NCBI RefSeq assembly: GCF_003334385.1
Contig: NZ_QOWN01000002.1
Length of the DNA stretch: 64,000 bases
Reading direction: 5' to 3' (one strand)
Origin: Escherichia coli
GTDB lineage: Bacteria > Pseudomonadota > Gammaproteobacteria > Enterobacterales > Enterobacteriaceae
Shown here: one piece after another, positions 1 to 64,000 of the stretch
Position numbering within the stretch: position 1 is the stretch's first letter
Layout: each line of letters opens with the position of its first letter
Made by a program: the position numbers and the translations under genes
The notes under the pieces: model-generated
Seen by the model: the letters and a program-made list of their open reading frames with translations, nothing else
Databases searched by the model: none
What the model was told of the DNA's origin: nothing

Positions 1-57
1 CTCCTGAACGGCGAGGATGTAACGCTGCCATAACGGATTTAAAGTCGAATCAAACAT
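1..57 (-). CDS. cyuA: L-cysteine desulfidase CyuA (YhaM), first 19 codons only; gene continues beyond window start
   Basis: Reverse strand from ATG at 57-55 reads MFDSTLNPLWQRYILAVQE, the N-terminus I recognise for YhaM/CyuA; sits directly downstream of cyuP as in the cyuPA operon. Confidence 0.6.
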   Translation of the reverse strand, partial: MFDSTLNPLWQRYILAVQE

Positions 58-84
58 ATTAAAAACCTTAAAATTTCAGGTAAA

Positions 85-1416
85 TCAAGAAAATGCCAGG
101 AACGGAGAAACACACAGCAACAAACCAGTGACGATAATCAGGTACAGAGACATCCCTTTGTATTTGTGCAATGCTGGTACTTTGTAAACCAGCCACGCCG
201 GGATCAGGCACCCTACCATGCCGAAAATCGGGCTACAGATAGAGGTGAAGCTCAACACCGGTGCGTTCAGTACGATGGCGCTCCAGGCCAGCAAAATGGC
301 GAAAATCATGATGCCGCGCTGAACGAGATTTTCGTTAATCTTCTCGGCAGGCATCTTGCGACGCAGGATGTTCATTACGATCCCTTGCGTTGCTTCGCGA
401 AAGCCTAAATAGACGCCAAAGAATGCAGTCATGACAGCAAAGATATTGAGAATGACGCTGACCACTTTCACCCACGCTGCGCCGTCACCGCTAATAAACT
501 GTGCGGCAATCGCCAGCGCGGAAATATTCTGCTCATAGGCTTTTACCGCTTCGTCATGTCCCATCGCCAGCGTGAACGACACGGCGTAGAAAAAGACGGT
601 GACAAACAAAATGCCAAACGCGATATTCATTGCCCGCAATGCTTTATGCCGCGCCACTTCAATTGATTTTTCCCGCGAGCGATAAGAGATCACCATCGGA
701 CTTAACGTCTGGATAAACAGAATCGACGTCAGGGTAAACGGCAGCGTAATAATGGCGTTTTTCACCAGCAGCCCCAGCGGCGGTAGCGAACCGACGTTAT
801 ACAGATGCCACATTCCCACCATCGACACGCCCAGCGCCGCGACCACCAGCAACTTGGTCAGCACCATGCCGGTCGAAATTTTGAATAACAATTTCTCGCC
901 GCGTGAGGAGATCGCCACCAGAATGCAAATCAGTACCAGACCATAAAAGGGACTGTCTGACAGCAACCCTTCCGTCACGCCGAAGGTATGCAGGTAGGAA
1001 GCACTATCGTTGGTGATGGCGGTGGAATAGACGAACATCCAAATCACCAGCATTACGAAATAGAGCGCACCTAACAGGATGCCCCAGTTTTTACCTAAAT
1101 AACCGCTAATGACGCTCGGGTAATCTTTACATTCTGGTGATTCTGCCAGCGTATTAATAAACAATCGCTGAAACAGATACATTGCCGGGTAACCAATCAC
1201 CGATGAGAGCAAAAATACCCACAATCCCATCAAACCGACCTGCACCGGGAGAAAAACAATCCCCGCGCCAATCGCCATCCCGATACTCATAATCACCCAG
1301 CCGGTGTCAGTACTGTCGAATTTGATCGCTTCTCGCCACTCGCTCTCACTCATTCCAGCACGACCCGCCGGGGTCGAAGCGTCTGCAATGACGCCTTTAT
1401 TCGATGCAATTTCCAT
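85..1416 (-). CDS. cyuP: Serine/cysteine transporter YhaO (CyuP/DlsT), HAAAP family, 443 aa
   Basis: 443-aa ORF with multiple hydrophobic segments; paralogous in length and sequence to TdcC in this window (both 443 aa); expected position next to tdcG. Confidence 0.9.
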   Translation of the reverse strand: MEIASNKGVIADASTPAGRAGMSESEWREAIKFDSTDTGWVIMSIGMAIGAGIVFLPVQVGLMGLWVFLLSSVIGYPAMYLFQRLFINTLAESPECKDYPSVISGYLGKNWGILLGALYFVMLVIWMFVYSTAITNDSASYLHTFGVTEGLLSDSPFYGLVLICILVAISSRGEKLLFKISTGMVLTKLLVVAALGVSMVGMWHLYNVGSLPPLGLLVKNAIITLPFTLTSILFIQTLSPMVISYRSREKSIEVARHKALRAMNIAFGILFVTVFFYAVSFTLAMGHDEAVKAYEQNISALAIAAQFISGDGAAWVKVVSVILNIFAVMTAFFGVYLGFREATQGIVMNILRRKMPAEKINENLVQRGIMIFAILLAWSAIVLNAPVLSFTSICSPIFGMVGCLIPAWLVYKVPALHKYKGMSLYLIIVTGLLLCVSPFLAFS

Positions 1417-1690
1417 AATTTCTCGCTCAATATTTTGTAGGGCTTATTATTTTTTTCCGAGCCGCATCAAGGCGATATGCGGTCTACGTTTTTGCAGGCG
1501 AGTTATTAGAATAAAGAAATGATACGCGCGAGGTCAGAGAAAATCTTCACAATCAAGACTTTGAAATAACGGAGATGGATAAGAATTTTCTACTAAATTA
1601 ATCGCAGGAGAATATTCATTCTCTATTTGCGGCAGATCACAAAAAAAAGGTGCACATTTGTGCACCCAAGGATGAAAGCTGACAGCAATG

Positions 1691-3055
1691 TCAGCCGCAG
1701 ACCACTTTAATGGCCAGTCCTCCGCGTGATGTTTCGCGGTATTTATCGTTCATATCTTTGCCGGTTTCATACATCGTCTCGATCACTTTATCGAGTGAAA
1801 CACGCGGTGCCGAGGTGCGGCGCATCGCCATCCGCGCGGCGTTTACTGCTTTCACGGCATTAATGGCATTACGTTCAATGCACGGGATTTGTACCTGTCC
1901 GGCAACCGGATCGCAGGTCAGCCCAAGGTTATGCTCCATCGCGATTTCCGCCGCATTGCATACCTGCGCCGGACTGCCGCCCAGTAGTTCAGTTAACCCT
2001 GCCGCCGCCATTGAACAGGCCACGCCAATCTCCCCCTGACAGCCGACTTCCGCGCCAGAGATGGAGGCGTTCATTTTATACAGCGCGCCAATAGCCCCCG
2101 CGGCCAGAAAATAGCGGGCAATTGACCGCTCGTTTACCGGACGACGGAACTTATCGTAATAAGCCAGTACTGCCGGAATAATGCCGCACGCACCGTTAGT
2201 CGGTGCCGTTACCACGCGCCCGCCAGCTGCGTTTTCTTCACTAACCGCCAGCGCGTACATGTTGATCCAGTCGATGACATTCATCGGATCGTTAGAGATG
2301 TTATCGCTGGAAACCAGCTGACGACGCAGCGCTACGGCACGGCGCGGCACATTGAGCGGACCAGGCAGCACGCCTTCAGTGTTCATCCCACGTTCAATAC
2401 CGTCATGCATCACTTGCCAGATACGGGCAAAACCGGCGTCAATTTCCGCTTTGCTGCGCAGCGCTAGCTCGTTGTGCATCATCAGACCAGATATAGACAG
2501 GCCGTTGTAATCACACATTTTCAGCAGTTCACCTGCTGAGTGGAAATCGTAAGGTACGGACGTTTCGACATCGTGCGACAGGCCGAAGTGTTCTTCTTCG
2601 ACAATAAACCCGCCGCCGACAGAGTAATAGGTTTTACTTAATAGCTCTTCCTGTCCCTTCCAGGCAGTGATCCGCATTCCGTTCTCATGGCGAGGCAACA
2701 TTTCGGGATGGAAGATAATGTTCTTTGCTACAGGAAAATCAACAATATGCGCACCAGATGCCACTGGCAGCCGCCCGCTGCGCGTTACTAACTCTATAAA
2801 TGCAGGGATCTCATCAATGACAACATCCTGCGGACTGTTTCCTGCCAGTCCCATGATGATGGCGACATCCGTGGCATGGCCTTTGCCCGTCAGTGACAAC
2901 GACCCGTACAGATCGACCACAATATGGCTCGTCGCGGTTAATAAGCCGCTACTTTCCAGCCGATCAATAAAACTTTTTCCGGCATTCATTGGCCCCACGG
3001 TATGCGAACTGGAGGGACCAATCCCAATTTTGAAAATATCGAATGCACTAATCAT
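1691..3055 (-). CDS. tdcG: L-serine dehydratase TdcG (iron-sulfur dependent)
   Basis: Translation [23 protein letters not shown]... is the L-serine dehydratase N-terminal signature; start trimmed 2 codons from the track ORF to give 454 aa. Confidence 0.9.
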
Positions 3056-3126
3056 ATCCACACCCTCGGATTGCCGTTCAGTGAAGTGGAGCGGAACGAC
3101 CTTACGACCGTCCCGCTCACGAGGCT

Positions 3127-3516
3127 TTACGCACTACGTACTGCGATGGCTTCAATTTCCAGCTTCACATCTTTCGGCAAACGCGCGACCTGCACACAGC
3201 TCCGGGTCGGATAGGTCGCCTGATGCTCATCGAAGAACTGCTTATAGACTTCGTTGATGGTGGCAAAATCATTCAGATCGGTGATAAACACGGTCATCTT
3301 GATGATATCGCCCACGCTCAGCCCGGCAGCAACCACGATCGCTTTGACGTTTTCGAGGCTTAAACGCGCCTGATCTTGCACATCAGCCGGGATCTCACCG
3401 GTCTGTGGGCAAACCGGTATTTGCCCGGAGGTGAAGACCATGCTGCCTAAATCAACGCCCTGAACATAAGGGCCGATTGCGCCTGGGGCACGTTGCGTTT
3501 CGATAATCTTTTTCAT
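3127..3516 (-). CDS. tdcF: Enamine/imine deaminase TdcF (RidA/YjgF family), 129 aa
   Basis: Internal start MKKIIETQRAPGAIGPYVQG... within the 150-aa track ORF; RidA-family N-terminus; tdc operon position. Confidence 0.9.
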   Translation of the reverse strand: MKKIIETQRAPGAIGPYVQGVDLGSMVFTSGQIPVCPQTGEIPADVQDQARLSLENVKAIVVAAGLSVGDIIKMTVFITDLNDFATINEVYKQFFDEHQATYPTRSCVQVARLPKDVKLEIEAIAVRSA

Positions 3517-3529
3517 ACATCCTCCGGCG

Positions 3530-5824
3530 TCAGAGCGCCTGGGTAAAGGTACGTGAAATAACATCCTGTTGCTGTTCACGGGTCAGTGCGTTGAAGCGCA
3601 CGGCGTAGCCAGAGACACGGATTGTCAGGTTAGGATATTTTTCCGGGTGCTCGATGGCATCCAGCAGCATTTCCCGATTCATTACGTTGACGTTGAGGTG
3701 TTGACCGCCTTCGACATCCGCTTCGTGGTGGAAATACCCATCCAGCAGGCCGACAAGGTTGGTTTTACGTACTGGATCTTCTTTGCCCAGCGCCGCAGGA
3801 ACGATTGAGAAGGTGTACGAGATCCCATCTTTGGCGTAGGTGAACGGCAGTTTCGCCACCGACGTCAATGAGGCCACGGCACCTTTGCGGTCACGACCAT
3901 GCATCGGGTTAGCGCCCGGCGCGAACGGTGTTCCGGCGCGACGACCGTCCGGCGTATTACCGGTTTTCTGGCCGTACACCACGTTAGAAGTGATAGTCAG
4001 AATCGACTGGGTAGGGACGGCGTTGCGATAGGTTGGCAGCGCTTTAATTTTCTTCATAAAGCGTTCAACCAGGTCGCAGGCAATGCTGTCTACGCGCTCG
4101 TCGTTGTTGCCGTACTGCGGATATTCACCGTCGATTTCAAAGTCCACCACCAGGCCGTTTTCGTCACGGATTGGTTTCACGCGGGCATATTTGATGGCAG
4201 ACAGGGAGTCCGTCGCCACCGACAGGCCCGCGATGCCGCATGCCATAGTGCGATAGACATCACGATCGTGCAGCGCCATCAGCGAAGCTTCGTAGCTGTA
4301 CTTGTCGTGCATGTAGTGAATGATATTCAGCGCGCTGATGTACTGCACCGCCAGCCAGTCCATGAAGTGATCGAGGCTGTCCATCACTTTGTCGTAATCC
4401 AGCACGTCGTCCATCAGCGGTGCTGTTTTCGGCCCGACCTGAATCTTCAGCTTCTCGTCCACCCCGCCGTTAATTGCGTAGAGCAGCGTTTTCGCCAGGT
4501 TAGCGCGTGCACCAAAGAACTGCATTTGCTTACCAATCACCATTGGGCTGACGCAGCAGGCAATCGCGTAATCGTCGCTGTTGAAGTCAGTACGCATCAG
4601 ATCGTCATTTTCATACTGCAAGGAAGAGGTGACGATCGACACCTGCGCGGCATATTTTTTGAAGGCAATCGGTAATTCTTCCGACCAAAGAATGGTCAGG
4701 TTAGGTTCCGGTGCCGGCCCCATAGTGTGCAGGGTGTGCAAATAGCGGAAGGAGTTTTTGGTCACCAGCGTACGACCGTCCAGCCCCATCCCGCCGATCA
4801 CTTCCGTCGCCCAGATTGGGTCGCCGGAGAACAGCGAATCAAATTCCGGTGTACGCAGGAAGCGTACCATACGGATCTTCATGATGAAGTGATCGATCAG
4901 TTCCTGTGCCTGCTGCTCATTGAGTACGCCAGCTTTAAAGTCGCGCTCAATGTAGATATCGAGGAACGATGCCGTGCGGCCCAGCGACATCGCGCCGCCA
5001 TTTTGCGATTTCACTGCCGCCAGATAAGCGAAGTAGAGCCACTGCACCGCTTCCTGCGCATTCTGCGCCGGGCGAGAGATATCAAAGCCATATTTCGCCG
5101 CCATTTCCTGAATCTGCAACAGCGCATGACGATGCTCTGCCAGCTCCTCACGCAGACGGATGGTGGCTTCCAGATCCTCGCCTTTTTCCAGACGAGACTG
5201 GAGATCGGCAAATTGCAGTTCGCGTTCACGTACCAGATAACTGATGCCATACAGCGCTACGCGGCGATAGTCACCGATAATGCGCCCACGGCCATAGCCA
5301 TCTGGTAAACCGGTCAGCACGCCAGATTTACGGCAGCGCAGCATATCCGGTGAGTAAACATCAAATACGCCCTGGTTATGGGTTTTACGCAGATCGGTAA
5401 ACAGATATTCAAATTCACTGTCCATTTCTCGGCCATAGGCGTGGAATGAACTTTTAATCATATTAATGCCACCGAACGGGTGTAGCGCACGTTTCAACGG
5501 CGCATCCGTTTGCAGGCCAACAATTTTTTCCAGCGGCTGGTTAATATATCCCGCATCATGAGCGGTAATTGTGGTGGCAATATTGGTATCGAAATCAACC
5601 GGCGCGTGGGTTGCATTTTCGATACGGATGCCTTCCATTACTTTTTCCCACAATTCCGTGGTGGCAGGCGTCGCTTCGGCGAGGAAAGATTCATCGCCTT
5701 CATACGGTGTATAGTTATGTTGAATAAAATCGCGGACATTAATTTCGTTTTTCCAGTCCGTACCTTTAAAGCCAAGCCATGCGTCGGCGTACAGCTTATC
5801 GCTGGTATCAATATCTACCTTCAT
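3530..5824 (-). CDS. tdcE: 2-ketobutyrate/pyruvate formate-lyase TdcE (glycyl radical enzyme), 764 aa
   Basis: 764-aa ORF ending ...[29 protein letters not shown], the glycyl-radical C-terminal motif of PFL-type enzymes; tdc operon context. Confidence 0.95.
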
Positions 5825-5857
5825 GAAAAATAATCTCTCTACAATACTTCAACTAAA

Positions 5858-7066
5858 TTATGCAAATTCTGCGGGCGCGTTAACTTTGCCTAAATGAATG
5901 GCATCCAAAGCAATCATTTTTTCTTCGTTAGTCGGAATAACGGCACAAATGACACGCGCATTTTCACTGGAAACAATTCGCTCACCACAGGAGTTAGAGC
6001 GATTATTCATTTCTGTATCAATCTCTAAGCCTAATACAGCCAAATGTTCCATGACCAGACGACGAATTAAGCTTGAATTCTCTCCTATTCCGCCGGTGAA
6101 TATAATTCCATCCAGGCGACGTAATGAAGCTGCGTGTCCGGCAATATGACGGGCAATTCGGTGAACAAAGGTTTTAATTGCCAGTTGCGCGCGTTCGTGA
6201 CCTTCATGCCAGGCTTTTTCCAGAACACGTAAATCCGAAGAAAGACCGGAAATACCTAATAATCCCGACTCTTTATTCACTACGCGTTCCAGGTCACCCA
6301 GGCTCTGGTTGGTTTGGCTGGCGACCCAGGACATCGCACCAAAGTCGACATCGCCACTGCGGGTACCCATCATCAAGCCTTCCAGCGGCGTCATTCCCAT
6401 TGAGGTATCAACACTCTGACCGTTGCGAACCGCGCAGATTGACGCGCCATTGCCAAGATGCGCCACAACCAGGCCGGAGTCATCTTCCGCCAGATTCAGC
6501 AGCGAATGTGCGCGCTGGGAAACATAGCGGTGCGACGTGCCGTGGAAACCATAACGGCGTACACCTAACTCTTCATAATATTTCCACGGCAGGCCGTATA
6601 AATAAGCTTCCGGAGCCATCGTCTGGTGGAAACTGGTATCAAATACCGCCACCTGAGTTACGCCCGGAAATAATTGCTGCGCCGATTCAATACCACTTAA
6701 ATTGGCGTAATTATGCAGGGGTGCCAGTGGAGAAACGCGACGGATATTATCAATGACTTCATCGGTAATAATGGCGGACTCGGTAAAAATACTGCCGCCG
6801 TGAGCGATGCGGTGGCCAATTAAGGCCACACTGTCATTTAAATTCCGTTTTTCCAGTTCAAATGCAATTGCCTTCAATGCACCTTCGTAGCTGTGGTGAG
6901 CCAGCGGTGCTGGCTCTCCCCCATTTACGGATAAGAATGCATTTTCCGAGTTAATACCGTCGGCAATACCTGACATTAATACTTCACAGTCGCTGGCATC
7001 GAGCACGGAAAACTTAATCGAAGACGAACCACAGTTAATAACCAAAACAACCGGAAATTCATTCAT
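5858..7066 (-). CDS. tdcD: Propionate/acetate kinase TdcD, 402 aa
   Basis: [23 protein letters not shown]... acetate-kinase family N-terminus; start trimmed 4 codons from the track ORF. Confidence 0.9.
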
Positions 7067-7091
7067 CTCTTTTCTCATCCTGAGTTACGGA

Positions 7092-8426
<1,335 letters not shown>

Positions 8427-8444
8427 CTATCCTCAACGAATTAA

Positions 8445-9434
8445 TTAAGCGTCAACGAAACCGGTGATTTGAGAGACGCGAGAAAGATCGATATTGCCGC
8501 CGGAAATAATACTGACGGTTTTTCTGTTTTGAATATATTGGTCTAATTTACCGCTTAATAATGCAGCACATGCCAGAGCGCCTGCGCCTTCGGTGACGAC
8601 TTTATTGCGCTGAATTAAGGCAATCATACTGTTTCTGATTTCGTCTTCGCTGACCAGCACGATGTCATCGACTAATTCACGAACGATTTCGTAAGTTAAA
8701 TTACCCGGGCGGGAGACATCACAACCATCCGCCAGGGTGCCGGTAGTTCGGTGCGTGGTTATTTCTCCGGAGTGGAAAGAAGCCGCCATGCCGTGAACGT
8801 TTTCAGACTGTACGCCAATAACACGAATGGTCGGGTTAATAGATTTAATTGCCACCGCAATACCAGCAATTAAACCGCCACCACCAATTGGCACAATCAC
8901 GTTATCGACATCATAGAGATCTTCCATAATTTCCAGACCAATCGTTCCCTGGCCAGCAATCACTTTCGGATCATCGTAAGGTGGGATAAAAATACGGCCT
9001 TCCATTTCGACAATTTCGCTCACTTTAGCGATAGTGTCGTTGAAGTTATCACCATGCAGAACGACTTCTGCGGAGTAGTCGCACGTTGCCGCTACTTTGG
9101 ATTTTGGCGCACCTTTTGGCATCACCACTTTACCGTCGATACCCAGCATCGCGCAGGAGAGGGAAACCCCTTGCGCATGGTTGCCCGCAGAACAGGCCAC
9201 CACGCCTTTGCGTTTTTCCGCATCGGTCAGTGAACTTAATTTATTAAATGCGCCACGAATTTTAAATGAACCCGTACGCTGCATATTTTCAAACTTCAGG
9301 AATATTTCACCTTTGCAACGTTCACTAAAATAGTTGGAGCGAGGCATGCCTGTTTTATAAATTCGCCCAGCCAGTCGTTGTTTCGCTTCAATAATGTCAT
9401 CAATAGCAACCGGCAGATCGTATGTAATATGCAT
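8445..9434 (-). CDS. tdcB: Catabolic threonine dehydratase TdcB (PLP-dependent), 329 aa
   Basis: 329-aa ORF containing the PLP-lysine motif region ...[11 protein letters not shown]...; tdc operon position. Confidence 0.95.
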
Positions 9435-9532
9435 TATAAAACCTCTTCGCCTGAATTAAATATGTAGGTAACCGTAACCGACACCTGCAAGACAGACAGG
9501 TGGATTATTTATGTTTAAATAAAAACAAATAA

Positions 9533-10471
9533 CTAACCAACTTCTATTAATTGCCTTCGTCTACACCCATTATAAGATGAATACTCTTTGGCTAATTCCA
9601 CCAAAACCGATGCTGCTTTTTTAATACGATAATTTTTCGACCATACCGCGGCATATTGTGCCACAGGTAATGTTTCTTCAACCGGAATAGTAATAAATTG
9701 ATTAGAACCAAAAGGTGACGTCATATCACAAGGAATTACAGTTAAGAAATCAGCATTGAGAACAAGATTATAAATTGTCACGACTGAGTCGGTTTTAACG
9801 ATGTTTTCAATACTGATGCCATTTCTTTGTAACGTAGTAAGCAGTTCGCTGTAGTACCCCATATTAGTTTGTGGCAACACCCACTGTTCGTTCTTCAACG
9901 ACTCCAGCGTGGTGGTGCCGGTGCATGTTCGGGACTTACTGGCTACCAGCACAAACTCGGACTCGAACAGCGGCTCAACATGTAAATCCTGAAGCTTCAT
10001 TTCTGCACTTAACGTACCAATCGCAAAATCCAGTCGACCGTCGCGGATTGCCGGTAAGAACGAAGACAGTTGCGCTTCATACATAGAAACCTGCGCTTTC
10101 GGGAACACCTCTTTGAACTTGTTGATCATCCCTGACATAAAAGTAAAACCAATCAATGAAGGAAAACCAAATGAGACTTCCACCACCGCCTCAGAAGACA
10201 TACCGCTTATCTCATTAACCATATTTTTCATTTCACGGGTAATGGATTCGGAACGGGAGAGTAACAATTGACCGGCAGGTGTTAATGTTACACCGGTATT
10301 TTTCCGCACCACTAATTCCACACCAAAATAATCTTCAATATCGTTAATGATTTTACTGACGGCCGGTTGAGTTAACCCTAATTCTTTTGCAGCCGAGCCG
10401 ATAGAACCACTTCTAATGACTTCCTGAAAGACTACCAGGTGCTGCGTTTTCGGAAGAAGAATAGTGCTCAT
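9533..10471 (-). CDS. tdcA: LysR-type transcriptional activator TdcA, 312 aa
   Basis: N-terminal HTH (…GSIGSAAKELGLTQPAVSKII…) typical of LysR regulators; first gene of the tdc operon. Confidence 0.95.
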   Translation of the reverse strand: MSTILLPKTQHLVVFQEVIRSGSIGSAAKELGLTQPAVSKIINDIEDYFGVELVVRKNTGVTLTPAGQLLLSRSESITREMKNMVNEISGMSSEAVVEVSFGFPSLIGFTFMSGMINKFKEVFPKAQVSMYEAQLSSFLPAIRDGRLDFAIGTLSAEMKLQDLHVEPLFESEFVLVASKSRTCTGTTTLESLKNEQWVLPQTNMGYYSELLTTLQRNGISIENIVKTDSVVTIYNLVLNADFLTVIPCDMTSPFGSNQFITIPVEETLPVAQYAAVWSKNYRIKKAASVLVELAKEYSSYNGCRRRQLIEVG

Positions 10472-10647
10472 AACGACCTACGTTAATTACCTCATTGACG
10501 GCATGAAGTGTATCAAAATGAAATGAACAGGATATGTGCGACCACTCACAAATTAACTTTCAATACTTTCCAGAGTATCGTTGTTACAATTAAATACCTT
10601 TAAATATCAACAAGTTAAAGTATAAAAATCAGCATAAACCCTGATTT
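10472..10647. promoter_or_regulatory. Divergent tdcA / tdcR control region (tdc promoter; CRP, IHF and FNR dependent by established knowledge)
   Basis: 176-bp AT-rich gap between divergent tdcA and tdcR; individual binding sites not resolved by eye. Confidence 0.45.
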
Positions 10648-10659
10648 TTGTCAAAAAAA

Positions 10660-11004
10660 ATGACGGGGATAACCATATTTTATGGCGATAACATCATTCG
10701 TTATGTGGTTAATACAAAAAAGGGGCTGAGACCATATTTCAAGCAATTACCGGATAATTACCAAGCAAAATTTGAGTTAAATTTAATGAGCAAGTTCTCA
10801 AATTTTATTATAAATAAACCATTTTCAGTGATAAATAATGCGGCATGTCACATTTTTTCACGCTATTTGTTGGAGAACAAACATTTATTTTATCAATATT
10901 TTAAAATTTCGAATACATTTATTGATCATCTCGAACAATTGATTAACGTCAACTTTTTCTCTTCTGACAGGACGTCATTTTGTGAATGCAATCGTTTTCC
11001 ATAA
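10660..11004 (+). CDS. tdcR: Threonine dehydratase operon activator TdcR (small, AT-rich gene)
   Basis: ORF divergent from tdcA reading MTGITIFYGDNIIRYVVNTKKG...; very low GC; start choice (10648 vs 10660) uncertain. Confidence 0.6.
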   Translation: MTGITIFYGDNIIRYVVNTKKGLRPYFKQLPDNYQAKFELNLMSKFSNFIINKPFSVINNAACHIFSRYLLENKHLFYQYFKISNTFIDHLEQLINVNFFSSDRTSFCECNRFP

Positions 11005-11259
11005 ATTCTTCTCCCCTCATAGGCGACGAATAGCATTTTGTGTTGAGGATCACAAAACGAATAATTGCTGATCGCCGCGATAAGGTCAGACAAAGACAAC
11101 AAGGGAAATTTTCACAGAGCTTTTGATCGGCGTAGGCCACAGAATGTTGCTTCGTTTACTGTAACGCCGGGTAAATGAGCGTTTTTTGATAGTGCGAAAG
11201 AACCCTGCGAGGAAAATAAGCATCTATTATTGTTTGTCATGATGACAAGGCAGGCATCA

Positions 11260-11799
11260 ATGAAAGGCTTCCCAATTGCGCATATTTTTCACCCTTCAAT
11301 CCCGCCAATGCACGCAGTGGTTAACAATCACAATAGAAATATTGATTATTGGACGGTAAAAAGAAAGTTTGCAGAAATTGTCTCCACCAATGACGTTAAT
11401 AAAATTTACAGTATAAGTAATGAACTGCGGAGAGTATTATCTGCAATAACTGCATTGAATTTCTATCATGGCGATGTTCCTTCTGTCATGATCCGAATCC
11501 AACCGGAAAATATGAGTCCATTCATTATAGATATTTCTACAGGAGAACATGATGATTATATCATACAAACATTAGATGTAGGCACTTTTGCACCTTTTGG
11601 TGAACAATGTACTTGCTCAGCCGTCAATAAAAAAGAGCTGGAATGTATTAAGGAGACGATTTCTAAGTATTGTGCAAAATTCACCCGAAAAGAAGCCATC
11701 TTAACCCCCCTTGTGCACTTTAATAAAACCAGCATTACTTCAGATTGTTGGCAAATTCTCTTTTTTTCACCCGATCATTTTAATAATGATTTTTATTGA
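11260..11799 (+). CDS. yhaB: Uncharacterised protein YhaB
   Basis: AT-rich ORF downstream of tdcR; start placed at MKGFPIAHIF... (track ORF begins 10 codons earlier); no recognisable domain. Confidence 0.7.
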   Translation: MKGFPIAHIFHPSIPPMHAVVNNHNRNIDYWTVKRKFAEIVSTNDVNKIYSISNELRRVLSAITALNFYHGDVPSVMIRIQPENMSPFIIDISTGEHDDYIIQTLDVGTFAPFGEQCTCSAVNKKELECIKETISKYCAKFTRKEAILTPLVHFNKTSITSDCWQILFFSPDHFNNDFY

Positions 11800-11820
11800 T
11801 TATTTATAAAGGATAAAATA

Positions 11821-13008
11821 ATGTTCCCTGTTTCATCAATTGGTAATGATATTAGTAGTGATTTAGTCCGTCGAAAAATGAATGACCTTCCTGAAAGCCC
11901 AACAGGAAATAACCTCGAAGCACTAGCACCAGGTATAGAAAAACTAAAACAGACCTCTATTGAAATGGTCACTTTACTTAACACGTTACAACCTGGTGGA
12001 AAATGCATTATCACTGGTGATTTTCAAAAAGAATTAGCGTACTTACAAAATGTAATTCTTTATAATGCCTCGTCTCTTCGTCTGGATTTTTTAGGTTATA
12101 ACGCCCAAATTATTCAACGATCGGACAATACTTGTGAACTTACCATTAATGAACCGTTAAAAAACCAGGAAATATCCACAGGTAATATCAATATTAATTG
12201 CCCATTAAAAGATATTTACAATGAAATCAGGAGGTTAAACGTAATTTTTAGTTGTGGGACTGGAGATATCGTTGATCTATCCTCTCTGGACTTACGTAAT
12301 GTCGATTTAGATTATTATGATTTCACAGATAAACATATGGCTAATACTATTTTAAATCCTTTTAAATTGAATTCAACAAATTTTACTAATGCCAACATGT
12401 TTCAGGTTAATTTTGTTAGTTCAACACAAAACGCCACAATCTCCTGGGATTATTTACTAAAAATAACGCCTGTTTTAATAAGCATTAGCGATATGTATTC
12501 TGAAGAAAAAATCAAGTTTGTCGAAAGTTGTTTAAATGAGCCTGGAGACATTACCGAAGAACAATTAAAAATTATGAGATTTGCAATTATAAAATCTATA
12601 CCAAGGGCAACTCTTACAGATAAATTAGAAAATGAATTAACAAAAGAAATATATAAAAGCTCATCGAAAATCATCAATTGCTTGAACAGAATTAAATTAC
12701 CAGAGATGAAAGAATTCTCATCAGAAAAAATATATGATTACATCGATATAATCATTGAAGATTATGAAAATATCAAAGAAAATGCTTATCTGGTCGTCCC
12801 CCAAATTAATTATACTATGGATTTAAACATAGAAGACTCTAGCTCAGAAGAGTTACTTTCAGATAATACCCTCGAGAAAGACGAAAATTCTCCGGACAAT
12901 GGCTTTGAGGTCGGGGAATATAACACATATGAAGCATATAACTCAGAGAAGCAATATTTTACCAGAGAGGACTATACGTATGATTACGACCTTTTAAATG
13001 CAATATAG
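11821..13008 (+). CDS. yhaC: Uncharacterised pentapeptide-repeat protein YhaC, 395 aa
   Basis: 395-aa AT-rich ORF; middle region shows 5-residue periodicity (SLDLR NVDLD YYDFT ... NTILN PFKLN STNFT NANMF QVNFV); acidic Tyr/Glu/Asp-rich C-terminus. Confidence 0.8.
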   Translation: MFPVSSIGNDISSDLVRRKMNDLPESPTGNNLEALAPGIEKLKQTSIEMVTLLNTLQPGGKCIITGDFQKELAYLQNVILYNASSLRLDFLGYNAQIIQRSDNTCELTINEPLKNQEISTGNININCPLKDIYNEIRRLNVIFSCGTGDIVDLSSLDLRNVDLDYYDFTDKHMANTILNPFKLNSTNFTNANMFQVNFVSSTQNATISWDYLLKITPVLISISDMYSEEKIKFVESCLNEPGDITEEQLKIMRFAIIKSIPRATLTDKLENELTKEIYKSSSKIINCLNRIKLPEMKEFSSEKIYDYIDIIIEDYENIKENAYLVVPQINYTMDLNIEDSSSEELLSDNTLEKDENSPDNGFEVGEYNTYEAYNSEKQYFTREDYTYDYDLLNAI

Positions 13009-13127
13009 ACTTAATAACTTCTTACAAAGTCTATTATTAATACCGTAGATATTTATTCATCTTACCCTGTGCACCAAAAGCAAAAACTCACTGACGCGGG
13101 TTTGAAACTGATGGCAACCGCAAAAAT

Positions 13128-13225
13128 GCCTGATGCGCTACGCTTATCAGGCCTACGCCATCTCTGCAATATATTGAATTTGCGTGCTTTTGTAGGCAGG
13201 ATAAGGCGTTCACGCCGCATCCGGC
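13128..13225. repeat. REP/BIME palindromic elements (two inverted REP units)
   Basis: gcctgatgcgctacgcttatcaggcctac and taggcaggataaggcgttcacgccgcatccggca, the canonical E. coli REP consensus in opposite orientations. Confidence 0.6.
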
Positions 13226-13254
13226 ATGAATAAAGCGCACTCAACAATCTGAAA

Positions 13255-13621
13255 CCCGCCGGAACGGTTTATTACGTACATCAGGTAAAACTGACCGATA
13301 AGCCGCTTTCTTTTGGGTATAGTGTCGTGGACAGTCATTCATCTTTCTGCCCCTCCAAAAGTAAAAACCCGCCGAAGCGGGTTTTTACGTAAAACAGGTG
13401 AAACTGACCGATAAGCCGCTTTCTTTTGGGTATAGTGTCGTGGACAGTCATTCATCTTTCTGCCCCTCCAAAAGCAAAAACCCGCCGAAGCGGGTTTTTA
13501 CGTAAACCAGGTGAAACTGACCGATAAGCCGCTTTCTTTTGGGTATAGCGTCGTGGACAGTCATTCATCTTTCTGCCCCTCCAAAAGCAAAAACCCGCCG
13601 AAGCGGGTTTTTACGTAAATC
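13255..13621. repeat. About 3.25 direct tandem copies of a 113-bp unit downstream of rnpB; each carries a terminator-like hairpin and a copy of the rnpB 3' end
   Basis: cccgccgaagcggg recurs at 13255, 13368, 13481 and 13594 (period 113); each unit repeats caggtgaaactgaccgataagccg...gtcgtggacagtcattcatct, the 3' terminal rnpB sequence. Confidence 0.85.
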
Positions 13622-13998
<377 letters not shown>

Positions 13999-14005
13999 GG
14001 CGCGC

Positions 14006-14033
14006 AGTATAGAGGGTTTGCGCGCCCTTGTCA
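14006..14033 (-). promoter_or_regulatory. rnpB promoter (-10 TATACT, -35 TTGTCA-like) inside the 3' end of garK
   Basis: On the reverse strand TGACAA-16 nt-TATACT lies 8-13 nt upstream of the mature rnpB 5' end. Confidence 0.5.
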
Positions 14034-15176
14034 CCCCGCGTTGCGCATTCCAATCGCCAGTGTCGCGGCGATATTACGTGAAGCACGGCAGATATTGTCA
14101 TAAGCCCCGCGGAATGCTTCGTCCAACGTACCTATGCTGGTCAATACGCTGAAGACCGCATCAATGCCATGCTGATGTACAACGCCAACATCATCGGTCA
14201 GGCTACCCGCAATGCCAATCACCGGTTTATGGTACTTCTTCGCCACGTTTGCGACACCAATCGGTACCTTCCCGTGAATACTCTGGCTGTCAATACGCCC
14301 TTCACCGGTGATCACCAGCGTACAATCGTGAATATGTTCCTCCAGATTCAGCGCCGTAGTGACGATTTCAATACCACTTTTCAGTTCCGCACCAAGAAAC
14401 GCCATTAGCGCCGCGCCCATACCACCCGCAGCTCCTGCACCGGGGACATCTTTCACATCAACATGCAGCGCTTTTTTAATGACCTCGGCATAGTGAGAGA
14501 GGTTATTGTCCAGCTCAACAATCATCGCTTCACTGGCTCCCTTTTGTGGGCCAAAGATGCGCGATGCGCCGTTATCGCCCACCAGCGGATTGGTGACATC
14601 ACAAGCGACGCGAATGACGCAATCTTTTAAGCGCGGATCGAGGCCGGAAATATCAATATCATTCAGAGTATTAAGACTACCGCCGCCAAAACCAATTTCA
14701 TTGCCGTTGGCGTCGCATAATTTCGCCCCCAGCGCCTGTACCATGCCTGCGCCGCCATCATTTGTAGCGCTGCCGCCAATGCCGATAATAATGTTTGTCG
14801 CACCGCTCTCCAGCGCCTGCAGGATTAACTCGCCTGTGCCGCGTGAAGTGGTCACGAGTGGATCGCGTTTTTCCGCAGGTACCAGCTCCAGCCCACTGGC
14901 CGCCGCCATTTCAATAAACGCGGTTTTGCCATCGCCGGAGATCCCCCAACTGGCATTCACTTTCTCGCCCAGCGGCCCTGTAACCCAGGCGTGACGTTCA
15001 GCCCCCTGGGTGGCTGCAATCATCGCTTCCACCGTTCCTTCGCCACCGTCGGCAACCGGAACAGAAACGTACTGTGCATCAGGAAAAATTTCCCGAAATC
15101 CTTTTTCTATCGCCTGCGCAACCTCGCTGGCAGATAAACTTTCTTTATAAGAGTCTGGGGCGATTACGATTTTCAT
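14031..15176 (-). CDS. garK: Glycerate 2-kinase GarK, 381 aa
   Basis: MKIVIAPDSYKESLSASEVAQAIEKGF... glycerate-kinase N-terminus; start trimmed from the track ORF, which is extended upstream. Confidence 0.9.
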   Translation of the reverse strand: MKIVIAPDSYKESLSASEVAQAIEKGFREIFPDAQYVSVPVADGGEGTVEAMIAATQGAERHAWVTGPLGEKVNASWGISGDGKTAFIEMAAASGLELVPAEKRDPLVTTSRGTGELILQALESGATNIIIGIGGSATNDGGAGMVQALGAKLCDANGNEIGFGGGSLNTLNDIDISGLDPRLKDCVIRVACDVTNPLVGDNGASRIFGPQKGASEAMIVELDNNLSHYAEVIKKALHVDVKDVPGAGAAGGMGAALMAFLGAELKSGIEIVTTALNLEEHIHDCTLVITGEGRIDSQSIHGKVPIGVANVAKKYHKPVIGIAGSLTDDVGVVHQHGIDAVFSVLTSIGTLDEAFRGAYDNICRASRNIAATLAIGMRNAG

Positions 15177-15272
15177 ACCTATGCCTGTTACCACATGACG
15201 CCGGAGGGCGTTTCTCTTATTCGGCCTGGATTCCAGGCCCGGATTGCAATACGCCATCCGGGCACGACGTCA

Positions 15273-16157
15273 TTAACGAGTAACTTCGACTTTCGCCAGT
15301 TTTTCGTAGTAGCACGCCAGGGCGCTATGATCCGCCGTTCCTAAACCATCTGCTCGCAGTGCCTGCATCATCTCCATAACCGCAGCTGTGAGCGGCAGTT
15401 GTGCGCCGACGCCGTGAGAAGTATCCAGCGCATTCGCCAGATCCTTAATATGCAGATCAATACGGAAGCCCGGCTTGAAGTTGCGGTCCATCACCATCGG
15501 CGCTTTGGCATCCAGCACGGTACTGCCCGCCAGTCCACCGCGAATTGCCTGATAAACCAGGTCCGGGTTAACGCCCGCTTTAGTTGCCAGCGTTAACGCT
15601 TCTGACATCGCGGCAATATTCAGCGCCACAATGACCTGATTTGCCAGTTTGGTGACGTTACCTGCACCGATTTCCCCGGTATGCACCACGGAACCCGCCA
15701 TCGCTTTCATCAAATCATAGTATTTGTCGAAAATAGCCTTGTCGCCGCCCACCATCACTGACAGCGTACCGTCGATGGCTTTCGGTTCACCGCCGCTCAC
15801 CGGAGCATCCAGCATATCAATGCCTTTCGCTTTCAGCGCTTCGCTGATTTCACGGCTTGCCAGCGGTGCGATAGAACTCATATCGATCAATACCGTACCT
15901 GGCTTCGCGCCTTCAATAATGCCATTCTCACCCAGCGCCACCTCTTTCACATGAGGGGAGTTTGGCAGCATGGTTATGATGACGTCGCACTGTTCAGCGA
16001 TCGCTTTAGCCGTAGACGCTGTTTCTGCACCTGCAGCAATCACGTCAGCAATAGCTTCTGGGTTACGGTCAGCAACCACCAGCGAGTAACCTGCTTTCAG
16101 AAGGTTTTTACTCATTGGTTTACCCATAATCCCCAGGCCAATAAAACCAACTTTCAT
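15273..16157 (-). CDS. garR: Tartronate semialdehyde reductase GarR
   Basis: MKVGFIGLGIMGKPM... NAD-binding GxGxxG N-terminus of the 3-hydroxyisobutyrate dehydrogenase family; start trimmed 5 codons. Confidence 0.9.
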   Translation of the reverse strand: MKVGFIGLGIMGKPMSKNLLKAGYSLVVADRNPEAIADVIAAGAETASTAKAIAEQCDVIITMLPNSPHVKEVALGENGIIEGAKPGTVLIDMSSIAPLASREISEALKAKGIDMLDAPVSGGEPKAIDGTLSVMVGGDKAIFDKYYDLMKAMAGSVVHTGEIGAGNVTKLANQVIVALNIAAMSEALTLATKAGVNPDLVYQAIRGGLAGSTVLDAKAPMVMDRNFKPGFRIDLHIKDLANALDTSHGVGAQLPLTAAVMEMMQALRADGLGTADHSALACYYEKLAKVEVTR

Positions 16158-16192
16158 AGTCATATCAATCATCTCTCTTGTTGCGGTGGTGG

Positions 16193-16963
16193 TTATTTTT
16201 TAAAGGTATCAGCCAGTTTCTGAGTGGCAGAGCGGAAGACGCCGAGATCGCTGCCGACAGCCACAAACGTCGCGCCCCATTCCAGATAACGACGCGCATC
16301 GGCTTCGACCGGCGCGAGGATACCGCTGGGTTTGCCGTGCGCGCTGGCACGGTTAAAAATGTGCTGAATTGCTTTTTGTACATCCGGGTGTGATGCATTG
16401 CCGAGATGGCCTAATGCCGCGGCCAGATCGCTGGGGCCGACGAAGATGCCGTCTACGCCTTCGGTAGCGGCAATGGCATCGACGTTATCTACGCCCTGCT
16501 GACTTTCTATCTGGACCAGAATAGTGATGTTCTTGTTCGACTGAGCGAAATAATCCGCCACGGTGCCAAACATATTGGCGCGGTGAGAAACGGAGACGCC
16601 GCGAATGCCTTCCGGTGGGTAACGGGTTGATGCCACCGCCAGCTCTGCTTCCTCTTTTGTTTCTACAAAAGGAATCAGGAAGTTATAGAAACCGATATCC
16701 AGAAGACGCTTAATAATTACCGGCTCGTTGGTCGGCACTCGCACTACTGGCGCGCTGGCGCTGCCTTTCAAGGCCATTAACTGCGGAATAAACGTGGAGA
16801 TATCGTTTGGCGCATGTTCGCCATCCAGCACCAGCCAGTCAAACCCAGCCAAACCAAGAACTTCAGTGCTAATCGGGTTAGAGAGTGCTGACCAGCAACC
16901 AATTTGTACCTGTTTCGCAGCCAGTGCGGCTTTGAATTTATTCGGGAAAACATCGTTATTCAT
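16193..16963 (-). CDS. garL: 5-keto-4-deoxy-D-glucarate aldolase GarL, 256 aa
   Basis: 256-aa HpcH/HpaI-type aldolase ORF in the garPLRK operon order. Confidence 0.95.
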
Positions 16964-16978
16964 CGCTTATACCTTTGC

Positions 16979-18313
16979 TTATTTCTGCAATTCCATACGT
17001 TTAATGTCGCCAACTACGAAGAGGTAGCAGACCATCGCCATCAGCGCTGAACATCCCACGAAAACCAGTGCTGCATTGAAGGAGTGCAGTTCACTTACCA
17101 GGTAGCCAATCACCAGTGGAGTGACAATGGAGGCAACATTGCCAAAGACGTTAAAGACGCCGCCGCAGAGGCCAACAATCTCTTTCGGCGCGGTGTCAGA
17201 AATCACCGGCCAGCCCAGCGCACCAAATCCTTTGCCAAAGAAAGCCAGCGCCATCAGCATGACCACCAGCGTGGTGTTGTTGGTGTAGTTACATAAGATG
17301 ATGGTGGAAGCCAGCAACATTCCCAGCACAATCGGTAGCTTACGTGCCAGGGTCAGGGATAAACCGCGTTTGATCAGATAATCCGAGAAGACACCTCCCA
17401 GCACGCCGCCCGCAAAACCACACAGTGCTGGAATCGAGGCGACCAGACCCACTTTCAGAATCGACATGCCTTTTTCCTGCACCAGATAAATCGGGAACCA
17501 GGTGAGGAAGAACCAGGTGATGGTGTTGATAAAATATTGTCCGAAAAATACGCCCAGCATCATGCGGTTAGAGAGCAATTGCTTGATGTAATGCAGTTTG
17601 GGTCCGCTTGCTGCCGCACTGCCCGGCTTTTTGTGGTCCATATCGACCACCGCGCCATTTTCAGAGATAAACTTCAGCTCTTCCGCAGACATACGTGGGT
17701 GATCTGTCGGGTTATGAATCAACTTGATCCACAGCGCCGTCAGCACAAAACCAATCACCCCCATAACGGTAAAGACGTGCTCCCAGCCCCAGGCGAAAGT
17801 CAGCCAGCCAAGCAGCGGCGAAAAGAGCGCCAGCGAGAAATATTGCGCCGAGTTAAAGATGGCGGAGGCAGTACCACGTTCTTTCGTCGGGAACCAGGCG
17901 GCGACAATTCGGGCGTTCGCCGGGAATGATGGCGCTTCCGAGAAGCCGAGCATAAAGCGCATAAAGAACATGGAGATCCCTGCCCAGGCCAGCGGGAACA
18001 TATCAACAAAGCCTTGCAGGAAGGTGAATAGCGACCAGAAAAAGAGGCTGTAGGTGTAAACTTTTTTCGAGCCAAACTTATCAAGCAGCCAGCCGCCGGG
18101 GATTTGCATCAGCAAGTAGGCCCAGCCAAAAGCGGAGAAGATGTAACCCATCGAAACCGCACTTAACTGCAACTCTTTTGCCACTTCGGTACCAGCAATA
18201 GACAGCGTTGCACGATCGGCGTAGTTAACGGCGGTAACAATAAAAATAATCAGTAATATTAAATAGCGGGTATGCACGCCTTTCTTTTTTTCGTCAACGG
18301 TGTCCAGAATCAT
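16979..18313 (-). CDS. garP: Glucarate/galactarate MFS transporter GarP, 444 aa
   Basis: 444-aa 12-TM-like hydrophobic ORF; first gene of garPLRK. Confidence 0.95.
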   Translation of the reverse strand: MILDTVDEKKKGVHTRYLILLIIFIVTAVNYADRATLSIAGTEVAKELQLSAVSMGYIFSAFGWAYLLMQIPGGWLLDKFGSKKVYTYSLFFWSLFTFLQGFVDMFPLAWAGISMFFMRFMLGFSEAPSFPANARIVAAWFPTKERGTASAIFNSAQYFSLALFSPLLGWLTFAWGWEHVFTVMGVIGFVLTALWIKLIHNPTDHPRMSAEELKFISENGAVVDMDHKKPGSAAASGPKLHYIKQLLSNRMMLGVFFGQYFINTITWFFLTWFPIYLVQEKGMSILKVGLVASIPALCGFAGGVLGGVFSDYLIKRGLSLTLARKLPIVLGMLLASTIILCNYTNNTTLVVMLMALAFFGKGFGALGWPVISDTAPKEIVGLCGGVFNVFGNVASIVTPLVIGYLVSELHSFNAALVFVGCSALMAMVCYLFVVGDIKRMELQK

Positions 18314-18687
18314 TTTATTTACCTCGGGTACTTATGCTGATTTTTATTATTATGGGGAAGGTGTTATTTATGAGTTTCATTTATGCCGTAACGACAATGA
18401 ACTCGGGAATTAGTATAAGCAGCGCGAGAATAATAATCATTGTGCAAATGCTAATTTAATTAATACTATTTAAATATTATTTTGAGCATATGCACATAAG
18501 GTTGCGCGCTAAAGCACAGATTTGCGCTTTACCTTACCGGGCGGCACTGCAATCCCTGAAATGATTGACATTGATCACATTTCTGCGTTTAAACTCCTGA
18601 CATTCTTATTTCACCCAATGAAGTCATTTATTTTTAAATGAGACCAGGTCCTCATTTTAATAACCCCTGGCTGGAGAATATTGCACA
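18314..18687. promoter_or_regulatory. Divergent garP / garD promoter region (CdaR-regulated by established knowledge)
   Basis: 374-bp AT-rich gap between divergent garP and garD; sites not resolved by eye. Confidence 0.4.
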
Positions 18688-20259
18688 ATGGCCAACATCG
18701 AAATCAGACAAGAAACGCCAACTGCGTTTTATATAAAAGTTCACGACACAGATAATGTGGCAATTATTGTTAATGATAATGGCCTGAAAGCAGGAACGCG
18801 TTTTCCGGATGGGCTGGAATTAATTGAACATATTCCCCAGGGGCATAAAGTCGCATTGCTGGACATTCCGGCTAATGGTGAAATTATTCGTTATGGCGAA
18901 GTGATTGGTTACGCCGTGCGTGCAATCCCACGCGGAAGCTGGATCGACGAATCAATGGTTGTACTACCGGAAGCGCCGCCGTTACACACGCTGCCACTGG
19001 CAACCAAAGTCCCGGAACCCTTACCGCCGCTGGAAGGATACACCTTTGAGGGCTATCGCAATGCCGATGGCAGCGTGGGCACCAAAAACCTGCTCGGTAT
19101 CACCACCAGCGTCCACTGTGTGGCAGGCGTGGTGGACTATGTAGTAAAAATCATTGAACGCGATCTGCTACCGAAATACCCGAACGTCGATGGCGTGGTG
19201 GGGCTGAATCATTTGTACGGTTGTGGCGTGGCGATTAACGCACCGGCGGCAGTTGTACCTATCCGTACCATTCACAATATTTCGCTGAATCCTAACTTTG
19301 GCGGCGAAGTAATGGTGATTGGCCTGGGTTGTGAAAAGTTGCAGCCTGAGCGCCTGCTGACTGGAACGGATGATGTGCAAGCTATTCCAGTAGAAAGCGC
19401 CAGCATTGTCAGTTTGCAGGATGAAAAGCATGTCGGTTTTCAGTCCATGGTCGAGGATATTTTGCAGATCGCCGAACGCCATCTACAAAAACTGAATCAA
19501 CGGCAGCGAGAAACCTGCCCGGCTTCAGAACTGGTCGTTGGTATGCAGTGCGGTGGCAGCGATGCGTTTTCTGGTGTAACGGCAAACCCGGCGGTTGGCT
19601 ATGCGTCTGATCTACTGGTGCGCTGCGGCGCAACGGTGATGTTTTCAGAAGTAACGGAAGTGCGTGACGCGATCCATCTGCTGACACCACGCGCAGTGAA
19701 CGAAGAGGTCGGCAAACGGCTGCTGGAGGAGATGGAGTGGTACGATAACTATCTCAATATGGGAAAAACCGACCGCAGCGCCAACCCTTCGCCGGGCAAC
19801 AAGAAAGGCGGTCTGGCAAACGTGGTAGAGAAGGCACTCGGCTCCATTGCTAAATCGGGTAAAAGCGCAATTGTTGAAGTGCTGTCGCCCGGTCAACGCC
19901 CGACTAAACGCGGATTAATTTACGCCGCGACGCCAGCCAGCGATTTTGTCTGTGGCACGCAACAGGTGGCTTCGGGTATCACAGTGCAAGTGTTTACGAC
20001 CGGTCGTGGTACGCCGTACGGCCTGATGGCGGTACCCGTCATTAAAATGGCAACCCGCACCGAGCTGGCGAACCGCTGGTTTGATTTAATGGATATTAAT
20101 GCGGGCACCATCGCTACCGGCGAAGAAACTATTGAAGAGGTGGGCTGGAAGTTGTTCCACTTTATTCTCGACGTCGCCAGCGGGAAGAAGAAAACCTTCT
20201 CGGATCAATGGGGGCTGCATAACCAGCTGGCGGTGTTTAACCCGGCACCGGTGACCTGA
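18688..20259 (+). CDS. garD: Galactarate dehydratase GarD, 523 aa
   Basis: 523-aa ORF (SAF N-terminal domain, altronate/galactarate dehydratase family) divergent from garP. Confidence 0.95.
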
Positions 20260-20282
20260 TTTCTTTTGGAACGTCCCTCGCA

Positions 20283-20310
20283 AAACATGGCCTTAGTGCC
20301 ATGTTTTTAT
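20283..20310 (+). terminator. Rho-independent terminator after garD
   Basis: aacatggc-cttagt-gccatgtt hairpin followed by TTTTAT. Confidence 0.55.
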
Positions 20311-20407
20311 TGTTTAAAGCCCCCACGTCCATTAATAATGCATTTGCATTACCTTAGTTCAAGCTTATAATTTGAGCAGAAAACAGGCTGTAAAAGGACA
20401 GTGAATC

Positions 20408-20743
20408 ATGCCCGCTAATGCTCGCTCTCACGCTGTACTGACCACTGAATCAAAGGTCACGATACGCGGACAAACAACTATCCCCGCGCCAGTGCGTGAG
20501 GCCTTAAAACTGAAGCCAGGCCAGGACAGCATTCATTACGAAATTCTGCCTGGTGGGCAAGTATTTATGTGCCGACTGGGAGATGAACAGGAGGATCATA
20601 CTATGAATGCATTTTTGCGTTTTCTGGATGCAGATATCCAGAACAACCCGCAAAAAACTCGTCCATTCAACATTCAACAAGGAAAGAAACTTGTCGCTGG
20701 CATGGACGTCAACATTGATGATGAGATTGGCGACGACGAATAA
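20408..20743 (+). CDS. prlF: Antitoxin PrlF (SohA), AbrB/SpoVT-fold, 111 aa
   Basis: 111-aa ORF with acidic C-terminus (…DDEIGDDE); stop TAA overlaps the yhaV ATG (TAATG). Confidence 0.9.
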   Translation: MPANARSHAVLTTESKVTIRGQTTIPAPVREALKLKPGQDSIHYEILPGGQVFMCRLGDEQEDHTMNAFLRFLDADIQNNPQKTRPFNIQQGKKLVAGMDVNIDDEIGDDE

Positions 20744-21207
20744 TGGATTTTCCACAAAGGGTTAATGGTTGGGCGCTATATGCTCATCCCTGTTTTCAGG
20801 AAACCTACGACGCTTTAGTTGCCGAAGTCGAGACATTAAAGGGAAAAGATCCTGAAAATTATCAGAGAAAAGCCGCCACAAAGTTATTGGCGGTAGTCCA
20901 TAAAGTGATTGAGGAGCATATCACGGTCAATCCATCATCACCGGCATTCCGTCATGGCAAGTCGTTAGGCTCTGGGAAAAATAAAGACTGGTCACGGGTA
21001 AAATTTGGTGCTGGTCGTTATCGTCTCTTCTTTCGTTATAGTGAAAAAGAGAAAGTCATCATTCTGGGATGGATGAACGATGAAAACACTCTGCGCACCT
21101 ACGGTAAAAAAACAGATGCCTATACCGTATTCAGCAAAATGTTAAAAAGAGGACATCCTCCTGCCGACTGGGAAACCCTCACCCGAGAAACAGAAGAAAC
21201 CCATTGA
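20743..21207 (+). CDS. yhaV: Ribonuclease toxin YhaV (RelE/ParE superfamily), 154 aa
   Basis: 154-aa ORF translationally coupled to prlF. Confidence 0.9.
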   Translation: MDFPQRVNGWALYAHPCFQETYDALVAEVETLKGKDPENYQRKAATKLLAVVHKVIEEHITVNPSSPAFRHGKSLGSGKNKDWSRVKFGAGRYRLFFRYSEKEKVIILGWMNDENTLRTYGKKTDAYTVFSKMLKRGHPPADWETLTRETEETH

Positions 21208-21261
21208 TGGTGTTCACAATGCCCGCCGAACGCATTCGTGTTGACCAGCGGGCATCCTTTC

Positions 21262-22071
21262 TCACTCCCCGACCAGAATCACTTCAACCCCAGCCTTTCG
21301 CAGTCCTTCCAGGCTATCCGCAGGAATGCCTTCATCAACAATGATCATGTCGATACGTTGAGTATCAATGATCTTATGTAAACTGGAACGATTGAACTTA
21401 CTGGAATCGGTGACCACGATGATCCGTTCCGCAACTTCGCACATCCGACGGTTTAAACGAGCTTCATCTTCATTATGTGTGCTGACGCCGCGCTCCAGAT
21501 CGATCGCATCTACACCAAGAAACAGCATATCGAAGTGGTAATTTTGCAGCGATTGCTCAGCCTGATCGCCGTAAAAAGATTGCGACTGACGGCGCAAATG
21601 CCCGCCGGTCATCAGCAGCTCAACGCCTTCCGCTTCCAGCAACGCATTAGCCACGTTCATACCGTTGGTCATCGCAATTACGTCAGTGTGCTTGCGCATC
21701 AGACGAGCAATCTCAAAAGTGGTGGTCCCGGAATCGAGGATAACCCGATGACCTGGCTGAATCAACTCAACGGCAGCTTTCGCAACGCTGCGTTTCATCG
21801 CGGTGTTCAGTGCGCTTTTATCTTCCACTGATGGCTCGACTGACGGCGTCGTGCTATCGCAGATCAACGCGCCACCATAGGCACGCACAGCGATCCCCTG
21901 CTTTTCCAGAAACGCCAGATCGTTGCGGATCGTCACAGTAGATACGCCATACAATGCCGACAGATCGTTAACCTGCACACTCCCTTGCTGTCGCAGACGC
22001 TGAATGATCTGTTCTCGTCGCTCGCTGGTGCCAGTCACTCGCTTCTCACCTGAAGCGTCGGTATTACTCAT
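21262..22071 (-). CDS. agaR: DeoR-family repressor AgaR, 269 aa
   Basis: N-terminal HTH (…[39 protein letters not shown]…) plus DeoR C-terminal sugar-binding domain. Confidence 0.95.
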
Positions 22072-22084
22072 AGTAAGTCCTTTC

Positions 22085-22295
22085 GTAAAACTTTCGTTTC
22101 ATTTCGTTTTGCCTATTAACGCCTTTCTATTAAGCAAATGCAAGCCCACCTTGCCCATTGACGCAAGCTACTCTCGTTTCAGTGACTTTCATTATGTTTC
22201 TTTTGTGAATCAGATCAGAAAACTATTATCTTTCGTTTTATTTTTATCTCACCATGACGCAGTATCAACTGAAACAAAACGAAAGATTAATATCG
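22085..22295. promoter_or_regulatory. agaR / kbaZ divergent promoters with repeated CTTTC-GTTT (AgaR operator-like) motifs
   Basis: ctttcgtttcatttcgtttt (22091), ctctcgtttcagtgactttc (22171), ctttcgttttattttt (22229) and inverted aaacaaaacgaaag (22271). Confidence 0.5.
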
Positions 22296-22319
22296 CAGTA
22301 ATCTGAACTGGAGAGGAAA

Positions 22320-23600
22320 GTGAAACATCTGACAGAAATGGTGAGAGAGCACAAAGCGGGCAAAACAAATGGAATTTATGCCGTTTGTTCCGCACATCCG
22401 CTGGTGCTGGAGGCTGCAATCCGCTACGCCAGTGCAAACCAAACGCCGTTACTGATTGAAGCAACCTCCAATCAGGTAGACCAGTTCGGCGGTTATACCG
22501 GAATGACGCCCGCCGATTTTCGCGGCTTTGTTTGTCAGCTCGCCGACTCGTTGAATTTCCCGCAGGATGCGTTGATTCTGGGTGGTGACCATCTGGGGCC
22601 AAACCGCTGGCAAAACCTGCCGGCCGCTCAGGCAATGGCCAATGCCGATGATTTGATTAAAAGCTACGTTGCGGCAGGATTCAAAAAAATCCACCTTGAT
22701 TGCAGCATGTCCTGTCAGGACGATCCGATTCCCTTAACTGATGACATCGTGGCTGAACGCGCCGCCCGTCTGGCGAAAGTGGCGGAAGAAACCTGTCTTG
22801 AACACTTTGGCGAAGCCGATCTGGAGTATGTCATTGGTACCGAAGTGCCGGTACCTGGCGGCGCGCATGAAACCTTAAGCGAGCTGGCGGTCACCACGCC
22901 GGATGCCGCCCGCGCCACGCTGGAAGCCCATCGTCACGCCTTTGAAAAGCAAGGTTTGAATGCCATCTGGCCACGCATCATTGCCCTGGTGGTTCAACCC
23001 GGCGTCGAATTCGATCACACCAACGTTATTGATTATCAGCCCGCCAAAGCGAGCGCCTTAAGCCAGATGGTCGAAAACTACGAAACGCTGATTTTCGAAG
23101 CGCACTCTACCGATTATCAAACGCCGCAATCGCTGCGCCAGCTGGTGATTGACCACTTTGCCATTCTGAAAGTTGGCCCAGCGCTGACCTTCGCCCTGCG
23201 TGAAGCTCTGTTCTCTCTGGCGGCGATTGAAGAAGAACTGGTGCCAGCGAAAGCCTGTTCTGGTCTGCGTCAGGTGCTGGAAGACGTGATGCTCGACCGC
23301 CCGGAATACTGGCAAAGCCACTACCACGGTGACGGCAACGCGCGTCGTCTGGCGCGTGGTTATAGCTACTCGGATCGCGTGCGCTATTACTGGCCGGACA
23401 GCCAGATTGATGACGCTTTCGCTCATCTGGTACGTAATCTGGCGGATTCACCAATTCCGCTGCCGCTGATCAGCCAGTATCTGCCGCTGCAGTACGTGAA
23501 AGTTCGCTCCGGCGAGCTGCAGCCAACGCCACGGGAACTCATTATCAACCATATTCAGGACATCCTGGCGCAGTACCACACAGCCTGTGAAGGCCAATAA
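22320..23600 (+). CDS. kbaZ: Tagatose-bisphosphate aldolase non-catalytic subunit KbaZ (AgaZ), 426 aa
   Basis: 426-aa ORF of the GatZ/KbaZ family, first gene after the agaR operator region. Confidence 0.95.
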
Positions 23601-23622
23601 GCAAAACAAAGAGGAACACGCT

Positions 23623-24096
23623 ATGCCAAATATTGTTTTAAGCCGGATTGATGAACGCTTGATTCACGGTCAGGTCGGCGTTCAATGGGTCGGATTTGCG
23701 GGGGCAAATCTGGTGCTGGTAGCCAACGATGAGGTTGCCGAAGATCCGGTACAACAAAACCTGATGGAAATGGTACTGGCAGAAGGGATCGCCGTACGTT
23801 TCTGGACGCTGCAAAAAGTTATCGACAACATTCATCGCGCCGCCGATCGACAGAAAATCCTGCTGGTTTGTAAAACACCCGCCGATTTCCTGACGCTGGT
23901 GAAAGGTGGCGTTCCGGTGAATCGCATTAACGTTGGCAATATGCACTACGCCAATGGCAAACAACAAATCGCCAAAACGGTTTCTGTGGATGCGGGCGAT
24001 ATCGCAGCATTTAACGACCTGAAAACCGCTGGGGTGGAATGCTTCGTTCAGGGCGTCCCGACAGAGCCTGCTGTGGACCTCTTTAAATTACTTTGA
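23623..24096 (+). CDS. agaV: PTS N-acetylgalactosamine-specific EIIB (AgaV), 157 aa
   Basis: MPNIVLSRIDERLIHGQVG... mannose-family EIIB N-terminus with the phospho-His; start trimmed 12 codons from the track ORF. Confidence 0.9.
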   Translation: MPNIVLSRIDERLIHGQVGVQWVGFAGANLVLVANDEVAEDPVQQNLMEMVLAEGIAVRFWTLQKVIDNIHRAADRQKILLVCKTPADFLTLVKGGVPVNRINVGNMHYANGKQQIAKTVSVDAGDIAAFNDLKTAGVECFVQGVPTEPAVDLFKLL

Positions 24097-24106
24097 GGGA
24101 TTCATC

Positions 24107-24886
24107 ATGGAAATCAGCCTGTTGCAGGCATTTGCGTTGGGCATTATCGCCTTTATCGCTGGCCTGGATATGTTTAACGGCCTAACCCATATGCACCGCC
24201 CGGTGGTCCTCGGCCCGTTGGTCGGGCTGGTACTTGGCGATCTGCATACCGGAATTTTAACCGGCGGTACGCTGGAACTGGTGTGGATGGGGCTGGCCCC
24301 GCTGGCGGGCGCACAGCCGCCTAACGTGATTATCGGTACTATCGTCGGCACGGCGTTTGCCATTACTACTGGCGTGAAACCCGATGTCGCAGTAGGTGTC
24401 GCCGTACCTTTCGCTGTCGCAGTACAGATGGGGATTACCTTCCTGTTCTCGGTGATGTCCGGCGTGATGTCTCGCTGCGACCGGATGGCGGAGAACGCCG
24501 ATACTCGCGGCATTGAACGCGTGAACTATCTGGCACTGCTGGCACTCGGCATTTTCTATTTTCTCTGCGCTTTCCTGCCTATCTACTTCGGCGCGGAACA
24601 TGCAAAAACCATCATTGATGTCCTGCCGCAACGATTAATCGACGGCCTCGGCGTCGCGGGCGGCATCATGCCAGCAATCGGTTTTGCCGTGCTGCTGAAA
24701 ATCATGATGAAAAACGTCTACATCCCCTACTTCATCCTGGGCTTTGTTGCCGCCGCCTGGCTCAAGTTACCAGTGCTGGCTATTGCTGCCGCTGCGCTGG
24801 CGATGGCGCTGATCGACTTGCTGCGTAAATCTCCTGAACCGACTCAACCTGCGGCACAGAAAGAGGAATTTGAAGATGGCATCTAA
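24107..24886 (+). CDS. agaW: PTS N-acetylgalactosamine-specific EIIC (AgaW), full length 259 aa
   Basis: 259-aa polytopic ORF, paralog of AgaC (30396-31199); full length, unlike the truncated K-12 allele. Confidence 0.9.
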   Translation: MEISLLQAFALGIIAFIAGLDMFNGLTHMHRPVVLGPLVGLVLGDLHTGILTGGTLELVWMGLAPLAGAQPPNVIIGTIVGTAFAITTGVKPDVAVGVAVPFAVAVQMGITFLFSVMSGVMSRCDRMAENADTRGIERVNYLALLALGIFYFLCAFLPIYFGAEHAKTIIDVLPQRLIDGLGVAGGIMPAIGFAVLLKIMMKNVYIPYFILGFVAAAWLKLPVLAIAAAALAMALIDLLRKSPEPTQPAAQKEEFEDGI

Positions 24887-25754
24887 TCAAACCACCCTGC
24901 CGAACGTCAGTGAAAACGAAGAAACATTGCTGACTGGCGTCAATGAAAACGTGTATGAAGATCAGAGCATTGGCGCGGAGCTGACGAAAAAAGATATCAA
25001 CCGCGTCGCCTGGCGTTCCATGCTGTTACAAGCGTCTTTTAACTACGAACGTATGCAGGCTTCTGGCTGGTTGTACGGTCTGCTGCCTGCTCTGAAAAAG
25101 ATCCACACTAATAAACGCGACCTGGCGCGCGCCATGAAGGGGCATATAGGTTTCTTCAATACCCATCCGTTTCTGGTGACGTTTGTTATCGGCATTATCC
25201 TTGCGATGGAGCGTTCTAAGCAGGACGTTAACAGTATTCAGAGCACCAAAATTGCCGTCGGTGCGCCGCTTGGCGGGATTGGCGATGCAATGTTCTGGCT
25301 AACGCTACTGCCGATTTGTGGCGGGATTGGAGCCAGTCTGGCATTGCAAGGCTCCATTCTTGGCGCAGTCGTCTTTATTGTGCTGTTCAACGTGGTACAC
25401 CTGGGGCTGCGTTTTGGTCTGGCGCATTATGCTTACCGCATGGGCGTGGCGGCGATTCCACTGATTAAAGCGAATACCAAAAAAGTCGGCCATGCTGCGT
25501 CTATCGTTGGGATGACGGTAATCGGTGCGCTGGTGGCAACCTATGTTCGTTTAAGCACCACGCTGGAAATCACGGCGGGCGACGCAGTGGTTAAGTTACA
25601 GGCTGATGTTATCGACAAACTGATGCCGGCCTTCTTACCGTTGGTCTACACCCTGACCATGTTTTGGTTGGTACGCCGCGGCTGGAGTCCGCTGCGTCTG
25701 ATTGCAGTTACCGTGGTTCTCGGCATCGTCGGTAAATTCTGCCATTTCCTTTAA
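24870..25754 (+). CDS. agaE: PTS N-acetylgalactosamine-specific EIID (AgaE)
   Basis: Paralog of AgaD (shared …SFNYERMQA…, …GDAIFWFTLLPI… motifs); start may be 24876 (MASNQ…); absent from K-12. Confidence 0.85.
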   Translation: MKMASNQTTLPNVSENEETLLTGVNENVYEDQSIGAELTKKDINRVAWRSMLLQASFNYERMQASGWLYGLLPALKKIHTNKRDLARAMKGHIGFFNTHPFLVTFVIGIILAMERSKQDVNSIQSTKIAVGAPLGGIGDAMFWLTLLPICGGIGASLALQGSILGAVVFIVLFNVVHLGLRFGLAHYAYRMGVAAIPLIKANTKKVGHAASIVGMTVIGALVATYVRLSTTLEITAGDAVVKLQADVIDKLMPAFLPLVYTLTMFWLVRRGWSPLRLIAVTVVLGIVGKFCHFL

Positions 25755-25771
25755 ATACAATGAGGTATTAG

Positions 25772-26206
25772 ATGTTAAGTATTATTTTGACAGGGCATGG
25801 CGGGTTTGCCAGCGGCATGGAAAAAGCAATGAAGCAAATTCTCGGTGAGCAATCGCAGTTTATCGCCATCGATTTTCCGGAAACCTCAAGCACCGCGCTG
25901 CTTACATCGCAGCTTGAAGAGGCCATCGCCCAACTGGATTGTGAAGACGGCATTGTTTTTCTGACGGATTTGCTGGGCGGCACGCCGTTTCGCGTAGCTT
26001 CAACGCTGGCGATGCAAAAACCGGGCTGTGAAGTGATCACCGGCACCAATTTGCAACTGCTACTGGAGATGGTGCTGGAGCGCGAAGGGTTAAGCGGTGA
26101 AGAATTCCGTGTACAGGCGCTGGAGTGTGGACACCGAGGGCTGACCAGTCTGGTGGACGAGTTAGGCCGCTGCCATGAAGAATGTCCGGTCGAGGAAGGA
26201 ATATGA
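25772..26206 (+). CDS. agaF: PTS N-acetylgalactosamine-specific EIIA (AgaF), 144 aa
   Basis: 144-aa mannose-family EIIA ORF (MLSIILTGHGGFASG…); absent from K-12. Confidence 0.85.
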   Translation: MLSIILTGHGGFASGMEKAMKQILGEQSQFIAIDFPETSSTALLTSQLEEAIAQLDCEDGIVFLTDLLGGTPFRVASTLAMQKPGCEVITGTNLQLLLEMVLEREGLSGEEFRVQALECGHRGLTSLVDELGRCHEECPVEEGI

Positions 26207-27336
26207 CACACGTTCTGCGCGCCAGAAGGCTGCTGACTGAAGAGGGATGGCTCGATGACCATCAGTTGCGTATTGCTGACGGTGTCATCGCAGCAATCGA
26301 ACCGATTCCAGCGGGCGTGACTGAACGCGATGCGGAACTGCTCTGCCCTGCTTACATCGACACCCATGTACACGGTGGTGCGGGCGTTGATGTAATGGAT
26401 GACGCGCCGGATGTACTCGACAAGCTGGCAATGCACAAGGCACGCGAAGGTGTCGGCAGTTGGTTACCGACCACCGTAACCACGCCGCTTAATACCATTC
26501 ATGCGGCGCTGAAACGTATTGCTCAACGTTGCCAACGCGGCGGACCTGGTGCGCAAGTGCTGGGGAGTTATCTCGAAGGACCGTACTTCACGCCGCAGAA
26601 TAAAGGCGCGCATCCGCCGGAGTTGTTTCGCGAGCTTGAAATTGCCGAGCTGGATCAGTTGATTGCCGTTTCTCAGCACACCTTACGTGTGGTAGCGCTG
26701 GCACCGGAAAAAGAAGGGGCATTGCAGGCCATCCGCCATCTTAAACAGCAAAACGTAAGGGTGATGCTGGGGCATAGCGCGGCGACCTGGCAACAAACCC
26801 GCGCCGCATTTGATGCTGGTGCCGACGGCCTGGTGCATTGCTATAACGGGATGACAGGTTTACATCACCGCGAACCGGGAATGGTTGGCGCGGGATTAAC
26901 GGACAAGCGCGCCTGGCTGGAACTGATAGCCGATGGTCATCATGTGCATCCGGCGGCAATGTCGCTGTGTTGTTGCTGTGCGAAAGAGAGAATCGTACTG
27001 ATCACCGACGCGATGCAGGCAGCTGGGATGCCGGATGGTCGCTATACGTTATGTGGTGAAGAAGTGCAGATGCACGGTGGCGTTGTCCGTACCGCGTCTG
27101 GTGGGCTGGCGGGCAGTACGCTGTCTGTTGATGCGGCAGTGCGCAATATGGTCGAGTTGACGGGCGTAACGCCTGCGGAAGCCATCCATATGGCGTCGCT
27201 GCATCCGGCGCGAATGCTGGGTGTTGATGGTGTTCTGGGATCGCTTAAACCGGGCAAACGCGCCAGCGTCGTTGCGCTGGATAGCGGGCTACATGTGCAA
27301 CAAATCTGGATTCAGGGTCAATTAGCTTCGTTTTGA
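26203..27336 (+). CDS. agaA: N-acetylgalactosamine-6-phosphate deacetylase AgaA (NagA family), full length
   Basis: MTHVLRARRLLTEEGWLDDHQLRIADGVIAAIEP… with metal-binding HVHGG motif; start overlaps agaF stop; intact, unlike the K-12 pseudogene. Confidence 0.9.
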   Translation: MTHVLRARRLLTEEGWLDDHQLRIADGVIAAIEPIPAGVTERDAELLCPAYIDTHVHGGAGVDVMDDAPDVLDKLAMHKAREGVGSWLPTTVTTPLNTIHAALKRIAQRCQRGGPGAQVLGSYLEGPYFTPQNKGAHPPELFRELEIAELDQLIAVSQHTLRVVALAPEKEGALQAIRHLKQQNVRVMLGHSAATWQQTRAAFDAGADGLVHCYNGMTGLHHREPGMVGAGLTDKRAWLELIADGHHVHPAAMSLCCCCAKERIVLITDAMQAAGMPDGRYTLCGEEVQMHGGVVRTASGGLAGSTLSVDAAVRNMVELTGVTPAEAIHMASLHPARMLGVDGVLGSLKPGKRASVVALDSGLHVQQIWIQGQLASF

Positions 27337-27375
27337 TAGTTTGCTCCTTTATTGGGCCTTCACTTCCCCCGTAAG

Positions 27376-27648
27376 GCCTTTCTTTTTCTTTCGTTTTGAT
27401 CTGTGCAGCGGTGTCGGATGCGACGCTAACGCGTCTTATCCGACCTACAGTTGGTGACCGCAAGGCCGGATAAAGCGTTTGCGCCGCATCCAGCAATCCC
27501 TTTTGCTTCCTTTATCTTTTCTTTCAACGATCACAAATTTCGTTTTATTTCTTTTTTCTCCATTGAACTTTCAGTTTCTTTTCTATAGATTTTAATCAAC
27601 GAAAGACATCACCAAGTGAAATGAAACGAAAGGCAAGTGAAAGCGACA
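27376..27648. promoter_or_regulatory. agaS promoter region with AgaR operator-like CTTTC/GTTT repeats and an embedded REP/BIME pair (about 27412-27495)
   Basis: tttctttcgttttgatc, atttcgttttatttc, tcagtttcttttc, gaaatgaaacgaaagg; REP units gatgcgacgctaacgcgtcttatccgacctaca and ccggataaagcgtttgcgccgcatcc. Confidence 0.5.
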
Positions 27649-27686
27649 ACGCCCGACGTCAAGTTCATCAGACTAAGGATTGAGTT

Positions 27687-28841
27687 ATGCCAGAAAATTA
27701 CACCCCTGCTGCCGCCGCAACCGGTACATGGACTGAAGAAGAGATCCGCCATCAGCCTCGCGCATGGATCCGTTCACTCACCAACATCGACGCGCTACGT
27801 TCCGCGCTCAATAACTTCCTTGAACCGTTACTGCGCAAAGAGAATCTGCGGATCATCCTGACCGGAGCCGGAACGTCGGCATTTATCGGTGACATCATCG
27901 CGCCGTGGCTCGCCAGCCATACCGGTAAAAACTTCAGCGCCGTACCGACCACCGATCTGGTCACCAATCCGATGGACTACCTGAACCCAGCTCATCCGCT
28001 GCTGTTGATCTCCTTCGGTCGATCCGGCAACAGCCCGGAAAGCGTCGCAGCCGTGGAACTGGCAAATCAATTTGTACCGGAATGCTATCACCTGCCGATC
28101 ACCTGCAACGAAGCGGGCGCTCTTTACCAAAACGCGATCAACAGCGATAACGCGTTTGCCCTGCTGATGCCCGCAGAAACGCACGATCGCGGCTTTGCGA
28201 TGACCAGCAGCATTACCACCATGATGGCCAGCTGCCTCGCGGTTTTCGCACCTGAGACGATCAACAGCCAAACCTTCCGCGACGTGGCGGATCGTTGCCA
28301 GGCGATCCTGACCTCACTGGGCGATTTCAGCGAAGGTGTGTTTGGTTACGCACCGTGGAAACGGATCGTTTATCTCGGTAGCGGTGGCTTACAGGGCGCA
28401 GCACGCGAGTCGGCGCTGAAAGTGCTGGAACTGACGGCGGGTAAACTGGCGGCCTTTTATGATTCTCCAACCGGATTCCGTCATGGACCAAAATCGCTGG
28501 TCGATGACGAAACGCTGGTGGTGGTATTTGTCTCCAGCCACCCTTACACCCGTCAGTATGATCTTGATCTGCTGGCTGAACTTCGCCGTGACAACCAGGC
28601 AATGCGTGTAATCGCCATCGCCGCGGAAAGCAGCGACATCGTCGCTGCCGGTCCACATATCATCCTGCCACCGTCACGTCACTTTATCGACGTTGAGCAG
28701 GCATTTTGCTTCCTGATGTACGCCCAGACGTTTGCACTGATGCAGTCGCTGCACATGGGCAATACGCCGGATACCCCATCAGCCAGTGGCACCGTTAACC
28801 GCGTGGTGCAAGGCGTAATCATTCATCCGTGGCAGGCATAA
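27687..28841 (+). CDS. agaS: Galactosamine-6-phosphate deaminase/isomerase AgaS (SIS domains), 384 aa
   Basis: 384-aa ORF with tandem SIS-domain character after the operator cluster. Confidence 0.95.
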   Translation: MPENYTPAAAATGTWTEEEIRHQPRAWIRSLTNIDALRSALNNFLEPLLRKENLRIILTGAGTSAFIGDIIAPWLASHTGKNFSAVPTTDLVTNPMDYLNPAHPLLLISFGRSGNSPESVAAVELANQFVPECYHLPITCNEAGALYQNAINSDNAFALLMPAETHDRGFAMTSSITTMMASCLAVFAPETINSQTFRDVADRCQAILTSLGDFSEGVFGYAPWKRIVYLGSGGLQGAARESALKVLELTAGKLAAFYDSPTGFRHGPKSLVDDETLVVVFVSSHPYTRQYDLDLLAELRRDNQAMRVIAIAAESSDIVAAGPHIILPPSRHFIDVEQAFCFLMYAQTFALMQSLHMGNTPDTPSASGTVNRVVQGVIIHPWQA

Positions 28842-29714
<873 letters not shown>

Positions 29715-29880
29715 TCATTAGTTTTTTATGATTTATCCCAATGTACTTCCCGATTAATATCGGGGAGTGCCTTAATGGAAAAGGAGATAACTAAACCTTA
29801 ATAAATACATCACTACAATATCGCAACAATAATATATTTAAAAAAATTATATTATTCAACTTTATGGTGAGGATTACACA

Positions 29881-30357
29881 ATAACCAGTCCAAATATTCT
29901 CTTAACCCGTATTGATAACCGTCTGGTTCACGGTCAGGTTGGCGTGACCTGGACATCCACCATCGGTGCAAATCTGCTGGTAGTCGTGGATGATGTTGTC
30001 GCTAACGATGATATTCAACAGAAATTAATGGGTATTACCGCGGAAACCTACGGCTTTGGCATTCGTTTCTTTACTATCGAAAAAACCATTAACGTCATCG
30101 GCAAAGCTGCACCACATCAGAAGATCTTCCTGATTTGCCGTACGCCACAAACGGTACGTAAATTGGTAGAAGTTGGTATTGACCTGAAAGATGTCAACGT
30201 CGGCAATATGCATTTCTCGGAAGGGAAAAAGCAAATCAGCAGTAAAGTTTATGTCGATGACCAGGATCTCACGGACTTACGTTTTATTAAACAACGTGGC
30301 GTGAATGTTTTCATTCAGGACGTCCCTGGCGATCAAAAAGAACAAATCCCTGACTAA
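29881..30357 (+). CDS. agaB: PTS galactosamine-specific EIIB (AgaB); conserved N-terminus begins at an in-frame ATA, first canonical start is GTG 29944
   Basis: In-frame ITSPNILLTRIDNRLVHGQVGVTWT… aligns with the AgaV N-terminus; GAGGA SD 8-12 nt upstream of 29881; no ATG/GTG/TTG in frame before 29944. Confidence 0.75.
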   Translation: MTSPNILLTRIDNRLVHGQVGVTWTSTIGANLLVVVDDVVANDDIQQKLMGITAETYGFGIRFFTIEKTINVIGKAAPHQKIFLICRTPQTVRKLVEVGIDLKDVNVGNMHFSEGKKQISSKVYVDDQDLTDLRFIKQRGVNVFIQDVPGDQKEQIPD

Positions 30358-30395
30358 ATCTAAAATCGCCTTAATATTGGTTTGAGGTAATAAAA

Positions 30396-31199
30396 ATGCA
30401 TGAAATAACCCTACTTCAGGGATTATCCCTGGCGGCGTTAGTTTTTGTTCTGGGGATTGATTTTTGGCTGGAAGCCTTATTTTTATTCCGCCCGATAATC
30501 GTTTGTACCCTAACTGGCGCTATTCTCGGTGATATTCAGACTGGCTTAATTACCGGTGGTCTGACAGAGTTGGCTTTCGCCGGATTAACCCCTGCAGGTG
30601 GTGTTCAGCCGCCCAACCCGATTATGGCGGGTCTGATGACCACCGTCATTGCATGGTCTACGGGCGTTGATGCCAAAACAGCAATTGGTCTTGGCCTGCC
30701 GTTTAGTTTGTTAATGCAGTACGTCATTCTGTTCTTCTATTCCGCTTTCTCATTATTTATGACCAAAGCCGATAAATGCGCGAAAGAGGCGGATACGGCA
30801 GCGTTTTCCCGGCTTAACTGGACAACGATGCTCATCGTCGCTTCAGCGTATGCGGTGATTGCTTTCCTCTGTACTTACCTGGCACAGGGGGCGATGCAGG
30901 CGCTGGTGAAAGCGATGCCCGCCTGGCTGACCCACGGCTTTGAAGTGGCTGGCGGTATTCTGCCTGCCGTTGGTTTTGGCTTGCTGCTGCGCGTAATGTT
31001 CAAAGCGCAATATATCCCTTACCTGATCGCCGGTTTCCTGTTTGTTTGCTACATCCAGGTCAGCAACCTGTTGCCGGTTGCCGTACTGGGCGCAGGCTTT
31101 GCGGTGTATGAGTTTTTCAATGCGAAATCCCGGCAGCAAGCGCAACCGCAGCCCGTTGCCAGTAAAAATGAAGAAGAGGACTACAGCAATGGGATCTGA
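30396..31199 (+). CDS. agaC: PTS galactosamine-specific EIIC (AgaC), 267 aa
   Basis: 267-aa polytopic ORF, paralog of AgaW. Confidence 0.95.
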   Translation: MHEITLLQGLSLAALVFVLGIDFWLEALFLFRPIIVCTLTGAILGDIQTGLITGGLTELAFAGLTPAGGVQPPNPIMAGLMTTVIAWSTGVDAKTAIGLGLPFSLLMQYVILFFYSAFSLFMTKADKCAKEADTAAFSRLNWTTMLIVASAYAVIAFLCTYLAQGAMQALVKAMPAWLTHGFEVAGGILPAVGFGLLLRVMFKAQYIPYLIAGFLFVCYIQVSNLLPVAVLGAGFAVYEFFNAKSRQQAQPQPVASKNEEEDYSNGI

Positions 31200-31980
31200 A
31201 ATCAGTAAAAAAGATATCACCCGTCTGGGCTTTCGTTCGTCGCTGCTGCAAGCGAGCTTTAACTACGAAAGGATGCAGGCGGGCGGTTTTACCTGGGCGA
31301 TGTTGCCGATCCTGAAAAAGATTTATAAGGACGACAAACCGGGCTTAAGCGCGGCGATGAAAGATAACCTCGAATTTATTAATACCCACCCGAATCTGGT
31401 CGGATTCCTGATGGGGTTATTAATTTCGATGGAAGAAAAAGGAGAAAACCGCGACACCATTAAAGGCCTCAAAGTGGCACTGTTTGGCCCAATCGCCGGG
31501 ATTGGCGATGCGATTTTCTGGTTTACTTTGTTGCCGATTATGGCGGGAATTTGCTCATCATTTGCCAGCCAGGGAAACCTGCTGGGGCCGATTCTATTTT
31601 TCGCCGTTTACCTGCTTATCTTTTTCCTGCGCGTCGGCTGGACCCACGTCGGTTATTCAGTCGGCGTGAAGGCGATCGATAAAGTGCGAGAGAACTCGCA
31701 GATGATTGCCCGTTCGGCAACCATCCTCGGGATCACGGTAATCGGCGGGCTGATCGCTTCGTATGTGCATATTAACGTGGTGACATCGTTTGCCATCGAC
31801 AATACCCACAGCGTTGCGCTGCAGCAGGATTTCTTCGATAAAGTCTTCCCGAACATTTTACCGATGGCCTACACCCTGCTGATGTATTACTTCCTGCGGG
31901 TGAAAAAAGCGCATCCGGTGCTGTTAATCGGCGTGACTTTTGTGCTCTCTATTGTTTGTTCCGCATTCGGCATTTTGTAA
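31189..31980 (+). CDS. agaD: PTS galactosamine-specific EIID (AgaD), 263 aa
   Basis: MGSEISKKDITRLGFRSSLLQASFNYERMQA…; start overlaps the agaC stop; track ORF extended upstream. Confidence 0.95.
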   Translation: MGSEISKKDITRLGFRSSLLQASFNYERMQAGGFTWAMLPILKKIYKDDKPGLSAAMKDNLEFINTHPNLVGFLMGLLISMEEKGENRDTIKGLKVALFGPIAGIGDAIFWFTLLPIMAGICSSFASQGNLLGPILFFAVYLLIFFLRVGWTHVGYSVGVKAIDKVRENSQMIARSATILGITVIGGLIASYVHINVVTSFAIDNTHSVALQQDFFDKVFPNILPMAYTLLMYYFLRVKKAHPVLLIGVTFVLSIVCSAFGIL

Positions 31981-32736
31981 ATGGAACGAGGCACTGCGTC
32001 TGGTGGTGCCTCTTTACTTAAGGAATTTCATCCTGTGCAAACCCTTCAGCAAGTTGAAAACTATACGGCGTTAAGTGAACGTGCCAGCGAATATTTATTG
32101 GCCGTGATCCGTAGCAAACCGAATGCCGTGATTTGCCTGGCGACCGGAGCCACGCCATTACTGACGTATCATTATCTGGTAGAAAAAATCCACCAGCAGC
32201 AGGTTGATGTCAGCCAGCTCACCTTCGTGAAGCTCGACGAATGGGTGGATCTGCCATTAACGATGCCAGGCACCTGCGAAACTTTCCTGCAACAGCATAT
32301 CGTGCAGCCGCTGGGGCTACGTGAAGACCAGCTCATCAGCTTTCGCTCCGAAGAGATAAATGAGACAGAGTGCGAACGGGTAACGAACCTGATTGCGCGC
32401 AAAGGCGGTCTGGATTTATGCGTTCTCGGATTGGGGAAAAACGGTCATCTTGGGCTGAACGAACCGGGAGAAAGCCTGCAACCGGCCTGCCATATCAGTC
32501 AACTTGATGCCAGAACACAGCAACATGAGATGTTAAAAACCGCGGGTCGCCCCGTGACTCGTGGGATCACCTTAGGCCTGAAGGATATTCTCAATGCCCG
32601 CGAAGTTTTGTTACTGGTGACTGGCGAAGGAAAGCAGGATGCGACAGATCGTTTTCTCACGGCTAAAGTCTCTACCGCTATCCCGGCTTCATTTTTATGG
32701 CTGCACAGTAACTTTATTTGTTTAATTAACACCTAA
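31981..32736 (+). CDS. agaI: Putative galactosamine-6-phosphate deaminase/isomerase AgaI (NagB family), 251 aa
   Basis: 251-aa ORF starting directly after the agaD stop; NagB-like. Confidence 0.9.
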   Translation: MERGTASGGASLLKEFHPVQTLQQVENYTALSERASEYLLAVIRSKPNAVICLATGATPLLTYHYLVEKIHQQQVDVSQLTFVKLDEWVDLPLTMPGTCETFLQQHIVQPLGLREDQLISFRSEEINETECERVTNLIARKGGLDLCVLGLGKNGHLGLNEPGESLQPACHISQLDARTQQHEMLKTAGRPVTRGITLGLKDILNAREVLLLVTGEGKQDATDRFLTAKVSTAIPASFLWLHSNFICLINT

Positions 32737-33136
32737 CCAGATGAAAAATTTGCTCAAAATGTTTAAATTAACTTATGTAACAGTCACGCATTATATTAAA
32801 TAACATTTGACTGGGTTGAACATAACGCCGATAGCAAAAGGAGTTATGTTCAACAATTTAATTTTAGATATACATATAACTTGTTCTATTAATAAATCAC
32901 CTCGTATTCTGACTCGCCCCCTGGCGCAGCAAAGTCAGGCATTTATACTCTTTTGAATACATAGAAAATTGATATCAATATAATGAAAATATCAAATATT
33001 TGCATATAAATATAATCTTAAAGTTCAGTCTATTTAATGTTCAATGAAATATTTCTGCCTGTATAATCTTTAAAGATGTTGAACATATATTCACATTAAA
33101 TATGATTATGTACTTGTTACAAGGATAAGGTTATAT
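32737..33136. promoter_or_regulatory. AT-rich 400-bp region upstream of yraH (probable H-NS-silenced fimbrial promoter)
   Basis: Very low GC with A/T tracts; promoter elements not individually resolved. Confidence 0.35.
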
Positions 33137-33721
33137 ATGAATAAAGTTACAAAAACAGCTATTGCGGGCTTACTTGCGCTTTTCGCAGGTAATGCCGCTG
33201 CAACCGATGGTGAAATAGTTTTTGATGGCGAGATTTTAAAATCCGCTTGTGAAATCAATGACTCTGATAAGAAAATTGAAGTTGCTCTTGGTCACTATAA
33301 TGCCGAACAGTTTCGTAATATTGGCGAGCGTAGCCCAAAAATTCCATTCACTATTCCTTTAGTTAACTGCCCAATGACTGGGTGGGAGCACGATAACGGC
33401 AACGTTGAAGCGTCTTTCCGTCTATGGCTGGAAACGCGAGATAATGGCACCGTCCCTAACTTCCCTAATCTGGCAAAAGTAGGCTCTTTTGCTGGCATAG
33501 CGGCAACAGGTGTGGGTATCCGTATTGACGATGCGGAAAGCGGAAACATTATGCCACTGAATGCTATGGGCAATGATAACACGGTTTATCAGATCCCGGC
33601 GGAATCCAATGGTATTGTCAATGTTGACCTCATCGCTTACTACGTATCAACCGTAGTTCCATCAGAAATCACCCCAGGGGAAGCAGACGCTATCGTTAAC
33701 GTAACGCTGGATTACCGTTAA
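33137..33721 (+). CDS. yraH: Fimbrial major subunit-like protein YraH, 194 aa
   Basis: Signal peptide MNKVTKTAIAGLLALFAGNAAA then fimbrial subunit-like sequence with C-terminal aromatic residue. Confidence 0.9.
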   Translation: MNKVTKTAIAGLLALFAGNAAATDGEIVFDGEILKSACEINDSDKKIEVALGHYNAEQFRNIGERSPKIPFTIPLVNCPMTGWEHDNGNVEASFRLWLETRDNGTVPNFPNLAKVGSFAGIAATGVGIRIDDAESGNIMPLNAMGNDNTVYQIPAESNGIVNVDLIAYYVSTVVPSEITPGEADAIVNVTLDYR

Positions 33722-33726
33722 TACGT

Positions 33727-33765
33727 TAGGGCGTTATCTGACCTGTCAGATAACGCCCTTTTCCT
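33727..33765 (+). terminator. Rho-independent terminator/attenuator after yraH
   Basis: agggcgttatctga-cctg-tcagataacgccct perfect hairpin followed by TTTTCC. Confidence 0.6.
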
Positions 33766-33800
33766 TCCTCTTTCTCGTTGTATCAGGTTGAAAAATAACT

Positions 33801-34496
33801 ATGTCAAAACGAACATTCGCGGTGATATTAACCTTGTTGTGTAGCTTCTGTATTGGCCAGGCGCTTGCAGGAGGAATCGTTTTACAGCGAACGCGAGTGA
33901 TCTATGATGCCAGCCGCAAAGAGGCTGCGTTACCTGTCGCAAACAAAGGCGCAGAAACGCCTTATTTACTGCAATCATGGGTAGATAATATAGATGGTAA
34001 AAGCCGTGCCCCATTTATTATAACCCCACCGCTATTTCGTCTTGAGGCTGGCGATGACTCATCACTGCGAATTATTAAAACAGCTGATAACCTGCCTGAA
34101 AATAAAGAGTCGCTGTTCTACATTAATGTTCGTGCCATTCCAGCAAAGAAAAAATCAGATGATGTTAATGCTAACGAGTTGACGCTGGTATTTAAAACAC
34201 GGATCAAAATGTTTTATCGCCCCGCACACCTGAAGGGACGGGTAAACGATGCGTGGAAATCACTGGAATTTAAACGTAGTGACCATTCACTCAATATATA
34301 TAACCCAACTGAATATTACGTCGTATTTGCCGGACTGGCAGTCGATAAAACCGATCTCACAAGCAAAATTGAATATATCGCGCCCGGAGAACATAAACAG
34401 TTACCACTTCCTGCATCTGGCGGAAAGAACGTGAAATGGGCTGCGATCAATGATTATGGCGGCAGTTCCGGGACAGAAACTCGTCCACTGCAATAA
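33801..34496 (+). CDS. yraI: Periplasmic fimbrial chaperone YraI (PapD-like), 231 aa
   Basis: Signal peptide plus PapD-family chaperone-like sequence; position between subunit and usher. Confidence 0.9.
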
Positions 34497-34524
34497 AAAA
34501 TATAAAAACACAGGTCATCAGGGA

Positions 34525-37041
34525 ATGCCACAACGACACCACCAGGGACATAAACGCACACCGAAACAGTTGGCGCTCATCATCAAACGTTGTTTGCCGA
34601 TGGTGCTCACTGGCAGCGGCATGCTTTGCACTACCGCTAACGCCGAAGAGTATTATTTCGACCCCATTATGCTGGAAACCACAAAAAGTGGTATGCAAAC
34701 AACCGATCTGTCGCGTTTTTCAAAAAAATATGCACAACTACCAGGAACTTATCAGGTTGATATCTGGCTGAATAAAAAGAAGGTTTCACAGAAAAAAATT
34801 ACATTTACCGCCAATGCAGAGCAACTTCTGCAGCCACAGTTTACGGTAGAACAACTACGTGAGCTGGGGATTAAGGTGGATGAAATCCCGGCGCTGGCTG
34901 AAAAAGATGACGATAGCGTGATCAACTCGCTTGAACAAATCATTCCCGGTACAGCTGCTGAATTTGATTTCAATCATCAGCAACTTAATTTGAGCATTCC
35001 CCAAATTGCACTGTACCGTGATGCAAGAGGTTACGTCTCCCCTTCTCGTTGGGACGATGGTATACCAACGCTGTTTACCAACTACTCGTTTACAGGTTCT
35101 GATAACCGTTACCGCCAGGGCAATCGTAGCCAACGACAGTACCTGAATATGCAAAATGGTGCTAATTTTGGCCCCTGGCGATTACGCAACTATTCCACAT
35201 GGACACGCAACGATCAGACATCAAGCTGGAATACCATCAGTAGTTATTTACAACGTGATATCAAGGCGTTGAAGTCTCAGTTGCTTCTGGGAGAAAGCGC
35301 CACCAGCGGCAGTATTTTTTCCAGCTACACCTTTACTGGCGTGCAACTCGCTTCCGACGATAATATGTTGCCAAACAGCCAGCGCGGATTTGCCCCAACG
35401 GTACGCGGTATCGCAAACAGTAGTGCAATCGTGACTATCAGGCAAAATGGTTATGTGATCTATCAAAGCAACGTGTCAGCGGGTGCCTTTGAAATTAACG
35501 ATCTCTACCCCTCTTCCAACAGCGGCGATTTAGAAGTCACGATTGAAGAAAGTGACGGTACACAACGTCGCTTTATCCAGCCTTATTCTTCATTACCCAT
35601 GATGCAGCGACCTGGGCATCTAAAGTATAGCGCGACCGCTGGACGCTATCGCGCTGATGCAAACAGTGATAGCAAGGAACCCGAATTTGCTGAAGCCACG
35701 GCAATATATGGTTTGAATAATACTTTTACGCTGTATGGCGGCCTGCTCGGTTCTGAAGATTATTATGCGCTGGGGATCGGTATCGGCGGCACACTTGGCG
35801 CACTGGGCGCGTTGTCGATGGATATCAACAGAGCTGACACCCAATTCGATAACCAGCACTCTTTTCATGGCTATCAATGGCGTACGCAGTACATCAAAGA
35901 TATCCCGGAAACCAACACCAATATCGCTGTCAGCTACTATCGCTATACCAACGATGGCTATTTTAGTTTTAATGAAGCCAATACCCGCAATTGGGACTAT
36001 AACAGTCGCCAAAAAAGTGAAATTCAATTCAACATCAGCCAGACAATATTTGATGGGGTAAGTCTGTATGCCTCCGGTTCGCAGCAAGACTATTGGGGCA
36101 ATAACGATAAAAACAGGAATATCTCTGTTGGGGTTTCCGGCCAGCAATGGGGAGTTGGTTACAGCCTGAATTATCAATACAGCCGCTACACTGATCAAAA
36201 TAATGACCGCGCACTCTCTTTGAATCTCAGTATTCCGTTAGAACGCTGGTTACCGCGTAGCCGGGTTTCCTATCAGATGACCAGCCAGAAAGATCGCCCA
36301 ACCCAACATGAAATGCGTCTTGATGGCTCACTGCTGGATGATGGTCGCCTGAGCTATAGCCTGGAACAAAGTCTGGATGACGATAACAACCATAACAGTA
36401 GCCTGAACGCCAGTTACCGTTCACCTTATGGCACCTTCAGTGCCGGATACAGCTACGGTAATGACAGCAGCCAATACAATTACGGCGTTACCGGCGGCGT
36501 GGTTATCCATCCTCATGGCGTGACGCTCTCGCAATATCTGGGCAACGCTTTTGCGCTTATCGATGCTAACGGAGCATCTGGCGTGAGGATACAAAACTAT
36601 CCGGGGATTGCTACCGATCCTTTTGGCTATGCAGTGGTTCCTTATCTCACAACTTATCAGGAAAACCGTCTCTCGGTAGATACTACGCAGCTGCCCGATA
36701 ACGTCGATCTTGAACAAACAACACAGTTTGTGGTGCCCAACAGAGGTGCAATGGTAGCGGCGCGTTTCAACGCCAATATCGGTTATCGCGTACTTGTTAC
36801 AGTCAGCGATCGCAACGGTAAACCGTTGCCCTTTGGCGCTCTTGCCAGCAACGATGATACGGGGCAACAAAGTATCGTCGATGAGGGCGGCATACTATAT
36901 CTCTCTGGGATATCGAGTAAATCACAAAGCTGGACTGTACGCTGGGGAAATCAGGCAGATCAACAATGTCAGTTTGCTTTCAGTACACCGGATTCAGAAC
37001 CTACAACCTCTGTATTACAAGGCACAGCGCAGTGCCATTAA
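34525..37041 (+). CDS. yraJ: Outer-membrane fimbrial usher YraJ, 838 aa
   Basis: Large beta-rich ORF with signal peptide and usher-type conserved C-terminal Cys pair; start trimmed from the 863-aa track ORF. Confidence 0.9.
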   Translation: MPQRHHQGHKRTPKQLALIIKRCLPMVLTGSGMLCTTANAEEYYFDPIMLETTKSGMQTTDLSRFSKKYAQLPGTYQVDIWLNKKKVSQKKITFTANAEQLLQPQFTVEQLRELGIKVDEIPALAEKDDDSVINSLEQIIPGTAAEFDFNHQQLNLSIPQIALYRDARGYVSPSRWDDGIPTLFTNYSFTGSDNRYRQGNRSQRQYLNMQNGANFGPWRLRNYSTWTRNDQTSSWNTISSYLQRDIKALKSQLLLGESATSGSIFSSYTFTGVQLASDDNMLPNSQRGFAPTVRGIANSSAIVTIRQNGYVIYQSNVSAGAFEINDLYPSSNSGDLEVTIEESDGTQRRFIQPYSSLPMMQRPGHLKYSATAGRYRADANSDSKEPEFAEATAIYGLNNTFTLYGGLLGSEDYYALGIGIGGTLGALGALSMDINRADTQFDNQHSFHGYQWRTQYIKDIPETNTNIAVSYYRYTNDGYFSFNEANTRNWDYNSRQKSEIQFNISQTIFDGVSLYASGSQQDYWGNNDKNRNISVGVSGQQWGVGYSLNYQYSRYTDQNNDRALSLNLSIPLERWLPRSRVSYQMTSQKDRPTQHEMRLDGSLLDDGRLSYSLEQSLDDDNNHNSSLNASYRSPYGTFSAGYSYGNDSSQYNYGVTGGVVIHPHGVTLSQYLGNAFALIDANGASGVRIQNYPGIATDPFGYAVVPYLTTYQENRLSVDTTQLPDNVDLEQTTQFVVPNRGAMVAARFNANIGYRVLVTVSDRNGKPLPFGALASNDDTGQQSIVDEGGILYLSGISSKSQSWTVRWGNQADQQCQFAFSTPDSEPTTSVLQGTAQCH

Positions 37042-37051
37042 GGATAAAAAA

Positions 37052-38143
37052 ATGAAAAGAGCGCCTCTTATAACAGGTCTTTTGTTGATATCCACATCCT
37101 GCGCTTATGCCTCCTCAGGAGGGTGTGGAGCCGACAGCACTAGCGGTGCGACAAATTACAGCAGTGTGGTTGATGATGTTACGGTGAACCAGACAGATAA
37201 CGTGACAGGACGGGAGTTTACCTCTGCAACGCTAAGTAGCACTAACTGGCAATACGCCTGTTCCTGCTCTGCGGGTAAGGCAGTTAAACTTGTCTATATG
37301 GTCAGCCCCGTACTTACCACCACTGGACATCAGACAGGATATTACAAACTCAATGACAGCCTGGATATTAAAACCACATTACAGGCAAACGACATTCCAG
37401 GACTCACAACCGACCAGGTTGTCTCTGTTAACACCCGATTCACACAGATAAAAAACAACACGGTATATTCTGCTGCAACCCAAACGGGTGTTTGCCAGGG
37501 TGATACGTCTCGTTATGGACCCGTTAATATTGGTGCGAACACCACCTTTACCCTGTATGTCACCAAGCCATTTCTCGGCTCGATGACCATTCCGAAAACG
37601 GATATTGCCGTCATTAAAGGCGCGTGGGTCGATGGAATGGGAAGCCCGTCTACAGGTGACTTCCATGATTTAGTCAAGTTATCGATTCAGGGAAATCTCA
37701 CCGCCCCACAGTCGTGCAAAATTAATCAGGGCGATGTTATTAAGGTTAATTTTGGATTCATCAATGGTCAGAAGTTTACCACCCGCAATGCCATGCCAGA
37801 CGGTTTTACTCCAGTAGACTTTGATATCACTTATGACTGTGGTGATACTTCAAAGATTAAAAACTCGTTGCAAATGCGCATCGACGGTACAACTGGGGTA
37901 GTAGACCAGTACAACCTGGTCGCCAGGCGAAGAAGTTCAGACAATGTGCCCGATGTCGGTATTCGTATTGAAAATCTCGGCGGCGGAGTTGCAAATATTC
38001 CTTTTCAGAACGGTATCCTTCCCGTTGATCCTTCCGGGCATGGCACCGTCAATATGCGCGCCTGGCCAGTTAATCTGGTCGGTGGTGAGCTGGAAACAGG
38101 AAAATTTCAGGGCACAGCCACCATTACCGTCATCGTGCGGTAA
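37052..38143 (+). CDS. yraK: Fimbrial adhesin-like protein YraK, 363 aa
   Basis: MKRAPLITGLLLISTSCAYA signal peptide then two-domain adhesin-like sequence; track ORF extended 86 codons upstream. Confidence 0.9.
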   Translation: MKRAPLITGLLLISTSCAYASSGGCGADSTSGATNYSSVVDDVTVNQTDNVTGREFTSATLSSTNWQYACSCSAGKAVKLVYMVSPVLTTTGHQTGYYKLNDSLDIKTTLQANDIPGLTTDQVVSVNTRFTQIKNNTVYSAATQTGVCQGDTSRYGPVNIGANTTFTLYVTKPFLGSMTIPKTDIAVIKGAWVDGMGSPSTGDFHDLVKLSIQGNLTAPQSCKINQGDVIKVNFGFINGQKFTTRNAMPDGFTPVDFDITYDCGDTSKIKNSLQMRIDGTTGVVDQYNLVARRRSSDNVPDVGIRIENLGGGVANIPFQNGILPVDPSGHGTVNMRAWPVNLVGGELETGKFQGTATITVIVR

Positions 38144-38185
38144 AAGAAGACGTTGCGTTTTGATTAACGCAACGCTTCGGCACTG

Positions 38186-39046
38186 TTACCCCTGCTGCTC
38201 CAGCGCATACTTATACAGCGCATTTTTCTTCACGCCGTGAATTTCTGCGGCCAGCGCCGCCGCTTTTTTCAGCGGCAGTTCTGCCTGTAGCAGCGCCAGC
38301 GTGCGCAGGGCATCGGCGGGTAAGTCTTCTTCCTGTGCTTTATGACCTTCGACAATCAGCACCATTTCGCCTTTGCGACGGTTTTCATCTTCCTTTACCC
38401 ACGCCAGCAGCTCGCCAACGGGCGCGCCGTGAATGGTTTCCCAGGTTTTGGTCAGCTCACGCGCCAGAACCACGTAGCGGGATTCGCCTAATACCGCAAC
38501 GATATCTTCCAGGCTATCTAACAGACGGTGGGTAGATTCATAAAAAATCAGCGTGCGCGGCTCCGCTTCAATGGCTTTTAGCGCATCACGGCGGCCTTTT
38601 GATTTGGCAGGTAAAAAGCCTTCGTAACAGAAACGGTCAGAGGGTAAACCCGCTGCGCTTAACGCAGTGATAGCAGCACACGGCCCGGGTAGCGGCACCA
38701 CGCGGATCCCCGCTTCACGGCAGGTACGCACCAGATGGTAGCCAGGATCGTTAATTAGCGGCGTTCCGGCATCGGAAACCAGCGCAATGTTTTGCCCCTC
38801 TTGCAGCTTCGCCAGCAGCGTTTCAGCTTTTTGTTGTTCGTTATGGTCGTGCAGCGCAAACAACCGGGCATTAATCCCAAAATGTTGCAGCAATAAACCG
38901 GTGTGACGAGTATCCTCGGCGGCAATCAGATCAACGGCCTGTAATACCTCTAACGCACGCTGGGTGATATCCGCCAGATTGCCGATTGGCGTCGGTACAA
39001 TGTAAAGCTGGCCCTGAGAATTATCCGCCGATTGGTGTTGTTTCAT
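38186..39046 (-). CDS. rsmI: 16S rRNA C1402 2'-O-methyltransferase RsmI (YraL), 286 aa
   Basis: 286-aa ORF of the tetrapyrrole-methylase-like family (…[22 protein letters not shown]…). Confidence 0.95.
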
Positions 39047-39110
39047 TGTGTCGTCCGTATTGCCGATTTAATATTGAGCATTGCGTAAAAAAAATATCAC
39101 TGGATACATT

Positions 39111-41147
39111 ATGGTACCCTCAACATTTTCTCGTTTGAAAGCCGCGCGTTGTCTGCCTGTTGTTCTGGCAGCCCTGATTTTCGCCGGTTGTGGCACCCAT
39201 ACTCCCGATCAGTCCACTGCTTATATGCAGGGCACGGCGCAGGCTGATTCTGCCTTTTATCTTCAGCAGATGCAGCAAAGCTCTGATGATACCAGGATCA
39301 ACTGGCAATTACTCGCCATTCGTGCACTGGTGAAAGAAGGTAAAACCGGGCAGGCGGTTGAGTTGTTTAACCAACTACCGCAAGAACTGAACGATGCTCA
39401 GCGTCGCGAGAAAACACTGCTGGCGGTAGAGATTAAACTGGCGCAGAAAGATTTTGCTGGCGCGCAAAACTTGCTGGCGAAAATCACACCTGCCGATTTA
39501 GAACAAAACCAGCAAGCGCGTTACTGGCAGGCAAAAATCGATGCCAGCCAGGGGCGTCCTTCCATTGATTTACTGCGCGCGTTAATTGCTCAGGAACCGC
39601 TGCTTGGCGCGAAAGAAAAACAGCAGAATATTGATGCCACCTGGCAGGCGCTCTCCTCCATGACTCAGGAACAGGCGAATACGCTGGTGATCAACGCCGA
39701 CGAAAATATTCTGCAAGGCTGGCTGGATCTGCAGCGCGTCTGGTTTGATAACCGTAACGATCCCGACATGATGAAAGCCGGGATCGCCGACTGGCAGAAA
39801 CGTTATCCGAACAATCCGGGCGCGAAAATGCTGCCAACGCAGTTGGTTAACGTAAAAGCGTTTAAACCAGCCTCGACCAACAAAATCGCCCTGCTGTTGC
39901 CACTGAATGGCCAGGCAGCGGTATTTGGTCGCACTATTCAGCAAGGCTTTGAAGCGGCGAAAAATATCGGCACTCAGCCAGTGGCAGCTCAGGTAGCTGC
40001 CGCACCTGCCGCAGACGTAGCTGAACAACCTCAGCCGCAAACCGTGGATGGCGTTGCCAGCCCGGCACAAGCCTCGGTTAGCGATCTGACCGGTGAACAG
40101 CCTGCAGCCCAGCCGGTGCCTGTAAGCGCCCCGGCGACAAGCACCGCAGCGGTAAGCGCACCCGCAAATCCATCCGCAGAGCTGAAAATCTACGATACCT
40201 CATCACAACCACTTAGCCAGATCTTAAGCCAGGTTCAGCAGGATGGCGCGAGTATTGTGGTCGGTCCGTTGCTGAAAAATAACGTTGAAGAGTTGCTGAA
40301 GAGCAACACTCCGCTGAACGTACTGGCACTGAACCAGCCGGAGAATATCGAAAATCGCGTCAATATTTGTTACTTCGCGCTTTCACCGGAAGACGAAGCG
40401 CGCGATGCAGCGCGTCATATTCGTGACCAGGGTAAACAAGCGCCGCTGGTGCTGATCCCACGCAGTTCATTGGGCGATCGCGTAGCCAATGCGTTTGCGC
40501 AAGAGTGGCAGAAACTGGGCGGCGGCACCGTTCTGCAACAAAAATTTGGTTCCACCAGCGAATTACGCGCGGGTGTTAACGGCGGTTCTGGTATTGCTTT
40601 AACGGGTAGCCCGATTACTCTCAGAGCGACAACCGACTCCGGCATGACGACCAACAATCCAACGCTGCAAACCACGCCAACCGATGACCAGTTCACCAAT
40701 AATGGCGGTCGTGTCGATGCGGTGTACATTGTGGCAACGCCGGGTGAAATCGCTTTTATCAAACCGATGATCGCCATGCGTAACGGTAGCCAGAGCGGTG
40801 CAACGCTGTACGCCAGCTCCCGCAGTGCGCAAGGGACCGCTGGCCCGGATTTCCGACTGGAGATGGAAGGCTTGCAGTACAGCGAAATCCCGATGCTGGC
40901 AGGCGGTAATCTACCGTTAATGCAGCAGGCACTCAGCGCGGTGAATAACGATTATTCACTGGCTCGCATGTATGCGATGGGCGTCGATGCCTGGTCGCTG
41001 GCAAATCATTTCTCACAAATGCGCCAGGTTCAGGGTTTTGAAATCAACGGTAATACCGGAAGCCTGACGGCTAACCCGGATTGCGTGATTAACAGGAACT
41101 TATCATGGCTACAGTACCAACAAGGTCAGGTAGTCCCCGTCAGTTAA
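39111..41147 (+). CDS. lpoA: Outer-membrane lipoprotein LpoA (PBP1A activator), 678 aa
   Basis: Lipoprotein signal with lipobox …[10 protein letters not shown]-like N domain, Ala/Pro-rich linker, C-terminal binding-protein-like domain. Confidence 0.95.
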
Positions 41148-41500
41148 CCACCAAACAGACCGGCGATGCGTGGGAAGCACAAGCGCGTCGCTGGCTGGAA
41201 GGCAAAGGACTGCGGTTTATCGCCGCTAACGTGAACGAGCGTGGCGGCGAGATCGATCTGATAATGCGTGAAGGCCGGACCACCATTTTTGTCGAGGTAC
41301 GCTATCGCCGCTCTGCGCTTTATGGCGGCGCGGCAGCCAGTGTGACCCGCAGCAAACAACACAAATTATTACAGACTGCCCGCTTGTGGCTCGCGCGTCA
41401 TAATGGGAGTTTTGATACTGTGGATTGCCGGTTCGATGTGGTAGCCTTCACCGGGAATGAGGTTGAGTGGATTAAGGATGCCTTTAATGACCACTCATAA
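41105..41500 (+). CDS. yraN: UPF0102 protein YraN (predicted PD-(D/E)xK nuclease fold), 131 aa
   Basis: 131-aa ORF whose first 14 codons overlap the lpoA 3' end in another frame. Confidence 0.9.
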
Positions 41501-41519
41501 TTAAGGTTTAAGGATTAGC

Positions 41520-42110
41520 GTGCAAGAAAGAATTAAAGCTTGCTTCACTGAAAGCATTCAAACTCAAATTGCGGCGGCAGAGGCGCTTCCGGATGCCATC
41601 TCCCGTGCAGCCATGACGCTGGTTCAGTCTCTGCTCAATGGCAACAAAATCCTCTGTTGTGGTAATGGAACTTCCGCTGCCAATGCACAGCATTTTGCTG
41701 CCAGCATGATCAACCGTTTCGAAACGGAGCGGCCCAGCTTACCTGCCATTGCACTAAATACTGATAATGTTGTCTTAACGGCGATTGCCAACGATCGCTT
41801 ACATGATGAAGTGTATGCAAAACAGGTGCGGGCGCTGGGTCATGCGGGAGATGTATTGTTAGCCATTTCCACCCGTGGCAACAGCCGCGATATTGTTAAA
41901 GCAGTTGAAGCCGCCGTTACGCGTGATATGACCATTGTGGCATTGACCGGCTATGACGGCGGCGAACTTGCAGGTTTGTTAGGGCCACAGGATGTGGAGA
42001 TCCGCATTCCTTCGCATCGTAGTGCTCGCATTCAGGAAATGCATATGCTGACGGTAAATTGCCTGTGCGATCTGATCGATAACACGCTTTTCCCTCACCA
42101 GGATGATTAA
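41520..42110 (+). CDS. diaA: DnaA initiator-associating protein DiaA (SIS domain), 196 aa
   Basis: 196-aa SIS-domain ORF (…[17 protein letters not shown]…). Confidence 0.95.
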
Positions 42111-42119
42111 GGAGAATAC

Positions 42120-42695
42120 ATGAAGGCATTATCGCCAATCGCAGTCCTTATTTCCGCGCTGCTGTTGCAAGGTTGTGTTGCCGCTGCCGTAGTGGGTACC
42201 GCTGCTGTGGGTACCAAAGCCGCAACTGACCCACGCAGTGTCGGCACCCAGGTGGACGATGGTACCCTGGAAGTGCGCGTGAACAGCGCATTGTCGAAAG
42301 ACGAACAGATTAAGAAAGAAGCGCGCATTAATGTAACGGCCTATCAGGGCAAAGTGCTGCTGGTTGGGCAGTCACCAAATGCTGAACTTTCGGCTCGCGC
42401 CAAACAGATTGCTATGGGCGTAGACGGTGCCAACGAAGTGTATAACGAGATTCGTCAGGGCCAGCCGATTGGTCTGGGCGAAGCATCTAACGATACGTGG
42501 ATCACCACCAAAGTGCGTTCGCAGCTCTTAACCAGCGACCTGGTGAAATCGTCCAACGTGAAAGTGACCACCGAAAACGGTGAAGTGTTCCTGATGGGGC
42601 TGGTGACTGAACGTGAAGCGAAAGCGGCGGCAGATATTGCCAGCCGGGTGAGCGGCGTGAAGCGGGTAACTACGGCGTTTACGTTTATTAAATAG
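42120..42695 (+). CDS. dolP: Outer-membrane lipoprotein DolP (YraP), dual BON domain, 191 aa
   Basis: Lipobox …LLLQGCVAAA followed by two BON-like repeats. Confidence 0.95.
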   Translation: MKALSPIAVLISALLLQGCVAAAVVGTAAVGTKAATDPRSVGTQVDDGTLEVRVNSALSKDEQIKKEARINVTAYQGKVLLVGQSPNAELSARAKQIAMGVDGANEVYNEIRQGQPIGLGEASNDTWITTKVRSQLLTSDLVKSSNVKVTTENGEVFLMGLVTEREAKAAADIASRVSGVKRVTTAFTFIK

Positions 42696-42704
42696 CAGCC
42701 CCTT

Positions 42705-42795
42705 GTAATGCCTGATGCGACGCTTGCCGCGTCTTATCAGGCCTACAACGATACAAACCGTAGGTCAGATAAGGCGTTTACGCCGCATCCGACAT
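42705..42795. repeat. REP/BIME elements between convergent dolP and yraQ
   Basis: gcctgatgcgacgcttgccgcgtcttatcaggcctac and taggtcagataaggcgtttacgccgcatccgaca. Confidence 0.6.
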
Positions 42796-42808
42796 GTTTT
42801 CCCTCAAA

Positions 42809-43849
42809 TCAGAACAACAGCGCCAGCCCGCCGACAATCACACCAGACACTGCCACCATCGCCCCTGTCAGCCATAAGGCTTTCGCCGGGAACGCTTTGC
42901 GCAGCATAATCAGTGACGGCAAACTCACTGCCGGGAGCGTCATCAACAATGCCAGCGCCGGAGCGGTTCCCATACCTGCCAGCATCATCGTTTGTACAAT
43001 CGGAATTTCTGCTGCCGTGGGAATGACAAACAAGCATCCTGCTACCGCCATCGCCACCACCCACATCAGGCTGTTATCGACAGCACCATCGGCATGGGGG
43101 AATAACCAGACGCGAGCGGCACCCAACACCAGTACTGCAAGGATGTAAACCGGGATCGTACTCCAGAAAAGCGTCCATAGCGCCCTGCCCCAGCGGCTAA
43201 AAAACCCGCCCTGTGCTTCCGGTATGTCAATTTCGACCGGTGCCTGCGTTTGCGGTGTTTCACGCACCCATTTTTGCACCAGCGTCGCAATCAGCAACAC
43301 CATCACCAGCCCGGCCACCAGACGAATCACCGCAAAACCCCAGCCGAGGACAAAGCCCATAAACACCAGCGTCGCCGGGTTTAACACCGGATTGCCCATC
43401 CAGAATGCCAGCGCACCGCCCATCGACACCTGTTGGCGACGCATTCCCGCCGCGACCGGAGCCGCACAGCAGGTACACATCATGCCCGGCAACGAAAACA
43501 GCGTTCCCAGCAGCGTGCCGCGAAAGCGCGATTGCCCAAGCGTACGCAACAACCAGTCACGCGGGATCAGCACCTGAATCAACGAACCGAGGATCACCCC
43601 CAGCACCGCCGCTTTCCATACCGCGAGGAAATAGATCATCGCGTAATCCAACGCCGCCTGCCATGGGTTAGCATCCGCCTGCGCAAGGATAGATTTACCG
43701 ATACTGTGGGTTTCGGCAGCAGTAAACGCTTTGCCGTAGTAAGGTTCCCATTTCACATACCAGAGACCGGCAATGACAACGAGAAAGAAAAGCGCGGGTT
43801 TCCACCACTGAATGGGCGTTGCCGCCTGAGATGAAGACTGACCAGTCAT
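42809..43849 (-). CDS. yraQ: Putative permease YraQ, 346 aa
   Basis: 346-aa multi-TM ORF; function not established. Confidence 0.9.
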   Translation of the reverse strand: MTGQSSSQAATPIQWWKPALFFLVVIAGLWYVKWEPYYGKAFTAAETHSIGKSILAQADANPWQAALDYAMIYFLAVWKAAVLGVILGSLIQVLIPRDWLLRTLGQSRFRGTLLGTLFSLPGMMCTCCAAPVAAGMRRQQVSMGGALAFWMGNPVLNPATLVFMGFVLGWGFAVIRLVAGLVMVLLIATLVQKWVRETPQTQAPVEIDIPEAQGGFFSRWGRALWTLFWSTIPVYILAVLVLGAARVWLFPHADGAVDNSLMWVVAMAVAGCLFVIPTAAEIPIVQTMMLAGMGTAPALALLMTLPAVSLPSLIMLRKAFPAKALWLTGAMVAVSGVIVGGLALLF

Positions 43850-43921
43850 AGCATTCCCCAGGAATAAGTTATGATAATTGAGCGCGTGAATATTACGCTC
43901 ACTATCAATTCTTGGGAATAA

Positions 43922-45182
<1,261 letters not shown>

Positions 45183-45203
<21 letters not shown>

Positions 45204-45626
45204 GTCGCGTAGCCAAATCATTTTTTTACCAAAGCCCAGCGTGTTGTCGGTGAATTTGATTTCATCGAGCCGGATTTCCCACACCGGGGCCGACAGCATT
45301 CTGGCAACCGGAAAGCGACGATTGTACGCCTTGCGCGCGAGGTCGCTTTCCTCACCTTCCAGCCTGCGGATCTCACCTTTAAACTGCACACCGCGAATTA
45401 ACGCTACCGTTTTCGGCTGACCGTTTACCGTTCCGGCAACCGCAGCCTGCGGCCCACTCATCTGCGCGTGGCGCGTTTTTTCTTCCGTCAAAATGTAGAA
45501 GGCGACTTTCTGCGCATCAAAAAGATAAAAGGCATTAGCGCACCAGAGTTCCCCTTCCTGCTGCACACACCAAGTGACAACATGTTGTTTTGCCAGCCAA
45601 CGGCTGATGGCGATGAGTGTTTCCAT
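45183..45626 (-). CDS. yhbP: UPF0306 protein YhbP (PNPOx-like fold), 147 aa
   Basis: 147-aa ORF convergent with and overlapping the yhbO 3' end. Confidence 0.9.
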
Positions 45627-45676
45627 TGCTGTTCTCTTTTATACTGTGGGCCTGACCTTAACATGCGACGCAGACG

Positions 45677-45979
45677 ATGACACCCTGGTTTCTTTACTTG
45701 ATCCGTACCGCCGACAATAAGCTTTATACCGGGATCACCACGGATGTCGAACGCCGCTATCAGCAGCACCAAAGCGGCAAAGGGGCGAAAGCACTGCGCG
45801 GGAAAGGAGAACTAACGCTGGTGTTTTCCGCGCCAGTGGGCGATCGTTCGCTGGCGTTACGGGCGGAATATCGCGTTAAGCAACTGACCAAACGGCAAAA
45901 AGAGCGTCTGGTAGCGGAAGGCGCAGGGTTTGCAGAGCTGTTAAGCAGTCTGCAAACCCCGGAGATTAAAAGCGATTGA
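45677..45979 (+). CDS. yhbQ: GIY-YIG domain protein YhbQ, 100 aa
   Basis: N-terminal …[27 protein letters not shown]… GIY-YIG motif. Confidence 0.9.
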
Positions 45980-46469
45980 AATGCTCGTGATACTCAACCA
46001 GGCCGGTAACGCCATTCAGCGCGTCATCCGCTAAACGATGTACCTGGAAGGCGCTTTCAGTGCCCGGCCAGCGGCAACGCAGATCGTGATGCGCCGCCAG
46101 TTCAAAGCCGAAACGACTGTACAGCGCCGGATCGCCCAGCGTCACCACTGCGGCATAGCCGAACTCATTAAGCGAATCGAGTCCTTCATAGACCAGTTGG
46201 CGTGCCAGCCCCTGTCCACGGTATTTTTCATCAACCGCCAACGGTGCCATGCCGACCCATTGCAGGTCTTCGCCCTGCACATCAACCGGACTAAATGCCA
46301 CATAGCCAATGACCTGACCTTCGTCATCTGTCGCCACCAGCCCCAGCGTCAGAAAGCCATCTTCACGCAGATCGTGAACCAGCTTCGCTTCCGCATCACT
46401 TTCGAATGAGCGACGCAGCAGGGCATCAATACCCGGCGCATCAATGGGAATTTCTACTCGAATTAGCAT
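45966..46469 (-). CDS. yhbS: GNAT-family N-acetyltransferase YhbS, 167 aa
   Basis: 167-aa GNAT-like ORF (…[13 protein letters not shown]…) overlapping the yhbQ 3' end. Confidence 0.9.
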
Positions 46470-46987
46470 GGTTCACCTACCGATGTCTGTTTGGTTTCAG
46501 GCGCGGTTTTCATTCCCGCCTCAACAAAATCCGCCAGTTGCAGCAGCATCATGCGTAAGGCTTTCGGCATTTGCTCCAGTTCAATGGCGTCCATCAGGTT
46601 TTTCACATACAGCCCCAGCTCCGTATCGCCTTCAATCACCAGCCGACGCTGGAAGAAGAGCGTATCCGGATCTTGTTTACGCGCCGCAATCATCAGCAGA
46701 TCGCTGGCGTCGGCACTAAAACTCACATCAGCTTGCGCGTTCTGGCTAACGACCAGTTTGCCATTCACCACCGAGGTAAACCATTGCAGGTCAATATCAC
46801 GCACATGAATACTTAACCAGCGGCCTTCAAGAAACTCCAGCTCGCCATCATCCAGCGCCTGGCGGAATTGCCAGCTTAAGACCTGCTCAAGAACCTGGCG
46901 TTTTAGCGCAAATGGCGTCAGTTTTACCGGTACACTCAACAGAGATGGCCCCAAATGCACAATACGGGAACGCAGTTTATCCAACAC
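46463..46987 (-). CDS. ubiT: SCP2-domain lipid-binding protein UbiT (YhbT), 174 aa, GTG start
   Basis: SCP2-like ORF; start placed at GTG (MLDKLRSRIVHLGP…); track began at an upstream TTG. Confidence 0.85.
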   Translation of the reverse strand: MLDKLRSRIVHLGPSLLSVPVKLTPFALKRQVLEQVLSWQFRQALDDGELEFLEGRWLSIHVRDIDLQWFTSVVNGKLVVSQNAQADVSFSADASDLLMIAARKQDPDTLFFQRRLVIEGDTELGLYVKNLMDAIELEQMPKALRMMLLQLADFVEAGMKTAPETKQTSVGEPC

Positions 46988-47195
46988 GAGTTTTACTCCC
47001 TGTTTCAACAATCATCCTATTTTGCCATATCAGAAAAATAACATAGCGGTATAAATCAACAATTCCATATGAAATTGCTGCTACCACCAATACAACTTTA
47101 ACTGCCTTAAATCAAAAATTGTCGCAGCAAGGTTAACTAAAATCCCAGTTCGTTAACATTTTTGCGTTTTGATAGCGCAACCTTCAGGAAAAATT

Positions 47196-59052: not shown

Positions 59053-61725
59053 TTAAGCAATGGTACGTTGGATCTCGATGATTTCGAATACTTCGATCAC
59101 ATCGCCAGTGCGGACGTCGTTGTAGTTCTTAACGCCGATACCACATTCCATACCGTTACGGACTTCGTTAACGTCATCTTTGAAGCGGCGCAGGGACTCC
59201 AGCTCGCCTTCGTAGATAACCACGTTGTCACGCAGAACGCGGATCGGGTTGTGACGTTTAACCACACCTTCGGTAACCATACAGCCTGCGATGGCACCAA
59301 ATTTCGGCGATTTGAACACGTCACGAACTTCCGCCAGACCGATAATCTGCTGTTTCAGTTCCGGAGACAGCATACCGCTCATCGCCGCTTTCACTTCGTC
59401 AATCAGGTTATAGATGACGGAGTAGTAACGCAGATCCAGGCTTTCCGCTTCAATCACTTTACGTGCAGAGGCATCAGCACGTACGTTAAAGCCAACCAGG
59501 ATGGCGTTGGACGCCGCAGCCAGGGTGGCGTCGGTTTCGGTGATACCACCTACGCCAGAACCGATGATCTTCACTTTAACTTCGTCAGTAGACAGTTTCA
59601 GCAAGGAGTCGGAGATCGCTTCGACAGAACCCTGTACGTCTGCCTTCAGGACGATATTCACTTCGTGAACTTCGCCTTCGGTCATGTTGGCGAACATGTT
59701 CTCGAGTTTAGATTTCTGCTGACGCGCCAGTTTAACTTCGCGGAATTTACCCTGACGATAGAGTGCAACTTCACGCGCTTTCTTCTCGTCACGTACAACG
59801 GTAACTTCATCACCCGCAGCCGGTACGCCGGACAGGCCGAGGATTTCCACCGGAATGGACGGACCCGCTTCCAGCACTTCCTGACCCAGTTCGTTACGCA
59901 TCGCACGAACACGACCGTATTCGAAGCCACACAGAACGATATCGCCCTTGTGCAGAGTACCTTCACGTACCAGAACGGTAGCAACCGGACCACGACCTTT
60001 ATCGAGGAAGGATTCGATAACCGCACCGCTCGCCATACCTTTACGTACCGCTTTCAGCTCCAGAACTTCCGCCTGCAGCAGGATAGCGTCCAGCAGTTCA
60101 TCGATACCGGTACCCGCTTTCGCAGATACGTGTACGAACTGGCTTTCACCGCCCCACTCTTCCGGCAGGATGCCGTACTGGGAGAGTTCGTTCTTAACGC
60201 GATCCGGATCAGCTTCTGGTTTATCGATCTTGTTCACTGCAACCACCACCGGTACCTGCGCCGCTTTCGCGTGCTGGATTGCTTCGATGGTCTGCGGCAT
60301 CACACCGTCGTCGGCAGCAACAACCAGGACTACGATGTCCGTTGCCTGCGCACCACGAGCACGCATTGAAGTAAACGCGGCGTGCCCCGGGGTGTCCAGG
60401 AAGGTGATCATGCCGTTTTCAGTTTCAACGTGGTATGCACCAATGTGCTGGGTAATGCCGCCCGCTTCGCCAGAGGCCACTTTCGTTGAACGAATGTAGT
60501 CCAGCAGAGAGGTTTTACCGTGGTCAACGTGACCCATGATGGTCACAACCGGCGCGCGCGGTTCAGCCGCAGCACCCGTGTCACGGTCGCTCATTACCGC
60601 CTCTTCCAGCTCGTTTTCACGACGCAGGATAACTTTATGGCCCATCTCTTCAGCAACCAGCTGTGCGGTTTCCTGATCGATAACCTGGTTGATGGTTGCC
60701 ATTGCGCCCAGTTTCATCATCGCTTTGATGACCTGAGAGCCTTTAACCGCCATCTTGTTCGCCAGTTCGCCAACGGTGATAGTTTCGCCGATCACAACGT
60801 CACGGTTAACGGCCTGAGCAGGCTTCTGGAAGCCTTGCTGCAGCGAAGAACCTTTACGTTTTCCGCCTTTACCGCCACGTACTGCTGCGCGTGCTTCTTC
60901 ACGATCAGCTTTTGATTCAGCGTGTTTGTTGCCTTTCTTCGGACGCGCTGCTTTCGCGTTACGACCACGGCCACGGCCGCCTTCGACTTCACGATCGCTT
61001 TCGTCTTCTGCCTGGCGAGCATGTTGAGAAGTAGTGACGTGATAATCGCTGGAATCTTCAGTCGGTTCCGCGTTATCAGTCCATTTGTTTTCTTCCGCCA
61101 TACGACGTGCTTCTTCAGCAACGCGACGTGCTTCTTCTTCGAGTTTACGACGCGCTTCTTCTTCAGCTTTACGCTTGAGCTCTGCAGCTTCCTGCTCACG
61201 GCGGGCTTTTTCAGCCTGGGCGTTTTTAGTCATATCGTCTTGTTGATTGCTCACTTTGTCTTTTTCCGCAGCTTCACGTTTCGCTTGTTCAGCAGCTTCA
61301 CGCTTAGCTTGTTCTGCGGCCTCACGTTCAGCTTTTTGTTGCGCCTCGCGTTTAGCCGATTCTTCTGCCTCACGACGGGCTTGCTCTTCCGCTTCACGCT
61401 GCGCTTGCTCTTCCGCTGCAAGGCGTTCAGCCTCTTGCGGATCGCGTTTCACAAAGGTGCGTTTCTTGCGGACTTCGATTTGTACCGATTTGCTTTTTCC
61501 ACCGGTACCAGGAATGTTAAGGGTGCTGCGTGTTTTACGTTGCAGCGTCAATTTGTCCGGGCCTGAATTTTTCTGATTCAGGTGGTCAATCAAAGTCTGT
61601 TTCTCTTGTGCAGACACAGAGTCGTCAGCAGACTTCCGGATACCTGCATCAGCAAATTGCTGTACCAGGCGTTCCACGGAGGTCTGTCGCTCTGCGGCCA
61701 GCGTTTTAATCGTTACATCTGTCAT
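59053..61725 (-). CDS. infB: Translation initiation factor IF-2, 890 aa (internal in-frame starts for IF2-beta/gamma at codons 158 GUG and 165 AUG)
   Basis: GTPase motifs [18 protein letters not shown]; Ala/Glu/Lys/Arg-rich repetitive N-terminal domain; V158 and M165 present. Confidence 0.97.
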
Positions 61726-61749
61726 GCTGTTCCTTCCTGCTACAGTTTA

Positions 61750-63237
<1,488 letters not shown>

Positions 63238-63264
63238 CGCGGGCTTTTCACCTCATCCAGACTA

Positions 63265-63717
63265 TTAAAAGTGGGGAACCAGGTTCGCCTTCTGGATATT
63301 ACTCAGCGCGAACACTTCATCTTTACCTTCGACGGTAACTGTGATCATTTCACCGTCTACCGCTTTGATAACGCCCTGCCATTTACGACGGTTTTGTACC
63401 GCCATACGGAGAACCAGAGTCACCTCTTCTCCGACAAAACGGGCGTAGTGTTCAGCCGTGAACAGTGGGCGATCGAGACCCGGTGAGGAGACTTCCAGGT
63501 TATAAGCAACGGTGATGGGATCTTCAACATCCAGCACAGCACTTACCTGGTGGCTCACATCAGCACAATCATCAACATTGATGCCATCTTCACTATCAAT
63601 ATAGATGCGCAGTGTGGATGTGCGACCGCGAATAAATTCGATGCCAACCAGTTCAAAACCCAGGGCCTCAACTGGCGCAGTAATCATCTCTGTTAATTTT
63701 TGCTCTAATGTGGACAA
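63265..63717 (-). CDS. rimP: Ribosome maturation factor RimP (YhbC), 150 aa, UUG start
   Basis: TTG-initiated [28 protein letters not shown]…; first gene of the nusA-infB operon after metY. Confidence 0.9.
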
Positions 63718-63735
63718 GCCCACCCCCAAGACATA

Positions 63736-63800
63736 AAAAAAGGGCCTAAAGCCCAGTTATTCTGTAGTCAGATAACAAAAAACCCCGATAAATCGGGGCT
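63736..63800 (-). terminator. Two rho-independent terminator-like hairpins between metY and rimP
   Basis: Reverse strand agccccgat-tt-atcggggt + TTTTTT (about 63774-63800) and gggcttta-ggccc + TTTTTTT (about 63736-63760). Confidence 0.5.
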
Positions 63801-63923
63801 TTATATAACTGAACCCTATAACCGCAACTGCGGTCTGGAGCACTTTCCAGAAGGATTTTTTCAAATCCCACTACGAAGGCCGAAGTCTTCACAGTATATT
63901 TGAAAAAGGACTCTAAGGGAAAG

Positions 63924-64000
<77 letters not shown>

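Follow-up and report, generated by a model that had tools for sequence, protein, structure and literature searches.

Regarded as a stretch of DNA, the locus described here has its closest counterparts in the H-NS-silenced promoter islands, or xenogeneic islets, of Escherichia coli K-12, a set marked by AT-rich DNA, by occupancy with H-NS, and by genes of predicted foreign origin; the yhaC locus is itself a member and does not differ from the set (PMC3661553). Table 1 of that study places promoter islands, with predicted foreign genes, at tdcA/tdcR and within yhaC. The yhaC island is H-NS-bound in every ChIP study compared there, the tdcA/tdcR island in two of them. At the protein level, the reference group is formed by the pentapeptide-repeat proteins (PF00805/PF13599; Rfr fold, Np275/Np276, Rfr32), with which YhaC shares tandem A(D/N)LXX-like units, a central L/F/M, and D/N at position i-1. 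Qnr and MfpA are almost wholly β-helix, with ~8-10 coils in ~180-220 aa. Together with McbG and AlbG, they resemble YhaC in repeat type and net acidic charge. A further group comprises orphans linked to type III secretion systems (T3SS). YjbI (“SopA family protein”), IcaR/YjgL, and IcaT/YfdF are, like yhaC, AT-rich (about 35% GC), Escherichia-restricted, silent in K-12, and absent from the CFT073 (B2) clade (PMC9241512 for icaR/icaT).

We compared with these systems the tdc–rnpB region of E. coli, including the tdcR–yhaB–yhaC stretch, within a 64-kb window, i.e., the whole stretch of DNA that was analysed. By RefSeq annotation, its plus strand carries tdcR (10786-11004, 72 aa), yhaB (11260-11799, 179 aa), and yhaC (11821-13008, 395 aa); rnpB lies on the minus strand (13622-13998). 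An earlier note on this DNA had begun tdcR at 10648, the TTG with which the longest possible ORF (118 aa) opens; the annotated start is at 10786. yhaB and yhaC are probably co-transcribed, because yhaC starts 21 nt past the end of yhaB and is preceded by an AAGGA Shine-Dalgarno sequence. The tdcR–yhaB–yhaC stretch is real but fairly ordinary and known. Neither its H-NS/low-GC status nor its pentapeptide character is new, the label “pentapeptide repeats-related” having been attached to yhaC in the older K-12 annotation. The present analysis shows the base composition, the restricted distribution, the constraint on coding, the homology of the repeat module, and the decay in the population; binding by H-NS and the sites for CRP and FNR come from the literature, and the β-helix, its binding role, and conditional expression are predicted. 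To the promoter-island set of PMC3661553, this work adds the precise bounds of the E. coli-specific segment, the extent to which its alleles have diverged, and the way in which it decays.

Across 10472-13008, the GC fraction is 0.333 against a mean of 0.506 for the 64 kb, making this the lowest-GC 2.5-kb stretch in the window (~4 sd below the mean; sd 0.044). GC3 amounts to 0.315 in tdcR, 0.311 in yhaB, and 0.280 in yhaC, compared with 0.439 in tdcB and 0.534 in garK. Among the 48 ORFs with 150 aa or more (mean 0.542, sd 0.086), yhaC and yhaB occupy the bottom GC3 ranks with z-scores of ~ -3 and -2.6, and yhaC is also least adapted in codon usage to the pooled window genes. The marked AT richness claimed in the earlier note is thus confirmed by the GC and codon profile, and published data report both H-NS binding and a predicted foreign origin (PMC3661553), in line with its expectation of horizontally acquired, H-NS-silenced material. 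The tdcA-tdcR divergent intergenic region (10472-10785, GC 0.29-0.34) corresponds to entry 3265097_477 tdcA(-)/tdcR(+) of that study, and the yhaC promoter island (entry 3266734_706 yhaC(+), column H = A) to 12500-13206 in the 3′ half of yhaC, as converted from U00096.2 by an inferred conversion via the FNR-site coordinate. Within the island, AT content peaks in this promoter-island stretch (GC fraction 0.285-0.315). Precisely where tdcA starts, identity to a divergent E. coli allele falls from 98% to 91-94%.

In a word search of 5.8 billion proteins, yhaB and yhaC match solely Escherichia/Shigella; YhaC forms a single full-length cluster among 1.84 billion representative proteins, and the only matches in 100,044 species genomes are two mis-binned E. 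coli contigs. No phage record matched yhaBC, plasmid matches are confined to chromosome-sized records or fragments filed as plasmids, and neither protein has a homologue outside Escherichia apart from repeat-level pentapeptide matches. The E. coli-specific segment spans ~1.9 kb (11108-13043, plus strand) and carries yhaB and yhaC. In E. ruysiae (L013, L015) and Escherichia sp. E4930 (L016), homology to the window stops at ~11066-11107 and restarts in the 113-bp rnpB repeat units, and blastn (word 7, E ≤ 1e-3) finds no yhaBC remnants in these genomes. The ends of the segment show no repeats, and it holds no mobility genes. Of the three-gene island originally proposed, only yhaB–yhaC (about 11108-13043) is E. 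coli-specific, whereas tdcR and the upstream spacer are common to other Escherichia. Instead of a gain in E. coli, the difference may reflect a clean deletion in the sister species.

tdcR is annotated as the tdc operon activator (NCBIfam NF008507, E 4.5e-50), and its homologues are confined to the genus Escherichia (E. coli, Shigella, E. ruysiae, Escherichia sp.). The TdcR protein evolves nearly neutrally: dN/dS is ~1 among E. coli alleles and 0.44-0.98 when species are compared, at dS under flank values. Upstream of yhaB, an FNR ChIP site lies within the tdcR ORF (10934-10957; PMC1802558), followed by a CRP site, ttTGTGTtgaggaTCACAaaa (11037-11057), with an in vitro CRP footprint assigned to yhaB (PMC12871828); RpoS-holoenzyme binding is also among the upstream sites. 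The CRP site is kept in E. ruysiae and Escherichia sp. E4930, both of which lack yhaBC, and would thus be older than the yhaBC insertion.

Within E. coli, conservation of yhaBC is not uniform across the core genome: the full region is present in 4318 of 5426 complete genomes (~80%). One deletion junction is shared by 1062 of the 5426, including the B2 strain CFT073, and in the clade to which this strain belongs only a two-deletion yhaBC remnant is left. Insertions of IS1, IS3, and IS621 are also seen at the region, and the reduced-genome strain DGF-298 lacks it (PMC10652928). Loss in ~20% of genomes together with the deletion in DGF-298 demonstrates that yhaB and yhaC are dispensable. In the literature, both genes receive incidental mentions only, with no partner, phenotype, or expression condition, in keeping with the earlier view that nothing in the sequence establishes a function.

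YhaB is an orphan with its own Pfam family (PF27690/UCP004546). Its N-terminal 107 residues are conserved, while several of the compared allele clusters carry frameshifts in the C-terminal half. As previously noted, no recognisable motif is present: neither Pfam nor the PDB yields a match at E ≤ 10, and none in NCBIfam is significant. PADLOC likewise gives nothing significant, with a marginal match to MkoA (E 0.011), and AlphaFold2 reaches a pLDDT of 35. A minimal kinase of the Bud32/Rio/OspG type was considered and rejected, as the sole match, TIGR03724, scores 16 bits (E 0.005) against a cut-off of 125, the histidine of “YHGD” varies between H, Q, and K among alleles, and there is no N at +5.

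YhaC (NCBIfam “YhaC family” NF007262, 890 bits) has a pI of 4.4 and appears to be a soluble acidic multidomain protein with neither a transmembrane segment nor a Sec signal. By its predicted domain boundaries, residues 1-147 would form a unique N-terminal domain, residues 148-215 ~3 coils of a right-handed quadrilateral β-helix, residues 216-323 a helical region, and the C-terminal end a disordered tail, acidic and rich in Tyr, that closes with a conserved motif. The repeat module (12262-12465, plus strand; residues 148-215) comprises ~10 clear units and a cap, and includes the pentapeptides SLDLR, NVDLD, YYDFT, DKHMA, NTILN, PFKLN, STNFT, NANMF, and QVNFV. Every fifth position is hydrophobic in 10 of 11 units, a level attained by 0.1% of shuffled sequences (p ~0.001). 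Ten A(D/N)LXX-like units occupy residues 151-200, all with L/F/M in the centre and seven with D/N at i-1; they contain the run of at least eight contiguous tandem A(D/N)LXX pentapeptides with a hydrophobic centre in one register that we applied as the family criterion. Invariance among alleles follows the same register (5, 7, 10, 3, and 2 of 10 for i-2, i-1, i, i+1, and i+2), so that i and i-2 are invariant at 15 of 20 positions versus 5 of 20 for i+1 and i+2, which fits inward-facing i and i-2 residues.

Profile searches point in the same direction. Against a library of 1.84 billion proteins, the YhaC profile retrieves ~35 long proteins (E 2.6e-10 to 1e-3); the matches to pentapeptide proteins cover residues 140-215 only, and all seven that were sampled are Pfam Pentapeptide proteins (E ≤ 0.001). 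The top single domains score 35.9 and 35.3 bits, compared with -3 to +1.4 bits for reversed or shuffled controls. Conversely, the Pfam Pentapeptide models (PF00805, PF13599, PF13576) remain below significance on YhaC (Pentapeptide_4, E 0.14; Pentapeptide, E 6.4), as does the best pentapeptide model in NCBIfam (Alr5209, E 0.12), and a PDB profile search returns Np275/Np276 at E 0.05. AlphaFold2 yields a pLDDT of ~36, and of 21-29 over the repeats (140-210), where no strands are predicted. YhaC thus differs from typical pentapeptide-repeat proteins in having ~10-13 units in 395 aa and missing the Pfam thresholds, in frequent substitution of V, L, Y, K, or F for the small i-2 residue of the consensus, and in N- and C-terminal domains without relatives; its fold is predicted. 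At the level of sequence, periodicity, profile matches, and controls together bear out the repeat run described earlier, and we regard residues 148-215 as a real but divergent pentapeptide-repeat module.

The acidic Tyr/Glu/Asp-rich tail was likewise described correctly. Residues 324-395 (12790-13005, plus strand) have a pI of 4.05, with 18 D/E, 3 K/R, and 8 Y, and end in YTYDYDLLN(A/E)I. The tail is the most variable part of the protein: invariant columns make up 33% of it, compared with 52% of the repeat module and 60-65% of the N-terminal and helical parts, and its dN/dS against the divergent allele is the highest of all YhaC regions (0.56). The C-terminal motif is nevertheless conserved throughout the alignment.

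Pentapeptide repeats combined with acidic charge raise the question of whether YhaC could be a DNA mimic of the Qnr/MfpA/McbG type, shielding DNA gyrase or topoisomerase IV against quinolones or a toxin, and one paper attaches the GO label “response to DNA damage” to yhaC. The architecture makes this highly improbable. Qnr, MfpA, McbG, and AlbG are nearly all β-helix, dimeric, and of a length that mimics B-DNA, whereas YhaC would have ~3 coils between large non-repeat domains, with ~80% of the protein outside the repeats. It is this restriction of ~10-13 units to a 395-aa multidomain protein that argues against such mimicry. Moreover, no NCBIfam model of Qnr, MfpA, or McbG matched YhaC, and the PDB search returned no Qnr, MfpA, or AlbG chain.

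Both genes bear the imprint of protein-level selection. dN/dS is 0.20-0.31 for yhaC and 0.04-0.24 for yhaB, and variation is in excess at third codon positions in both (variable sites by codon position 91/84/152 and 26/21/50, respectively). With dN/dS at 0.2-0.3, yhaB and yhaC are best regarded as real protein-coding genes under weak purifying selection. The 395-codon yhaC ORF is intact in DNA of 28-32% GC and in alleles as low as 66% identical. Synonymous divergence from the same-locus allele reaches a dS of 0.52-0.63 versus 0.07-0.13 in the flanks (about five times). This excess is not a simple mutational effect of AT content or H-NS, because the equally AT-rich tdcR has a low dS; relaxed codon selection in an unexpressed gene could account for part of it. 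In a study of 92 genomes, yhaC also ranks with the leading genes under positive selection (PMC9110714).

These data bear directly on whether yhaBC has any present function. If yhaBC were a relic in decay, or young de novo-like ORFs on their way to loss by drift with residual constraint, this would account for the H-NS silencing, the loss in ~20% of genomes, the IS insertions, and the yhaB frameshifts, as well as for the missing phenotype in the literature and the deletion in DGF-298 (PMC10652928). AlphaFold gave no confident fold for either protein, and “fossil genes” have been proposed for the comparable loci icaR/icaT (PMC9241512). Yet dN/dS persists at 0.2-0.3 over a dS of ~0.6, the yhaC ORF stays open, and the repeats are conserved by register, the centre being invariant in 10 of 10 units versus 5 of 20 exposed positions. 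Since such a combination of intact ORF, sustained dN/dS, and register-specific conservation is not expected from drift alone, we consider a functionless relic doubtful.

A different explanation is suggested by the T3SS-linked orphans. YhaC, perhaps together with YhaB, might be a T3SS substrate, now fossil or cryptic, delivered by ETT2, LEE, or a pINV-like system, whose β-helix and acidic Tyr-rich tail with its DYDLL/YDLL-type motif would engage host proteins. An N-terminal region, pentapeptide repeats, and a C-terminal region form a layout resembling PipB2- and EspX-type effectors. Like these effectors and the T3SS-linked orphans, YhaC has degenerate repeats between terminal regions and lacks a Sec signal, and the missing transmembrane segment, the fast evolution, and the reported positive selection fit as well. 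icaR (yjgL) and icaT (yfdF), K-12 orphans of 35% GC that are absent from B2, are secreted by the Shigella T3SA (PMC9241512). Genomic co-distribution agrees at first sight: inclusion-exclusion on the genomes with the yhaC segment (4313), yjbI (4269), or either (4364) gives 4218 with both, 95 with yhaC only, 51 with yjbI only, and 1062 with neither, and the ETT2 marker ygeH occurs in 3528 of the 4313 yhaC-positive genomes compared with 33 of the ~1113 yhaC-negative ones. However, the co-distribution of yhaC, yjbI, and ygeH amounts to essentially a single phylogenetic event, namely the clade with the B2 strain CFT073, and because an unrelated fimbrial cluster of the window is missing from the same clade too, the co-absence signal is not T3SS-specific.

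Sequence comparison likewise separates YhaC from this group. YhaC and YjbI show repeat-level similarity (27.7% identity over 83 aa), but K-12 YjbI reaches 5 bits with the YhaC profile, tblastn similarity is limited to YhaC residues 121-201, and homology stops at the repeats. The PDB profile search returned no SopA, NleL, or PipB2 chains, and no such effectors are among the 74 YhaC-profile matches. The MxiE box (consensus GTATCGTTTTTTTANAG), which marks the promoters of icaR/icaT-type chromosomal T3SA substrates, is not matched anywhere in the 64-kb window with ≤ 3 mismatches allowed. Furthermore, yhaC is kept in commensals like K-12, in which ETT2 is degenerate. On balance, a role as a type III substrate is unlikely. 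Still more speculative, and at present rather improbable, is the extension that yhaBC, YjbI, and IcaR/IcaT would represent a hidden set of ancient AT-rich backbone cassettes for substrates of a T3SS (ETT2 or a pINV-like ancestor), with deeply divergent alleles maintained by selection through host interaction and with joint purging in the CFT073-including clade; YhaC would then be a new pentapeptide-repeat effector, its YTYDYDLL mimicking eukaryotic sorting or phosphorylation signals.

Deep divergence could also arise from conflict with phages. A two-gene anti-phage or conflict module, e.g., an abortive-infection sensor and its effector in which the variable surface of YhaC would recognise a phage protein, matches the small AT-rich two-gene cassette with its presence/absence polymorphism, the very divergent alleles including mosaic recombinants (P0030), and the reported positive selection. 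One of the pentapeptide matches is fused to a TIR domain (P0140), indicating that such modules occur in immune-type architectures. We nonetheless judge this reading to be quite unlikely, given that PADLOC detects nothing for YhaC, no PHROG match falls below E 0.04, neither YhaB nor YhaC has a recognised enzymatic or effector domain, and no phage phenotype is reported. Moreover, by annotation, the neighbours of yhaBC are metabolic genes and rnpB rather than a defence island.

The reading that we favour, with moderate confidence and on sequence grounds, is that yhaBC represents a foreign-looking, lineage-specific cassette that is silenced by H-NS and decaying, and in which the YhaC repeat scaffold would bind a strain-variable partner. 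The ~1.9-kb cassette would have been inserted into the spacer that separates tdcR from the rnpB terminator repeats, in the ancestor of E. coli after the split from the E. ruysiae-like lineages, and would since have been kept mostly silent by H-NS. It is fast-evolving and in places decaying, as seen in the clade remnant, the IS insertions, and the yhaB frameshifts. The predicted β-helix of YhaC would serve as a rigid binding scaffold, with inward residues fixed and outward residues varying between alleles. YhaC would be made conditionally, once H-NS silencing is lifted, and its partner, which might be a cellular, phage, or host protein, would vary from strain to strain.

yhaB and yhaC are among the remaining uncharacterised genes of the best-studied bacterium, and the options for them are narrowed here. 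Their allelic divergence is unusually deep, and their clade-wide decay parallels the loss of other T3SS-linked orphans. If neither type III secretion nor conflict is involved, yhaBC would be one more H-NS-silenced relic, already catalogued as such. If one of the two applies, a new effector or sensor architecture would be added, and it would become clearer why silenced AT-rich orphans persist in commensal E. coli.

The window covers the tdc-rnpB-gar region of E. coli. Here tdcR (10786-11004, 72 aa), yhaB (11260-11799, 179 aa), and yhaC (11821-13008, 395 aa), all as annotated in RefSeq genomes, are enclosed by tdcA upstream (9533-10471, minus strand) and rnpB downstream (13622-13998, minus strand). 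The earlier note let the AT-rich stretch begin at 10648, which is indeed the TTG of the longest possible tdcR ORF (118 aa) but not the currently annotated start, the ATG at 10786; an older annotation uses the ATG at 10660 (114 aa). GC content is 0.29-0.37 from about 10400 to 13000 and about 0.5 on either side, and no other 2.5-kb stretch of the 64 kb (mean 0.506, sd 0.044) is as low in GC as 10472-13008 (0.333). GC3 amounts to 0.28 in yhaC, 0.31 in yhaB, and 0.32 in tdcR, compared to 0.44 in tdcB and 0.53 in garK. When the 48 non-overlapping ORFs with 150 aa or more are ranked by GC3 (mean 0.542, sd 0.086), yhaC and yhaB come out lowest, and codon adaptation to the pooled genes of the window is lowest in yhaC. 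GC, GC3, and codon adaptation thus bear out the claimed compositional departure from the flanks. A second low-GC3 cluster (0.39-0.40) at 33137-34496 carries genes for a subunit and a chaperone of chaperone-usher fimbriae; it is missing from CFT073, where agaI is directly followed by rsmI.

The reading of the island as foreign, H-NS-silenced DNA is already in print. "Promoter islands" are listed at tdcA/tdcR and within yhaC, both associated with genes predicted to be foreign; the yhaC island is H-NS-bound in all compared ChIP data sets and the tdcA/tdcR island in two (PMC3661553). Promoter-like sites in the island number 17, compared to 12.5 ± 3.7 in shuffled sequences, so there is no excess over what base composition gives. 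The island showed no intrinsic terminator, and searches for non-coding RNAs gave REP-derived matches only, all sub-threshold. Between yhaC and a downstream tandem repeat, a REP/BIME-type element (13125-13236) yields sub-threshold Rfam matches to the REP-derived RNAs ES036 and naRNA4, and probably explains the 9-47 extra BLAST places per genome obtained with the locus query. The tandem repeat itself (13252-13644; 113-bp unit, 3.5 copies, 96% identity) overlaps the 3' end of rnpB, holds a terminator-like hairpin in each unit (AAACCCGCCGAAGCGGGTTTTT), and varies from 1 to about 5 copies across strains and species. Over 10400-13300, the window has no 100% identical counterpart among complete RefSeq genomes. 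Compared with the K-12 strain EC600, six differences occur over 8.9 kb, all within the AT-rich island (10583, 10764, 10919, 12068, 12700, and 12773), and about 6 kb of flanking sequence has none. No synonymous change is among them; the three in yhaC and one of those around tdcR are nonsynonymous.

Comparison with other Escherichia species subdivides the island. In E. ruysiae and Escherichia sp. E4930, tdcR is present and the rnpB repeats come directly next: homology to the window stops at about 11066-11107, just beyond a conserved CRP site (11037-11057), and restarts in the 113-bp repeat units, with no detectable remnant of yhaBC. Because of this gap in the sister species, the island reads as two layers, an older, apparently genus-wide one of tdcR and its upstream spacer, and a younger, E. 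coli-only segment of ~1.9 kb (about 11108-13043) carrying yhaBC. A degenerate fragment of a 113-bp unit directly after the yhaC stop (13044-13100) marks the right edge of this segment. Neither a mobility gene nor a boundary repeat or attachment site was detected for the segment, short chance repeats only. The CRP site corresponds to an in vitro footprint assigned to yhaB (2026 Footprint-seq preprint, PMC12871828); as it is kept in Escherichia species without yhaB, it is older than the gene to which it was assigned. A mutation from gallium-resistance evolution (tdcR/yhaB intergenic, +54) appears to fall inside this site. CRP, FNR, and RpoS-holoenzyme sites upstream of yhaBC have been published, as has an FNR ChIP site within tdcR (10934-10957).

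Outside this genus, yhaBC leaves no trace in the collections covered. Word-based searches of 5.8 billion proteins with YhaC, YhaB, and TdcR returned Escherichia and Shigella only. A scan of one genome per species (100,044) found just two contigs, both of E. coli but wrongly binned, one in a Bacteroides and one in a Collinsella MAG; the scan uses N-terminal peptide patterns, which very divergent relatives could escape, and the exhaustive HMM search described below agrees. These yhaC-bearing contigs (L003 and L004), in MAGs named "uncultured Bacteroides sp." and "Collinsella sp.", look like binning contamination. Phage collections gave no match. Plasmid collections returned only records as large as a chromosome (three, 4.8-4.9 Mb) and a non-mobilizable one of 354 kb, all entered as plasmids.

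Of 5426 complete E. coli genomes, 4318 contain 80% or more of 10400-13300. A further 1062 share a single junction, with yhaB reduced to its first 102 nt and yhaC to 63 nt (12090-12152) plus its final 44 nt. These retained pieces identify the shorter form as a derived remnant produced by two deletions; CFT073, the archetypal B2 strain, carries it. Further, IS1, IS3, and IS621 insertions and yhaB frameshifts occur within E. coli, and the reduced-genome strain DGF-298 lacks the region.

Comparison of the window with five other alleles shows that yhaB and yhaC are genes. Variable sites are distributed over the codon positions as 26/21/50 in yhaB and 91/84/152 in yhaC, and dN/dS is 0.04-0.24 and 0.20-0.31, respectively, compared to 0-0.11 in the flanking tdcB, tdcA, and garK; both genes are therefore under genuine but weak constraint. 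The tail of YhaC is the least constrained part (dN/dS 0.56 against the divergent allele), and in a scan of 92 genomes yhaC was among the 14 genes with the strongest positive-selection signal (PMC9110714). The divergent allele occurs at the same locus in ordinary E. coli and encodes a YhaC 66% and a YhaB 77% identical to those of the window. At the nucleotide level, the locus with this allele is 97-100% identical to the window in tdcB and tdcA but 64-88% from the tdcA start through to the yhaC end, and dS reaches 0.63 in yhaC and 0.52 in yhaB, compared to 0.07-0.13 in the flanks. This allelic dS is similar to that between E. coli and E. ruysiae at garK (0.60) and exceeds that at tdcA (0.36). 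In tdcR, dS is low (0.14-0.17 between species) although the gene is as AT-rich as yhaBC and likewise bound by H-NS; mutation acting generally on AT-rich silenced DNA is therefore not the cause of the divergence. It may instead come from old allelic lineages, from introgression out of unsampled relatives, or from diversifying selection together with relaxed codon constraint. One YhaC protein allele (P0030) is a mosaic of both types.

The annotated activator gene tdcR itself evolves almost neutrally at the protein level. Nonsynonymous to synonymous changes are 10:0 and 13:3 in E. coli, dN/dS is 0.44-0.98 between Escherichia species, and variable sites by codon position are 10/7/3. Moreover, its dS of 0.14-0.17 lies below the values that the same species pair shows at tdcA (0.36) and garK (0.60), and the 72-codon ORF stays open in DNA of 28% GC. 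This suggests that tdcR is constrained at the DNA or RNA level, besides or instead of the protein level.

YhaC has its own NCBIfam family, and K-12 annotation already termed the protein pentapeptide-related. The repeats quoted in the earlier note are found in the sequence, and the module PENTAPEPTIDE can be written in register as VDLSS LDLRN VDLDY YDFTD KHMAN TILNP FKLNS TNFTN ANMFQ VNFVS. In all ten units the centre residue (i) is L, F, or M, and in seven of them D or N comes before it; the hydrophobic pattern at every fifth position over 50 residues is matched by 0.1% of shuffles. Domain-model and structure searches remain below significance: on the repeats, the Pfam models Pentapeptide_4 and Pentapeptide give E 0.14 and E 6.4, no NCBIfam pentapeptide model does better than E 0.12, and a PDB profile search finds Np275/Np276 and designed beta-solenoids only at E 0.05-0.8. 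An exhaustive search of 1.84 billion representative proteins with a profile of 11 YhaC alleles retrieved, besides YhaC and its fragments, about 35 long proteins at E 2.6e-10 to 1e-3, which align to residues 140-215 only, in 3-11 stretches each. All seven sampled matches are Pfam Pentapeptide proteins. When reversed or shuffled, the matched proteins score -3 to +1.4 bits; the match thus depends on direction and register. The best single-domain scores are 35.9 and 35.3 bits in two proteins, one of whose alignments runs on to residue 230 and thereby presumably enters a C-terminal cap.

Conservation follows the same register. Across alleles down to 66% identity, position i is invariant in ten of ten units, i-1 in seven, i-2 in five, i+1 in three, and i+2 in two. 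A quadrilateral beta-helix would produce such a pattern with i and i-2 turned towards its core and with i+1 and i+2 on its surface. AlphaFold2, run on a shallow alignment of the 11 alleles, gives a mean pLDDT of 36 and 21-29 over the repeats. Since it does not confirm the fold, we file residues 148-215 as a module at the sequence level, for which the data support a real, divergent pentapeptide-repeat module with a predicted fold. Of the proposal that YhaC is a pentapeptide-repeat protein, the sequence-level module stands, Pfam significance does not, and the beta-helix stays a prediction.

The protein as a whole has a pI of 4.4 and no transmembrane or signal-like segment. The claimed acidic Tyr/Glu/Asp-rich tail is confirmed: residues 324-395 have a pI of 4.05, contain 18 D/E and 8 Y, and are the least conserved part, ending in the invariant YTYDYDLLN(A/E)I. 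Neither the N-terminal 147 nor the C-terminal 180 residues have relatives in any library searched; the N-terminal domain resembles FolD (PDB 5zf1) at a whole-sequence E of 0.0086 and a domain E of 0.043, a similarity that may be due to chance. Proteins of the Qnr/MfpA type are almost entirely helix. A DNA mimic of this type is therefore an unlikely role for YhaC, which has only about three coils, compared to the near-total helix of Qnr/MfpA, and gave no match to families of that type.

YhaB, described earlier as lacking a recognisable motif, indeed has no Pfam and no PDB match at E 10. A minimal kinase of the Bud32/Rio/OspG type was considered from a TIGR03724 hit (E 0.005; 16 bits, cut-off 125) and a "YHGD...IIDIS" motif. 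It was rejected because the His of "HGD" varies between alleles and nothing else backs the assignment, Pfam and PDB being silent. AlphaFold2 on four alleles gave an unusable model (pLDDT 35). C117, C119, C129, C138, and C163 are invariant in the in-frame alleles (residues 117-163, window about 11608-11748), and the spacing CxC-x9-C-x8-C is a possible metal-binding motif, a candidate backed by no model. PADLOC and PHROGs searches returned nothing significant; with the PADLOC result, there is no positive evidence that yhaBC is a defence system. The literature search found no functional study of yhaB or yhaC.

A tie to type III secretion would place YhaC beside yjgL (icaR) and yfdF (icaT), 35%-GC K-12 orphans that the Shigella type III apparatus accepts as substrates and that B2 lacks (PMC9241512). 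K-12 yjbI (positions 4704-6284 of its locus, L017) is an AT-rich pseudogene annotated "SopA family protein" with degenerate pentapeptide repeats. Either-marker counts from concatenated queries, followed by inclusion-exclusion on genome counts (yhaC segment 4313, yjbI 4269, either 4364), place both loci in 4218 genomes, yhaC only in 95, yjbI only in 51, and neither in 1062, the same number as the yhaBC-remnant genomes. Likewise, the ETT2 regulator gene ygeH is present in 3528 of 4313 yhaC-positive but 33 of ~1113 yhaC-negative genomes. As type III evidence, this co-distribution is suggestive but weak: it essentially reflects a single event in the phylogeny, and the clade concerned, to which the B2 strain CFT073 belongs, also lacks the unrelated fimbrial cluster of the window. 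Moreover, YhaC and YjbI show no homology past the repeats (5 bits), and no MxiE box was found in the 64-kb window. We consider the connection improbable. The remnant clade (1062 genomes, including CFT073) also lacks yjbI and nearly always ygeH, which looks like a joint loss of several AT-rich orphan loci in this lineage.

Earlier work has already placed the locus among promoter islands that bind H-NS and are predicted to be foreign, and yhaBC is listed among young operons of unknown function (PMC12218254). Judged by its sequence, YhaC would be a divergent pentapeptide-repeat-containing protein in a xenogeneic silenced islet; these data do not establish its function, and the corresponding statement of the earlier note stands. 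New here are the boundaries of the E. coli-specific segment, the coding-constraint evidence, the register-specific conservation and controlled profile evidence for the repeat module, and the five-fold dS excess between alleles, together with the two-deletion remnant common to 1062 genomes and the co-loss of yhaBC with yjbI and ETT2. In the best-supported account, yhaBC would be a two-gene cassette specific to its lineage, foreign in appearance, and silenced by H-NS, which still codes for protein but is dispensable and eroding. Flanked by unique domains and an acidic, presumably disordered tail with a conserved terminal motif, the short beta-helical pentapeptide module of YhaC may serve as a rigid scaffold for binding, its core fixed and its surface variable; both the binding role and conditional expression are inferred.

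What the first reader, a model, noticed from the sequence alone, without database searches (positions are those of the whole stretch)
13255..13621. 3.25 tandem copies of a 113-bp unit derived from the rnpB 3' end, each with its own terminator hairpin
Directly downstream of rnpB the sequence repeats with an exact 113-bp period (anchor cccgccgaagcggg at 13255, 13368, 13481, 13594). Each unit duplicates the last 50 nt or so of M1 RNA (caggtgaaactgaccgataagccg…gtcgtggacagtcattcatct) followed by a GC hairpin flanked by A and T runs, which could terminate in either direction. Copies differ by only a few substitutions, implying recent amplification or ongoing homogenisation. This reproduces the repeated-terminator arrangement described for rnpB, so it is unusual rather than novel; copy number is likely strain-variable and the repeats could yield 3'-extended or decoy transcripts.
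Basis: partly seen in the sequence, partly recalled or inferred. Interest (0 to 1): 0.35.

Follow-up and report, generated by a model that had tools for sequence, protein, structure and literature searches.

The report
Repeated pseudo-ends and terminators after rnpB
Just after the E. coli gene for RNase P RNA, the gene's last 50 bases and its terminator are repeated three more times as disabled copies; the array has been described before, but its copy number varies between strains, it occurs in many related genera, and each copy carries a site where mobile islands insert.

Summary
The window is E. coli K-12 and rnpB lies on the minus strand (13998..13622). Tandem Repeats Finder gives a 113-bp period, 3.5 copies, 96% matches and no indels over 13252-13644.

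In RNA sense, the true M1 3' end plus terminator T1 is followed by three pseudo-units. Each is the last 50 nt of M1 with a 12-nt insertion and a mutated P4 strand, so it cannot function in RNase P. U1 and U2 are followed by exact copies of the T1 hairpin.

From my memory, this is the 3'-flanking repeat of Reed and Altman (1983). I could not retrieve that paper here.

- The same insertion-bearing pseudo-unit sits after rnpB in 39 of 106 species loci (genome representatives) across Enterobacteriaceae and Erwiniaceae.
- The last ~20 nt of M1, present in every unit, is the attachment core of tyrosine-integrase islands. These are found at the true gene or at a pseudo-unit.

The finding itself is already known, so interest is modest.

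The parts
13622..13998 (-). rnpB, the gene for M1 RNA (catalytic RNA of RNase P)
   Evidence: RF00010, 318.6 bits, full model 1-367. Annotated as rnpB in K-12 genomes that are 100% identical here.
13571..13671 (-). Unit 0: the true last 50 nt of M1, the 3' trailer, terminator T1 and a spacer. Period 101 nt. It is the copy the repeats derive from.
   Evidence: Register printed. It folds with a 12-bp hairpin.
13589..13612 (-). T1 hairpin: AAAAACCCGC-UUCG-GCGGGUUUUU, followed by GCUUUU
   Evidence: Palindrome I3. dG -19.4 kcal/mol, z -3.7 in rnpB sense; -13.9 kcal/mol on the + strand.
13458..13570 (-). Pseudo-unit U1 (113 nt): M1 3' end with a 12-nt insertion, trailer, and terminator copy T2 (13476-13499)
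13345..13457 (-). Pseudo-unit U2 (113 nt) with terminator copy T3 (13361-13388)
   Evidence: (I4)
13232..13344 (-). Pseudo-unit U3, the distal copy. The M1-like part is intact apart from one change.
   Evidence: Fold z = +0.21. No terminator found in the census.
13538..13549 (-). The 12-nt insertion (GCUAUACCCAAA) that separates pseudo-units from true M1. The same insertion lies at 13425-13436 and 13312-13323. The adjacent P4 strand reads AGC instead of CCC.
   Evidence: Pairwise alignments. Shared across genera.
13623..13641 (-). Copy of the integrase attachment core CTTATCGGTCAGTTTCACC inside true M1. Further copies are at 13510-13528, 13397-13415 and 13284-13302 (the last with 1 mismatch).
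   Evidence: for the four copies. Islands flanked by this core in other genomes.
13044..13103 (-). Relic of an older unit next to yhaC: a decayed hairpin and GCTTTTGG (13074-13103), then a decayed AGATGAAT block (13044-13063). In strains with no pseudo-units this sequence follows T1 directly.
   Evidence: Families D2 and D3. Comparison with O157:H7 FRIK944 and Z30.
13110..13240 (.). REP-type palindromes between the array and the relic. They are not part of the repeat.
   Evidence: Sequence. Sub-threshold matches to the REP-derived families ES036 and naRNA4.
14006..14034 (-). Promoter-like site of rnpB (GTGACA, 17-nt spacer, TATACT)
   Evidence: This is a consensus match only.

Best explanation
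This is the known repeat array in the 3' flank of E. coli rnpB.

Shown: a segment made of the last 50 nt of M1 RNA, its 3' trailer and the intrinsic terminator T1 is present four times head to tail. The first copy is the working end of the gene. The other three are pseudo-ends. A 12-nt insertion and two substitutions break the P4 strand of the catalytic core, so they cannot serve RNase P.

Shown: unequal crossing-over and gene conversion between units keep the copies nearly identical and change their number, from 0 to about 8 among E. coli strains.

Inferred function: T2 and T3 act as back-up terminators. They would stop polymerases that read through T1 of this very heavily transcribed gene, and less efficiently polymerases arriving from the convergent yhaC. 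That would insulate rnpB from its neighbours.

Shown in related genomes, inferred for K-12: every unit also carries the ~20-nt end of M1 that a family of tyrosine-integrase islands uses as its attachment core. The array therefore offers several alternative integration sites, most of which leave the gene's own trailer and T1 untouched.
For: - Periodicity and identity.
- Anatomy of the units and of the insertion. The P4 assignment comes from the Rfam alignment, where ACAGAACCCGGCUU is the conserved 3' core strand.
- Hairpins fold strongly for T1-T3 and not for the distal copy.
- Seven E. coli loci show 0, 1, 2 and 4 pseudo-units, two hairpin alleles, and variants shared by all units of one strain, which indicates homogenisation.
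- Population sample.
- In 44 arrays from K-12 and other species, terminator-like hairpins are kept by 44/44 true ends, 31/34 internal pseudo-units and 21/31 last units.
- Concerted evolution: the 50 nt after the core are 90% identical (median) between the true end and pseudo-unit 1 within a species, against 68% between species.
- Islands at this site: E. coli YZ22PE67 and G3/10 have an integrase gene next to rnpB and the displaced core plus trailer plus T1 at the far end. Cedecea L030 has a 3-kb island inserted in a pseudo-unit. Integrase calls: 65 and 77.
- The mature M1 end is the only 3' end called at this locus in the held Term-seq tables.
Against:
- About 27% of E. coli genomes and many species do without any pseudo-unit. 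The array is therefore dispensable.
- Back-up termination does not explain why the unit includes a pseudo-3' end. It also does not explain why the same 12-nt insertion persists across genera.
- The tool's own terminator scan did not list these hairpins. I attribute this to the A-U pairs that extend the stem and use up the T run, so I relied on folding and my own census instead.
- The prior description (Reed and Altman 1983) rests on my memory.
Confidence: 0.8

Rival explanations
1. The pseudo-units are scars or hitch-hikers of integrative islands rather than simple duplications. Islands that target the rnpB end displace the old 3' fragment with its trailer and terminator to their far side, as happens at tRNA genes. 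Loss of cargo, or excision through a neighbouring core, would then leave or spread pseudo-ends. This would explain their patchy but wide distribution.
For: - The M1 end is a real att site with a regenerated gene end and a displaced fragment.
- One island sits inside a pseudo-unit, and its trailer and terminator are displaced about 3 kb away.
- The island arm next to the core is itself a diverged homologue of the M1 3' region.
- The flank after the array differs between species and is often foreign DNA: low-GC yhaBC, and T6SS effector-like genes.
- The Islander abstract describes this same pattern for tRNA genes (PMC4383910).
Against: - The displaced fragments actually seen start at CTTATCGG and lack the AGATGAATGACTGTCCAC block and the 12-nt insertion.
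- Units lie head to tail with an exact period and no cargo remnants.
- Exact periodicity requires tandem duplication in any case.
Confidence: 0.25
2. The units are expressed as functional RNAs. Read-through or processed 113-nt RNAs carrying the M1 P1 and P2 3' strands would pair with the 5' end of M1 or titrate RNase E. They would act as decoys or folding helpers.
For: - The insertion-bearing pseudo-unit is conserved across Enterobacteriaceae and Erwiniaceae, although repeats of this kind are easily deleted.
- Each unit keeps the trailer that follows the mature end, which is where RNase E is reported to cut pM1 RNA (own knowledge; pM1 as an RNase E substrate).
Against: - The consensus fold of 35 pseudo-unit cores from different species gives 5 pairs, -1.66 kcal/mol and no compensatory change.
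- No Rfam family matches beyond weak terminator-driven hits.
- No 3' end is called at T1, T2 or T3 in the held Term-seq tables. Reads in repeats may have been discarded, which weakens this point.
- The array is absent from about 27% of E. coli genomes.
Confidence: 0.1
3. Each unit encodes a small protein. Two overlapping 38-codon frames start in AGAUGAAUGAC, and in K-12 GGAGG lies 9 nt before the first AUG.
For: ORFs of 38 aa recur in every unit on the minus strand. A GGAGG is present in the spacer. As I recall, Reed and Altman noted open reading frames here.
Against: - Periods in other species are 101-134 nt and not multiples of 3. The insertion varies by single nucleotides, and the GGAGG is not conserved.
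- The frame runs through the terminator hairpin.
- RefSeq annotates no gene here.
Confidence: 0.03

Closest known systems
113-bp repeats in the 3' flank of the E. coli M1 RNA gene
   Same: Same organism, same locus, same 113-bp period and about 3.5 copies. Homology to the M1 3' end, terminator-like hairpins and short ORFs in each repeat.
   Different: Nothing differs in the K-12 sequence itself. I could not check whether later literature covers these points.
Tandem intrinsic terminators behind stable-RNA genes (for example rrnB T1 T2) and bidirectional terminators between convergent genes
   Same: GC hairpin with a U run, an A run on the other side, several in series behind a very strongly transcribed non-coding RNA gene, and a position between convergent genes.
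   Different: Here the terminators are exact copies produced by duplicating a block that also contains a pseudo-end of the gene. Their number is polymorphic and can be zero.
tRNA and tmRNA genes as integration targets of genomic islands (Islander, PMC4383910)
   Same: A tyrosine integrase gene lies next to the target. The crossover falls in the 3' end of a stable-RNA gene. The island restores the gene end, and the displaced 3' fragment marks the far end of the island.
   Different: The target is RNase P RNA. The site is pre-multiplied in a tandem array of pseudo-ends, so an island can land in a pseudo-unit. The K-12 window itself holds no island.

Membership tests
rnpB 3'-flanking 113-bp repeat of E. 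coli K-12 | Lies directly 3' of rnpB in E. coli | tested here: met
   rnpB is at 13998..13622 (-) and the array at 13252-13644. The window is 100% identical to K-12 genomes.
rnpB 3'-flanking 113-bp repeat of E. coli K-12 | 113-bp period, about 3.5 copies | tested here: met
   Period 113, 3.5 copies, 96% matches, no indels
rnpB 3'-flanking 113-bp repeat of E. coli K-12 | Each repeat holds homology to the M1 3' end and a terminator-like hairpin | tested here: met
   Homology is present in all three pseudo-units. The hairpin is intact in T1, T2 and T3 and degenerate in the distal unit.
Intrinsic (Rho-independent) terminator | GC-rich stem-loop directly followed by a U run | tested here: met
   AAAAACCCGC-UUCG-GCGGGUUUUU-GCUUUU, dG -19.4 kcal/mol, z -3.7. 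The census rule was passed by unit 0, U1 and U2 and not by U3.
Intrinsic (Rho-independent) terminator | Releases transcripts at that point in vivo or in vitro | not testable with these tools
   T1 is used as a terminator part in Cambray et al. 2013. Nothing is available for T2 or T3. The held Term-seq tables list only the mature M1 end.
Bidirectional terminator | Hairpin with a U run after it on both strands | tested here: met
   The + strand reads UUUUUACG after a -13.9 kcal/mol hairpin. The - strand reads UUUUUGCUUUU after a -19.4 kcal/mol hairpin. Function was not tested.
Variable-number tandem repeat | Copy number differs between strains at the same locus | tested here: met
   The unit query finds 1-8 places per genome. 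Array spans correspond to 0-4 extra units in a 60-genome sample. Seven loci were read directly.
Functional RNase P RNA 3' end (RF00010) | Intact P4 3' strand ACAGAACCCGGCUU at the right distance from P2 | tested here: not met
   The pseudo-units have a 12-nt insertion and AGC in place of CCC. They score only 18-20 bits against RF00010, whose gathering score is 100.
Structured small RNA | Conserved secondary structure supported by compensatory changes | tested here: not met
   RNAalifold on 35 cores gives 5 pairs, none with a compensatory change, and -1.66 kcal/mol.
Small protein gene | Reading frame and start signals conserved in relatives | tested here: not met
   Unit lengths of 101-134 nt, single-nucleotide length changes in the insertion, and a GGAGG present only in Escherichia.
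Integrase attachment site in a stable-RNA gene (tDNA-like target) | Island flanked by a direct repeat of the gene's 3' end, integrase gene at one end, gene end regenerated, old fragment displaced | tested here: met
   Met in related genomes: L130, L131 and L030, with integrases at phrog_1 E 1.7e-35 and 8.7e-25. In the window itself only the four cores are present and there is no island.

The most novel reading that the evidence does not exclude
The pseudo-3'-end unit is not a recent E. coli accident. It would be an old, maintained element of Enterobacterales rnpB loci, defined by the shared 12-nt insertion and the broken P4 strand. It would persist because it works together with rnpB-targeting integrative islands. 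Either it acts as a decoy attachment site that lets islands land without disturbing 3' maturation and termination of an essential ribozyme, or the islands themselves spread it between hosts. RNase P RNA would then join tRNA and tmRNA genes as a regular island target, with a built-in array of spare sites.
Probability: 0.3. Interest if true: 0.55.

Novelty: already known. Interest (0 to 1): 0.3.

Why it matters
For K-12 this explains a textbook-era oddity and matters little by itself. Three practical consequences follow.
- The locus is a length-polymorphic marker and a trap for short-read assembly. One XL1-Blue assembly has units dumped in a junk region.
- Probes or primers against the M1 3' end also match the pseudo-units.
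- Multi-mapping filters may hide any transcripts from the array.

The wider observations could make two questions testable: how an essential ribozyme gene tolerates island traffic at its 3' end, and why easily deleted repeats persist. These observations are the same disabled pseudo-end in many genera, and integrase islands that use the M1 end or its copies.

Tried and rejected
- **Terminator scan:** the built-in scan listed none of the hairpins. I replaced it with folding and a census script.
- **Literature:** I could not retrieve the original description. Only indirect support was found: the 'rnpB T1' name and pM1 RNA as an RNase E substrate.
- **Rfam at permissive threshold:** only terminator-driven or REP-driven sub-threshold hits. 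A weak STnc180 hit disappeared when the stretch was not truncated.
- **Conserved structure in the pseudo-unit core:** none.
- **Coding potential:** rejected because the frame is not conserved.
- **A second site of the repeat in XL1-Blue (H101):** an assembly junk region made of repeat fragments.
- **A synthetic 9-unit query to rank genomes by copy number:** the ranking was scrambled by the joining of pieces, so I used the record spans instead.
- **A far copy of the core in Kosakonia L061:** a chance match.
- **A displaced rnpB fragment beyond yhaB-yhaC in the window:** none found.

Full report
**Where we are.** The window is E. coli K-12. A 1,051-nt stretch around the finding is 100% identical to MG1655-type genomes, with yhaC, rnpB and garK annotated. 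Rfam places rnpB on the minus strand at 13998..13622 with the full RNase P class A model (318.6 bits). 'Downstream of rnpB' therefore means lower coordinates. Window position 13622 corresponds to MG1655 3270216.

**The observation.** Tandem Repeats Finder reports one array at 13252-13644: period 113, 3.5 copies, 96% matches, no indels, score 716. The repeat finder gives three 197-nt copies spaced exactly 113 nt apart, and shows that each hairpin is a perfect palindrome. At 13255 it has three mismatches. The 19-nt end of M1 occurs four times in the window and never in 100 shuffles.

**Anatomy in RNA sense.** Unit 0 (13671-13571, 101 nt) is the true end of the gene. It reads AGAUGAAUGACUGUCCACGACAGAACCCGGCUUAUCGGUCAGUUUCACCU, then the trailer GAUUUACGU, the hairpin T1 and the spacer GCUUUUGGAGGGGCAGAA.
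- Three 113-nt pseudo-units follow: U1 13570-13458, U2 13457-13345 and U3 13344-13232.
- Pairwise alignment shows that a pseudo-unit is the same sequence with one 12-nt insertion after GUCCACGAC, and AGC in place of CCC just before GGCUUA.
- In the Rfam alignment that stretch, ACAGAACCCGGCUU, is the conserved 3' core strand (P4). The pseudo-ends therefore cannot replace the true end.
- As expected, they score only 18-20 bits against RF00010.

**The hairpins.** T1, T2 and T3 are identical 12-bp stems with a UUCG loop, followed by UUUUUGCUUUU (T1, T2) or UUUUUACUUUU (T3). They fold at -19.4 kcal/mol with z -3.7.
- On the other strand the same palindrome folds at -13.9 kcal/mol and is followed by UUUUUACG. 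Two-way termination is plausible, but weaker from the yhaC side.
- The distal unit U3 has lost the hairpin (z +0.21).
- The built-in terminator scan missed all of them. I think this is because the A-U pairs that extend the stem use up the T run.

**Beyond the array.** Further down lie REP palindromes. After them comes a relic, a decayed hairpin plus GCUUUUGG and a decayed AGAUGAAU block (13044-13103). The stop codon of the convergent, low-GC yhaC follows.

**Strain variation.**
- A single-unit query finds 1 to 8 places per genome in 5,395 of 5,426 complete E. coli genomes. 3,893 genomes hold at least 80% of a unit.
- In a systematic sample of 60 genomes, the array spans correspond to 0 extra units in 16, 1 in 15, 2 in 8, 3 in 16 and 4 in 4 (the remaining row, XL1-Blue, is an assembly artefact, see below). 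The highest place count corresponds to about 8 units.
- I read seven loci directly. O157:H7 FRIK944 and strain Z30 have none, and T1 is joined straight to the relic. O157:H7 ATCC 43890 and B19695 have one. BL21 has two. O121:H19 has four.
- There are two hairpin alleles, short and long. In O121 a spacer variant (GGAGGAGCGGAA) is shared by unit 0 and the first two of its four pseudo-units, which is the mark of homogenisation.
- The zero-unit state can be derived from a K-12-like state by deletion between the GUUUUUGCUUUUGG of T1 and that of the relic.
- One caution: an XL1-Blue assembly shows fewer units at the locus and has repeat fragments dumped in a junk region. Some assemblies may therefore miscount.

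- Of 106 loci with enough downstream sequence, 39 have at least one pseudo-unit after rnpB and 19 have two or more.
- Tandem Repeats Finder finds arrays that start at the gene end with periods of 101-134 nt. The genera are Enterobacter, Citrobacter, Kosakonia, Lelliottia, Escherichia whittamii, Pantoea, Izhakiella and others.
- All pseudo-units share the same design: the identical block AGATGAATGACTGTCCAC, an insertion of 12-13 nt, and a P4-like strand with G where M1 has C. That G is present in at least 90% of 35 units.
- The part after the core tracks the host's own gene. The true end and pseudo-unit 1 are 90% identical (median) within a species, against 68% between species.
- Terminator-like hairpins are kept by 44/44 true ends, 31/34 internal pseudo-units and 21/31 last units. 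Eleven further last units are truncated.
- Salmonella diarizonae and Escherichia sp. ESNIH1 have none. E. albertii has one decayed unit.
- The unit is therefore old, evolves in concert with the gene end, and is often lost.

**What it does not seem to be.**
- A consensus fold of 35 pseudo-unit cores gives no supported structure.
- No Rfam family fits.
- The 38-codon ORFs of K-12 have a GGAGG in front. However, neither the frame nor that signal is conserved, and nothing is annotated there.
- In the held Term-seq tables of Adams et al. 2021, the only 3' end at the locus is 3270216, the mature M1 end. None is listed between 3269600 and 3270199.
- This argues against abundant stable products. It cannot exclude them, because precursors are processed quickly and reads in repeats may be dropped.
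- The same tables list a Rho-dependent end at 3269111 on the minus strand, antisense to yhaC. Some minus-strand transcription therefore does cross this region. Its origin is unknown.

**An unexpected link to integrative islands.**
- In Cedecea sulfonylureivorans (L030), a 3-kb island with a T6SS-effector-like gene sits inside a pseudo-unit. The unit is cut right after GGCTTATCGGTCAGCTTCAAC. A second copy of that core, followed by the trailer and terminator, lies 3 kb further on.
- The same island arm (TTCTTCTAAAACAATACGTTGGTGTG...) follows the true M1 end in six other species loci and a pseudo-unit in two others. In one locus an integrase fragment follows it.
- Fifteen complete E. coli genomes carry this arm next to rnpB.
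- In strain YZ22PE67 the island is about 7.7 kb, with a tyrosine integrase, a primase-helicase and a resolvase. Its far end reads ...GAAGCC|GCCTTATCGGTCAGTTTCACCT|GGTTTACG plus a terminator, then two pseudo-units, REP and yhaC.
- In strain G3/10 the island is about 15 kb and carries a methyltransferase and a restriction enzyme. The end of M1 itself has become GGTCAGCTTCAAC, supplied by the island. The original CTTATCGGTCAGTTTCACCT plus GATTTACG, T1 and the array sit at the far end. The crossover therefore lies within CTTATCGGTCAG.
- This is the pattern known from tRNA and tmRNA genes (Islander abstract). I found no paper in the held library that names rnpB as such a target in enterobacteria. 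I cannot say whether it has been published elsewhere.

**Interpretation.**
- Shown: the array is a set of disabled copies of the gene end, each with a copy of the terminator. It is kept similar and changed in number by recombination between units.
- Inferred: T2 and T3 serve as back-up terminators that insulate a very active stable-RNA gene from its neighbours.
- Shown elsewhere, inferred here: each unit is a potential landing site for islands that target the M1 end.
- Unexplained: why the unit contains a pseudo-end at all, and why the same insertion survives in many genera although such repeats delete easily. Two possibilities are spread by the islands and selection for spare attachment sites. 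I give them together about 0.3.

**Verdict.** The finding is correct and, for K-12, already known from my recollection of Reed and Altman 1983, which I could not retrieve here. The idea of decoy transcripts has no support. Interest is modest (0.3). The cross-genus conservation and the island link are the parts worth a follow-up.

Noticed in passing
L130 19626-28250 (E. coli YZ22PE67); L131 15626-31290 (E. coli G3/10): Integrative islands lie directly behind rnpB in 15 of 5,426 E. coli genomes. They carry a tyrosine integrase, a primase-helicase and a resolvase. In G3/10 there is also an AAA ATPase, a cytosine methyltransferase and a type II restriction enzyme. The core CTTATCGGTCAG... is repeated at both ends.
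   Followed up: partly
L131 15985-16005: In E. coli G3/10 the last bases of M1 RNA itself are changed to GGTCAGCTTCAAC, the Enterobacter/Citrobacter type. The island supplies its own copy of the gene end. The change turns a G-U pair of helix P1 into G-C.
   Followed up: no
L030, L008, L020, L057 (0.5-2.5 kb downstream of rnpB): Genes for T6SS effector-like proteins of about 510-545 aa lie just after the rnpB array in Cedecea, Enterobacter and Citrobacter. By eye the N-termini look PAAR-like. The only family hit is weak: NF047924 (VPA1263-like T6SS effector DNase), E 2.8e-11, for the L030 protein. In L030 and L020 a conserved gene of about 155-170 aa precedes it.
   Followed up: partly
L130 20003-20100: The island arm that replaces the rnpB trailer folds into a long hairpin (-33.6 kcal/mol, z -4.3) with repeated GGGATACA motifs, possibly integrase arm sites. 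It has no U run, and the integrase gene follows in the same direction as rnpB. Read-through from rnpB might therefore drive the integrase.
   Followed up: no
window 13110-13240: REP-type palindromes lie between the array and yhaC. They give sub-threshold matches to the REP-derived RNA families ES036 (32.7 bits, gathering score 37.6) and naRNA4.
   Followed up: no
window about 12517, minus strand (MG1655 3269111): The Term-seq tables of Adams et al. 2021 list a Rho-dependent 3' end antisense to yhaC. Minus-strand transcription therefore passes the array or starts near it. A promoter-like site lies at 12998..12971 on the minus strand.
   Followed up: no
window 10600-13000: The yhaB-yhaC region has 29-37% G+C, against 53-60% in rnpB and garK. 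It looks horizontally acquired, and it abuts a decayed pseudo-unit start (13044-13063).
   Followed up: no
window 12917-12957: A short 18-bp tandem repeat (2.3 copies, 79% matches, score 54) lies inside the 3' end of yhaC.
   Followed up: no
L129 (XL1-Blue NZ_CP081007.1 4656395-4661547): The end of this 'complete' assembly is a patchwork of repeat fragments: partial RHS, tRNA-Glu, ISAs1 pieces and rnpB repeat units. Its rnpB locus shows only 1.5 copies. This is an assembly artefact that can bias copy-number counts.
   Followed up: yes
alignment, model positions about 325-336: The Rfam consensus for bacterial RNase P has 12 extra positions between P2 and P4 that E. coli M1 lacks. The pseudo-units carry their 12-nt insertion at exactly this place. 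This may be coincidence, or a hint about the origin of the pseudo-end.
   Followed up: no

What the first reader, a model, noticed from the sequence alone, without database searches (positions are those of the whole stretch)
20408..21207. prlF-yhaV type II toxin-antitoxin pair wedged between gar and aga sugar-acid loci
A 111-aa acidic-tailed antitoxin (PrlF, AbrB/SpoVT fold) is translationally coupled (TAATG overlap) to a 154-aa RelE/ParE-superfamily ribonuclease toxin (YhaV). This is a known module, so it is not novel, but it is the only addiction or defence-like element in the window and its insertion between two catabolic clusters is typical of accessory TA cassettes.
Basis: established knowledge. 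Interest (0 to 1): 0.25.

Follow-up and report, generated by a model that had tools for sequence, protein, structure and literature searches.

The report
Known prlF-yhaV toxin-antitoxin cassette
This is the well-studied E. coli prlF-yhaV toxin-antitoxin gene pair, identical to the laboratory K-12 version, so it is ordinary; comparison with other genomes shows it is a roughly 1 kb self-regulated cassette that was inserted between two sugar-utilisation gene clusters and is now present in about 95% of E. coli.

Summary

The insertion idea holds. At least 21 species in 10 or more genera have garD next to agaR with no TA, and about 190 E. coli genomes (for example E2348/69) carry a short TA-less spacer. 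The cassette is about 97% identical between E. coli and E. albertii, against about 88% for the flanks. It is nevertheless in 94.7% of complete E. coli genomes, so it is near-core in this species.

A 16-nt palindrome over the -35 box is conserved even in prophage-borne homologues and is the likely operator. prlF also contains a TTCAACA x2 slippage site, which is expanded in 0.4% of E. coli genomes.

Verdict: already known, low interest.

The parts
20282..20307 (+). Hairpin A: the garD intrinsic terminator (10-bp stem, 6-nt loop, followed by a T-run). It forms the left edge of the inserted segment.
   Evidence: Found by the terminator scan and the inverted-repeat search. The RNA fold is -12.4 kcal/mol with z = -3.3. 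The same hairpin occurs in TA-positive L006 and L018 and in the TA-less spacer of Pseudocitrobacter faecalis. In L006 it is duplicated on both sides of the cassette.
20336..20351 (.). Palindrome TAATGCA-TT-TGCATTA overlapping the -35 box; the probable PrlF-YhaV operator.
   Evidence: Inverted repeat I2. It is unique in the 64 kb window. It is invariant in the syntenic L006, L018 and E. albertii loci and in the Citrobacter copy and the Yersinia prophage copy, where the surrounding DNA is unalignable. A review reports that the complex binds a palindrome in the promoter upstream of prlF (PMC7781912). Binding at this exact site is inferred.
20343..20371 (+). Sigma-70-type promoter: -35 TTTGCA (20343-20348), 17-nt spacer, -10 TATAAT (20366-20371).
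   Evidence: It matches 10 of 12 consensus positions. The -10 box is conserved at the same spacing from the palindrome in all homologous loci. The transcription start was not determined here.
20394..20398 (+). Shine-Dalgarno-like AAGGA, 9 nt upstream of the prlF ATG.
   Evidence: Read directly from the sequence.
20408..20743 (+). prlF (sohA): a 111-aa antitoxin with an N-terminal AbrB/MazE-like DNA-binding segment (about residues 15-39) and an acidic C-terminal tail.
   Evidence: Same accession as K-12. The C-terminal D/E tail is conserved in alignment A4.
20666..20679 (+). TTCAACA x2 tandem heptamer inside prlF. It is the slippage site of the prlF1-type 7-bp duplication.
   Evidence: The recurrent adaptive duplication is reported in PMC7686311 and PMC12107188. 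Natural copy-number variants appear.
20743..21207 (+). yhaV: a 154-aa RelE/ParE-fold ribosome-dependent endoribonuclease toxin. Its start overlaps the prlF stop by 1 nt.
21219..21255 (.). Hairpin B (arms ATGCCCGC / GCGGGCAT) in the 54-bp gap between the yhaV and agaR stop codons. It is the probable remnant of the native Escherichia garD-agaR spacer hairpin and a candidate bidirectional terminator.
   Evidence: RNA folds of -21.2 kcal/mol (+ strand) and -24.3 kcal/mol (- strand), z about -2.4 to -2.5. The arm sequence and its position 6 nt before the agaR stop match the E2348/69 spacer hairpin ATGCCCGATA...TATCGGGCAT. Homology between the two hairpins is inferred.
20261..21265 (+). Segment absent from the TA-less E. 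coli allele, where 69 unrelated bp take its place. The core insert is about 20261-21218.
   Evidence: Breakpoint mapping against E2348/69. AgaR is 269 aa here and 274 aa in the TA-less allele.
20153..21312 (.). Tract of about 97% identity to E. albertii, set in a background of about 88%. It is the footprint of interspecies exchange of the cassette.
   Evidence: Sliding identity and mismatch positions. dS is 0.013 for prlF and 0.10 for yhaV, against 0.60 for garD and 0.66 for agaR.

Best explanation
Window 20336-21207 is the canonical, intact prlF-yhaV type II toxin-antitoxin operon of E. coli.

A sigma-70 promoter whose -35 box lies under a 16-nt palindrome drives a bicistronic mRNA. prlF is translated first, and yhaV is translationally coupled to it through the TAATG overlap. 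PrlF binds YhaV through its C-terminal part. Its N-terminal AbrB/MazE-like segment, within the PrlF-YhaV complex, binds the palindrome and represses the operon. When PrlF is depleted or loses its C-terminus (the prlF1 frameshift at the TTCAACA repeat), YhaV is freed. YhaV is a RelE-fold ribonuclease that cleaves mRNA on the ribosome, with a preference for a G just downstream of the cut, and so slows translation and growth.

Shown here: the genes, the overlap, family membership, identity to K-12, the RelE-like predicted fold, conservation of the promoter and palindrome, and purifying selection. Taken from papers on the same proteins: toxicity and rescue, ribosome dependence, the PrlF2-YhaV4 complex, promoter binding and the link to Lon. 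Inferred: that 20336-20351 is the operator, and that the C-terminal tail is the neutralising part.

In evolutionary terms, the promoter, operator and two genes form a self-contained cassette of about 1 kb. It was inserted into an ancestrally short garD-agaR spacer, spread between Escherichia lineages by recombination in the flanking genes, and is now nearly fixed in E. coli.
For: - ORFs and overlap.
- Family assignment: Pfam PF15937 and PF11663 and the NCBIfam PrlF equivalog.
- Identity to K-12: same RefSeq annotation and same protein accessions as MG1655.
- Promoter and palindrome. The palindrome is unique in the window and invariant across syntenic, plasmid-like and prophage homologues.
- The 1-4 nt gene overlap is conserved in L006, L009 and L011.
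- Selection: dN/dS is 0.08 for prlF (against L006) and 0.09 for yhaV (against E. albertii).
- Literature: rescuable toxicity and codon-phased cleavage with a 5' bias (PMC8546651); A-site cleavage and membership of the BECR/RelE family (PMC11980606); the heterohexamer binding palindromic promoter DNA (PMC7781912); the prlF 7-bp duplication raising operon expression and changing antibiotic resistance (PMC7686311) and its link to Lon (PMC12107188).
- Insertion history.
Against: - No sequence-level link to RelE could be reproduced, so superfamily membership rests on a predicted fold.
- The PrlF fold could not be modelled.
- The primary paper (Schmidt et al. 2007) is not in the held library, so the mapped operator could not be compared with my palindrome.
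- One table records conflicting reports on whether YhaV depends on the ribosome.
- The physiological trigger for toxin release is listed as unknown.
Confidence: 0.93

Rival explanations
1. The pair is a domesticated physiological regulator and not an addiction module. The chromosomal copy is kept because basal PrlF/YhaV activity tunes translation, Lon-dependent proteolysis and envelope or porin expression, and it plays no part in post-segregational killing. This overlaps with the main explanation in mechanism and differs only in why the pair is retained.
For: The pair is near-fixed in E. coli at 94.7% of genomes. It is under purifying selection. A yhaV deletion costs 4-8% of growth rate in rich and minimal medium and shows sign epistasis with phoQ (PMC5960147). 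The prlF frameshift is repeatedly selected and lowers ompF and sodB mRNA and RcsA-dependent genes (PMC7686311 and PMC12107188).
Against: About 190 E. coli genomes, and most related genera, do without it at the same site. yhaV loss-of-function mutants also sweep in chemostats. Homologues sit on plasmids and prophages, as expected of a selfish module.
Confidence: 0.3
2. The pair is an anti-phage (abortive infection) or anti-plasmid defence module. Infection depletes PrlF, and YhaV then shuts down translation.
For: A 63%-identical homologue lies in a Yersinia prophage between the lysis genes and KilA-N/terminase, a typical moron position. A Citrobacter homologue lies next to an ANT antirepressor gene. 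There is one phage record and there are 328 plasmid records with homologues. Members of the RelE/ParE superfamily are discussed as defence toxins (PMC11980606).
Against: Neither protein matches any PADLOC model. The window has no defence-island neighbours, only catabolic genes on both sides. No paper I read reports a phage phenotype for this pair.
Confidence: 0.1
3. The pair is a decaying, non-functional remnant of an old insertion.
For: Chromosomal TA loci often decay. Some genomes carry IS-mediated deletions or frameshifted prlF.
Against: Both ORFs are full length and identical to the K-12 proteins shown to be toxic and rescuable. dN/dS is about 0.08-0.09. The promoter and operator are intact and conserved.
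Confidence: 0.02

Closest known systems
E. coli K-12 PrlF(SohA)-YhaV type II toxin-antitoxin system (Schmidt et al. 2007; Pfam PF15937 + PF11663)
   Same: The protein accessions, gene order, 1-nt overlap, upstream region and genomic position (garD / agaR) are identical.
   Different: Nothing within the module differs. It is the same locus in another strain background.
RelBE / HigBA / YefM-YoeB (RelE/ParE or BECR-fold ribosome-dependent mRNases)
   Different: There is no detectable sequence similarity. YhaV is about 60 residues longer, with an extra N-terminal hairpin and C-terminal helices. It pairs with an AbrB/MazE-type antitoxin and not a RelB or Phd/YefM type, and the reported stoichiometry is PrlF2-YhaV4.
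MazE / AbrB / SpoVT swapped-hairpin antitoxins
   Same: PrlF residues 15-39 carry the SKVTIRGQTTIPAPVREALKLKPG motif, which aligns to AbrB-family chains and to the MazE_antitoxin and AbrB profiles.
   Different: All these matches fall below curated thresholds. The partner toxin has a RelE fold, not a MazF fold. The fold itself could not be confirmed here.
Plasmid- and prophage-borne prlF-yhaV homologues (Salmonella, Pantoea and Roseobacter-group plasmids; Yersinia and Citrobacter prophage regions)
   Same: They share the two-gene architecture, the overlap, and the TAATGCA(T/A)TTGCATTA palindrome with the -10 box.
   Different: Protein identity is 45-67% and they sit on mobile replicons. The window copy is chromosomal, has no mobility genes or flanking repeats, and is nearly fixed in the species.

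Membership tests
PrlF-YhaV type II toxin-antitoxin system | Two small co-directional genes, antitoxin first, overlapping or abutting | tested here: met
   The ORFs are 20408-20743 and 20743-21207 with a TAATG overlap. The same layout is seen in L006, L009 and L011.
PrlF-YhaV type II toxin-antitoxin system | Antitoxin matches the PrlF family models above threshold | tested here: met
   PF15937 at E = 7e-42, full length. NF007429 equivalog at 170 bits against a cut-off of 125.
PrlF-YhaV type II toxin-antitoxin system | Toxin matches the YhaV family model | tested here: met
   PF11663 at E = 9e-54, covering model positions 1-137 of 138. NCBIfam has no hit for it. RefSeq names the gene yhaV.
PrlF-YhaV type II toxin-antitoxin system | Toxin inhibits growth alone and is neutralised by the cognate antitoxin | not testable with these tools
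   Reported for the MG1655 proteins (rescuable toxicity, PMC8546651). The window proteins carry the same accessions.
PrlF-YhaV type II toxin-antitoxin system | Autoregulation through a palindromic operator in its own promoter | tested here: inconclusive
   A palindrome over the -35 box is present, unique in the window and conserved across distant homologues. Binding and repression were not testable, and the primary paper is not held.
RelE/ParE (BECR-fold) toxin superfamily | Compact alpha/beta RelE-type fold | tested here: met
   [not shown]
RelE/ParE (BECR-fold) toxin superfamily | Detectable sequence or profile homology to RelE-family members | tested here: not met
   phmmer and profile hmmsearch against the PDB return no RelE-type chain. 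hhalign of the YhaV profile against E. coli RelE gives a probability of 0.2. The families of this superfamily are defined by fold, so this does not exclude membership.
RelE/ParE (BECR-fold) toxin superfamily | Ribosome-dependent mRNA cleavage and a basic/Tyr active site | not testable with these tools
   The literature supports it, with one conflicting early report listed. Invariant R85, K87, R92, R98, R118, Y120 and Y127 are candidate active-site residues, but they were not mapped onto RelE.
AbrB/SpoVT/MazE swapped-hairpin DNA-binding domain (PrlF N-terminus) | Match to domain models or solved members; predicted swapped-hairpin fold | tested here: inconclusive
   TIGR01439 at 27.1 bits against a cut-off of 28.3. 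PF04014 at E = 0.0023. PDB AbrB chains at E = 0.4-0.6. The AF2 monomer has pLDDT 43 and is unusable.
Accessory / horizontally moving cassette | Absent from the orthologous site in relatives, polymorphic within the species, and phylogenetically incongruent with its flanks | tested here: met
   At least 21 species have garD-agaR adjacent with no TA. A TA-less allele occurs in about 190 E. coli genomes. Cassette dS is 0.01-0.10 against 0.60-0.66 for the flanks between E. coli and E. albertii.
Accessory / horizontally moving cassette | Own mobility machinery or flanking repeats | tested here: not met
   The window has no flanking direct repeats and no integrase or transposase nearby. Only the Pseudocitrobacter-like locus L006 has a duplicated 26-nt hairpin on both sides.
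Catalogued anti-phage defence systems (PADLOC) | Match to a defence-system protein model | tested here: not met
   Neither protein matches any model at E <= 0.01.

The most novel reading that the evidence does not exclude
The TTCAACA repeat inside prlF (20666-20679) may be a natural contingency switch and not merely a laboratory mutation hotspot. Copy number modulo 3 decides whether the acidic, presumably toxin-neutralising, tail of PrlF is made. Copy numbers of 2, 5, 8 and 11 keep the reading frame and insert FNIQHST units. Other copy numbers replace the tail.

Natural alleles run from 3 copies to more than 30. They are rare in complete E. coli genomes (19 of 5106) but appear frequent among Shigella sonnei entries in the protein database. 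Such a switch would let lineages reversibly tune YhaV activity, and with it porin expression and antibiotic tolerance. No paper in the held library links prlF to VNTR or natural repeat variation.
Probability: 0.15. Interest if true: 0.5.

Novelty: already known. Interest (0 to 1): 0.15.

Why it matters
The finding as stated does not change anything: prlF-yhaV is a textbook E. coli type II toxin-antitoxin pair. The comparative results have modest value.

- They give a clean worked example of how a self-contained TA cassette (operator, promoter and two genes, about 1 kb) entered a conserved convergent gene junction, spread between species by recombination in the flanks, and became nearly fixed.
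- They identify natural cassette-free strains, such as E2348/69, that could serve as isogenic test beds.
- They point to a conserved 16-nt candidate operator.
- They show that neither protein has a solved structure.
- They flag natural expansion of the heptamer behind the clinically relevant prlF1 resistance mutation.

Tried and rejected
- **Sequence route to RelE.** phmmer and profile hmmsearch of YhaV against PDB sequences returned only chance hits or nothing. hhalign of the YhaV profile against E. coli RelE gave a probability of 0.2. I had first checked the RelE sequence against PDB entries 4fxe and 4v7k. The fold route was needed instead.
- **NCBIfam for YhaV.** No model matched.
- **PADLOC.** No hits.
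- **PrlF structure.** The AF2 model from 17 sequences had pLDDT 43, so I did not send it to a fold search.
- **Primary paper.** PMC2699681 is not held.
- **L014.** A PrlF-like hit at 66% identity after garD looked like a different cassette in the same slot. The ORF list shows rsmI, lpoA and yraN directly downstream, so it is a truncated prlF at a large deletion.
- **L004 (strain HH97).** The 1028-bp junction looked like an independent internal deletion, but the junction is a run of C and G and is probably an assembly artefact.
- **Vertical inheritance since a common ancestor with the L006 lineage.** I considered this because the divergence of TA and flanks is similar there. I rejected it as the general explanation after the 80-species survey and the E. 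albertii dS contrast.
- **Broad literature query for a prlF VNTR.** It was swamped by unrelated MLVA papers. Targeted queries found nothing relevant.

Full report
**1. Observation**

The window contains a 111-aa ORF at 20408-20743 and a 154-aa ORF at 20743-21207, both on the + strand. The first ORF's TAA stop shares its last base with the second ORF's ATG, which is the TAATG overlap. The first protein ends in NIDDEIGDDE. Upstream lies garD (18688-20259, +). Downstream, converging on the pair, lies agaR (21262-22071, -).

**2. Identity**

- PrlF matches Pfam PF15937 (E = 7e-42, full length) and the NCBIfam PrlF equivalog (170 bits, cut-off 125).
- YhaV matches Pfam PF11663 (E = 9e-54, model positions 1-137 of 138).
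- Megablast of 20260-21261 against 5,426 complete E. coli genomes finds records that are 100% identical and annotated prlF and yhaV.
- The protein accessions in such a record (WP_001307405.1 and WP_000347273.1) are the same as in K-12 MG1655. Experiments on the K-12 proteins therefore apply to these exact sequences.

**3. The fold claims**

- At sequence level there is nothing. phmmer and a 55-sequence profile find no RelE-type chain in the PDB, and hhalign of the profile against E. coli RelE gives a probability of 0.2.
- An AlphaFold2 model built on that alignment is confident (mean pLDDT 92.4, pTM 0.89).
- Foldseek's top 42 PDB matches are all RelE/ParE-type toxins (PfiT, HigB2, RelE, RelE1, RelE2, YoeB, ParE).

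The test is passed. Membership of the superfamily is visible only in the fold. YhaV is about 60 residues larger than RelE.

For PrlF, the AbrB/SpoVT claim has only sub-threshold sequence support over residues 15-39 (TIGR01439 at 27.1 bits against a cut-off of 28.3; PF04014 at E = 0.0023; PDB AbrB chains at E about 0.4). My monomer model was unusable (pLDDT 43). That outcome is expected for an obligate swapped-hairpin dimer with a disordered tail, but it leaves the fold unconfirmed here.

**4. Regulatory anatomy**

- A hairpin followed by a T-run at 20282-20307 terminates garD.
- A good sigma-70 promoter follows: TTTGCA, 17-nt spacer, TATAAT, at 20343-20371.
- Its -35 box lies under the palindrome TAATGCA-TT-TGCATTA at 20336-20351. 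This palindrome occurs nowhere else in the window.
- In loci from another genus that carry the pair at the same site (L006, L018; background identity about 77%), TAATAATGCATTTGCATTACC and the -10 box are unchanged at the same spacing.
- The palindrome and -10 box are also kept in a Citrobacter copy in a mobile-looking region (next to a phage antirepressor gene) and in a Yersinia prophage copy (there a perfect TAATGCAATTGCATTA), where nothing else upstream aligns.

The palindrome therefore travels with the gene pair. I infer it is the PrlF-YhaV operator. Binding was not tested, and the primary paper could not be read.

The 54-bp gap between yhaV and agaR holds a second hairpin at 21219-21255.

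**5. Is it an inserted, accessory cassette?**

Four lines of evidence bear on this.

(a) *Frequency.* 5136 of 5426 complete E. coli genomes (94.7%) hold at least 80% of the segment, almost always once and on the chromosome. In this species it is near-core.

(b) *A TA-less allele.* I used a probe joining the last 400 nt of garD to the last 400 nt of agaR, and a junction probe taken from strain E2348/69. These show an allele in which window 20261-21265 (1005 bp) is replaced by 69 unrelated bp with its own hairpin. In that allele AgaR ends ...VGDHASSL (274 aa) instead of ...VGE (269 aa). From the identity bands, about 190 genomes carry this allele at the native locus. That figure is derived from band counts, not counted directly. 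The two AgaR ends differ by a 15-nt in-frame indel, and hairpin B resembles the E2348/69 hairpin in its arms and position. The alien DNA is therefore probably only about 20261-21218, running from just after the garD stop to just after the yhaV stop (inference).

(c) *Outgroups.* I spent the single genome-collection scan on the GarD C-terminus, so that loci would be returned whether or not they hold the TA. Of 80 species, at least 21 from 10 or more genera have agaR directly after garD, separated by 45-103 bp carrying a lineage-specific hairpin. These include Salmonella arizonae, Citrobacter, Enterobacter, Klebsiella, Raoultella, Kluyvera, Lelliottia, Pluralibacter, Phytobacter, Kosakonia and Pseudocitrobacter faecalis. 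Only E. coli, E. albertii and one Pseudocitrobacter MAG have prlF-yhaV there, plus a metagenomic contig, L006. Adjacency is ancestral and the cassette is derived.

(d) *Incongruence.* Between E. coli and E. albertii, dS is 0.60 for garD and 0.66 for agaR, but 0.013 for prlF and 0.10 for yhaV. Identity is about 88% in the flanks and rises to about 97% across window 20153-21312 only. That is a cassette-sized recombination tract, so the cassette was exchanged between these species long after they split.

More distant homologues sit on 328 plasmid records, 175 of them predicted conjugative (the top three rows are mislabelled chromosomes of 4.8-4.9 Mb). One sits in a phage record and others in prophage contexts.

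The window copy has no flanking repeats or mobility genes, and it is nearly fixed.

*Unresolved detail.* Hairpin A of the E. coli cassette is the same hairpin that forms the TA-less spacer of Pseudocitrobacter faecalis. In L006 it is duplicated on both sides of the cassette (4538-4563 and 5477-5502). This suggests that the cassette entered the spacer in a Pseudocitrobacter-like lineage and reached Escherichia together with the left-hand hairpin. However, the E. coli and L006 cassettes are only about 77% identical, so any such transfer is old and its direction is not proven.

**6. Function and selection**

- Both genes are under purifying selection. dN/dS is 0.08 for prlF against L006 and 0.09 for yhaV against E. 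albertii.
- Neither protein matches PADLOC.
- RefSeq annotation of the matching records across the window lists tdc, gar, aga, yra fimbrial genes, rsmI through rimP, and no other TA or defence gene.

I rank the canonical autoregulated type II TA mechanism at 0.93. Why the chromosome keeps it (selfish persistence, physiological tuning or phage defence) remains open. The evidence leans towards a physiological role, because deletion costs 4-8% of growth rate (PMC5960147) and prlF mutations are repeatedly selected.

**7. Found in passing: a heptamer repeat in prlF**

The recurrent adaptive prlF mutation is a duplication of TTCAACA (PMC7686311; PMC12107188). The window has two tandem copies at 20666-20679.

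Odd-length PrlF proteins in the public collection are copy-number variants at this site:

- In-frame alleles with 5, 8 and 11 copies insert FNIQHST units.
- Other copy numbers shift the frame and replace the acidic tail.
- Some Shigella sonnei entries have 10 or more such units.

A probe that reads out copy number shows that 19 of 5106 complete E. coli genomes have 3 or more copies. Eleven have 3 copies, one genome each has 4, 5, 6, 7 and 9, and three have 12 or more. The held literature does not connect prlF with VNTR or natural repeat variation. This is the basis of the "novel case". It does not affect the window, which has the standard allele.

**8. Verdict**

The feature is already known and identical to K-12. 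Interest is 0.15.

Noticed in passing
window 20666-20679 (inside prlF): TTCAACA x2 is a variable-number tandem repeat in nature. PrlF variants of 118, 125 and 137 aa are in-frame expansions that add FNIQHST units. Variants of 130-151 aa are frameshifted. Some Shigella sonnei proteins have 10 or more units. In complete E. coli genomes, 19 of 5106 have 3 or more copies. Only the single 7-bp duplication (prlF1) appears in the papers I found.
   Followed up: partly
L003 1901-1969 (E. coli E2348/69), replacing window 20261-21265: This TA-less allele of the garD-agaR junction is 69 bp long, has its own hairpin (ATGCCCGATA...TATCGGGCAT), and gives an AgaR that is 5 residues longer (274 aa...VGDHASSL). 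About 190 complete genomes carry it. These are natural cassette-free strains that could be used for isogenic experiments.
   Followed up: yes
[not shown]
   Followed up: partly
L006 4538-4563 and 5477-5502: In the Pseudocitrobacter-like syntenic locus, the prlF-yhaV cassette is bracketed by a direct repeat of the 26-nt terminator hairpin (96% identical). Pseudocitrobacter faecalis, which has no TA, has a single copy at the same place. The repeats could mediate precise loss. The E. coli copy lacks the right-hand repeat.
   Followed up: partly
L002 6001-6877 (strain EC23HZZ201); L014 4950-5405: Some genomes lack the pair because of large deletions and not because they carry the TA-less allele. 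In one, an IS1 sits directly after garD and everything from prlF through the aga cluster to yraH is missing. In another, a truncated prlF abuts rsmI.
   Followed up: partly
literature / PDB: A review figure labels PDB 2KHE as the 'YhaV monomer' (PMC7781912). The PDB copy describes 2KHE as RelE from Thermus thermophilus, and no PDB chain matches YhaV or PrlF by sequence. Neither protein appears to have a solved structure.
   Followed up: yes
window about 13252-13644 (between yhaC and rnpB): BLAST of the window against the annotated locus gave off-diagonal matches shifted by 113 nt at 94-96% identity. This indicates a tandem array of units of about 113 bp next to rnpB.
   Followed up: no
L004 2110-2135 (strain HH97): After 70 nt of prlF the record runs into a stretch of C and G (gaccccccccccccggggcccccctcccc) and then agaR. 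This is probably an assembly artefact and not a real deletion allele.
   Followed up: partly
rows H13-H15: Three 'plasmid' records in PLSDB that carry yhaV are 4.8-4.9 Mb long and are evidently mislabelled chromosomes. They slightly inflate the count of E. coli plasmid hits.
   Followed up: no

What the first reader, a model, noticed from the sequence alone, without database searches (positions are those of the whole stretch)
24107..27336. Intact agaW-agaE-agaF-agaA segment: the aga/gam cluster is complete, unlike E. coli K-12
K-12 carries a deletion that truncates agaW and agaA and removes agaE and agaF, making it unable to use N-acetylgalactosamine. Here agaW (259 aa), agaE, agaF (144 aa) and agaA (full-length NagA-like deacetylase with metal-binding motifs) are all intact, alongside agaBCD, agaS, kbaYZ and agaI. 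Together with the metY G46 allele this marks the source as a non-K-12 lineage with a potentially complete pathway, apart from the agaB start-codon question.
Basis: partly seen in the sequence, partly recalled or inferred. Interest (0 to 1): 0.3.

Follow-up and report, generated by a model that had tools for sequence, protein, structure and literature searches.

The report
Intact GalNAc-uptake genes, missing from K-12
This E. coli segment carries the normal, undeleted agaW-agaE-agaF-agaA genes for taking up and deacetylating N-acetylgalactosamine, as about 91% of sequenced E. coli do; this is ordinary and well documented, and only the lab strain K-12 and a few relatives have lost them.

Summary
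agaW (24107-24886, 259 aa), agaE (24876-25754, 292 aa), agaF (25772-26206, 144 aa) and agaA (26203-27336, 377 aa) are open. Each has a Shine-Dalgarno sequence and scores above NCBIfam's curated equivalog cut-off.

Alignment with MG1655 places the K-12 deletion at window 24483-26787 (2,305 bp). It lies between two copies of GCGACC and leaves an out-of-frame 133-codon agaW stub.

The intact state is the common one. The segment is present in 4,931 of 5,426 complete E. coli genomes. The K-12 junction is in 370, close to the 365 that carry K-12's metY A46 allele.

"Non-K-12" needs qualifying. The window is collinear with MG1655 and differs by only 19 SNPs in 61.7 kb, so the source is a near sister of K-12.

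The GalNAc branch is predicted to work. The galactosamine branch is doubtful: agaB starts with ATA (1 of 5,272 genomes) and also carries G98V at a conserved glycine (0 of 5,231). agaE M91I and kbaZ Q10E are also private to this source.

All of this is textbook aga/gam biology (Brinkkötter 2000; Hu 2013). Verdict: real, correctly interpreted, already known, low interest.

The parts
21262..22071 (-). [quoted passage not shown]
   Evidence: Open frame. The closest genome annotates the matching gene as AgaR, WP_000072187.1.
22092..22284 (.). agaR-kbaZ divergent control region with five AgaR-box-like TTTCRTTTYRTTTY motifs
   Evidence: The motif has 8 matches in the window against 0.58 expected, and 5 of them fall here. 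The consensus was recalled from Ray & Larson 2004 and was not re-read.
22320..23600 (+). kbaZ (agaZ), tagatose-bisphosphate aldolase subunit, 426 aa, GTG start; private Q10E at 22347
   Evidence: The allele is absent from 4,986 genomes.
23623..24096 (+). agaV, GalNAc PTS subunit IIB (157 aa)
   Evidence: NF008508 equivalog, 319.7 bits against a cut-off of 180.
24107..24886 (+). agaW, GalNAc PTS subunit IIC (259 aa), intact
   Evidence: NF040757, 410.5 bits against 300. Aligns to ManY residues 1-244 of PDB 7DYR/6K1H. K-12 keeps only codons 1-125.
24876..25754 (+). agaE, GalNAc PTS subunit IID (292 aa), intact; private M91I at 25148
   Evidence: NF040760, 615.7 bits against 500. The only difference from the O157:H7 protein is M91I. 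The allele is absent from 4,930 genomes. This position is Leu in the best-matching solved mannose-family IID (PDB 7VLX).
25772..26206 (+). agaF, IIA subunit shared by the GalNAc and galactosamine PTS (144 aa), intact
   Evidence: NF040761, 219 bits against 130. Identical to the O157:H7 Z1814 protein. His9 aligns with the phosphorylated His of IIA-Man (1PDO) and Gly91 is wild type.
26203..27336 (+). agaA, GalNAc-6-phosphate deacetylase of the NagA family (377 aa), intact; its ATG overlaps the agaF stop (ATGA)
   Evidence: TIGR00221, 290 bits against 225.65. The HxH, E, H, H and D ligand motifs align with B. subtilis NagA 2VHL. K-12 keeps only the C-terminal 186 codons.
24483..26787 (.). The 2,305 bp that K-12 lacks (3' part of agaW, all of agaE and agaF, 5' part of agaA)
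   Evidence: Alignments with the K-12-type strain PG20180175 and with MG1655.
24477..24482 (+). Left copy of the GCGACC microhomology at the K-12 deletion breakpoint
   Evidence: With the right copy it forms CGC[T/G]GCGACC, matching at 9 of 10 positions.
26782..26787 (+). Right copy of the GCGACC microhomology
27337..27686 (.). agaA-agaS spacer: a REP-like palindromic pair (27413-27491), then two AgaR-box-like motifs (27538-27551 and 27618-27631) in front of agaS
27687..28841 (+). agaS, galactosamine-6-phosphate deaminase/isomerase (384 aa)
   Evidence: TIGR02815, 634.9 bits against 529.2. Its role is taken from PMC3668189.
28854..29714 (+). kbaY (agaY), tagatose-bisphosphate aldolase (286 aa)
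29881..30357 (+). agaB, galactosamine PTS subunit IIB (158 codons), with an ATA start codon (29881-29883) and G98V (30173)
   Evidence: ATA is in 1 of 5,272 genomes and G98V in 0 of 5,231. Gly98 is conserved in 3EYE, 8YRI and 3P3V. The next in-frame start, GTG at 29944, would remove His17.
30396..31199 (+). agaC, galactosamine PTS subunit IIC (267 aa), intact, without the O157 amber codon 8
31189..31980 (+). agaD, galactosamine PTS subunit IID (263 aa)
31981..32736 (+). agaI (251 aa), intact, without the O157 amber codon 72
   Evidence: NF007291, 472.5 bits against 271.

Best explanation
The segment is the ordinary, ancestral form of the first aga operon (kbaZ-agaVWEFA) of E. coli. The chromosome carrying it is almost identical to K-12 but never suffered K-12's 2,305-bp deletion.

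Functions inferred from family membership and published genetics:
- AgaW (IIC) and AgaE (IID) form the membrane permease of a mannose-family PTS.
- AgaV (IIB) and AgaF (IIA, shared with the galactosamine system AgaBCD) relay phosphate from HPr, so N-acetylgalactosamine enters as GalNAc-6-P.
- AgaA, a NagA-type metal amidohydrolase, deacetylates GalNAc-6-P to GalN-6-P.
- AgaS deaminates GalN-6-P to tagatose-6-P, which is then phosphorylated and split by KbaY/KbaZ.

AgaR-box-like motifs lie in front of kbaZ/agaR and in front of agaS, which fits the published regulation by AgaR.

The K-12 lesion is a derived deletion between two GCGACC copies, most likely by slippage or illegitimate recombination at the microhomology.

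What is shown here: gene integrity, family membership, the key residues, the breakpoints and the population frequencies.

What is inferred: a GalNAc-positive phenotype for this strain, and an impaired galactosamine branch because of the agaB ATA start and G98V.
For: - Intact ORFs with Shine-Dalgarno sequences and translational coupling.
- Equivalog-level NCBIfam hits for all four proteins.
- AgaF is identical to the O157:H7 protein, AgaE differs from it only at M91I, AgaW at 1 residue and AgaA at 4 residues. O157:H7 EDL933 is experimentally GalNAc-positive (PMC3668189).
- AgaF His9 aligns with the IIA-Man active His and Gly91 is wild type.
- The AgaA metal-ligand motifs are conserved against 2VHL.
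- AgaW and AgaE align over the full length of the ManY and ManZ cryo-EM chains.
- K-12 breakpoints at 24482|26788 with 6-bp microhomology, leaving a 133-codon out-of-frame agaW stub.
- The segment is present in 4,931 of 5,426 genomes at 96.6-100% identity among the full-length sampled records, which include O157:H7, O55:H7, ETEC and a BL21-type B strain. The K-12 junction is in 370.
- 7 of 8 AgaR-box-like motifs in the window fall in the two aga control regions, against 0.58 expected.
- Literature: the 2.3-kb deletion makes K-12 Aga- Gam-; E. coli C has all 13 genes and is Aga+ Gam+; agaBCD serve galactosamine uptake (PMC3668189; PMC9628945).
- AUA initiates at about 0.02-3% of AUG (bioRxiv 10.1101/063800).
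Against: - No phenotype is available.
- Single missense changes can abolish growth on GalNAc, as AgaF G91S does in the O157:H7 spinach-outbreak isolates.
- This window carries private missense changes in agaE (M91I) and kbaZ (Q10E) that are seen in none of about 5,000 genomes, and their effect is untested.
- agaA is dispensable when nagA is present, so its intactness says little about phenotype.
- The deletion mechanism is inferred from the junction sequence alone.
Confidence: 0.9

Rival explanations
1. The ORFs are intact but the pathway is not functional. One of the private missense changes (AgaE M91I in the IID permease subunit, KbaZ Q10E) inactivates GalNAc use, as the single AgaF G91S change does in some O157:H7 isolates.
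For: M91I and Q10E are absent from 4,930 and 4,986 complete genomes respectively. AgaE is otherwise invariant between this phylogroup-A-like haplotype and O157:H7. There is a precedent for a point-mutation Aga- phenotype (PMC3668189).
Against: Met to Ile is conservative, and this position is Leu in the best-matching solved mannose-family IID (PDB 7VLX). Q10E lies near the KbaZ N-terminus. Neither change touches a known catalytic residue. The HMM scores remain far above the cut-offs.
Confidence: 0.08
2. The four private substitutions, including the agaB ATA start, are sequencing or assembly errors. The true strain would then carry the common haplotype and be fully Aga+ Gam+.
For: All four differ from a haplotype shared base-for-base by more than 20 unrelated complete genomes. 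All four are non-synonymous. Three are seen in no genome and one in a single genome.
Against: Private differences also occur elsewhere in the window at a comparable rate (2 in 33001-45001, 0 in 45002-57002). A high non-synonymous share (6 of 8 candidate private SNPs) is expected for very recent real mutations. All are substitutions, not the homopolymer indels typical of assembly error. ATA at the agaB start exists independently in SCU-104.
Confidence: 0.15
3. The source is a K-12 derivative whose aga region was repaired by transfer (for example P1 transduction) of about 64 kb or more from a close Aga+ relative, rather than a natural non-K-12 strain.
For: The window is collinear with MG1655 and differs at only 19 positions. 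A P1 fragment could span the whole window. Aga+ K-12 constructs are plausible laboratory objects.
Against: There is no K-12-identical flank at either end that would mark a recombination boundary: the differences run from 852 to 63954, including metY G46. Many natural ST10-like genomes carry the same haplotype. No scar or marker is visible.
Confidence: 0.03

Closest known systems
Complete aga/gam regulon of E. coli C / ATCC 8739 (Brinkkötter et al. 2000; Hu et al. 2013, PMC3668189)
   Same: The same 13 genes in the same order and orientation, with agaW, agaE, agaF and agaA full length. There are two control regions with AgaR-box-like motifs. None of the O157 lesions is present.
   Different: agaB begins with ATA and carries G98V. 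There are private changes AgaE M91I and KbaZ Q10E. The E. coli C sequence itself was not aligned here; comparison was with CFSAN061761, SCU-104, O157:H7 Z1814 and MG1655.
E. coli K-12 MG1655 aga region (agaW' / 'agaA pseudogenes)
   Same: The flanking DNA is 99.97% identical and collinear across 64 kb. agaR, agaV, agaS, kbaY, agaC, agaD and agaI encode identical proteins.
   Different: K-12 lacks window 24483-26787 (2,305 bp). It has metY A46, an ATG start in agaB and Gly98 in AgaB, and C instead of T at 22224 in the agaR-kbaZ spacer.
E. coli O157:H7 aga/gam cluster (EDL933/Sakai type)
   Same: agaWEFA are intact. AgaF is identical and AgaE differs only at M91I. About 98.8% DNA identity over 12 kb.
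   Different: O157 carries amber codons in agaC and agaI, which makes it Gam-. In the record used here agaI is marked 'internal stop' and agaC is annotated with a later start. The window has both genes open, and its lesion candidate is in agaB instead.
Mannose-family PTS permease ManXYZ (TC 4.A.6; PDB 6K1H/7DYR, 1PDO, 1VSQ)
   Same: The four-part IIA/IIB/IIC/IID architecture. Full-length alignment of AgaW to ManY and of AgaE to ManZ. The IIA active-site His is conserved.
   Different: IIA and IIB are separate polypeptides (AgaF, AgaV) rather than a fused ManX. The substrate is GalNAc. IIA is shared with a second permease (AgaBCD).

Membership tests
Complete (E. coli C-type) aga/gam regulon | All 13 genes present in the order agaR | kbaZ-agaV-W-E-F-A | agaS-kbaY-agaB-C-D-I | tested here: met
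   ORFs and annotation of the closest genome (4 differences in 15 kb).
Complete (E. coli C-type) aga/gam regulon | Absence of the K-12 2.3-kb agaW-agaA deletion | tested here: met
   The window contains 24483-26787, which is missing from MG1655 and from the K-12-type strain PG20180175.
Complete (E. coli C-type) aga/gam regulon | No known inactivating point lesions (agaF G91S, agaC Q8amber, agaI Q72amber) | tested here: met
   AgaF has Gly91. agaC (267 aa) and agaI (251 aa) are open.
Complete (E. coli C-type) aga/gam regulon | Every gene has a functional start codon and a wild-type product | tested here: not met
   The agaB start is ATA and AgaB carries G98V at a conserved Gly. This affects only the galactosamine branch.
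Complete (E. coli C-type) aga/gam regulon | Growth on GalNAc and on galactosamine (Aga+ Gam+) | not testable with these tools
   This needs the strain.
Mannose-family PTS (IIA/IIB/IIC/IID), GalNAc-specific | Equivalog-level match of each subunit | tested here: met
   AgaW NF040757, AgaE NF040760, AgaF NF040761 and AgaV NF008508 all score above the curated cut-offs.
Mannose-family PTS (IIA/IIB/IIC/IID), GalNAc-specific | Phosphorylatable His in IIA (His10 of IIA-Man) and in IIB | tested here: met
   AgaF His9 aligns with the His of 1PDO/1VSQ. AgaV has the RIDERLIHGQV motif. The residue roles are from established knowledge of IIA/IIB-Man.
NagA-family N-acetylhexosamine-6-phosphate deacetylase | Full-length amidohydrolase fold with the metal and catalytic motifs (HxH, E, H, H, D) | tested here: met
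   TIGR00221 scores 290 bits against 225.65. THVHGG, LEGP, LGHS, VHCYN and ITDA align with the corresponding B. subtilis NagA (2VHL) motifs. Which residues are ligands is from memory of the 2VHL and E. coli NagA literature.
NagA-family N-acetylhexosamine-6-phosphate deacetylase | Deacetylase activity on GalNAc-6-P | not testable with these tools
   Reported for AgaA by Leyn et al., as cited in PMC3668189; not tested for this allele.

The most novel reading that the evidence does not exclude
The most novel reading concerns agaB rather than the intact agaWEFA. This near-K-12 strain may be caught at the first step of losing, or strongly down-tuning, the galactosamine branch. It carries an ATG->ATA start-codon change and G98V in agaB, and both are essentially absent from more than 5,200 genomes. 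It would be one more independent hit in a cluster that E. coli lineages erode repeatedly: the K-12 deletion, a different agaE-agaF-agaA' deletion in AST46, IS1A in agaC in several ST10-like strains, and the amber codons in O157.
Probability: 0.4. Interest if true: 0.2.

Novelty: already known. Interest (0 to 1): 0.08.

Why it matters
It matters little beyond annotation. It shows that the source is not K-12 itself but a very close relative that keeps the ancestral GalNAc genes. It also predicts an Aga+ and probably Gam-impaired phenotype. The K-12 deletion and the complete cluster have been described since 2000. The population numbers computed here quantify what was already known qualitatively: intact in about 91% of complete genomes, K-12 junction in about 7%, a count close to that of metY A46. 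The small added value is the exact breakpoint with its 6-bp microhomology, and the evidence that lesions in the aga/gam cluster recur independently.

Tried and rejected
- **Source strain:** none of 5,426 complete genomes is identical. The best aga haplotype still differs at 4 positions. SCU-104 shares the ATA allele but differs at 15 positions in 24 kb and lacks the other private SNPs.
- **Enrichment of private substitutions in the aga cluster (possible relaxed selection):** 4, 2 and 0 private differences in three consecutive 12-kb blocks. This is not distinguishable from a uniform low rate, so I make no claim.
- **Long repeats or mobile-element ends that could explain the K-12 deletion:** none, only the 6-bp (9 of 10) microhomology.
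- **Generic sigma-70 and terminator scan of 21900-30000:** promoter-like sites were no more frequent than in shuffles (4 against 6.7), and terminator-like sites were within about 1.5 sd of the shuffle mean (14 against 8.9, sd 3.5). This was uninformative for these CRP/AgaR-controlled promoters.
- **Rfam scan:** no RNA family inside the aga cluster.
- **An alternative upstream in-frame start for agaB:** none exists. The first canonical in-frame start is GTG 29944 (codon 22), which would delete His17.
- **E. coli C itself:** O157:H7 and several phylogroup-A genomes served instead.
Full report
**1. The observation**

The window is E. coli chromosome. A 12-kb query around the finding matches 5,385 of 5,426 complete E. 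coli genomes. The closest record, CFSAN061761, differs at 4 bases in 15 kb.

ORF listing and re-translation give four genes:
- agaW, 24107-24886, 259 aa
- agaE, 24876-25754, 292 aa from the ATG that PGAP uses; the mechanical ORF begins six bases earlier at a TTG
- agaF, 25772-26206, 144 aa
- agaA, 26203-27336, 377 aa; a longer in-frame ATG lies at 26182, but 26203 has a GGAAGGAA Shine-Dalgarno sequence and overlaps the agaF stop as ATGA

None has an internal stop. The finding's coordinates are exactly the agaW start and the agaA stop.

Each protein scores above NCBIfam's curated equivalog cut-off: AgaW 410.5 bits against 300, AgaE 615.7 against 500, AgaF 219 against 130, and the NagA-type deacetylase 290 against 225.65. 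The remaining nine genes of the cluster (agaR, kbaZ, agaV, agaS, kbaY, agaB, agaC, agaD, agaI) are present in the canonical order and open.

**2. Functional residues**

- AgaF His9 aligns with the phosphorylated His of IIA-Man (1PDO/1VSQ). Gly91, the residue changed to Ser in the GalNAc-negative O157:H7 spinach-outbreak isolates, is wild type (PMC3668189).
- AgaA keeps the HxH, Glu, His, His and Asp motifs in register with B. subtilis NagA 2VHL.
- AgaW aligns with ManY over residues 1-244. AgaE aligns with ManZ over nearly its whole length.
- Against O157:H7 strain Z1814, AgaF is identical, AgaE differs only at M91I, AgaW differs at one residue and AgaA at four.

**3. The K-12 comparison**

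Alignment with a K-12-type genome and with MG1655 shows that K-12 lacks window 24483-26787, exactly 2,305 bp. The hexamer GCGACC occurs at both edges (24477-24482 and 26782-26787). With its neighbours it gives CGC[T/G]GCGACC, matching at 9 of 10 positions.

No longer repeat or mobile-element end flanks the deletion. I therefore infer a microhomology-mediated deletion by slippage or illegitimate recombination. This rests on the junction sequence only.

In K-12 the join is out of frame. agaW' reads 125 native codons plus 8 foreign ones, 133 in all. 'agaA keeps only its last 186 codons.

The literature states that this 2.3-kb deletion makes K-12 Aga- Gam-, because it removes the shared IIA (agaF) among other genes. 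E. coli C has all 13 genes and is Aga+ Gam+ (PMC3668189; PMC9628945).

**4. How common is the intact state?**

- The 2,305-bp segment is present at 80% coverage or more in 4,931 of 5,426 complete genomes. Identity is 96.6-100% among the full-length sampled records, which include O157:H7, O55:H7, ETEC and a BL21-type B strain.
- An 80-bp probe across the K-12 junction is matched in full by 370 genomes. Most are laboratory K-12 derivatives. At least one is a 4.84-Mb isolate from Brazil, Br_178_kylling.
- K-12's metY allele (A46) with its downstream spacer is matched exactly by 365 genomes.

I did not test whether they occur in the same genomes. The intact aga segment is the ancestral majority state, and the K-12 form is the derived exception.

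**5. What lineage is this?**

The whole window is collinear with MG1655. Apart from the indel it differs at 19 positions in 61.7 kb. Block 45002-57002 is identical to MG1655, and block 33001-45001 differs at two positions.

The source is therefore not K-12 sensu stricto, since it has metY G46 (window 63954) and intact aga. It is a very close relative, effectively the K-12 haplotype before the deletion. "Non-K-12 lineage" is correct only in that narrow sense.

A repaired K-12 derivative, for example by P1 transduction of a fragment spanning the whole window, cannot be formally excluded from 64 kb. Nothing supports it either.

**6. Private changes and the completeness of the pathway**

More than 20 unrelated genomes share one aga haplotype. 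The window differs from it at four positions, and all four are non-synonymous:

| Position | Gene and change | Genomes carrying the allele |
|---|---|---|
| 22347 | kbaZ Q10E | 0 of 4,986 |
| 25148 | agaE M91I | 0 of 4,930 |
| 29883 | agaB ATG->ATA | 1 of 5,272, SCU-104 |
| 30173 | agaB G98V | 0 of 5,231 |

SCU-104 is not the source. It differs from the window at 15 positions in 24 kb and lacks the other three private changes.

- **agaE M91I.** The change is conservative, and this position is Leu in the best-matching solved mannose-family IID (PDB 7VLX).
- **agaB G98V.** This hits the first Gly of a GG pair that is conserved in all three aligned IIB structures: 3EYE, which is AgaB itself, 8YRI and 3P3V.
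- **agaB ATA start.** AUA supports initiation at roughly 0.02-3% of AUG in E. coli reporters (bioRxiv 10.1101/063800). The next in-frame canonical start is GTG at codon 22, which would remove the His17 of the RIDNRLVHGQ motif.

Published genetics assign agaBCD to galactosamine uptake only. I therefore predict that the GalNAc branch (AgaVWE + AgaF, AgaA/NagA, AgaS, KbaYZ) is functional and the galactosamine branch is impaired. Both predictions are inferences.

The private changes are not significantly concentrated in the aga cluster: 4, 2 and 0 per 12-kb block. A high non-synonymous share is expected for very recent mutations. Sequencing error remains a minor alternative.

**7. Surroundings**

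The motif TTTCRTTTYRTTTY is the core of the AgaR operator consensus, as I recall it from Ray & Larson 2004; I did not re-read that paper. It occurs 8 times in the window against 0.58 expected. Seven of the eight fall in the agaR-kbaZ spacer (22092-22284) or just upstream of agaS (27538-27631). This fits the published two-operon, AgaR-repressed layout.

The agaA-agaS spacer also holds a REP-like palindromic pair at 27413-27491. No Rfam family lies in the cluster. The generic promoter and terminator scan was uninformative.

**8. Comparison with what is known, and verdict**

This is the complete aga/gam regulon as described for E. coli C and, for the GalNAc half, for O157:H7. The proteins are members of the mannose-family PTS and of the NagA deacetylase family. 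Every sequence-level membership feature that I could test is met, except a canonical start and a wild-type sequence for agaB.

The K-12 deletion has been known since Brinkkötter et al. 2000, cited as reference 6 in PMC3668189.

The only mildly new points are the exact breakpoint microhomology, the population counts, and the private agaB lesions. The agaB lesions sit alongside several independent lesions of this cluster in other strains: IS1A in agaC in SCU-118 and others, a different agaE-agaF-agaA' deletion in AST46, and the agaI internal stop and shortened agaC in O157.

Noticed in passing
window 29881-29883 and 30173 (agaB): The agaB start codon is ATA instead of ATG, an allele present in 1 of 5,272 complete genomes (SCU-104). 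A second private change, G98V, hits a glycine conserved in all aligned IIB structures and is seen in 0 of 5,231 genomes. Together they probably cripple the galactosamine-specific IIB.
   Followed up: yes
window 25148 (agaE) and 22347 (kbaZ): The private missense changes AgaE M91I and KbaZ Q10E are absent from about 4,930 and 4,986 complete genomes. AgaE is otherwise identical between this haplotype and O157:H7.
   Followed up: yes
window 1-64000: The whole window is collinear with K-12 MG1655. Apart from the 2,305-bp indel it differs at only 19 positions, so the source is a near sister of K-12 rather than a distant lineage.
   Followed up: yes
window 63954 (metY, - strand, tRNA 63924-64000): metY carries G at tRNA position 46 (linear base 47), where K-12 has A. 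K-12's allele with its spacer is matched exactly by 365 of 5,426 genomes, almost the same count as the K-12 aga junction (370).
   Followed up: partly
window 22224 (agaR-kbaZ spacer): K-12 has C where the window, CFSAN061761 and SCU-104 have T. The position is next to a -10-like hexamer on the minus strand (22225-22230) and an AgaR-box-like motif (22231-22244), so it may be a K-12-specific regulatory SNP.
   Followed up: no
L009 9397-10977 (strain SCU-118; the same roughly 777-bp insertion is seen in H2, H3, H5 and H148-H150): An IS1A element interrupts agaC in several ST10-like genomes that otherwise share the window's aga haplotype. This is an independent knock-out of the galactosamine permease.
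   Followed up: partly
L010 5404-5749 (strain AST46): A different deletion removes agaE, agaF and the 5' part of agaA while leaving agaW whole. It shows that loss of this segment has happened more than once.
   Followed up: partly
L008 5665-6589 (strain Br_178_kylling, Brazil, 4.84 Mb): A non-laboratory-sized genome carries the exact K-12 agaW'/'agaA junction. This suggests the deletion exists in natural relatives of K-12 and is not a laboratory artefact.
   Followed up: partly
window 13252-13644, next to rnpB (13622-13998, - strand): There are 3.5 tandem copies of a 113-bp unit (96% matches), each with a terminator-like GC hairpin and T run, immediately downstream of the RNase P RNA gene. CFSAN061761 has an island of about 9 kb at this spot (integrase, FliC/FljB-family flagellin with a phase-1 flagellin repressor, IS3/IS30 remnants), which the window and K-12 lack.
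   Followed up: no
window 56938-57109, 57339-57453, 58966-59036, 63735-63835: Rfam gathering-level hits were found to SraG, the S15 leader, naRNA4 and the rimP leader. These are the expected non-coding elements of the pnp-rpsO-infB-nusA-metY region.
   Followed up: no
window 27413-27491: A REP-like palindromic pair (BIME-like) lies in the agaA-agaS spacer. A 38-bp piece of it (27412-27449) was the only match to the 12-kb query in one genome (strain SL124, hit H30).
   Followed up: no

Follow-up and report, generated by a model that had tools for sequence, protein, structure and literature searches.

In Salmonella and pathogenic E. coli the long polar fimbriae (Lpf; lpfABCDE) have the same gene order as the yra operon of E. 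coli K-12: pilin, chaperone, usher and adhesin. The nearest named NCBIfam models are LpfB for the chaperone YraI and LpfD for the adhesin YraK, and the usher YraJ is almost tied between LpfC (739.6 bits) and NF011740, a fimbrial usher model that carries no name (741.3 bits). Among solved structures LpfD (5AFO) is the only sequence match to YraK (phmmer, 1e-11) and also its best fold match. However, the yra scores lie far under the equivalog cut-offs (739.6 against 1271 bits for LpfC, 75.6 against 412 for LpfD), and yra is therefore a separate family rather than an Lpf orthologue. It also lacks the fifth, minor-subunit gene (lpfE), and YraK and LpfD have only 19% identity in the structural alignment. 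The usher nearest to YraJ within E. coli is UshC of EPEC and ST131 strains; the adhesins of the UshC operon were modelled as LpfD-like or CupB6-like, and UshC and YraJ were reported to be mutually exclusive (PMC5717340).

The cryptic K-12 chaperone-usher operons described by Korea et al. (2010), sfm, ycb/elf, yad, ybg, yeh and yfc, encode machinery of the same class as yra. They too are poorly expressed in the laboratory, and they were induced along with yra in the same transcriptome studies. The yra usher belongs to another clade than theirs, 'Gamma*' with UshC (PMC5717340), and yra is a minimal four-gene set. The pap (papBA) and CFA/I operons resemble yra in a different respect, namely a stable stem-loop between the major subunit gene and the assembly genes. 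According to PMC5927463 and its references, both set their subunit ratios by a hairpin that follows the major subunit gene and acts as terminator or stabiliser, and by analogy an excess of pilin mRNA would be the expected outcome in yra as well. The mechanism was shown experimentally in pap, where a 5' hairpin and processing by RNase E upstream of papA also take part. Since yraH is the first gene of its operon, no such upstream processing would be needed.

We analysed a window of 64 kb (the whole stretch of DNA under study), which is E. coli K-12 DNA with 100% identity to K-12 derivatives in a sequence comparison with complete genomes. The RefSeq annotation of the matching K-12 stretch contains exactly yraH, yraI, yraJ and yraK, which occupy 33137-38143:

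33137-33721, plus strand: yraH, major pilin, 194 aa (ORF, RefSeq, profile search)
33801-34496, plus strand: yraI, periplasmic chaperone, 231 aa (PapD_N and PapD_C domains)
34525-37041, plus strand: yraJ, outer-membrane usher, 838 aa (PapC_N, Usher and PapC_C domains)
37052-38143, plus strand: yraK, two-domain tip adhesin, LpfD-like, 363 aa (profile search, phmmer, structure model)

The region is the known yraHIJK operon, which encodes a chaperone-usher pilus of the classical type within the Lpf-like gamma group. The first-pass annotation had described a complete operon with intact signal peptides and no frameshifts, and this description holds on every point. The domain content is complete, the ORF list and family profiles give four intact genes without frameshifts, and the profile matches run end to end for each protein. 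Judged by eye, each of the four N-termini starts with a positively charged n-region and continues with a hydrophobic core and a cleavage site of the AXA type (AAA|T, ALA|G, ANA|E and AYA|S). YraH would polymerise as the pilin, with YraI as its periplasmic chaperone, YraJ as the outer-membrane usher and YraK at the tip. The Fimbrial domain of YraH spans residues 27-193, and its signal peptide is followed by a donor-strand-like N-terminus, GEIVFDGEIL. For two of the genes the longest ORF begins upstream of the annotated start, at 34450 for yraJ and at 36794 for yraK.

YraK aligns over residues 3-360 with positions 8-356 of the 359-position LpfD model. It has an N-terminal receptor-binding domain (about residues 21-205) and a C-terminal pilin domain (211-362), and the Pfam Fimbrial domain is found in the C-terminal half only. 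Structure prediction of the YraK lectin domain had been proposed earlier as a check. The AlphaFold2 model (pLDDT 84) was matched best by 5AFO in Foldseek (8.7e-20), followed by CupB6 and FimH, and YraK thus models as an LpfD-like adhesin. The operon is real but ordinary, and its interpretation is mostly in print already. Overall, we think it quite probable that yraHIJK is best explained as a pilus operon with an H-NS-silenced spacer and a hairpin that biases its mRNA toward the pilin.

The spacer upstream of yraH and the elements within it are as follows:

32737-33136, plus strand: agaI-yraH spacer, 400 bp, G+C 0.27, a published H-NS-bound promoter island with an RpoD-holoenzyme site
32815-32854, plus strand: AU-rich hairpin followed by AAUUUAAUUUU, 79 nt past the agaI stop (inverted repeat and RNA fold)
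32969-32997, plus strand: TTGATA-17-TCAAAT, promoter proposed by genomic SELEX (PMC3946193; sequence)
33079-33106, plus strand: TTGAAC-16-TATGAT, promoter-like site 31 nt 5' of the yraH ATG (promoter scan)

The spacer had been noted as an unusually long, very AT-rich, silent region of 400 bp. Its length is exactly 400 bp, and it is the most AT-rich 400-nt stretch within the 64 kb (G+C 0.27 versus 0.51 for the window; only 0.1% of 400-nt windows are equally low), with 12.8 TpA steps per 100 nt against 4.6 in the window. As a single control region of yra the 400 bp do not stand: the first 120 bp or so carry the hairpin at 32815-32854 (-18.9 kcal/mol, z = -5.0), which probably terminates the aga operon and would lie outside yra control, and only the last 170 bp or so are conserved in E. 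whittamii. The SELEX-proposed promoter is not conserved in the alignment with E. coli 13E0780, E. coli CFSAN051542 or E. whittamii. The promoter-like site at 33079-33106 is within the E. whittamii-conserved block, where it reads CTGAAC-16-TATCAT; we found no transcription start data for this site.

Perfect 11-bp inverted repeats, TATGTTCAACA (32845-32855) and TGTTGAACATA (33077-33087), lie on either side of a 221-bp segment with the SELEX-proposed promoter in it, and the spacer contains all three copies of this motif in the 64-kb window. The spacer could on these grounds be read as a fimS-like invertible switch, which we regard as effectively refuted: a query with the inverted segment was covered to at least 80% in 0 of 5426 genomes, and every assembly therefore has the K-12 orientation. 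Two of the three motif copies are the arms of the probable aga terminator hairpin, no recombinase gene adjoins the yra locus, and the repeats are kept only in part in E. whittamii.

The suggestion of H-NS silencing is correct and already published. Table 1 of PMC3661553 has the agaI/yraH spacer among its H-NS-bound promoter islands on the basis of the Kahramanoglou and Oshima ChIP data sets, although one of the three ChIP studies compared did not call it (code K, not A). The same table includes the AT-rich spacers upstream of the other cryptic K-12 operons: folD/sfmA, ssuE/elfA, yadN/folK, ybgD/gltA, yehD/yehE and yfcV/sixA. An RpoD-holoenzyme site in the spacer overlaps an H-NS SELEX site, and RNA polymerase binds there without any activator (PMC3946193 Table 3). 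These published binding data show that H-NS coats an AT-rich spacer which can bind RNA polymerase unaided. We found no match to the high-affinity H-NS motif TCGATAAATT in the spacer (32737-33136) with up to two mismatches. The H-NS coating likely keeps yra nearly silent in laboratory culture, and transcripts would emerge where this silencing is lifted or circumvented, as in the host or under BolA overproduction. Korea and co-workers are said to have found yra derepressed in an hns mutant. In published wild-type Term-seq tables there are no sense-strand 3' ends at yra, including the yraH-yraI hairpin, because the operon was silent under the conditions used. On the antisense strand the tables do contain a Rho-dependent region and, separately from it, a 3' end, and antisense ends without sense ends are a pattern typical of H-NS-covered DNA.

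The locus had also been called cryptic and silent. Poor laboratory expression agrees with this, and PMC5717340 and PMC8516962, citing Korea et al. (2010), count yraHIJK among the K-12 fimbriae that are "cryptic but functional". The operon is not strictly silent, since yra transcripts were reported from three settings: patient urine (A/B1 isolates), HUS-associated STEC and cells overproducing BolA. Two RNA-seq studies show a joint rise of yraH, yraI and yraJ, by 4.2-, 7.5- and 5.4-fold in one and by log2 values of 1.99, 1.93 and 2.45 in the other.

A strong hairpin immediately after yraH had been placed at 33727-33765, an interval whose end includes part of the tail; the hairpin itself is confirmed:

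33728-33769, plus strand: intercistronic hairpin with tail, TTTCCTTCCT, stem at 33728-33759 (inverted repeat, fold, terminator scan)

It begins 7 nt past the yraH stop and has 14 perfect pairs, a 4-nt loop (CCTG) and a U-rich tail. The 86-nt stretch 33715-33800 folds at -26.2 kcal/mol (z = -5.1), and none of 200 shuffles was as stable. Of 3281 genomes, all except four have this sequence at a single location; it is single-copy and no dispersed repeat. A 12-bp core is retained in every E. coli sampled, and in E. whittamii through a G-U pair. In Citrobacter sp. MGH106 the sequence is unrelated, yet an 11-bp hairpin followed by CATTCCCCC occupies the same position. We surveyed 70 loci, the K-12 locus and relatives of YraJ with 38-89% identity, and 52 have a significant hairpin between the pilin and chaperone genes (equalled by no more than 5 of 100 shuffles). 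In 27 of these 52 the 9 nt that follow contain 5 T or more, whereas 10-17% would be expected (about 3- to 5-fold enrichment).

This family-wide conservation of structure and the design of pap and CFA/I make a role as an attenuator that sets the subunit ratio plausible. From its anatomy and these comparisons, we propose that the hairpin is a partial intrinsic terminator of the operon, a 3' stabiliser of yraH mRNA, or both. Acting on the RNA together with its tail UUUUCCUU, it would stop a fraction of transcripts and shield the short yraH message at its 3' end, and pilin mRNA would therefore exceed that of the chaperone, usher and adhesin. Such an excess would suit the stoichiometry required, roughly a thousand pilins to each usher and each tip adhesin. 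The Shine-Dalgarno sequences would increase the bias, as that of yraH is good and that of yraI is poorly spaced. The U-tract of UUUUCCUU is interrupted and no A-tract precedes the hairpin, and termination may therefore be weak. The co-induction of yraH, yraI and yraJ shows read-through past the hairpin and is silent on their absolute ratios; any termination is therefore partial.

Full termination, with yraH as a unit of its own and yraIJK driven by another promoter within or behind yraH, is improbable on this evidence. The high stability of the stem would allow it, BolA overproduction reportedly raised yraH and not the other yra genes, and the promoter scan draws a promoter-like TTGACG-16-CATTAT inside yraH (33525-33552). 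However, the scan found fewer sites (8) than in shuffles (11.3), so the internal site has no statistical weight, and the 41 nt between the hairpin and the yraI start contain no promoter-like site. Moreover, the genes are co-regulated in both transcriptome studies, and the transcription unit is listed as yraHI (PMC3946193).

The hairpin may instead be a decay barrier with no termination, which we consider possible but less likely than not to be the whole account. RNase E would cut the yraHIJK transcript downstream of the hairpin, the distal part would be degraded, and the hairpin would block 3'-5' exonucleases so that a stable yraH message builds up. This differential decay is the type documented for the fimbrial operons papBA and CFA/I (PMC5927463). 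The U-tract is broken after four U, and about half of the significant hairpins, including the Citrobacter orthologue, have no T-rich tail. On the other hand, the yra site passes the terminator scan (6 of the 8 nt past the stem, as the scan draws it, are T), and the enrichment of T-rich tails across related loci also speaks for termination. Termination and a decay barrier are compatible, and their outcome is identical.

The operon lies on an island whose borders and distal end are given below:

32706-38190, unstranded: yra island, with borders inside the last codons of agaI and rsmI
38150-38175, minus strand: hairpin between the convergent yraK and rsmI stops, with minus-strand tail CTTCTTTTAC (terminator scan)

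At least 80% of the yra locus is found in one place in 3264 genomes. A joined-flank query showed agaI and rsmI adjacent and the island absent in 1823 of 5426 complete E. coli genomes (about a third). In the one yra-minus junction read, that of Nissle, the sequence diverges from K-12 after ...TATGGCTGCA and before CCTGCTGCTCCAG, with a spacer of only 49 bp between agaI and rsmI. The flanks in the 1823 genomes are at most about 900 bp apart, too close for an operon, and the exclusion of UshC and YraJ is therefore not an allelic replacement at agaI-rsmI in those genomes. The frequent absence could suggest a decaying relic whose hairpin and AT-rich spacer have no current role, as could recurrent IS1, IS3 and IS1203 insertions in yraH, in yraJ/K and upstream, yraH and yraJ pseudogenes in Shigella flexneri, and the weak laboratory expression. 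We consider this very unlikely. The dN/dS values of 0.07-0.12 against E. whittamii (dS 0.67-0.88) indicate that all four genes are under purifying selection, and the frames are intact in K-12 and thousands of genomes. The sister species E. whittamii also keeps the hairpin and the proximal promoter block, and transcripts were found in patient samples. The yra unit ends at the hairpin at 38150-38175, which in view of its minus-strand CTTCTTTTAC tail is the likely terminator of rsmI.

The window is DNA of E. coli K-12. Its segment 32737-38143 is 100% identical to E. coli K-12 derivatives, and the RefSeq annotation of this K-12-identical stretch names its genes yraH, yraI, yraJ, and yraK. The yraHIJK genes are annotated and published as a cryptic fimbrial operon and were already known as such. 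Papers citing Korea et al. (2010) place yra among the 'cryptic but functional' operons. The genes and their neighbors are arranged as follows.

End at 32736: agaI, the upstream flank of yra
33137-33721: yraH, pilin gene
33801-34496: yraI, chaperone gene
34525-37041: yraJ, usher gene
37052-38143: yraK, tip adhesin gene
38186-39046, minus strand: rsmI, convergent with yraK, the downstream flank of yra

All four yra reading frames are open, with full-length family matches. YraH contains the Fimbrial domain (PF00419, residues 27-193, 8.6e-28), and a reading of its N-terminus shows a signal peptide and, as needed for a donor strand, the residues GEIVFDGEIL with alternating hydrophobicity. YraI has both chaperone domains (PF00345, PapD_N, 5e-41; PF02753, PapD_C, 1e-11), and its best NCBIfam model is LpfB, the chaperone of long polar fimbriae (Lpf), at 1.3e-57. 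The usher YraJ is full length with PF13954 (PapC_N, 3.6e-45), PF00577 (Usher, 7e-216), and PF13953 (PapC_C, 7.6e-19). The N-termini of all four Yra proteins read by eye as signal peptides. The gene content is that of a classical chaperone-usher operon, including a chaperone, an usher, a polymerising pilin, and a two-domain adhesin. The first-pass annotation had described an intact four-gene operon with a 400-bp AT-rich spacer and a hairpin after yraH, and our analysis confirmed these features. Wherever it could be checked, the earlier reading holds, though it repeats published knowledge.

A hairpin after a pilin gene is a textbook means to make pilin in excess of the assembly machinery, and such a subunit-to-assembly attenuator had been proposed for the yraH-yraI junction. 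The structure is as follows.

33728-33759, plus strand: hairpin of 14 perfect pairs (7 G-C) with a 4-nt loop, 7 nt past the yraH stop and followed by TTTCCTTCCT

The region holding the hairpin (33715-33800) folds far better than its shuffles (z = -5.1). A simple terminator scan accepts the hairpin: 6 of the 8 nt 3' of the stem, as drawn by the scan, are T. Its U run is broken after four. We considered a dispersed repeat or REP element, which is ruled out by single-copy occurrence and the Rfam result. With four exceptions among 3281 genomes, the junction is a single site per genome, and the search of 32000-39200 found no Rfam family beyond one chance-level match. Among the E. coli strains sampled, a 12-bp core of the stem is invariant, and K-12 has two extra basal pairs. 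In E. whittamii the stem survives an A-to-G change, which leaves a G-U pair, and the loop is longer. The orthologous operon of Citrobacter sp. MGH106, which is also beside rsmI and whose usher is 69% identical, has a stem of entirely different sequence in the same place. The stem structure is conserved across diverging sequence, as is characteristic of a terminator or attenuator, and an attenuator role of the yraH hairpin appears well supported by this comparison. Since yraH, yraI, and yraJ are co-induced, some transcription reads through past the hairpin. Its main action may be either to halt RNA polymerase or to block exonucleases.

The survey of pilin-chaperone junctions covered YraJ relatives (38-89% identity, one genome per species) and the K-12 locus. 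We counted the 70 loci in which a pilin gene stands before a chaperone gene with a gap of at least 30 nt. A stem of at least 8 pairs was present in 57 of them, and in 52 the stem was significant, with no more than 5 of 100 dinucleotide shuffles reaching it. The latter count is a lower bound because the stem finder, with loops of 3-10 nt and one mismatch allowed, misses long-loop or bulged hairpins such as that of the compared locus L004. At least 5 T follow within the next 9 nt in 27 of the 52 significant stems, versus 10-17% expected. The hairpin sequences are unrelated between the compared loci L002-L081. These counts therefore define the hairpin as a structural, positional, and family-wide feature, which appears near-universal among YraJ-related ushers. 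This would be as expected for an RNA element uncoupling pilin expression from that of the assembly genes. According to PMC5927463 and its references, pap and CFA/I have the same known arrangement. Stems of 16 bp were seen in four Enterobacter and Lelliottia loci (L036, L037, L057, and L060). In chaperone-usher loci that lack annotation, the pilin-chaperone hairpin could point annotators to the gene of the major subunit. The survey is the sole small general point here, and the yra locus itself matters little beyond book-keeping.

The spacer between agaI and yraH (32737-33136) is exactly 400 bp with a G+C content of 27%, versus 51% for the window mean. A G+C content this low occurs in only 0.1% of all 400-nt windows, and the density of TpA steps in the spacer is nearly three times that found elsewhere. 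The G+C content of the yra genes is 0.44-0.48 versus 0.50-0.55 in the flanking genes. Two further 400-nt stretches (12342-12741 and 10550-10949) are equally AT-rich at 27% G+C. The spacer is not uniform along its length, and the following elements were located in it.

32815-32854, plus strand: AU-rich hairpin of 12+2 pairs (RNA z = -5.0), 79 nt past the agaI stop and followed by AAUUUAAUUUU
32969-32997: TTGATA-17-TCAAAT, a promoter proposed from genomic SELEX (PMC3946193)
33079-33106: promoter-like TTGAAC-16-TATGAT

The hairpin and U-rich run within the first ~120 bp are probably the terminator of the aga operon, so what had been called a 400-bp silent region begins with DNA of the upstream operon. 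In the alignment with E. whittamii, conservation is limited to the last ~170 bp of the spacer. The promoter-like site at 33079-33106 lies within this conserved block together with the Shine-Dalgarno region. The SELEX-proposed promoter is not conserved in the alignment, even between E. coli strains. At the other end of the operon there is one more hairpin.

38150-38175: 10-bp hairpin between the convergent yraK and rsmI stops, with a U-rich tail on the minus strand only

It likely terminates rsmI transcription and, despite having no U-tract in that direction, may end yra transcripts as well.

Silencing is classically pictured as an activator-independent promoter beneath a coat of H-NS. H-NS silencing of yra had been proposed from the AT-rich spacer, and this proposal agrees with published data, in which the spacer is H-NS-bound and holds an activator-free RpoD site (PMC3661553, PMC3946193). 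Panyukov and Ozoline listed agaI/yraH as a 325-bp 'promoter island' (PMC3661553, Table 1). Their compilation shows it as H-NS-bound in the ChIP-chip data of Kahramanoglou and Oshima, and the site is not called in the Grainger data set (PMC3661553). The nearby tdcA/tdcR and yhaC regions are H-NS-bound promoter islands in the same table (PMC3661553). In vitro, Shimada et al. saw RpoD holoenzyme bind the spacer on its own, at a site overlapping an H-NS SELEX site (PMC3946193). The yra locus has both an AT-rich promoter region and variable presence within the species, two of the features expected of an H-NS-silenced accessory locus. Korea et al. (2010) reportedly observed yra derepression upon hns deletion. 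The high-affinity H-NS motif TCGATAAATT has no match in the spacer at up to two mismatches. This is no argument against H-NS, since generic AT-rich DNA with abundant TpA steps is also a target of the protein. The Term-seq tables of wild-type MG1655 (LB at OD 0.4 and 2.0, and M63) contain no sense-strand 3' end in yraH/yraI, the operon not being expressed under the conditions used (PMC7815308 and its supplements). This result fits the silencing picture and, with the operon off, carries no weight for or against the yraH hairpin as a terminator. On the minus strand, the same data place one antisense 3' end within yraH (window 33506, MG1655 3287795) and, within yraI, a region of Rho-dependent antisense termination (window 34464, MG1655 3288753) (PMC7815308). 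Antisense transcription therefore enters the silent operon from downstream.

The yra operon is not dead. In the comparison with E. whittamii, dN/dS is 0.07-0.12 across its four genes, at dS of 0.67-0.88. Transcripts of yra have been reported in the urine of patients with A/B1 isolates, and higher levels in STEC from HUS cases. Expression of yraH rises upon BolA overproduction, and in a stress transcriptome the yra genes go up together with other cryptic fimbrial operons.

We inspected the spacer for other control elements. Perfect 11-bp inverted repeats at 32845-32855 and 33077-33087 flank 221 bp of it and suggested an invertible switch like fimS. A query with 32845-33087 reverse-complemented found the inverted orientation in none of 5426 genomes, and no recombinase gene adjoins yra; the switch was therefore rejected. 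A long operon dependent on RfaH was likewise dismissed, as the ops element GGCGGTAGnnTG has no match at up to two mismatches in 32737-33136. The 11-mer TGTTGAACATA, with one mismatch allowed, occurs three times in the 64-kb window (32814-32824, 32845-32855, and 33077-33087), always in the spacer. Two of them form the arms of the presumed aga terminator hairpin. The third falls on the −35 of the conserved promoter-like site, the other two being ~230-260 bp upstream. At least three matches arose in 11 of 100 whole-window shuffles, though unclustered there. The copies could be operators or chance. A protein on these sites could loop the DNA and act with or against H-NS. We consider it quite improbable that the spacer has operators for a specific regulator at TGTTGAACATA, or that the yraH hairpin is a conditional rather than a fixed attenuator. 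Either one, if true, would be a dedicated yra on-switch, so far undescribed.

YraK had been described as adhesin-like, and structure prediction bears this out. Its Pfam Fimbrial (pilin) domain is confined to the C-terminal half (residues 211-362), and among solved structures its sequence matches just one, LpfD of adherent-invasive E. coli (5AFO, E = 1e-11). The best fold match of the AlphaFold2 model (43 homologues, mean pLDDT 84) is LpfD at 8.7e-20, followed by CupB6, FimH, CsuE, and PapG. The C-terminal pilin domain, the LpfD match, and the fold matches therefore make YraK a two-domain tip adhesin, with a receptor-binding domain (about residues 21-205) and a pilin domain. When E. coli is compared with E. 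whittamii, the receptor-binding half shows 82% identity and dN/dS of 0.13, versus 90% and 0.06 for the pilin half. By these values, the receptor-binding half is the fastest-evolving part of the operon, yet still constrained.

The nearest curated models are LpfB for YraI and LpfD for YraK, and for YraJ the usher model LpfC is about tied with an unnamed usher model. However, the scores are far under the equivalog cut-offs for YraI/LpfB (194.8 versus 360 bits), YraJ/LpfC (739.6 versus 1271 bits), and YraK/LpfD (75.6 versus 412 bits). Orthology with Lpf was therefore rejected, and Yra is a relative of Lpf. Close orthologues outside E. coli are limited to E. whittamii and one Citrobacter, the next ushers being at most 48% identical (one genome per species).

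Of 5426 complete E. coli genomes, 3523 carry the operon and 1823 have an empty site, in which agaI and rsmI lie too close for an operon. A single junction read in Nissle gave a 49-bp agaI-rsmI spacer. Both observations exclude an UshC operon as allelic replacement at this site in those genomes. The sole partial match (genome match H30) is an IS1-mediated deletion reaching mtr. The presence/absence borders (~32706 and ~38190; 640-800 in compared locus L083) fall within the final codons of agaI and rsmI, so the C-termini of AgaI and RsmI differ between yra-plus and yra-minus strains. In yra-minus strains such as Nissle, AgaI ends in ...HNHFTCVIDEMCRR versus ...HSNFICLINT, and RsmI is one residue longer. 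An agaI pseudogene with an internal stop was seen in the O157:H7 strain sampled (L084). In Shigella flexneri, yraH and yraJ are pseudogenes. Unrelated strains carry recurrent IS1, IS3, and IS1203 insertions in yraH, yraI, and yraJ/yraK and ahead of yraH (genome matches H4, H8, H21, H26, and H44-H46; compared loci L087 and L088). In strain EC25 (L082), a deletion bounded by IS1 runs from yraH to the mtr region.

Follow-up and report, generated by a model that had tools for sequence, protein, structure and literature searches.

The gene for YraN begins before the gene upstream of it, lpoA, has ended, and the question raised by this locus is how ribosomes come to start yraN within a stretch that is also read for another protein. 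The 64,000-nt stretch of Escherichia coli DNA analyzed here (the window) was found by sequence comparison to be 100% identical to E. coli K-12 MG1655, and the RefSeq annotation of locus L001 places lpoA at 1612..3648 and yraN at 3606..4001, giving an identical 43-nt overlap. In the list of open reading frames (ORFs), the lpoA frame closes with TAA at 41145-41147, and ATG at 41105-41107 opens a 131-codon ORF (41105..41500). The overlap of 43 nt amounts to 14 yraN codons plus 1 nt and is out-of-frame, with (41105-39081) mod 3 = 2. Sequence, ORF list and RefSeq agree on the coordinates, the frames and the 14-codon overlap, all of which the original prediction had given correctly; a small correction is that the mechanical lpoA ORF begins at TTG 39081, while the annotated gene begins at ATG 39111. 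The lpoA/yraN junction is genuine, already part of the standard annotation, and an ordinary feature of a compact operon. The features of the locus are as follows.

38186..39046, minus strand: rsmI (16S rRNA 2'-O-methyltransferase), divergent from lpoA; from the ORF and RefSeq, an arrangement shared with outgroup loci L084-L087
39111..41147, plus strand: lpoA coding sequence (CDS) including the stop, 678 aa, PBP1A activator lipoprotein; from RefSeq mapped from L001 and PDB matches
41090..41092, plus strand: TAA in the yraN frame, preceding the yraN ATG by 5 codons; from the sequence
41094..41098, plus strand: yraN Shine-Dalgarno (SD) sequence AGGAA, 6 nt (41099-41104) before the ATG; from the sequence and codon conservation
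41105..41107, plus strand: yraN start codon ATG; from the sequence, the ORF list and a 79-species comparison
41105..41147, plus strand: lpoA/yraN overlap, LpoA residues 665-678 and YraN residues 1-14; from the sequence, the ORF list and RefSeq
41145..41147, plus strand: lpoA stop TAA; from the sequence
41105..41500, plus strand: yraN CDS including the stop, 131 aa, UPF0102/YraN PD-(D/E)xK endonuclease; from the ORF list, RefSeq and TIGR00252
41520..42110, plus strand: diaA CDS, GTG start, 19 nt past the yraN stop; from the ORF list and RefSeq, with an NF008138 match of 444.7 bits
42120..42695, plus strand: dolP (yraP) CDS, 9 nt past the diaA stop; from the ORF list and RefSeq, with an NF008247 match of 324.6 bits

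The whole ribosome-binding site (RBS) of yraN appears to be written into the final 18 codons of lpoA. The SD sequence AGGAA consists of the LpoA Arg662 codon (AGG) and the first two bases of the Asn663 codon (AAC; Lys AAG in other species), and the yraN ATG takes its A from the wobble base of LpoA Ser665 (TCA) and its TG from the first two bases of the invariant Trp666 (TGG). Comparison of lpoA codons across Enterobacterales revealed that Arg-17 (Arg662) is AGG in 65 of 79 species, which, owing to the kinship of the species, are not independent events, versus 1.1% (22/2015) of the other lpoA arginine codons. The codons used are AAC for Asn-18 in 70/70, TCA for Ser-14 in 47/49 and TGG for Trp-13 in 79/79. 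Of the loci with the AGG codon, 65/65 have a canonical start where E. coli has its ATG (the -43 site). All other species have AGGAAG or AGGAAA, compared to AGGAAC in K-12, so the K-12 SD may be slightly weaker. An RNA element at the junction was rejected, as there was no Rfam match within 38000-44000 and the stability of the 41060-41170 fold did not exceed that of shuffled sequence (z = -0.36), with the SD unpaired in the minimum free energy (MFE) fold.

The comparison set comprised 79 phylogenetically related Enterobacterales species, and loci were retrieved with a 4-sequence YraN alignment, broad YraN alignments having no stretch conserved enough for retrieval. A canonical start (ATG, GTG or TTG) is present at the identical position in 72 of the 79 species, with ATG in 55, TTG in 14 and GTG in 3, the remaining 7 having CTG. 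The 13-codon extension of yraN is free of stops in 78/79 species, whereas same-frame windows elsewhere in lpoA are open just 53% of the time, and 0 of 114 anchored positions are open in at least 78 species. At both positions where a T-ending codon before AA, AG or GA would give rise to a stop, such codons are absent. Conservation of the overlap across Enterobacterales, proposed as a check with the original prediction, is thus borne out, and its length is constant at exactly 43 nt in at least three Enterobacterales families. With geometry, start codon, SD and open frame all kept across the 79 species, the conservation pattern indicates that the overlap is more than chance. The -43 architecture is not universal, given that the -43 site holds CTG in 7 species and that 4 species clearly or possibly start at -4; a yraN start overlapping the lpoA stop by 4 nt (xTGA) is found in L068, L070, L074 and L080, and Pectobacteriaceae offer CUG alone at both the -43 and the -4 sites. 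Elsewhere the two genes are separated by gaps of +27 nt in Moellerella and +12 nt in L087 or overlap by 1 nt in Pasteurellaceae (L083), and in more distant gammaproteobacteria the yraN start position varies widely.

LpoA residues 27-256 match PDB 2MHK and residues 31-252 match 6DR3, with zero mismatches in the printed alignments; its C-terminal domain shows homology to H. influenzae LpoA (3CKM/5KCN) up to and including the penultimate residue 677, and the outgroup genes upstream of yraN carry PF04348 (LpoA/LppC family). R662, W666 and G672 of LpoA are invariant, outgroups included. In an AF2 model of LpoA 349-678, fragment residues 317-322 and 325-329 form strands (pLDDT about 90), which suggests that the overlap encodes a conserved C-terminal beta-hairpin of LpoA. 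YraN scores 202.8 bits against TIGR00252 (cutoff 69.05; residues 10-131) and 144.8 bits against NF009150 (cutoff 81), aligns over residues 14-118 to the solved family member PDB 3FOV, and has homologs that carry PF02021. The Citrobacter, Salmonella, Enterobacter and Kosakonia homologs are also 131 aa long. Among 33 diverse homologs, E24, E49, D51, E64 and R68 never vary, and R66 is kept in at least 90%; the catalytic roles of the PD-(D/E)xK core residues are assigned from PMC1189080 and the preprint by Hardy et al. (bioRxiv 10.1101/2024.02.06.579203). The original prediction of a PD-(D/E)xK protein agrees with the profile matches and with the listing of YraN as such in PMC1189080. It has been demonstrated for the L. 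pneumophila, A. baylyi and V. cholerae proteins that the enzyme is a single-stranded DNA endonuclease that partners with ComM in resolving the D-loops of natural transformation (bioRxiv 10.1101/2024.02.06.579203), and by this family description E. coli YraN may likewise be a ComM-partnered endonuclease.

Conservation in the YraN family alignment begins at G20, and the family alignment and 3FOV together place its onset at about residue 14-20; YraN residues 1-14 are an unconserved N-terminal tail ahead of the nuclease core. Selection at the protein level on YraN residues 2-14 was rejected, as the synonymous entropy of the overlapped LpoA codons equals that of upstream codons (0.664 vs 0.669, p = 0.72); an apparent 'MA.IP' conservation in YraN arises because LpoA reads W-L-x-Y-Q. 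The sequence of the tail would thus be dictated by the conserved beta-hairpin of LpoA, with dual constraint probably limited to the SD, the start codon and the need to stay free of stops. Both frames appear to be protein-coding through the overlap, which, on the conservation data, would make it a genuine dual-coding same-strand overlap.

The gene order lpoA-yraN-diaA-dolP, originally predicted, is correct according to RefSeq and the diaA and dolP profile matches, and with divergent rsmI it is retained out to Aeromonas, Morganellaceae and other gammaproteobacteria. The arrangement of rsmI divergent from lpoA-yraN-SIS is kept in L084-L087; a BON gene comes next in L084-L086 and is missing there in L087. 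Spacers of -43 nt (lpoA-yraN), +19 nt (yraN-diaA) and +9 nt (diaA-dolP), shared direction, no intervening terminator and conserved synteny make it plausible that the four genes form an operon and are co-transcribed. The sole plus-strand terminator-like match between the genes is weak and lies inside diaA, and searches of the same interval for a terminator or an internal sigma-70 promoter gave only weak matches of a generic kind, in numbers below or similar to those in shuffled sequence. A competence-type CRP-S promoter within lpoA driving yraN was rejected; TGCGA-N6-TCGCA with at most 2 mismatches gave 36 matches vs 44.9 expected, none of them convincing near yraN. The 19-nt and 9-nt gaps make plausible the earlier proposal of one operon linking envelope and replication factors, which is qualified by the role of YraN and by the sigma-E promoters that dolP has of its own upstream (PMC7806268).

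When a long overlap is annotated in a prokaryote, it is often a misprediction. The 43-nt overlap could be regarded as a gene-calling artefact, with YraN in fact beginning past the lpoA stop; its first 14 residues are unconserved and without protein-level constraint, Dickeya and one Cedecea are represented in databases by both 131-aa and 118-aa versions of the protein, and several relatives do start yraN at the lpoA stop. In E. coli, however, the lpoA stop and its preceding T read TTAA, so the xTGA start of those relatives is unavailable, and the in-frame start beyond 41147 that was named as refuting the original prediction does not occur before codon 43 (GTG, 41231), which falls within the conserved nuclease domain. 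The yraN frame contains no ATG, GTG or TTG after 41105 and before codon 43, codons 7 (AGG) and 31 (CTG) being the only near-cognates, and initiation at codon 43 would delete the invariant family residues G20, E24, A27, L31 and G35 together with the first helix. The in-frame TAA at 41090..41092 rules out an upstream extension, and the first start to follow it is ATG 41105; the SD, start codon and open frame are all conserved. A misannotated start is accordingly a highly improbable reading, and ATG 41105 is the sole usable yraN start in E. coli. No direct experimental mapping of this start was found in the literature (initiation profiling, Salmonella N-terminomics supplements), yraN (b3148) being absent from the supplements of INRI-seq (PMC9825163), TRAINSPOTTER (PMC13245402) and Salmonella riboproteogenomics (PMC11005335).

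Translation of yraN very probably begins at AUG 41105 by SD-directed initiation from an RBS within the last 18 lpoA codons, without strict coupling to lpoA. The 30S subunit would most likely load in the ordinary way on a polycistronic lpoA-yraN-diaA(-dolP) mRNA, and ribosomes terminating at lpoA would not be needed to deliver the initiating ribosome. The original prediction held instead that the overlap implies tight translational coupling, in which ribosomes would terminate at the lpoA UAA, move about 40 nt back and reinitiate at AUG 41105, making YraN strictly dependent on LpoA translation. Such reinitiation would suit two genes on the same strand with no gap, it has a precedent in the phage fr coat/lysis pair, where bidirectional scanning serves a 34-nt overlap (Adhin & van Duin 1990, summarized in PMC10666635), and the xTGA overlap in L068, L070, L074 and L080 suggests that coupling is sometimes used at this junction. 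In native E. coli gene pairs, however, termination-reinitiation is efficient only from about -8 to +10 nt and falls by 80-100% at +38 nt, leading the authors to conclude that scanning is rare (PMC10666635); the -43 nt of lpoA/yraN lies outside this range, and the stop-proximal E. coli codon, TTA, is no start. Furthermore, a conserved SD on a rare AGG is predicted by independent 30S recruitment and would be superfluous for a scanning ribosome. As the yraN start precedes the lpoA stop by 40 nt and has a conserved SD of its own, SD-directed initiation inside lpoA is the more likely, and tight coupling, which the overlap does not imply, is doubtful. A further proposal, negative coupling, is that ribosomes elongating through the final 18 lpoA codons cover the yraN SD and AUG and hold YraN low, initiation being possible only when gaps open in the ribosome traffic on lpoA and the YraN:LpoA ratio being inverse to lpoA translation. 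Consistent with it, the whole RBS (41094-41107) lies inside translated lpoA, there is no RNA structure that would require unfolding, and low basal levels would be sensible for a nuclease acting with the competence helicase ComM. Moellerella, L087 and Pasteurellaceae, with their gaps or 1-nt overlap, manage otherwise, arguing against a conserved requirement of the pathway; we regard it as unlikely. Under SD-directed initiation as well, ribosomes finishing lpoA pass over the yraN site and may modulate initiation via unfolding or occlusion.

The closest known systems are short coupled overlaps (ATGA, -4; TAATG/TGATG, -1), which likewise involve same-strand, out-of-frame neighbors in one operon, and the junction in L068, L070, L074, L080 and the Pasteurellaceae locus L083 is exactly of this type. 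The E. coli overlap differs in its length of 43 nt, in a start 40 nt before the stop and in having its own conserved SD. The coat-lysis overlaps of phages fr and MS2 are likewise longer (34 nt in fr) and place the downstream start inside the upstream gene (PMC10666635); in contrast to the lysis start, which depends on coat termination and lacks a good SD, the yraN AUG is preceded at standard spacing by a conserved AGGAA(G), and this arrangement suggests independent initiation. RBSs embedded in the 3' ends of upstream coding sequences share with this junction even the codon choice bent for an SD, here the rare AGG of Arg662. There is no categorical difference from this class, what is unusual being the length of the overlap and its fixity at exactly 43 nt.

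The arrangement has consequences for gene deletion, since any clean yraN deletion from its ATG also removes the last 13 lpoA codons. In the Keio knockout, the most widely used in E. coli, the design keeps the start codon only, followed by ATTCCGGGG... (quoted in PMC2625361), and from this sequence the lpoA frame of the Keio ΔyraN allele is expected to run ...TCA TGA. LpoA should then end after Ser665, losing 13 residues that include the invariant Trp666 and the terminal beta-hairpin, so that envelope phenotypes assigned to yraN would really be lpoA phenotypes. The Keio update paper makes no mention of gene overlaps. In a screen for synthetic lethality with lpp+21, yraN was the sole 'cytoplasmic' hit and lpoA was a hit too (PMC8824477), which is one candidate example of such an assignment. 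Taken jointly, the propositions that the Keio ΔyraN allele truncates LpoA and that evolution has switched the yraN start back and forth between an SD-driven site (-43) and a stop-overlapping one (-4) are, in our estimate, evenly poised between true and false.

The biology of the junction is routine, an RBS of a downstream gene within the upstream gene that is already in the reference annotation. Its practical meaning is that genetic screens or engineering here can mix up the effects of a cytoplasmic recombination nuclease and those of a periplasmic activator of cell-wall synthesis, and that synonymous-looking edits at LpoA Arg662 or Ser665 would strike the yraN SD or start codon. If the start does toggle between -43 and -4, the junction would constitute a natural test case for reinitiation replacing SD-led initiation. 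Lastly, the rare AGG held in most of the Enterobacterales sampled exemplifies how codon choice in one gene is held in place by the translation signal of the gene that follows.

On genome comparison, positions 39000-42800 share 100% identity with MG1655 and with several further E. coli genomes, and the query was matched in every one of the 5,426 complete genomes compared; by sequence identity, the window is E. coli K-12. The known RNA features elsewhere in the window are all expected for this K-12 region:

13622-13998, minus strand, RNase P RNA (rnpB)
56938-57109, plus strand, SraG sRNA
57339-57453, minus strand, S15 leader
58966-59036, minus strand, naRNA4
63735-63835, minus strand, rimP leader
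63924-64000, minus strand, tRNA-Met, at the window edge

The lpoA frame is closed by TAA at 41145-41147, and yraN (131 codons) is opened in a different frame by ATG at 41105-41107, leaving 41105-41147 common to both genes (43 nt, or 14 yraN codons plus one base). RefSeq has the same arrangement at the E. coli reference locus L001 (lpoA 1612..3648, yraN 3606..4001), so the overlap described in the original prediction is correct and a standing annotation; it is a known, ordinary feature, and the interpretation built on it is borne out only in part. When called mechanically, the lpoA ORF begins at TTG 39081, ten codons 5' of the annotated ATG 39111 (39081-39110); the ATG agrees better with both the annotation and the lipoprotein signal peptide.

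LpoA is an activator of PBP1A. NCBIfam confirms the identity of DiaA and DolP, whose genes follow yraN in the RefSeq locus after 19 nt and a further 9 nt, respectively, with rsmI upstream and divergent. YraN (UPF0102/PF02021) was for a long time a PD-(D/E)xK protein without characterisation (PMC1189080). It is now described, from the L. pneumophila, A. baylyi and V. cholerae proteins, as an endonuclease that works with ComM to resolve D-loops of natural transformation (bioRxiv 10.1101/2024.02.06.579203), in a paper that makes no mention of lpoA or the overlap. Given these identities and the sigma-E promoters that dolP itself carries (PMC7806268), the proposed operon linking envelope and replication factors is a fair description of a conserved gene order rather than of a functional link.

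The yraN frame is shut five codons upstream of the ATG by an in-frame TAA at 41090-41092, and past 41105 the next in-frame ATG, GTG or TTG is the GTG at codon 43 (41231), with an ATG further on at codon 54; short of codon 43, near-cognate codons are limited to an AGG (codon 7) and a CTG (codon 31). Among 33 diverse homologs, conservation of the YraN family begins at ~G20, with G20 and E24 invariant and near-invariance at A27, L31 and G35, and a start at codon 43 would therefore cost conserved core residues. Alignment with the solved homolog 3FOV begins at residue 14, and with distant representatives at query residues ~14-20. An AGGAA Shine-Dalgarno (SD) sequence lies at 41094-41098, 6 nt 5' of the ATG. 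Judged from the reading frame, E. coli yraN has no usable start other than 41105, including beyond the lpoA end, and misannotation of this start is very unlikely.

One genome per species was scanned, giving 80 Enterobacterales loci, and in the 79 usable ones the lpoA stop and the yraN frame were located. The overlap geometry is constant: the codon exactly 43 nt before the lpoA end is ATG, TTG or GTG in 72/79 species (55, 14 and 3, respectively) and CTG in 7. The TG of the start is formed by the first two bases of the LpoA Trp666 codon (TGG in 79/79) and its first base by the wobble base of the preceding codon, which is TCA in 47/49 loci where that residue is Ser. The SD lies within LpoA Asn-Arg-Lys, spelled AAC AGG AAG; its Arg codon is AGG in 65/79 species, whereas the remaining Arg codons of these lpoA genes are AGG in only 1.1% of cases (22/2015). 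The Asn codon is AAC in 70/70, and all 65 AGG loci have a canonical start at -43. No stop interrupts the 13 codons from the yraN start to the lpoA stop in 78/79 species; for windows of equal length taken from other parts of lpoA in the same relative frame, the open fraction is only 53%, and not one of 114 anchored control positions reaches 78 species with an open frame. T-ending LpoA codons number zero at both places where they would put a stop in the yraN frame. The species are related and the counts not independent, but the pattern is the one expected if a working SD, start and open frame are under selection.

K-12 and identical strains carry LpoA Asn663 (AAC, 41097-41099), turning the SD from AGGAAG to AGGAAC; at the other 79 loci this codon is AAG or AAA, for Lys. 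LpoA residue 677 (41139-41141) is Val in K-12 and Ala in its closest relatives (L002-L004; other E. coli and E. albertii). An extra in-frame TTG or GTG lies 24 nt 5' of the conserved ATG in Kosakonia, Pluralibacter, some Klebsiella and Mixta (loci L018, L019, L022, L032, L034-L036, L041, L047, L048 and L067, at about locus position 2977), with a further in-frame GTG at 2887 in L035. If used, the extra codon would give a 67-nt overlap, and gene callers could choose such starts; they are probably unused, because the ATG with its AGGAAG SD is kept.

The LpoA tail (...C-V-I-N-R-K-L-S-W-L-x-Y-Q-x-G-x-V-V-P) aligns with H. influenzae LpoA (3CKM/5KCN) to the penultimate residue, and R662, W666 and G672 are invariant, also in Aeromonas, Pasteurellaceae and Morganellaceae sequences. 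When LpoA 349-678 was modelled with AlphaFold2 (mean pLDDT 85; ~90 for the last 30 residues), strands fell at fragment residues 311-315, 317-322 and 325-329. Together, these observations indicate that the overlap encodes, as modelled, a terminal beta-hairpin of the folded C-terminal domain of LpoA. The shared segment is conserved protein in the LpoA frame and an N-terminal tail without conservation in the YraN frame, where the recurrent M-A-x-I/V-P is mechanically set by LpoA S-W-L-x-Y-Q. Synonymous-site diversity is 0.664 in the 12 overlapped LpoA codons versus 0.669 in 86 upstream codons (p = 0.72), and is lowered only at the SD and start positions (Asn-18, 0; Ser-14, 0.10; Arg-17, 0.40).

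Frameshifts within the overlap were seen twice. The E. coli protein P0004 runs in frame from the LpoA C-terminus into YraN at residue 12, as the loss of 1 nt from the CCCC run could produce, and in Leclercia adecarboxylata NCTC13032 (L050, ~3001-3241) the lpoA stop is lost and a stop gained in yraN. Both could be homopolymer assembly errors, or true LpoA-YraN fusions or pseudogenes.

The lpoA stop is TAA in E. coli and most Enterobacteriaceae, so the codon at -4 reads TTA or CTA, leaving -43 as the sole usable site. Four loci have instead the classic 4-nt overlap, a minority arrangement, with yraN starting on an lpoA TGA stop (~2990-3043) and the SD codon decayed to AGA or CGT:

L068: GTGA at -4; CTG at -43; AGA replaces AGG
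L070: TTGA at -4; CTG at -43; AGA replaces AGG
L074: GTGA at -4; TTG at -43
L080: ATGA at -4; stop inside the former 13-codon extension

Among the Pectobacteriaceae, Dickeya (L073, L077) and Lonsdalea (L065, L072, L076) have CTG at both -43 and -4, with no ATG, GTG or TTG at either, and CGT or CGC for the AGG codon (around locus positions 2977-3043, or 455-521 in L076, which is shorter). RefSeq holds both 118-aa (CTG at -4) and 131-aa (CTG at -43) versions of Dickeya YraN, with apparent CTG starts; Lonsdalea also has a TTG at -67. Outside the Enterobacterales set, the order rsmI<>lpoA-yraN-SIS(diaA)-BON(dolP) is largely retained (the BON gene is absent from the metagenomic locus L087), and the junction is fluid (minus, overlap; plus, gap):

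Moellerella: +27 nt
L087 (metagenomic): +12 nt
Pasteurellaceae relative: -1 nt
L082: -17 nt
Aeromonas: -80 nt as called; -56 suggested by 122-aa cluster members
L084 (outgroup): -43 nt; GTG within the Met-Trp codons

Tight translational coupling, as originally proposed, does not follow from this geometry, since the yraN start lies 40 nt 5' of the lpoA stop and a conserved SD is present. Measurements on pairs of native E. coli genes put the loss of termination-reinitiation at 80-100% for a distance of +38 nt, and the process is considered efficient between about -8 and +10 nt (PMC10666635). Obligatory reinitiation at 41105 by backward scanning from the lpoA stop has a phage precedent in the fr coat/lysis overlap (PMC10666635), which is 34 nt long versus 43 nt for lpoA/yraN, but the 40-nt distance exceeds the efficient range and this route is unlikely. 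A conserved SD kept at the price of a rare codon is better explained by ordinary 30S recruitment. The junction showed no unusual RNA structure (z = -0.36; SD unpaired in the MFE fold) and matched no Rfam element. Most probably, the SD directs ribosomes on a polycistronic mRNA to initiate within lpoA at 41105, and lpoA ribosomes in transit may raise or lower yraN initiation. Of the two routes, reinitiation is the less likely.

In the Keio design, as quoted in PMC2625361 from the strategy of Baba et al., the start codon of the target is fused directly to ATTCCGGGGATCCGTCGACC, and the published primer design gives the start codon plus ATTCCGGGG... On the quoted design, the lpoA frame in Keio ΔyraN would read ...TTA TCA TGA and LpoA would end after Ser665, which should strip it of its last 13 residues, comprising the invariant Trp666 and the conserved, modelled terminal beta-hairpin. 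A Keio-based screen found lpoA, lpoB, mrcA and mrcB essential in an lpp+21 strain, together with yraN, the sole cytoplasmic hit, which the authors dismissed as a technical artefact (PMC8824477). If the deletion follows the quoted design, LpoA truncation may be a simpler explanation for the yraN/lpp+21 synthetic lethality, which may really be an lpoA phenotype. In a separate Keio study yraN::kan was thermosensitive, and for the eight genes tested, yraN among them, complementation from plasmid clones was partial or almost complete (PMC5828445); not every yraN phenotype, therefore, need stem from lpoA.

What the analysis adds to a known overlap is comparative proof of the yraN start site, the placing of the yraN ribosome-binding site on two lpoA codons, a rare but conserved AGG and the Trp codon, and a caution for genetics at the lpoA/yraN locus.
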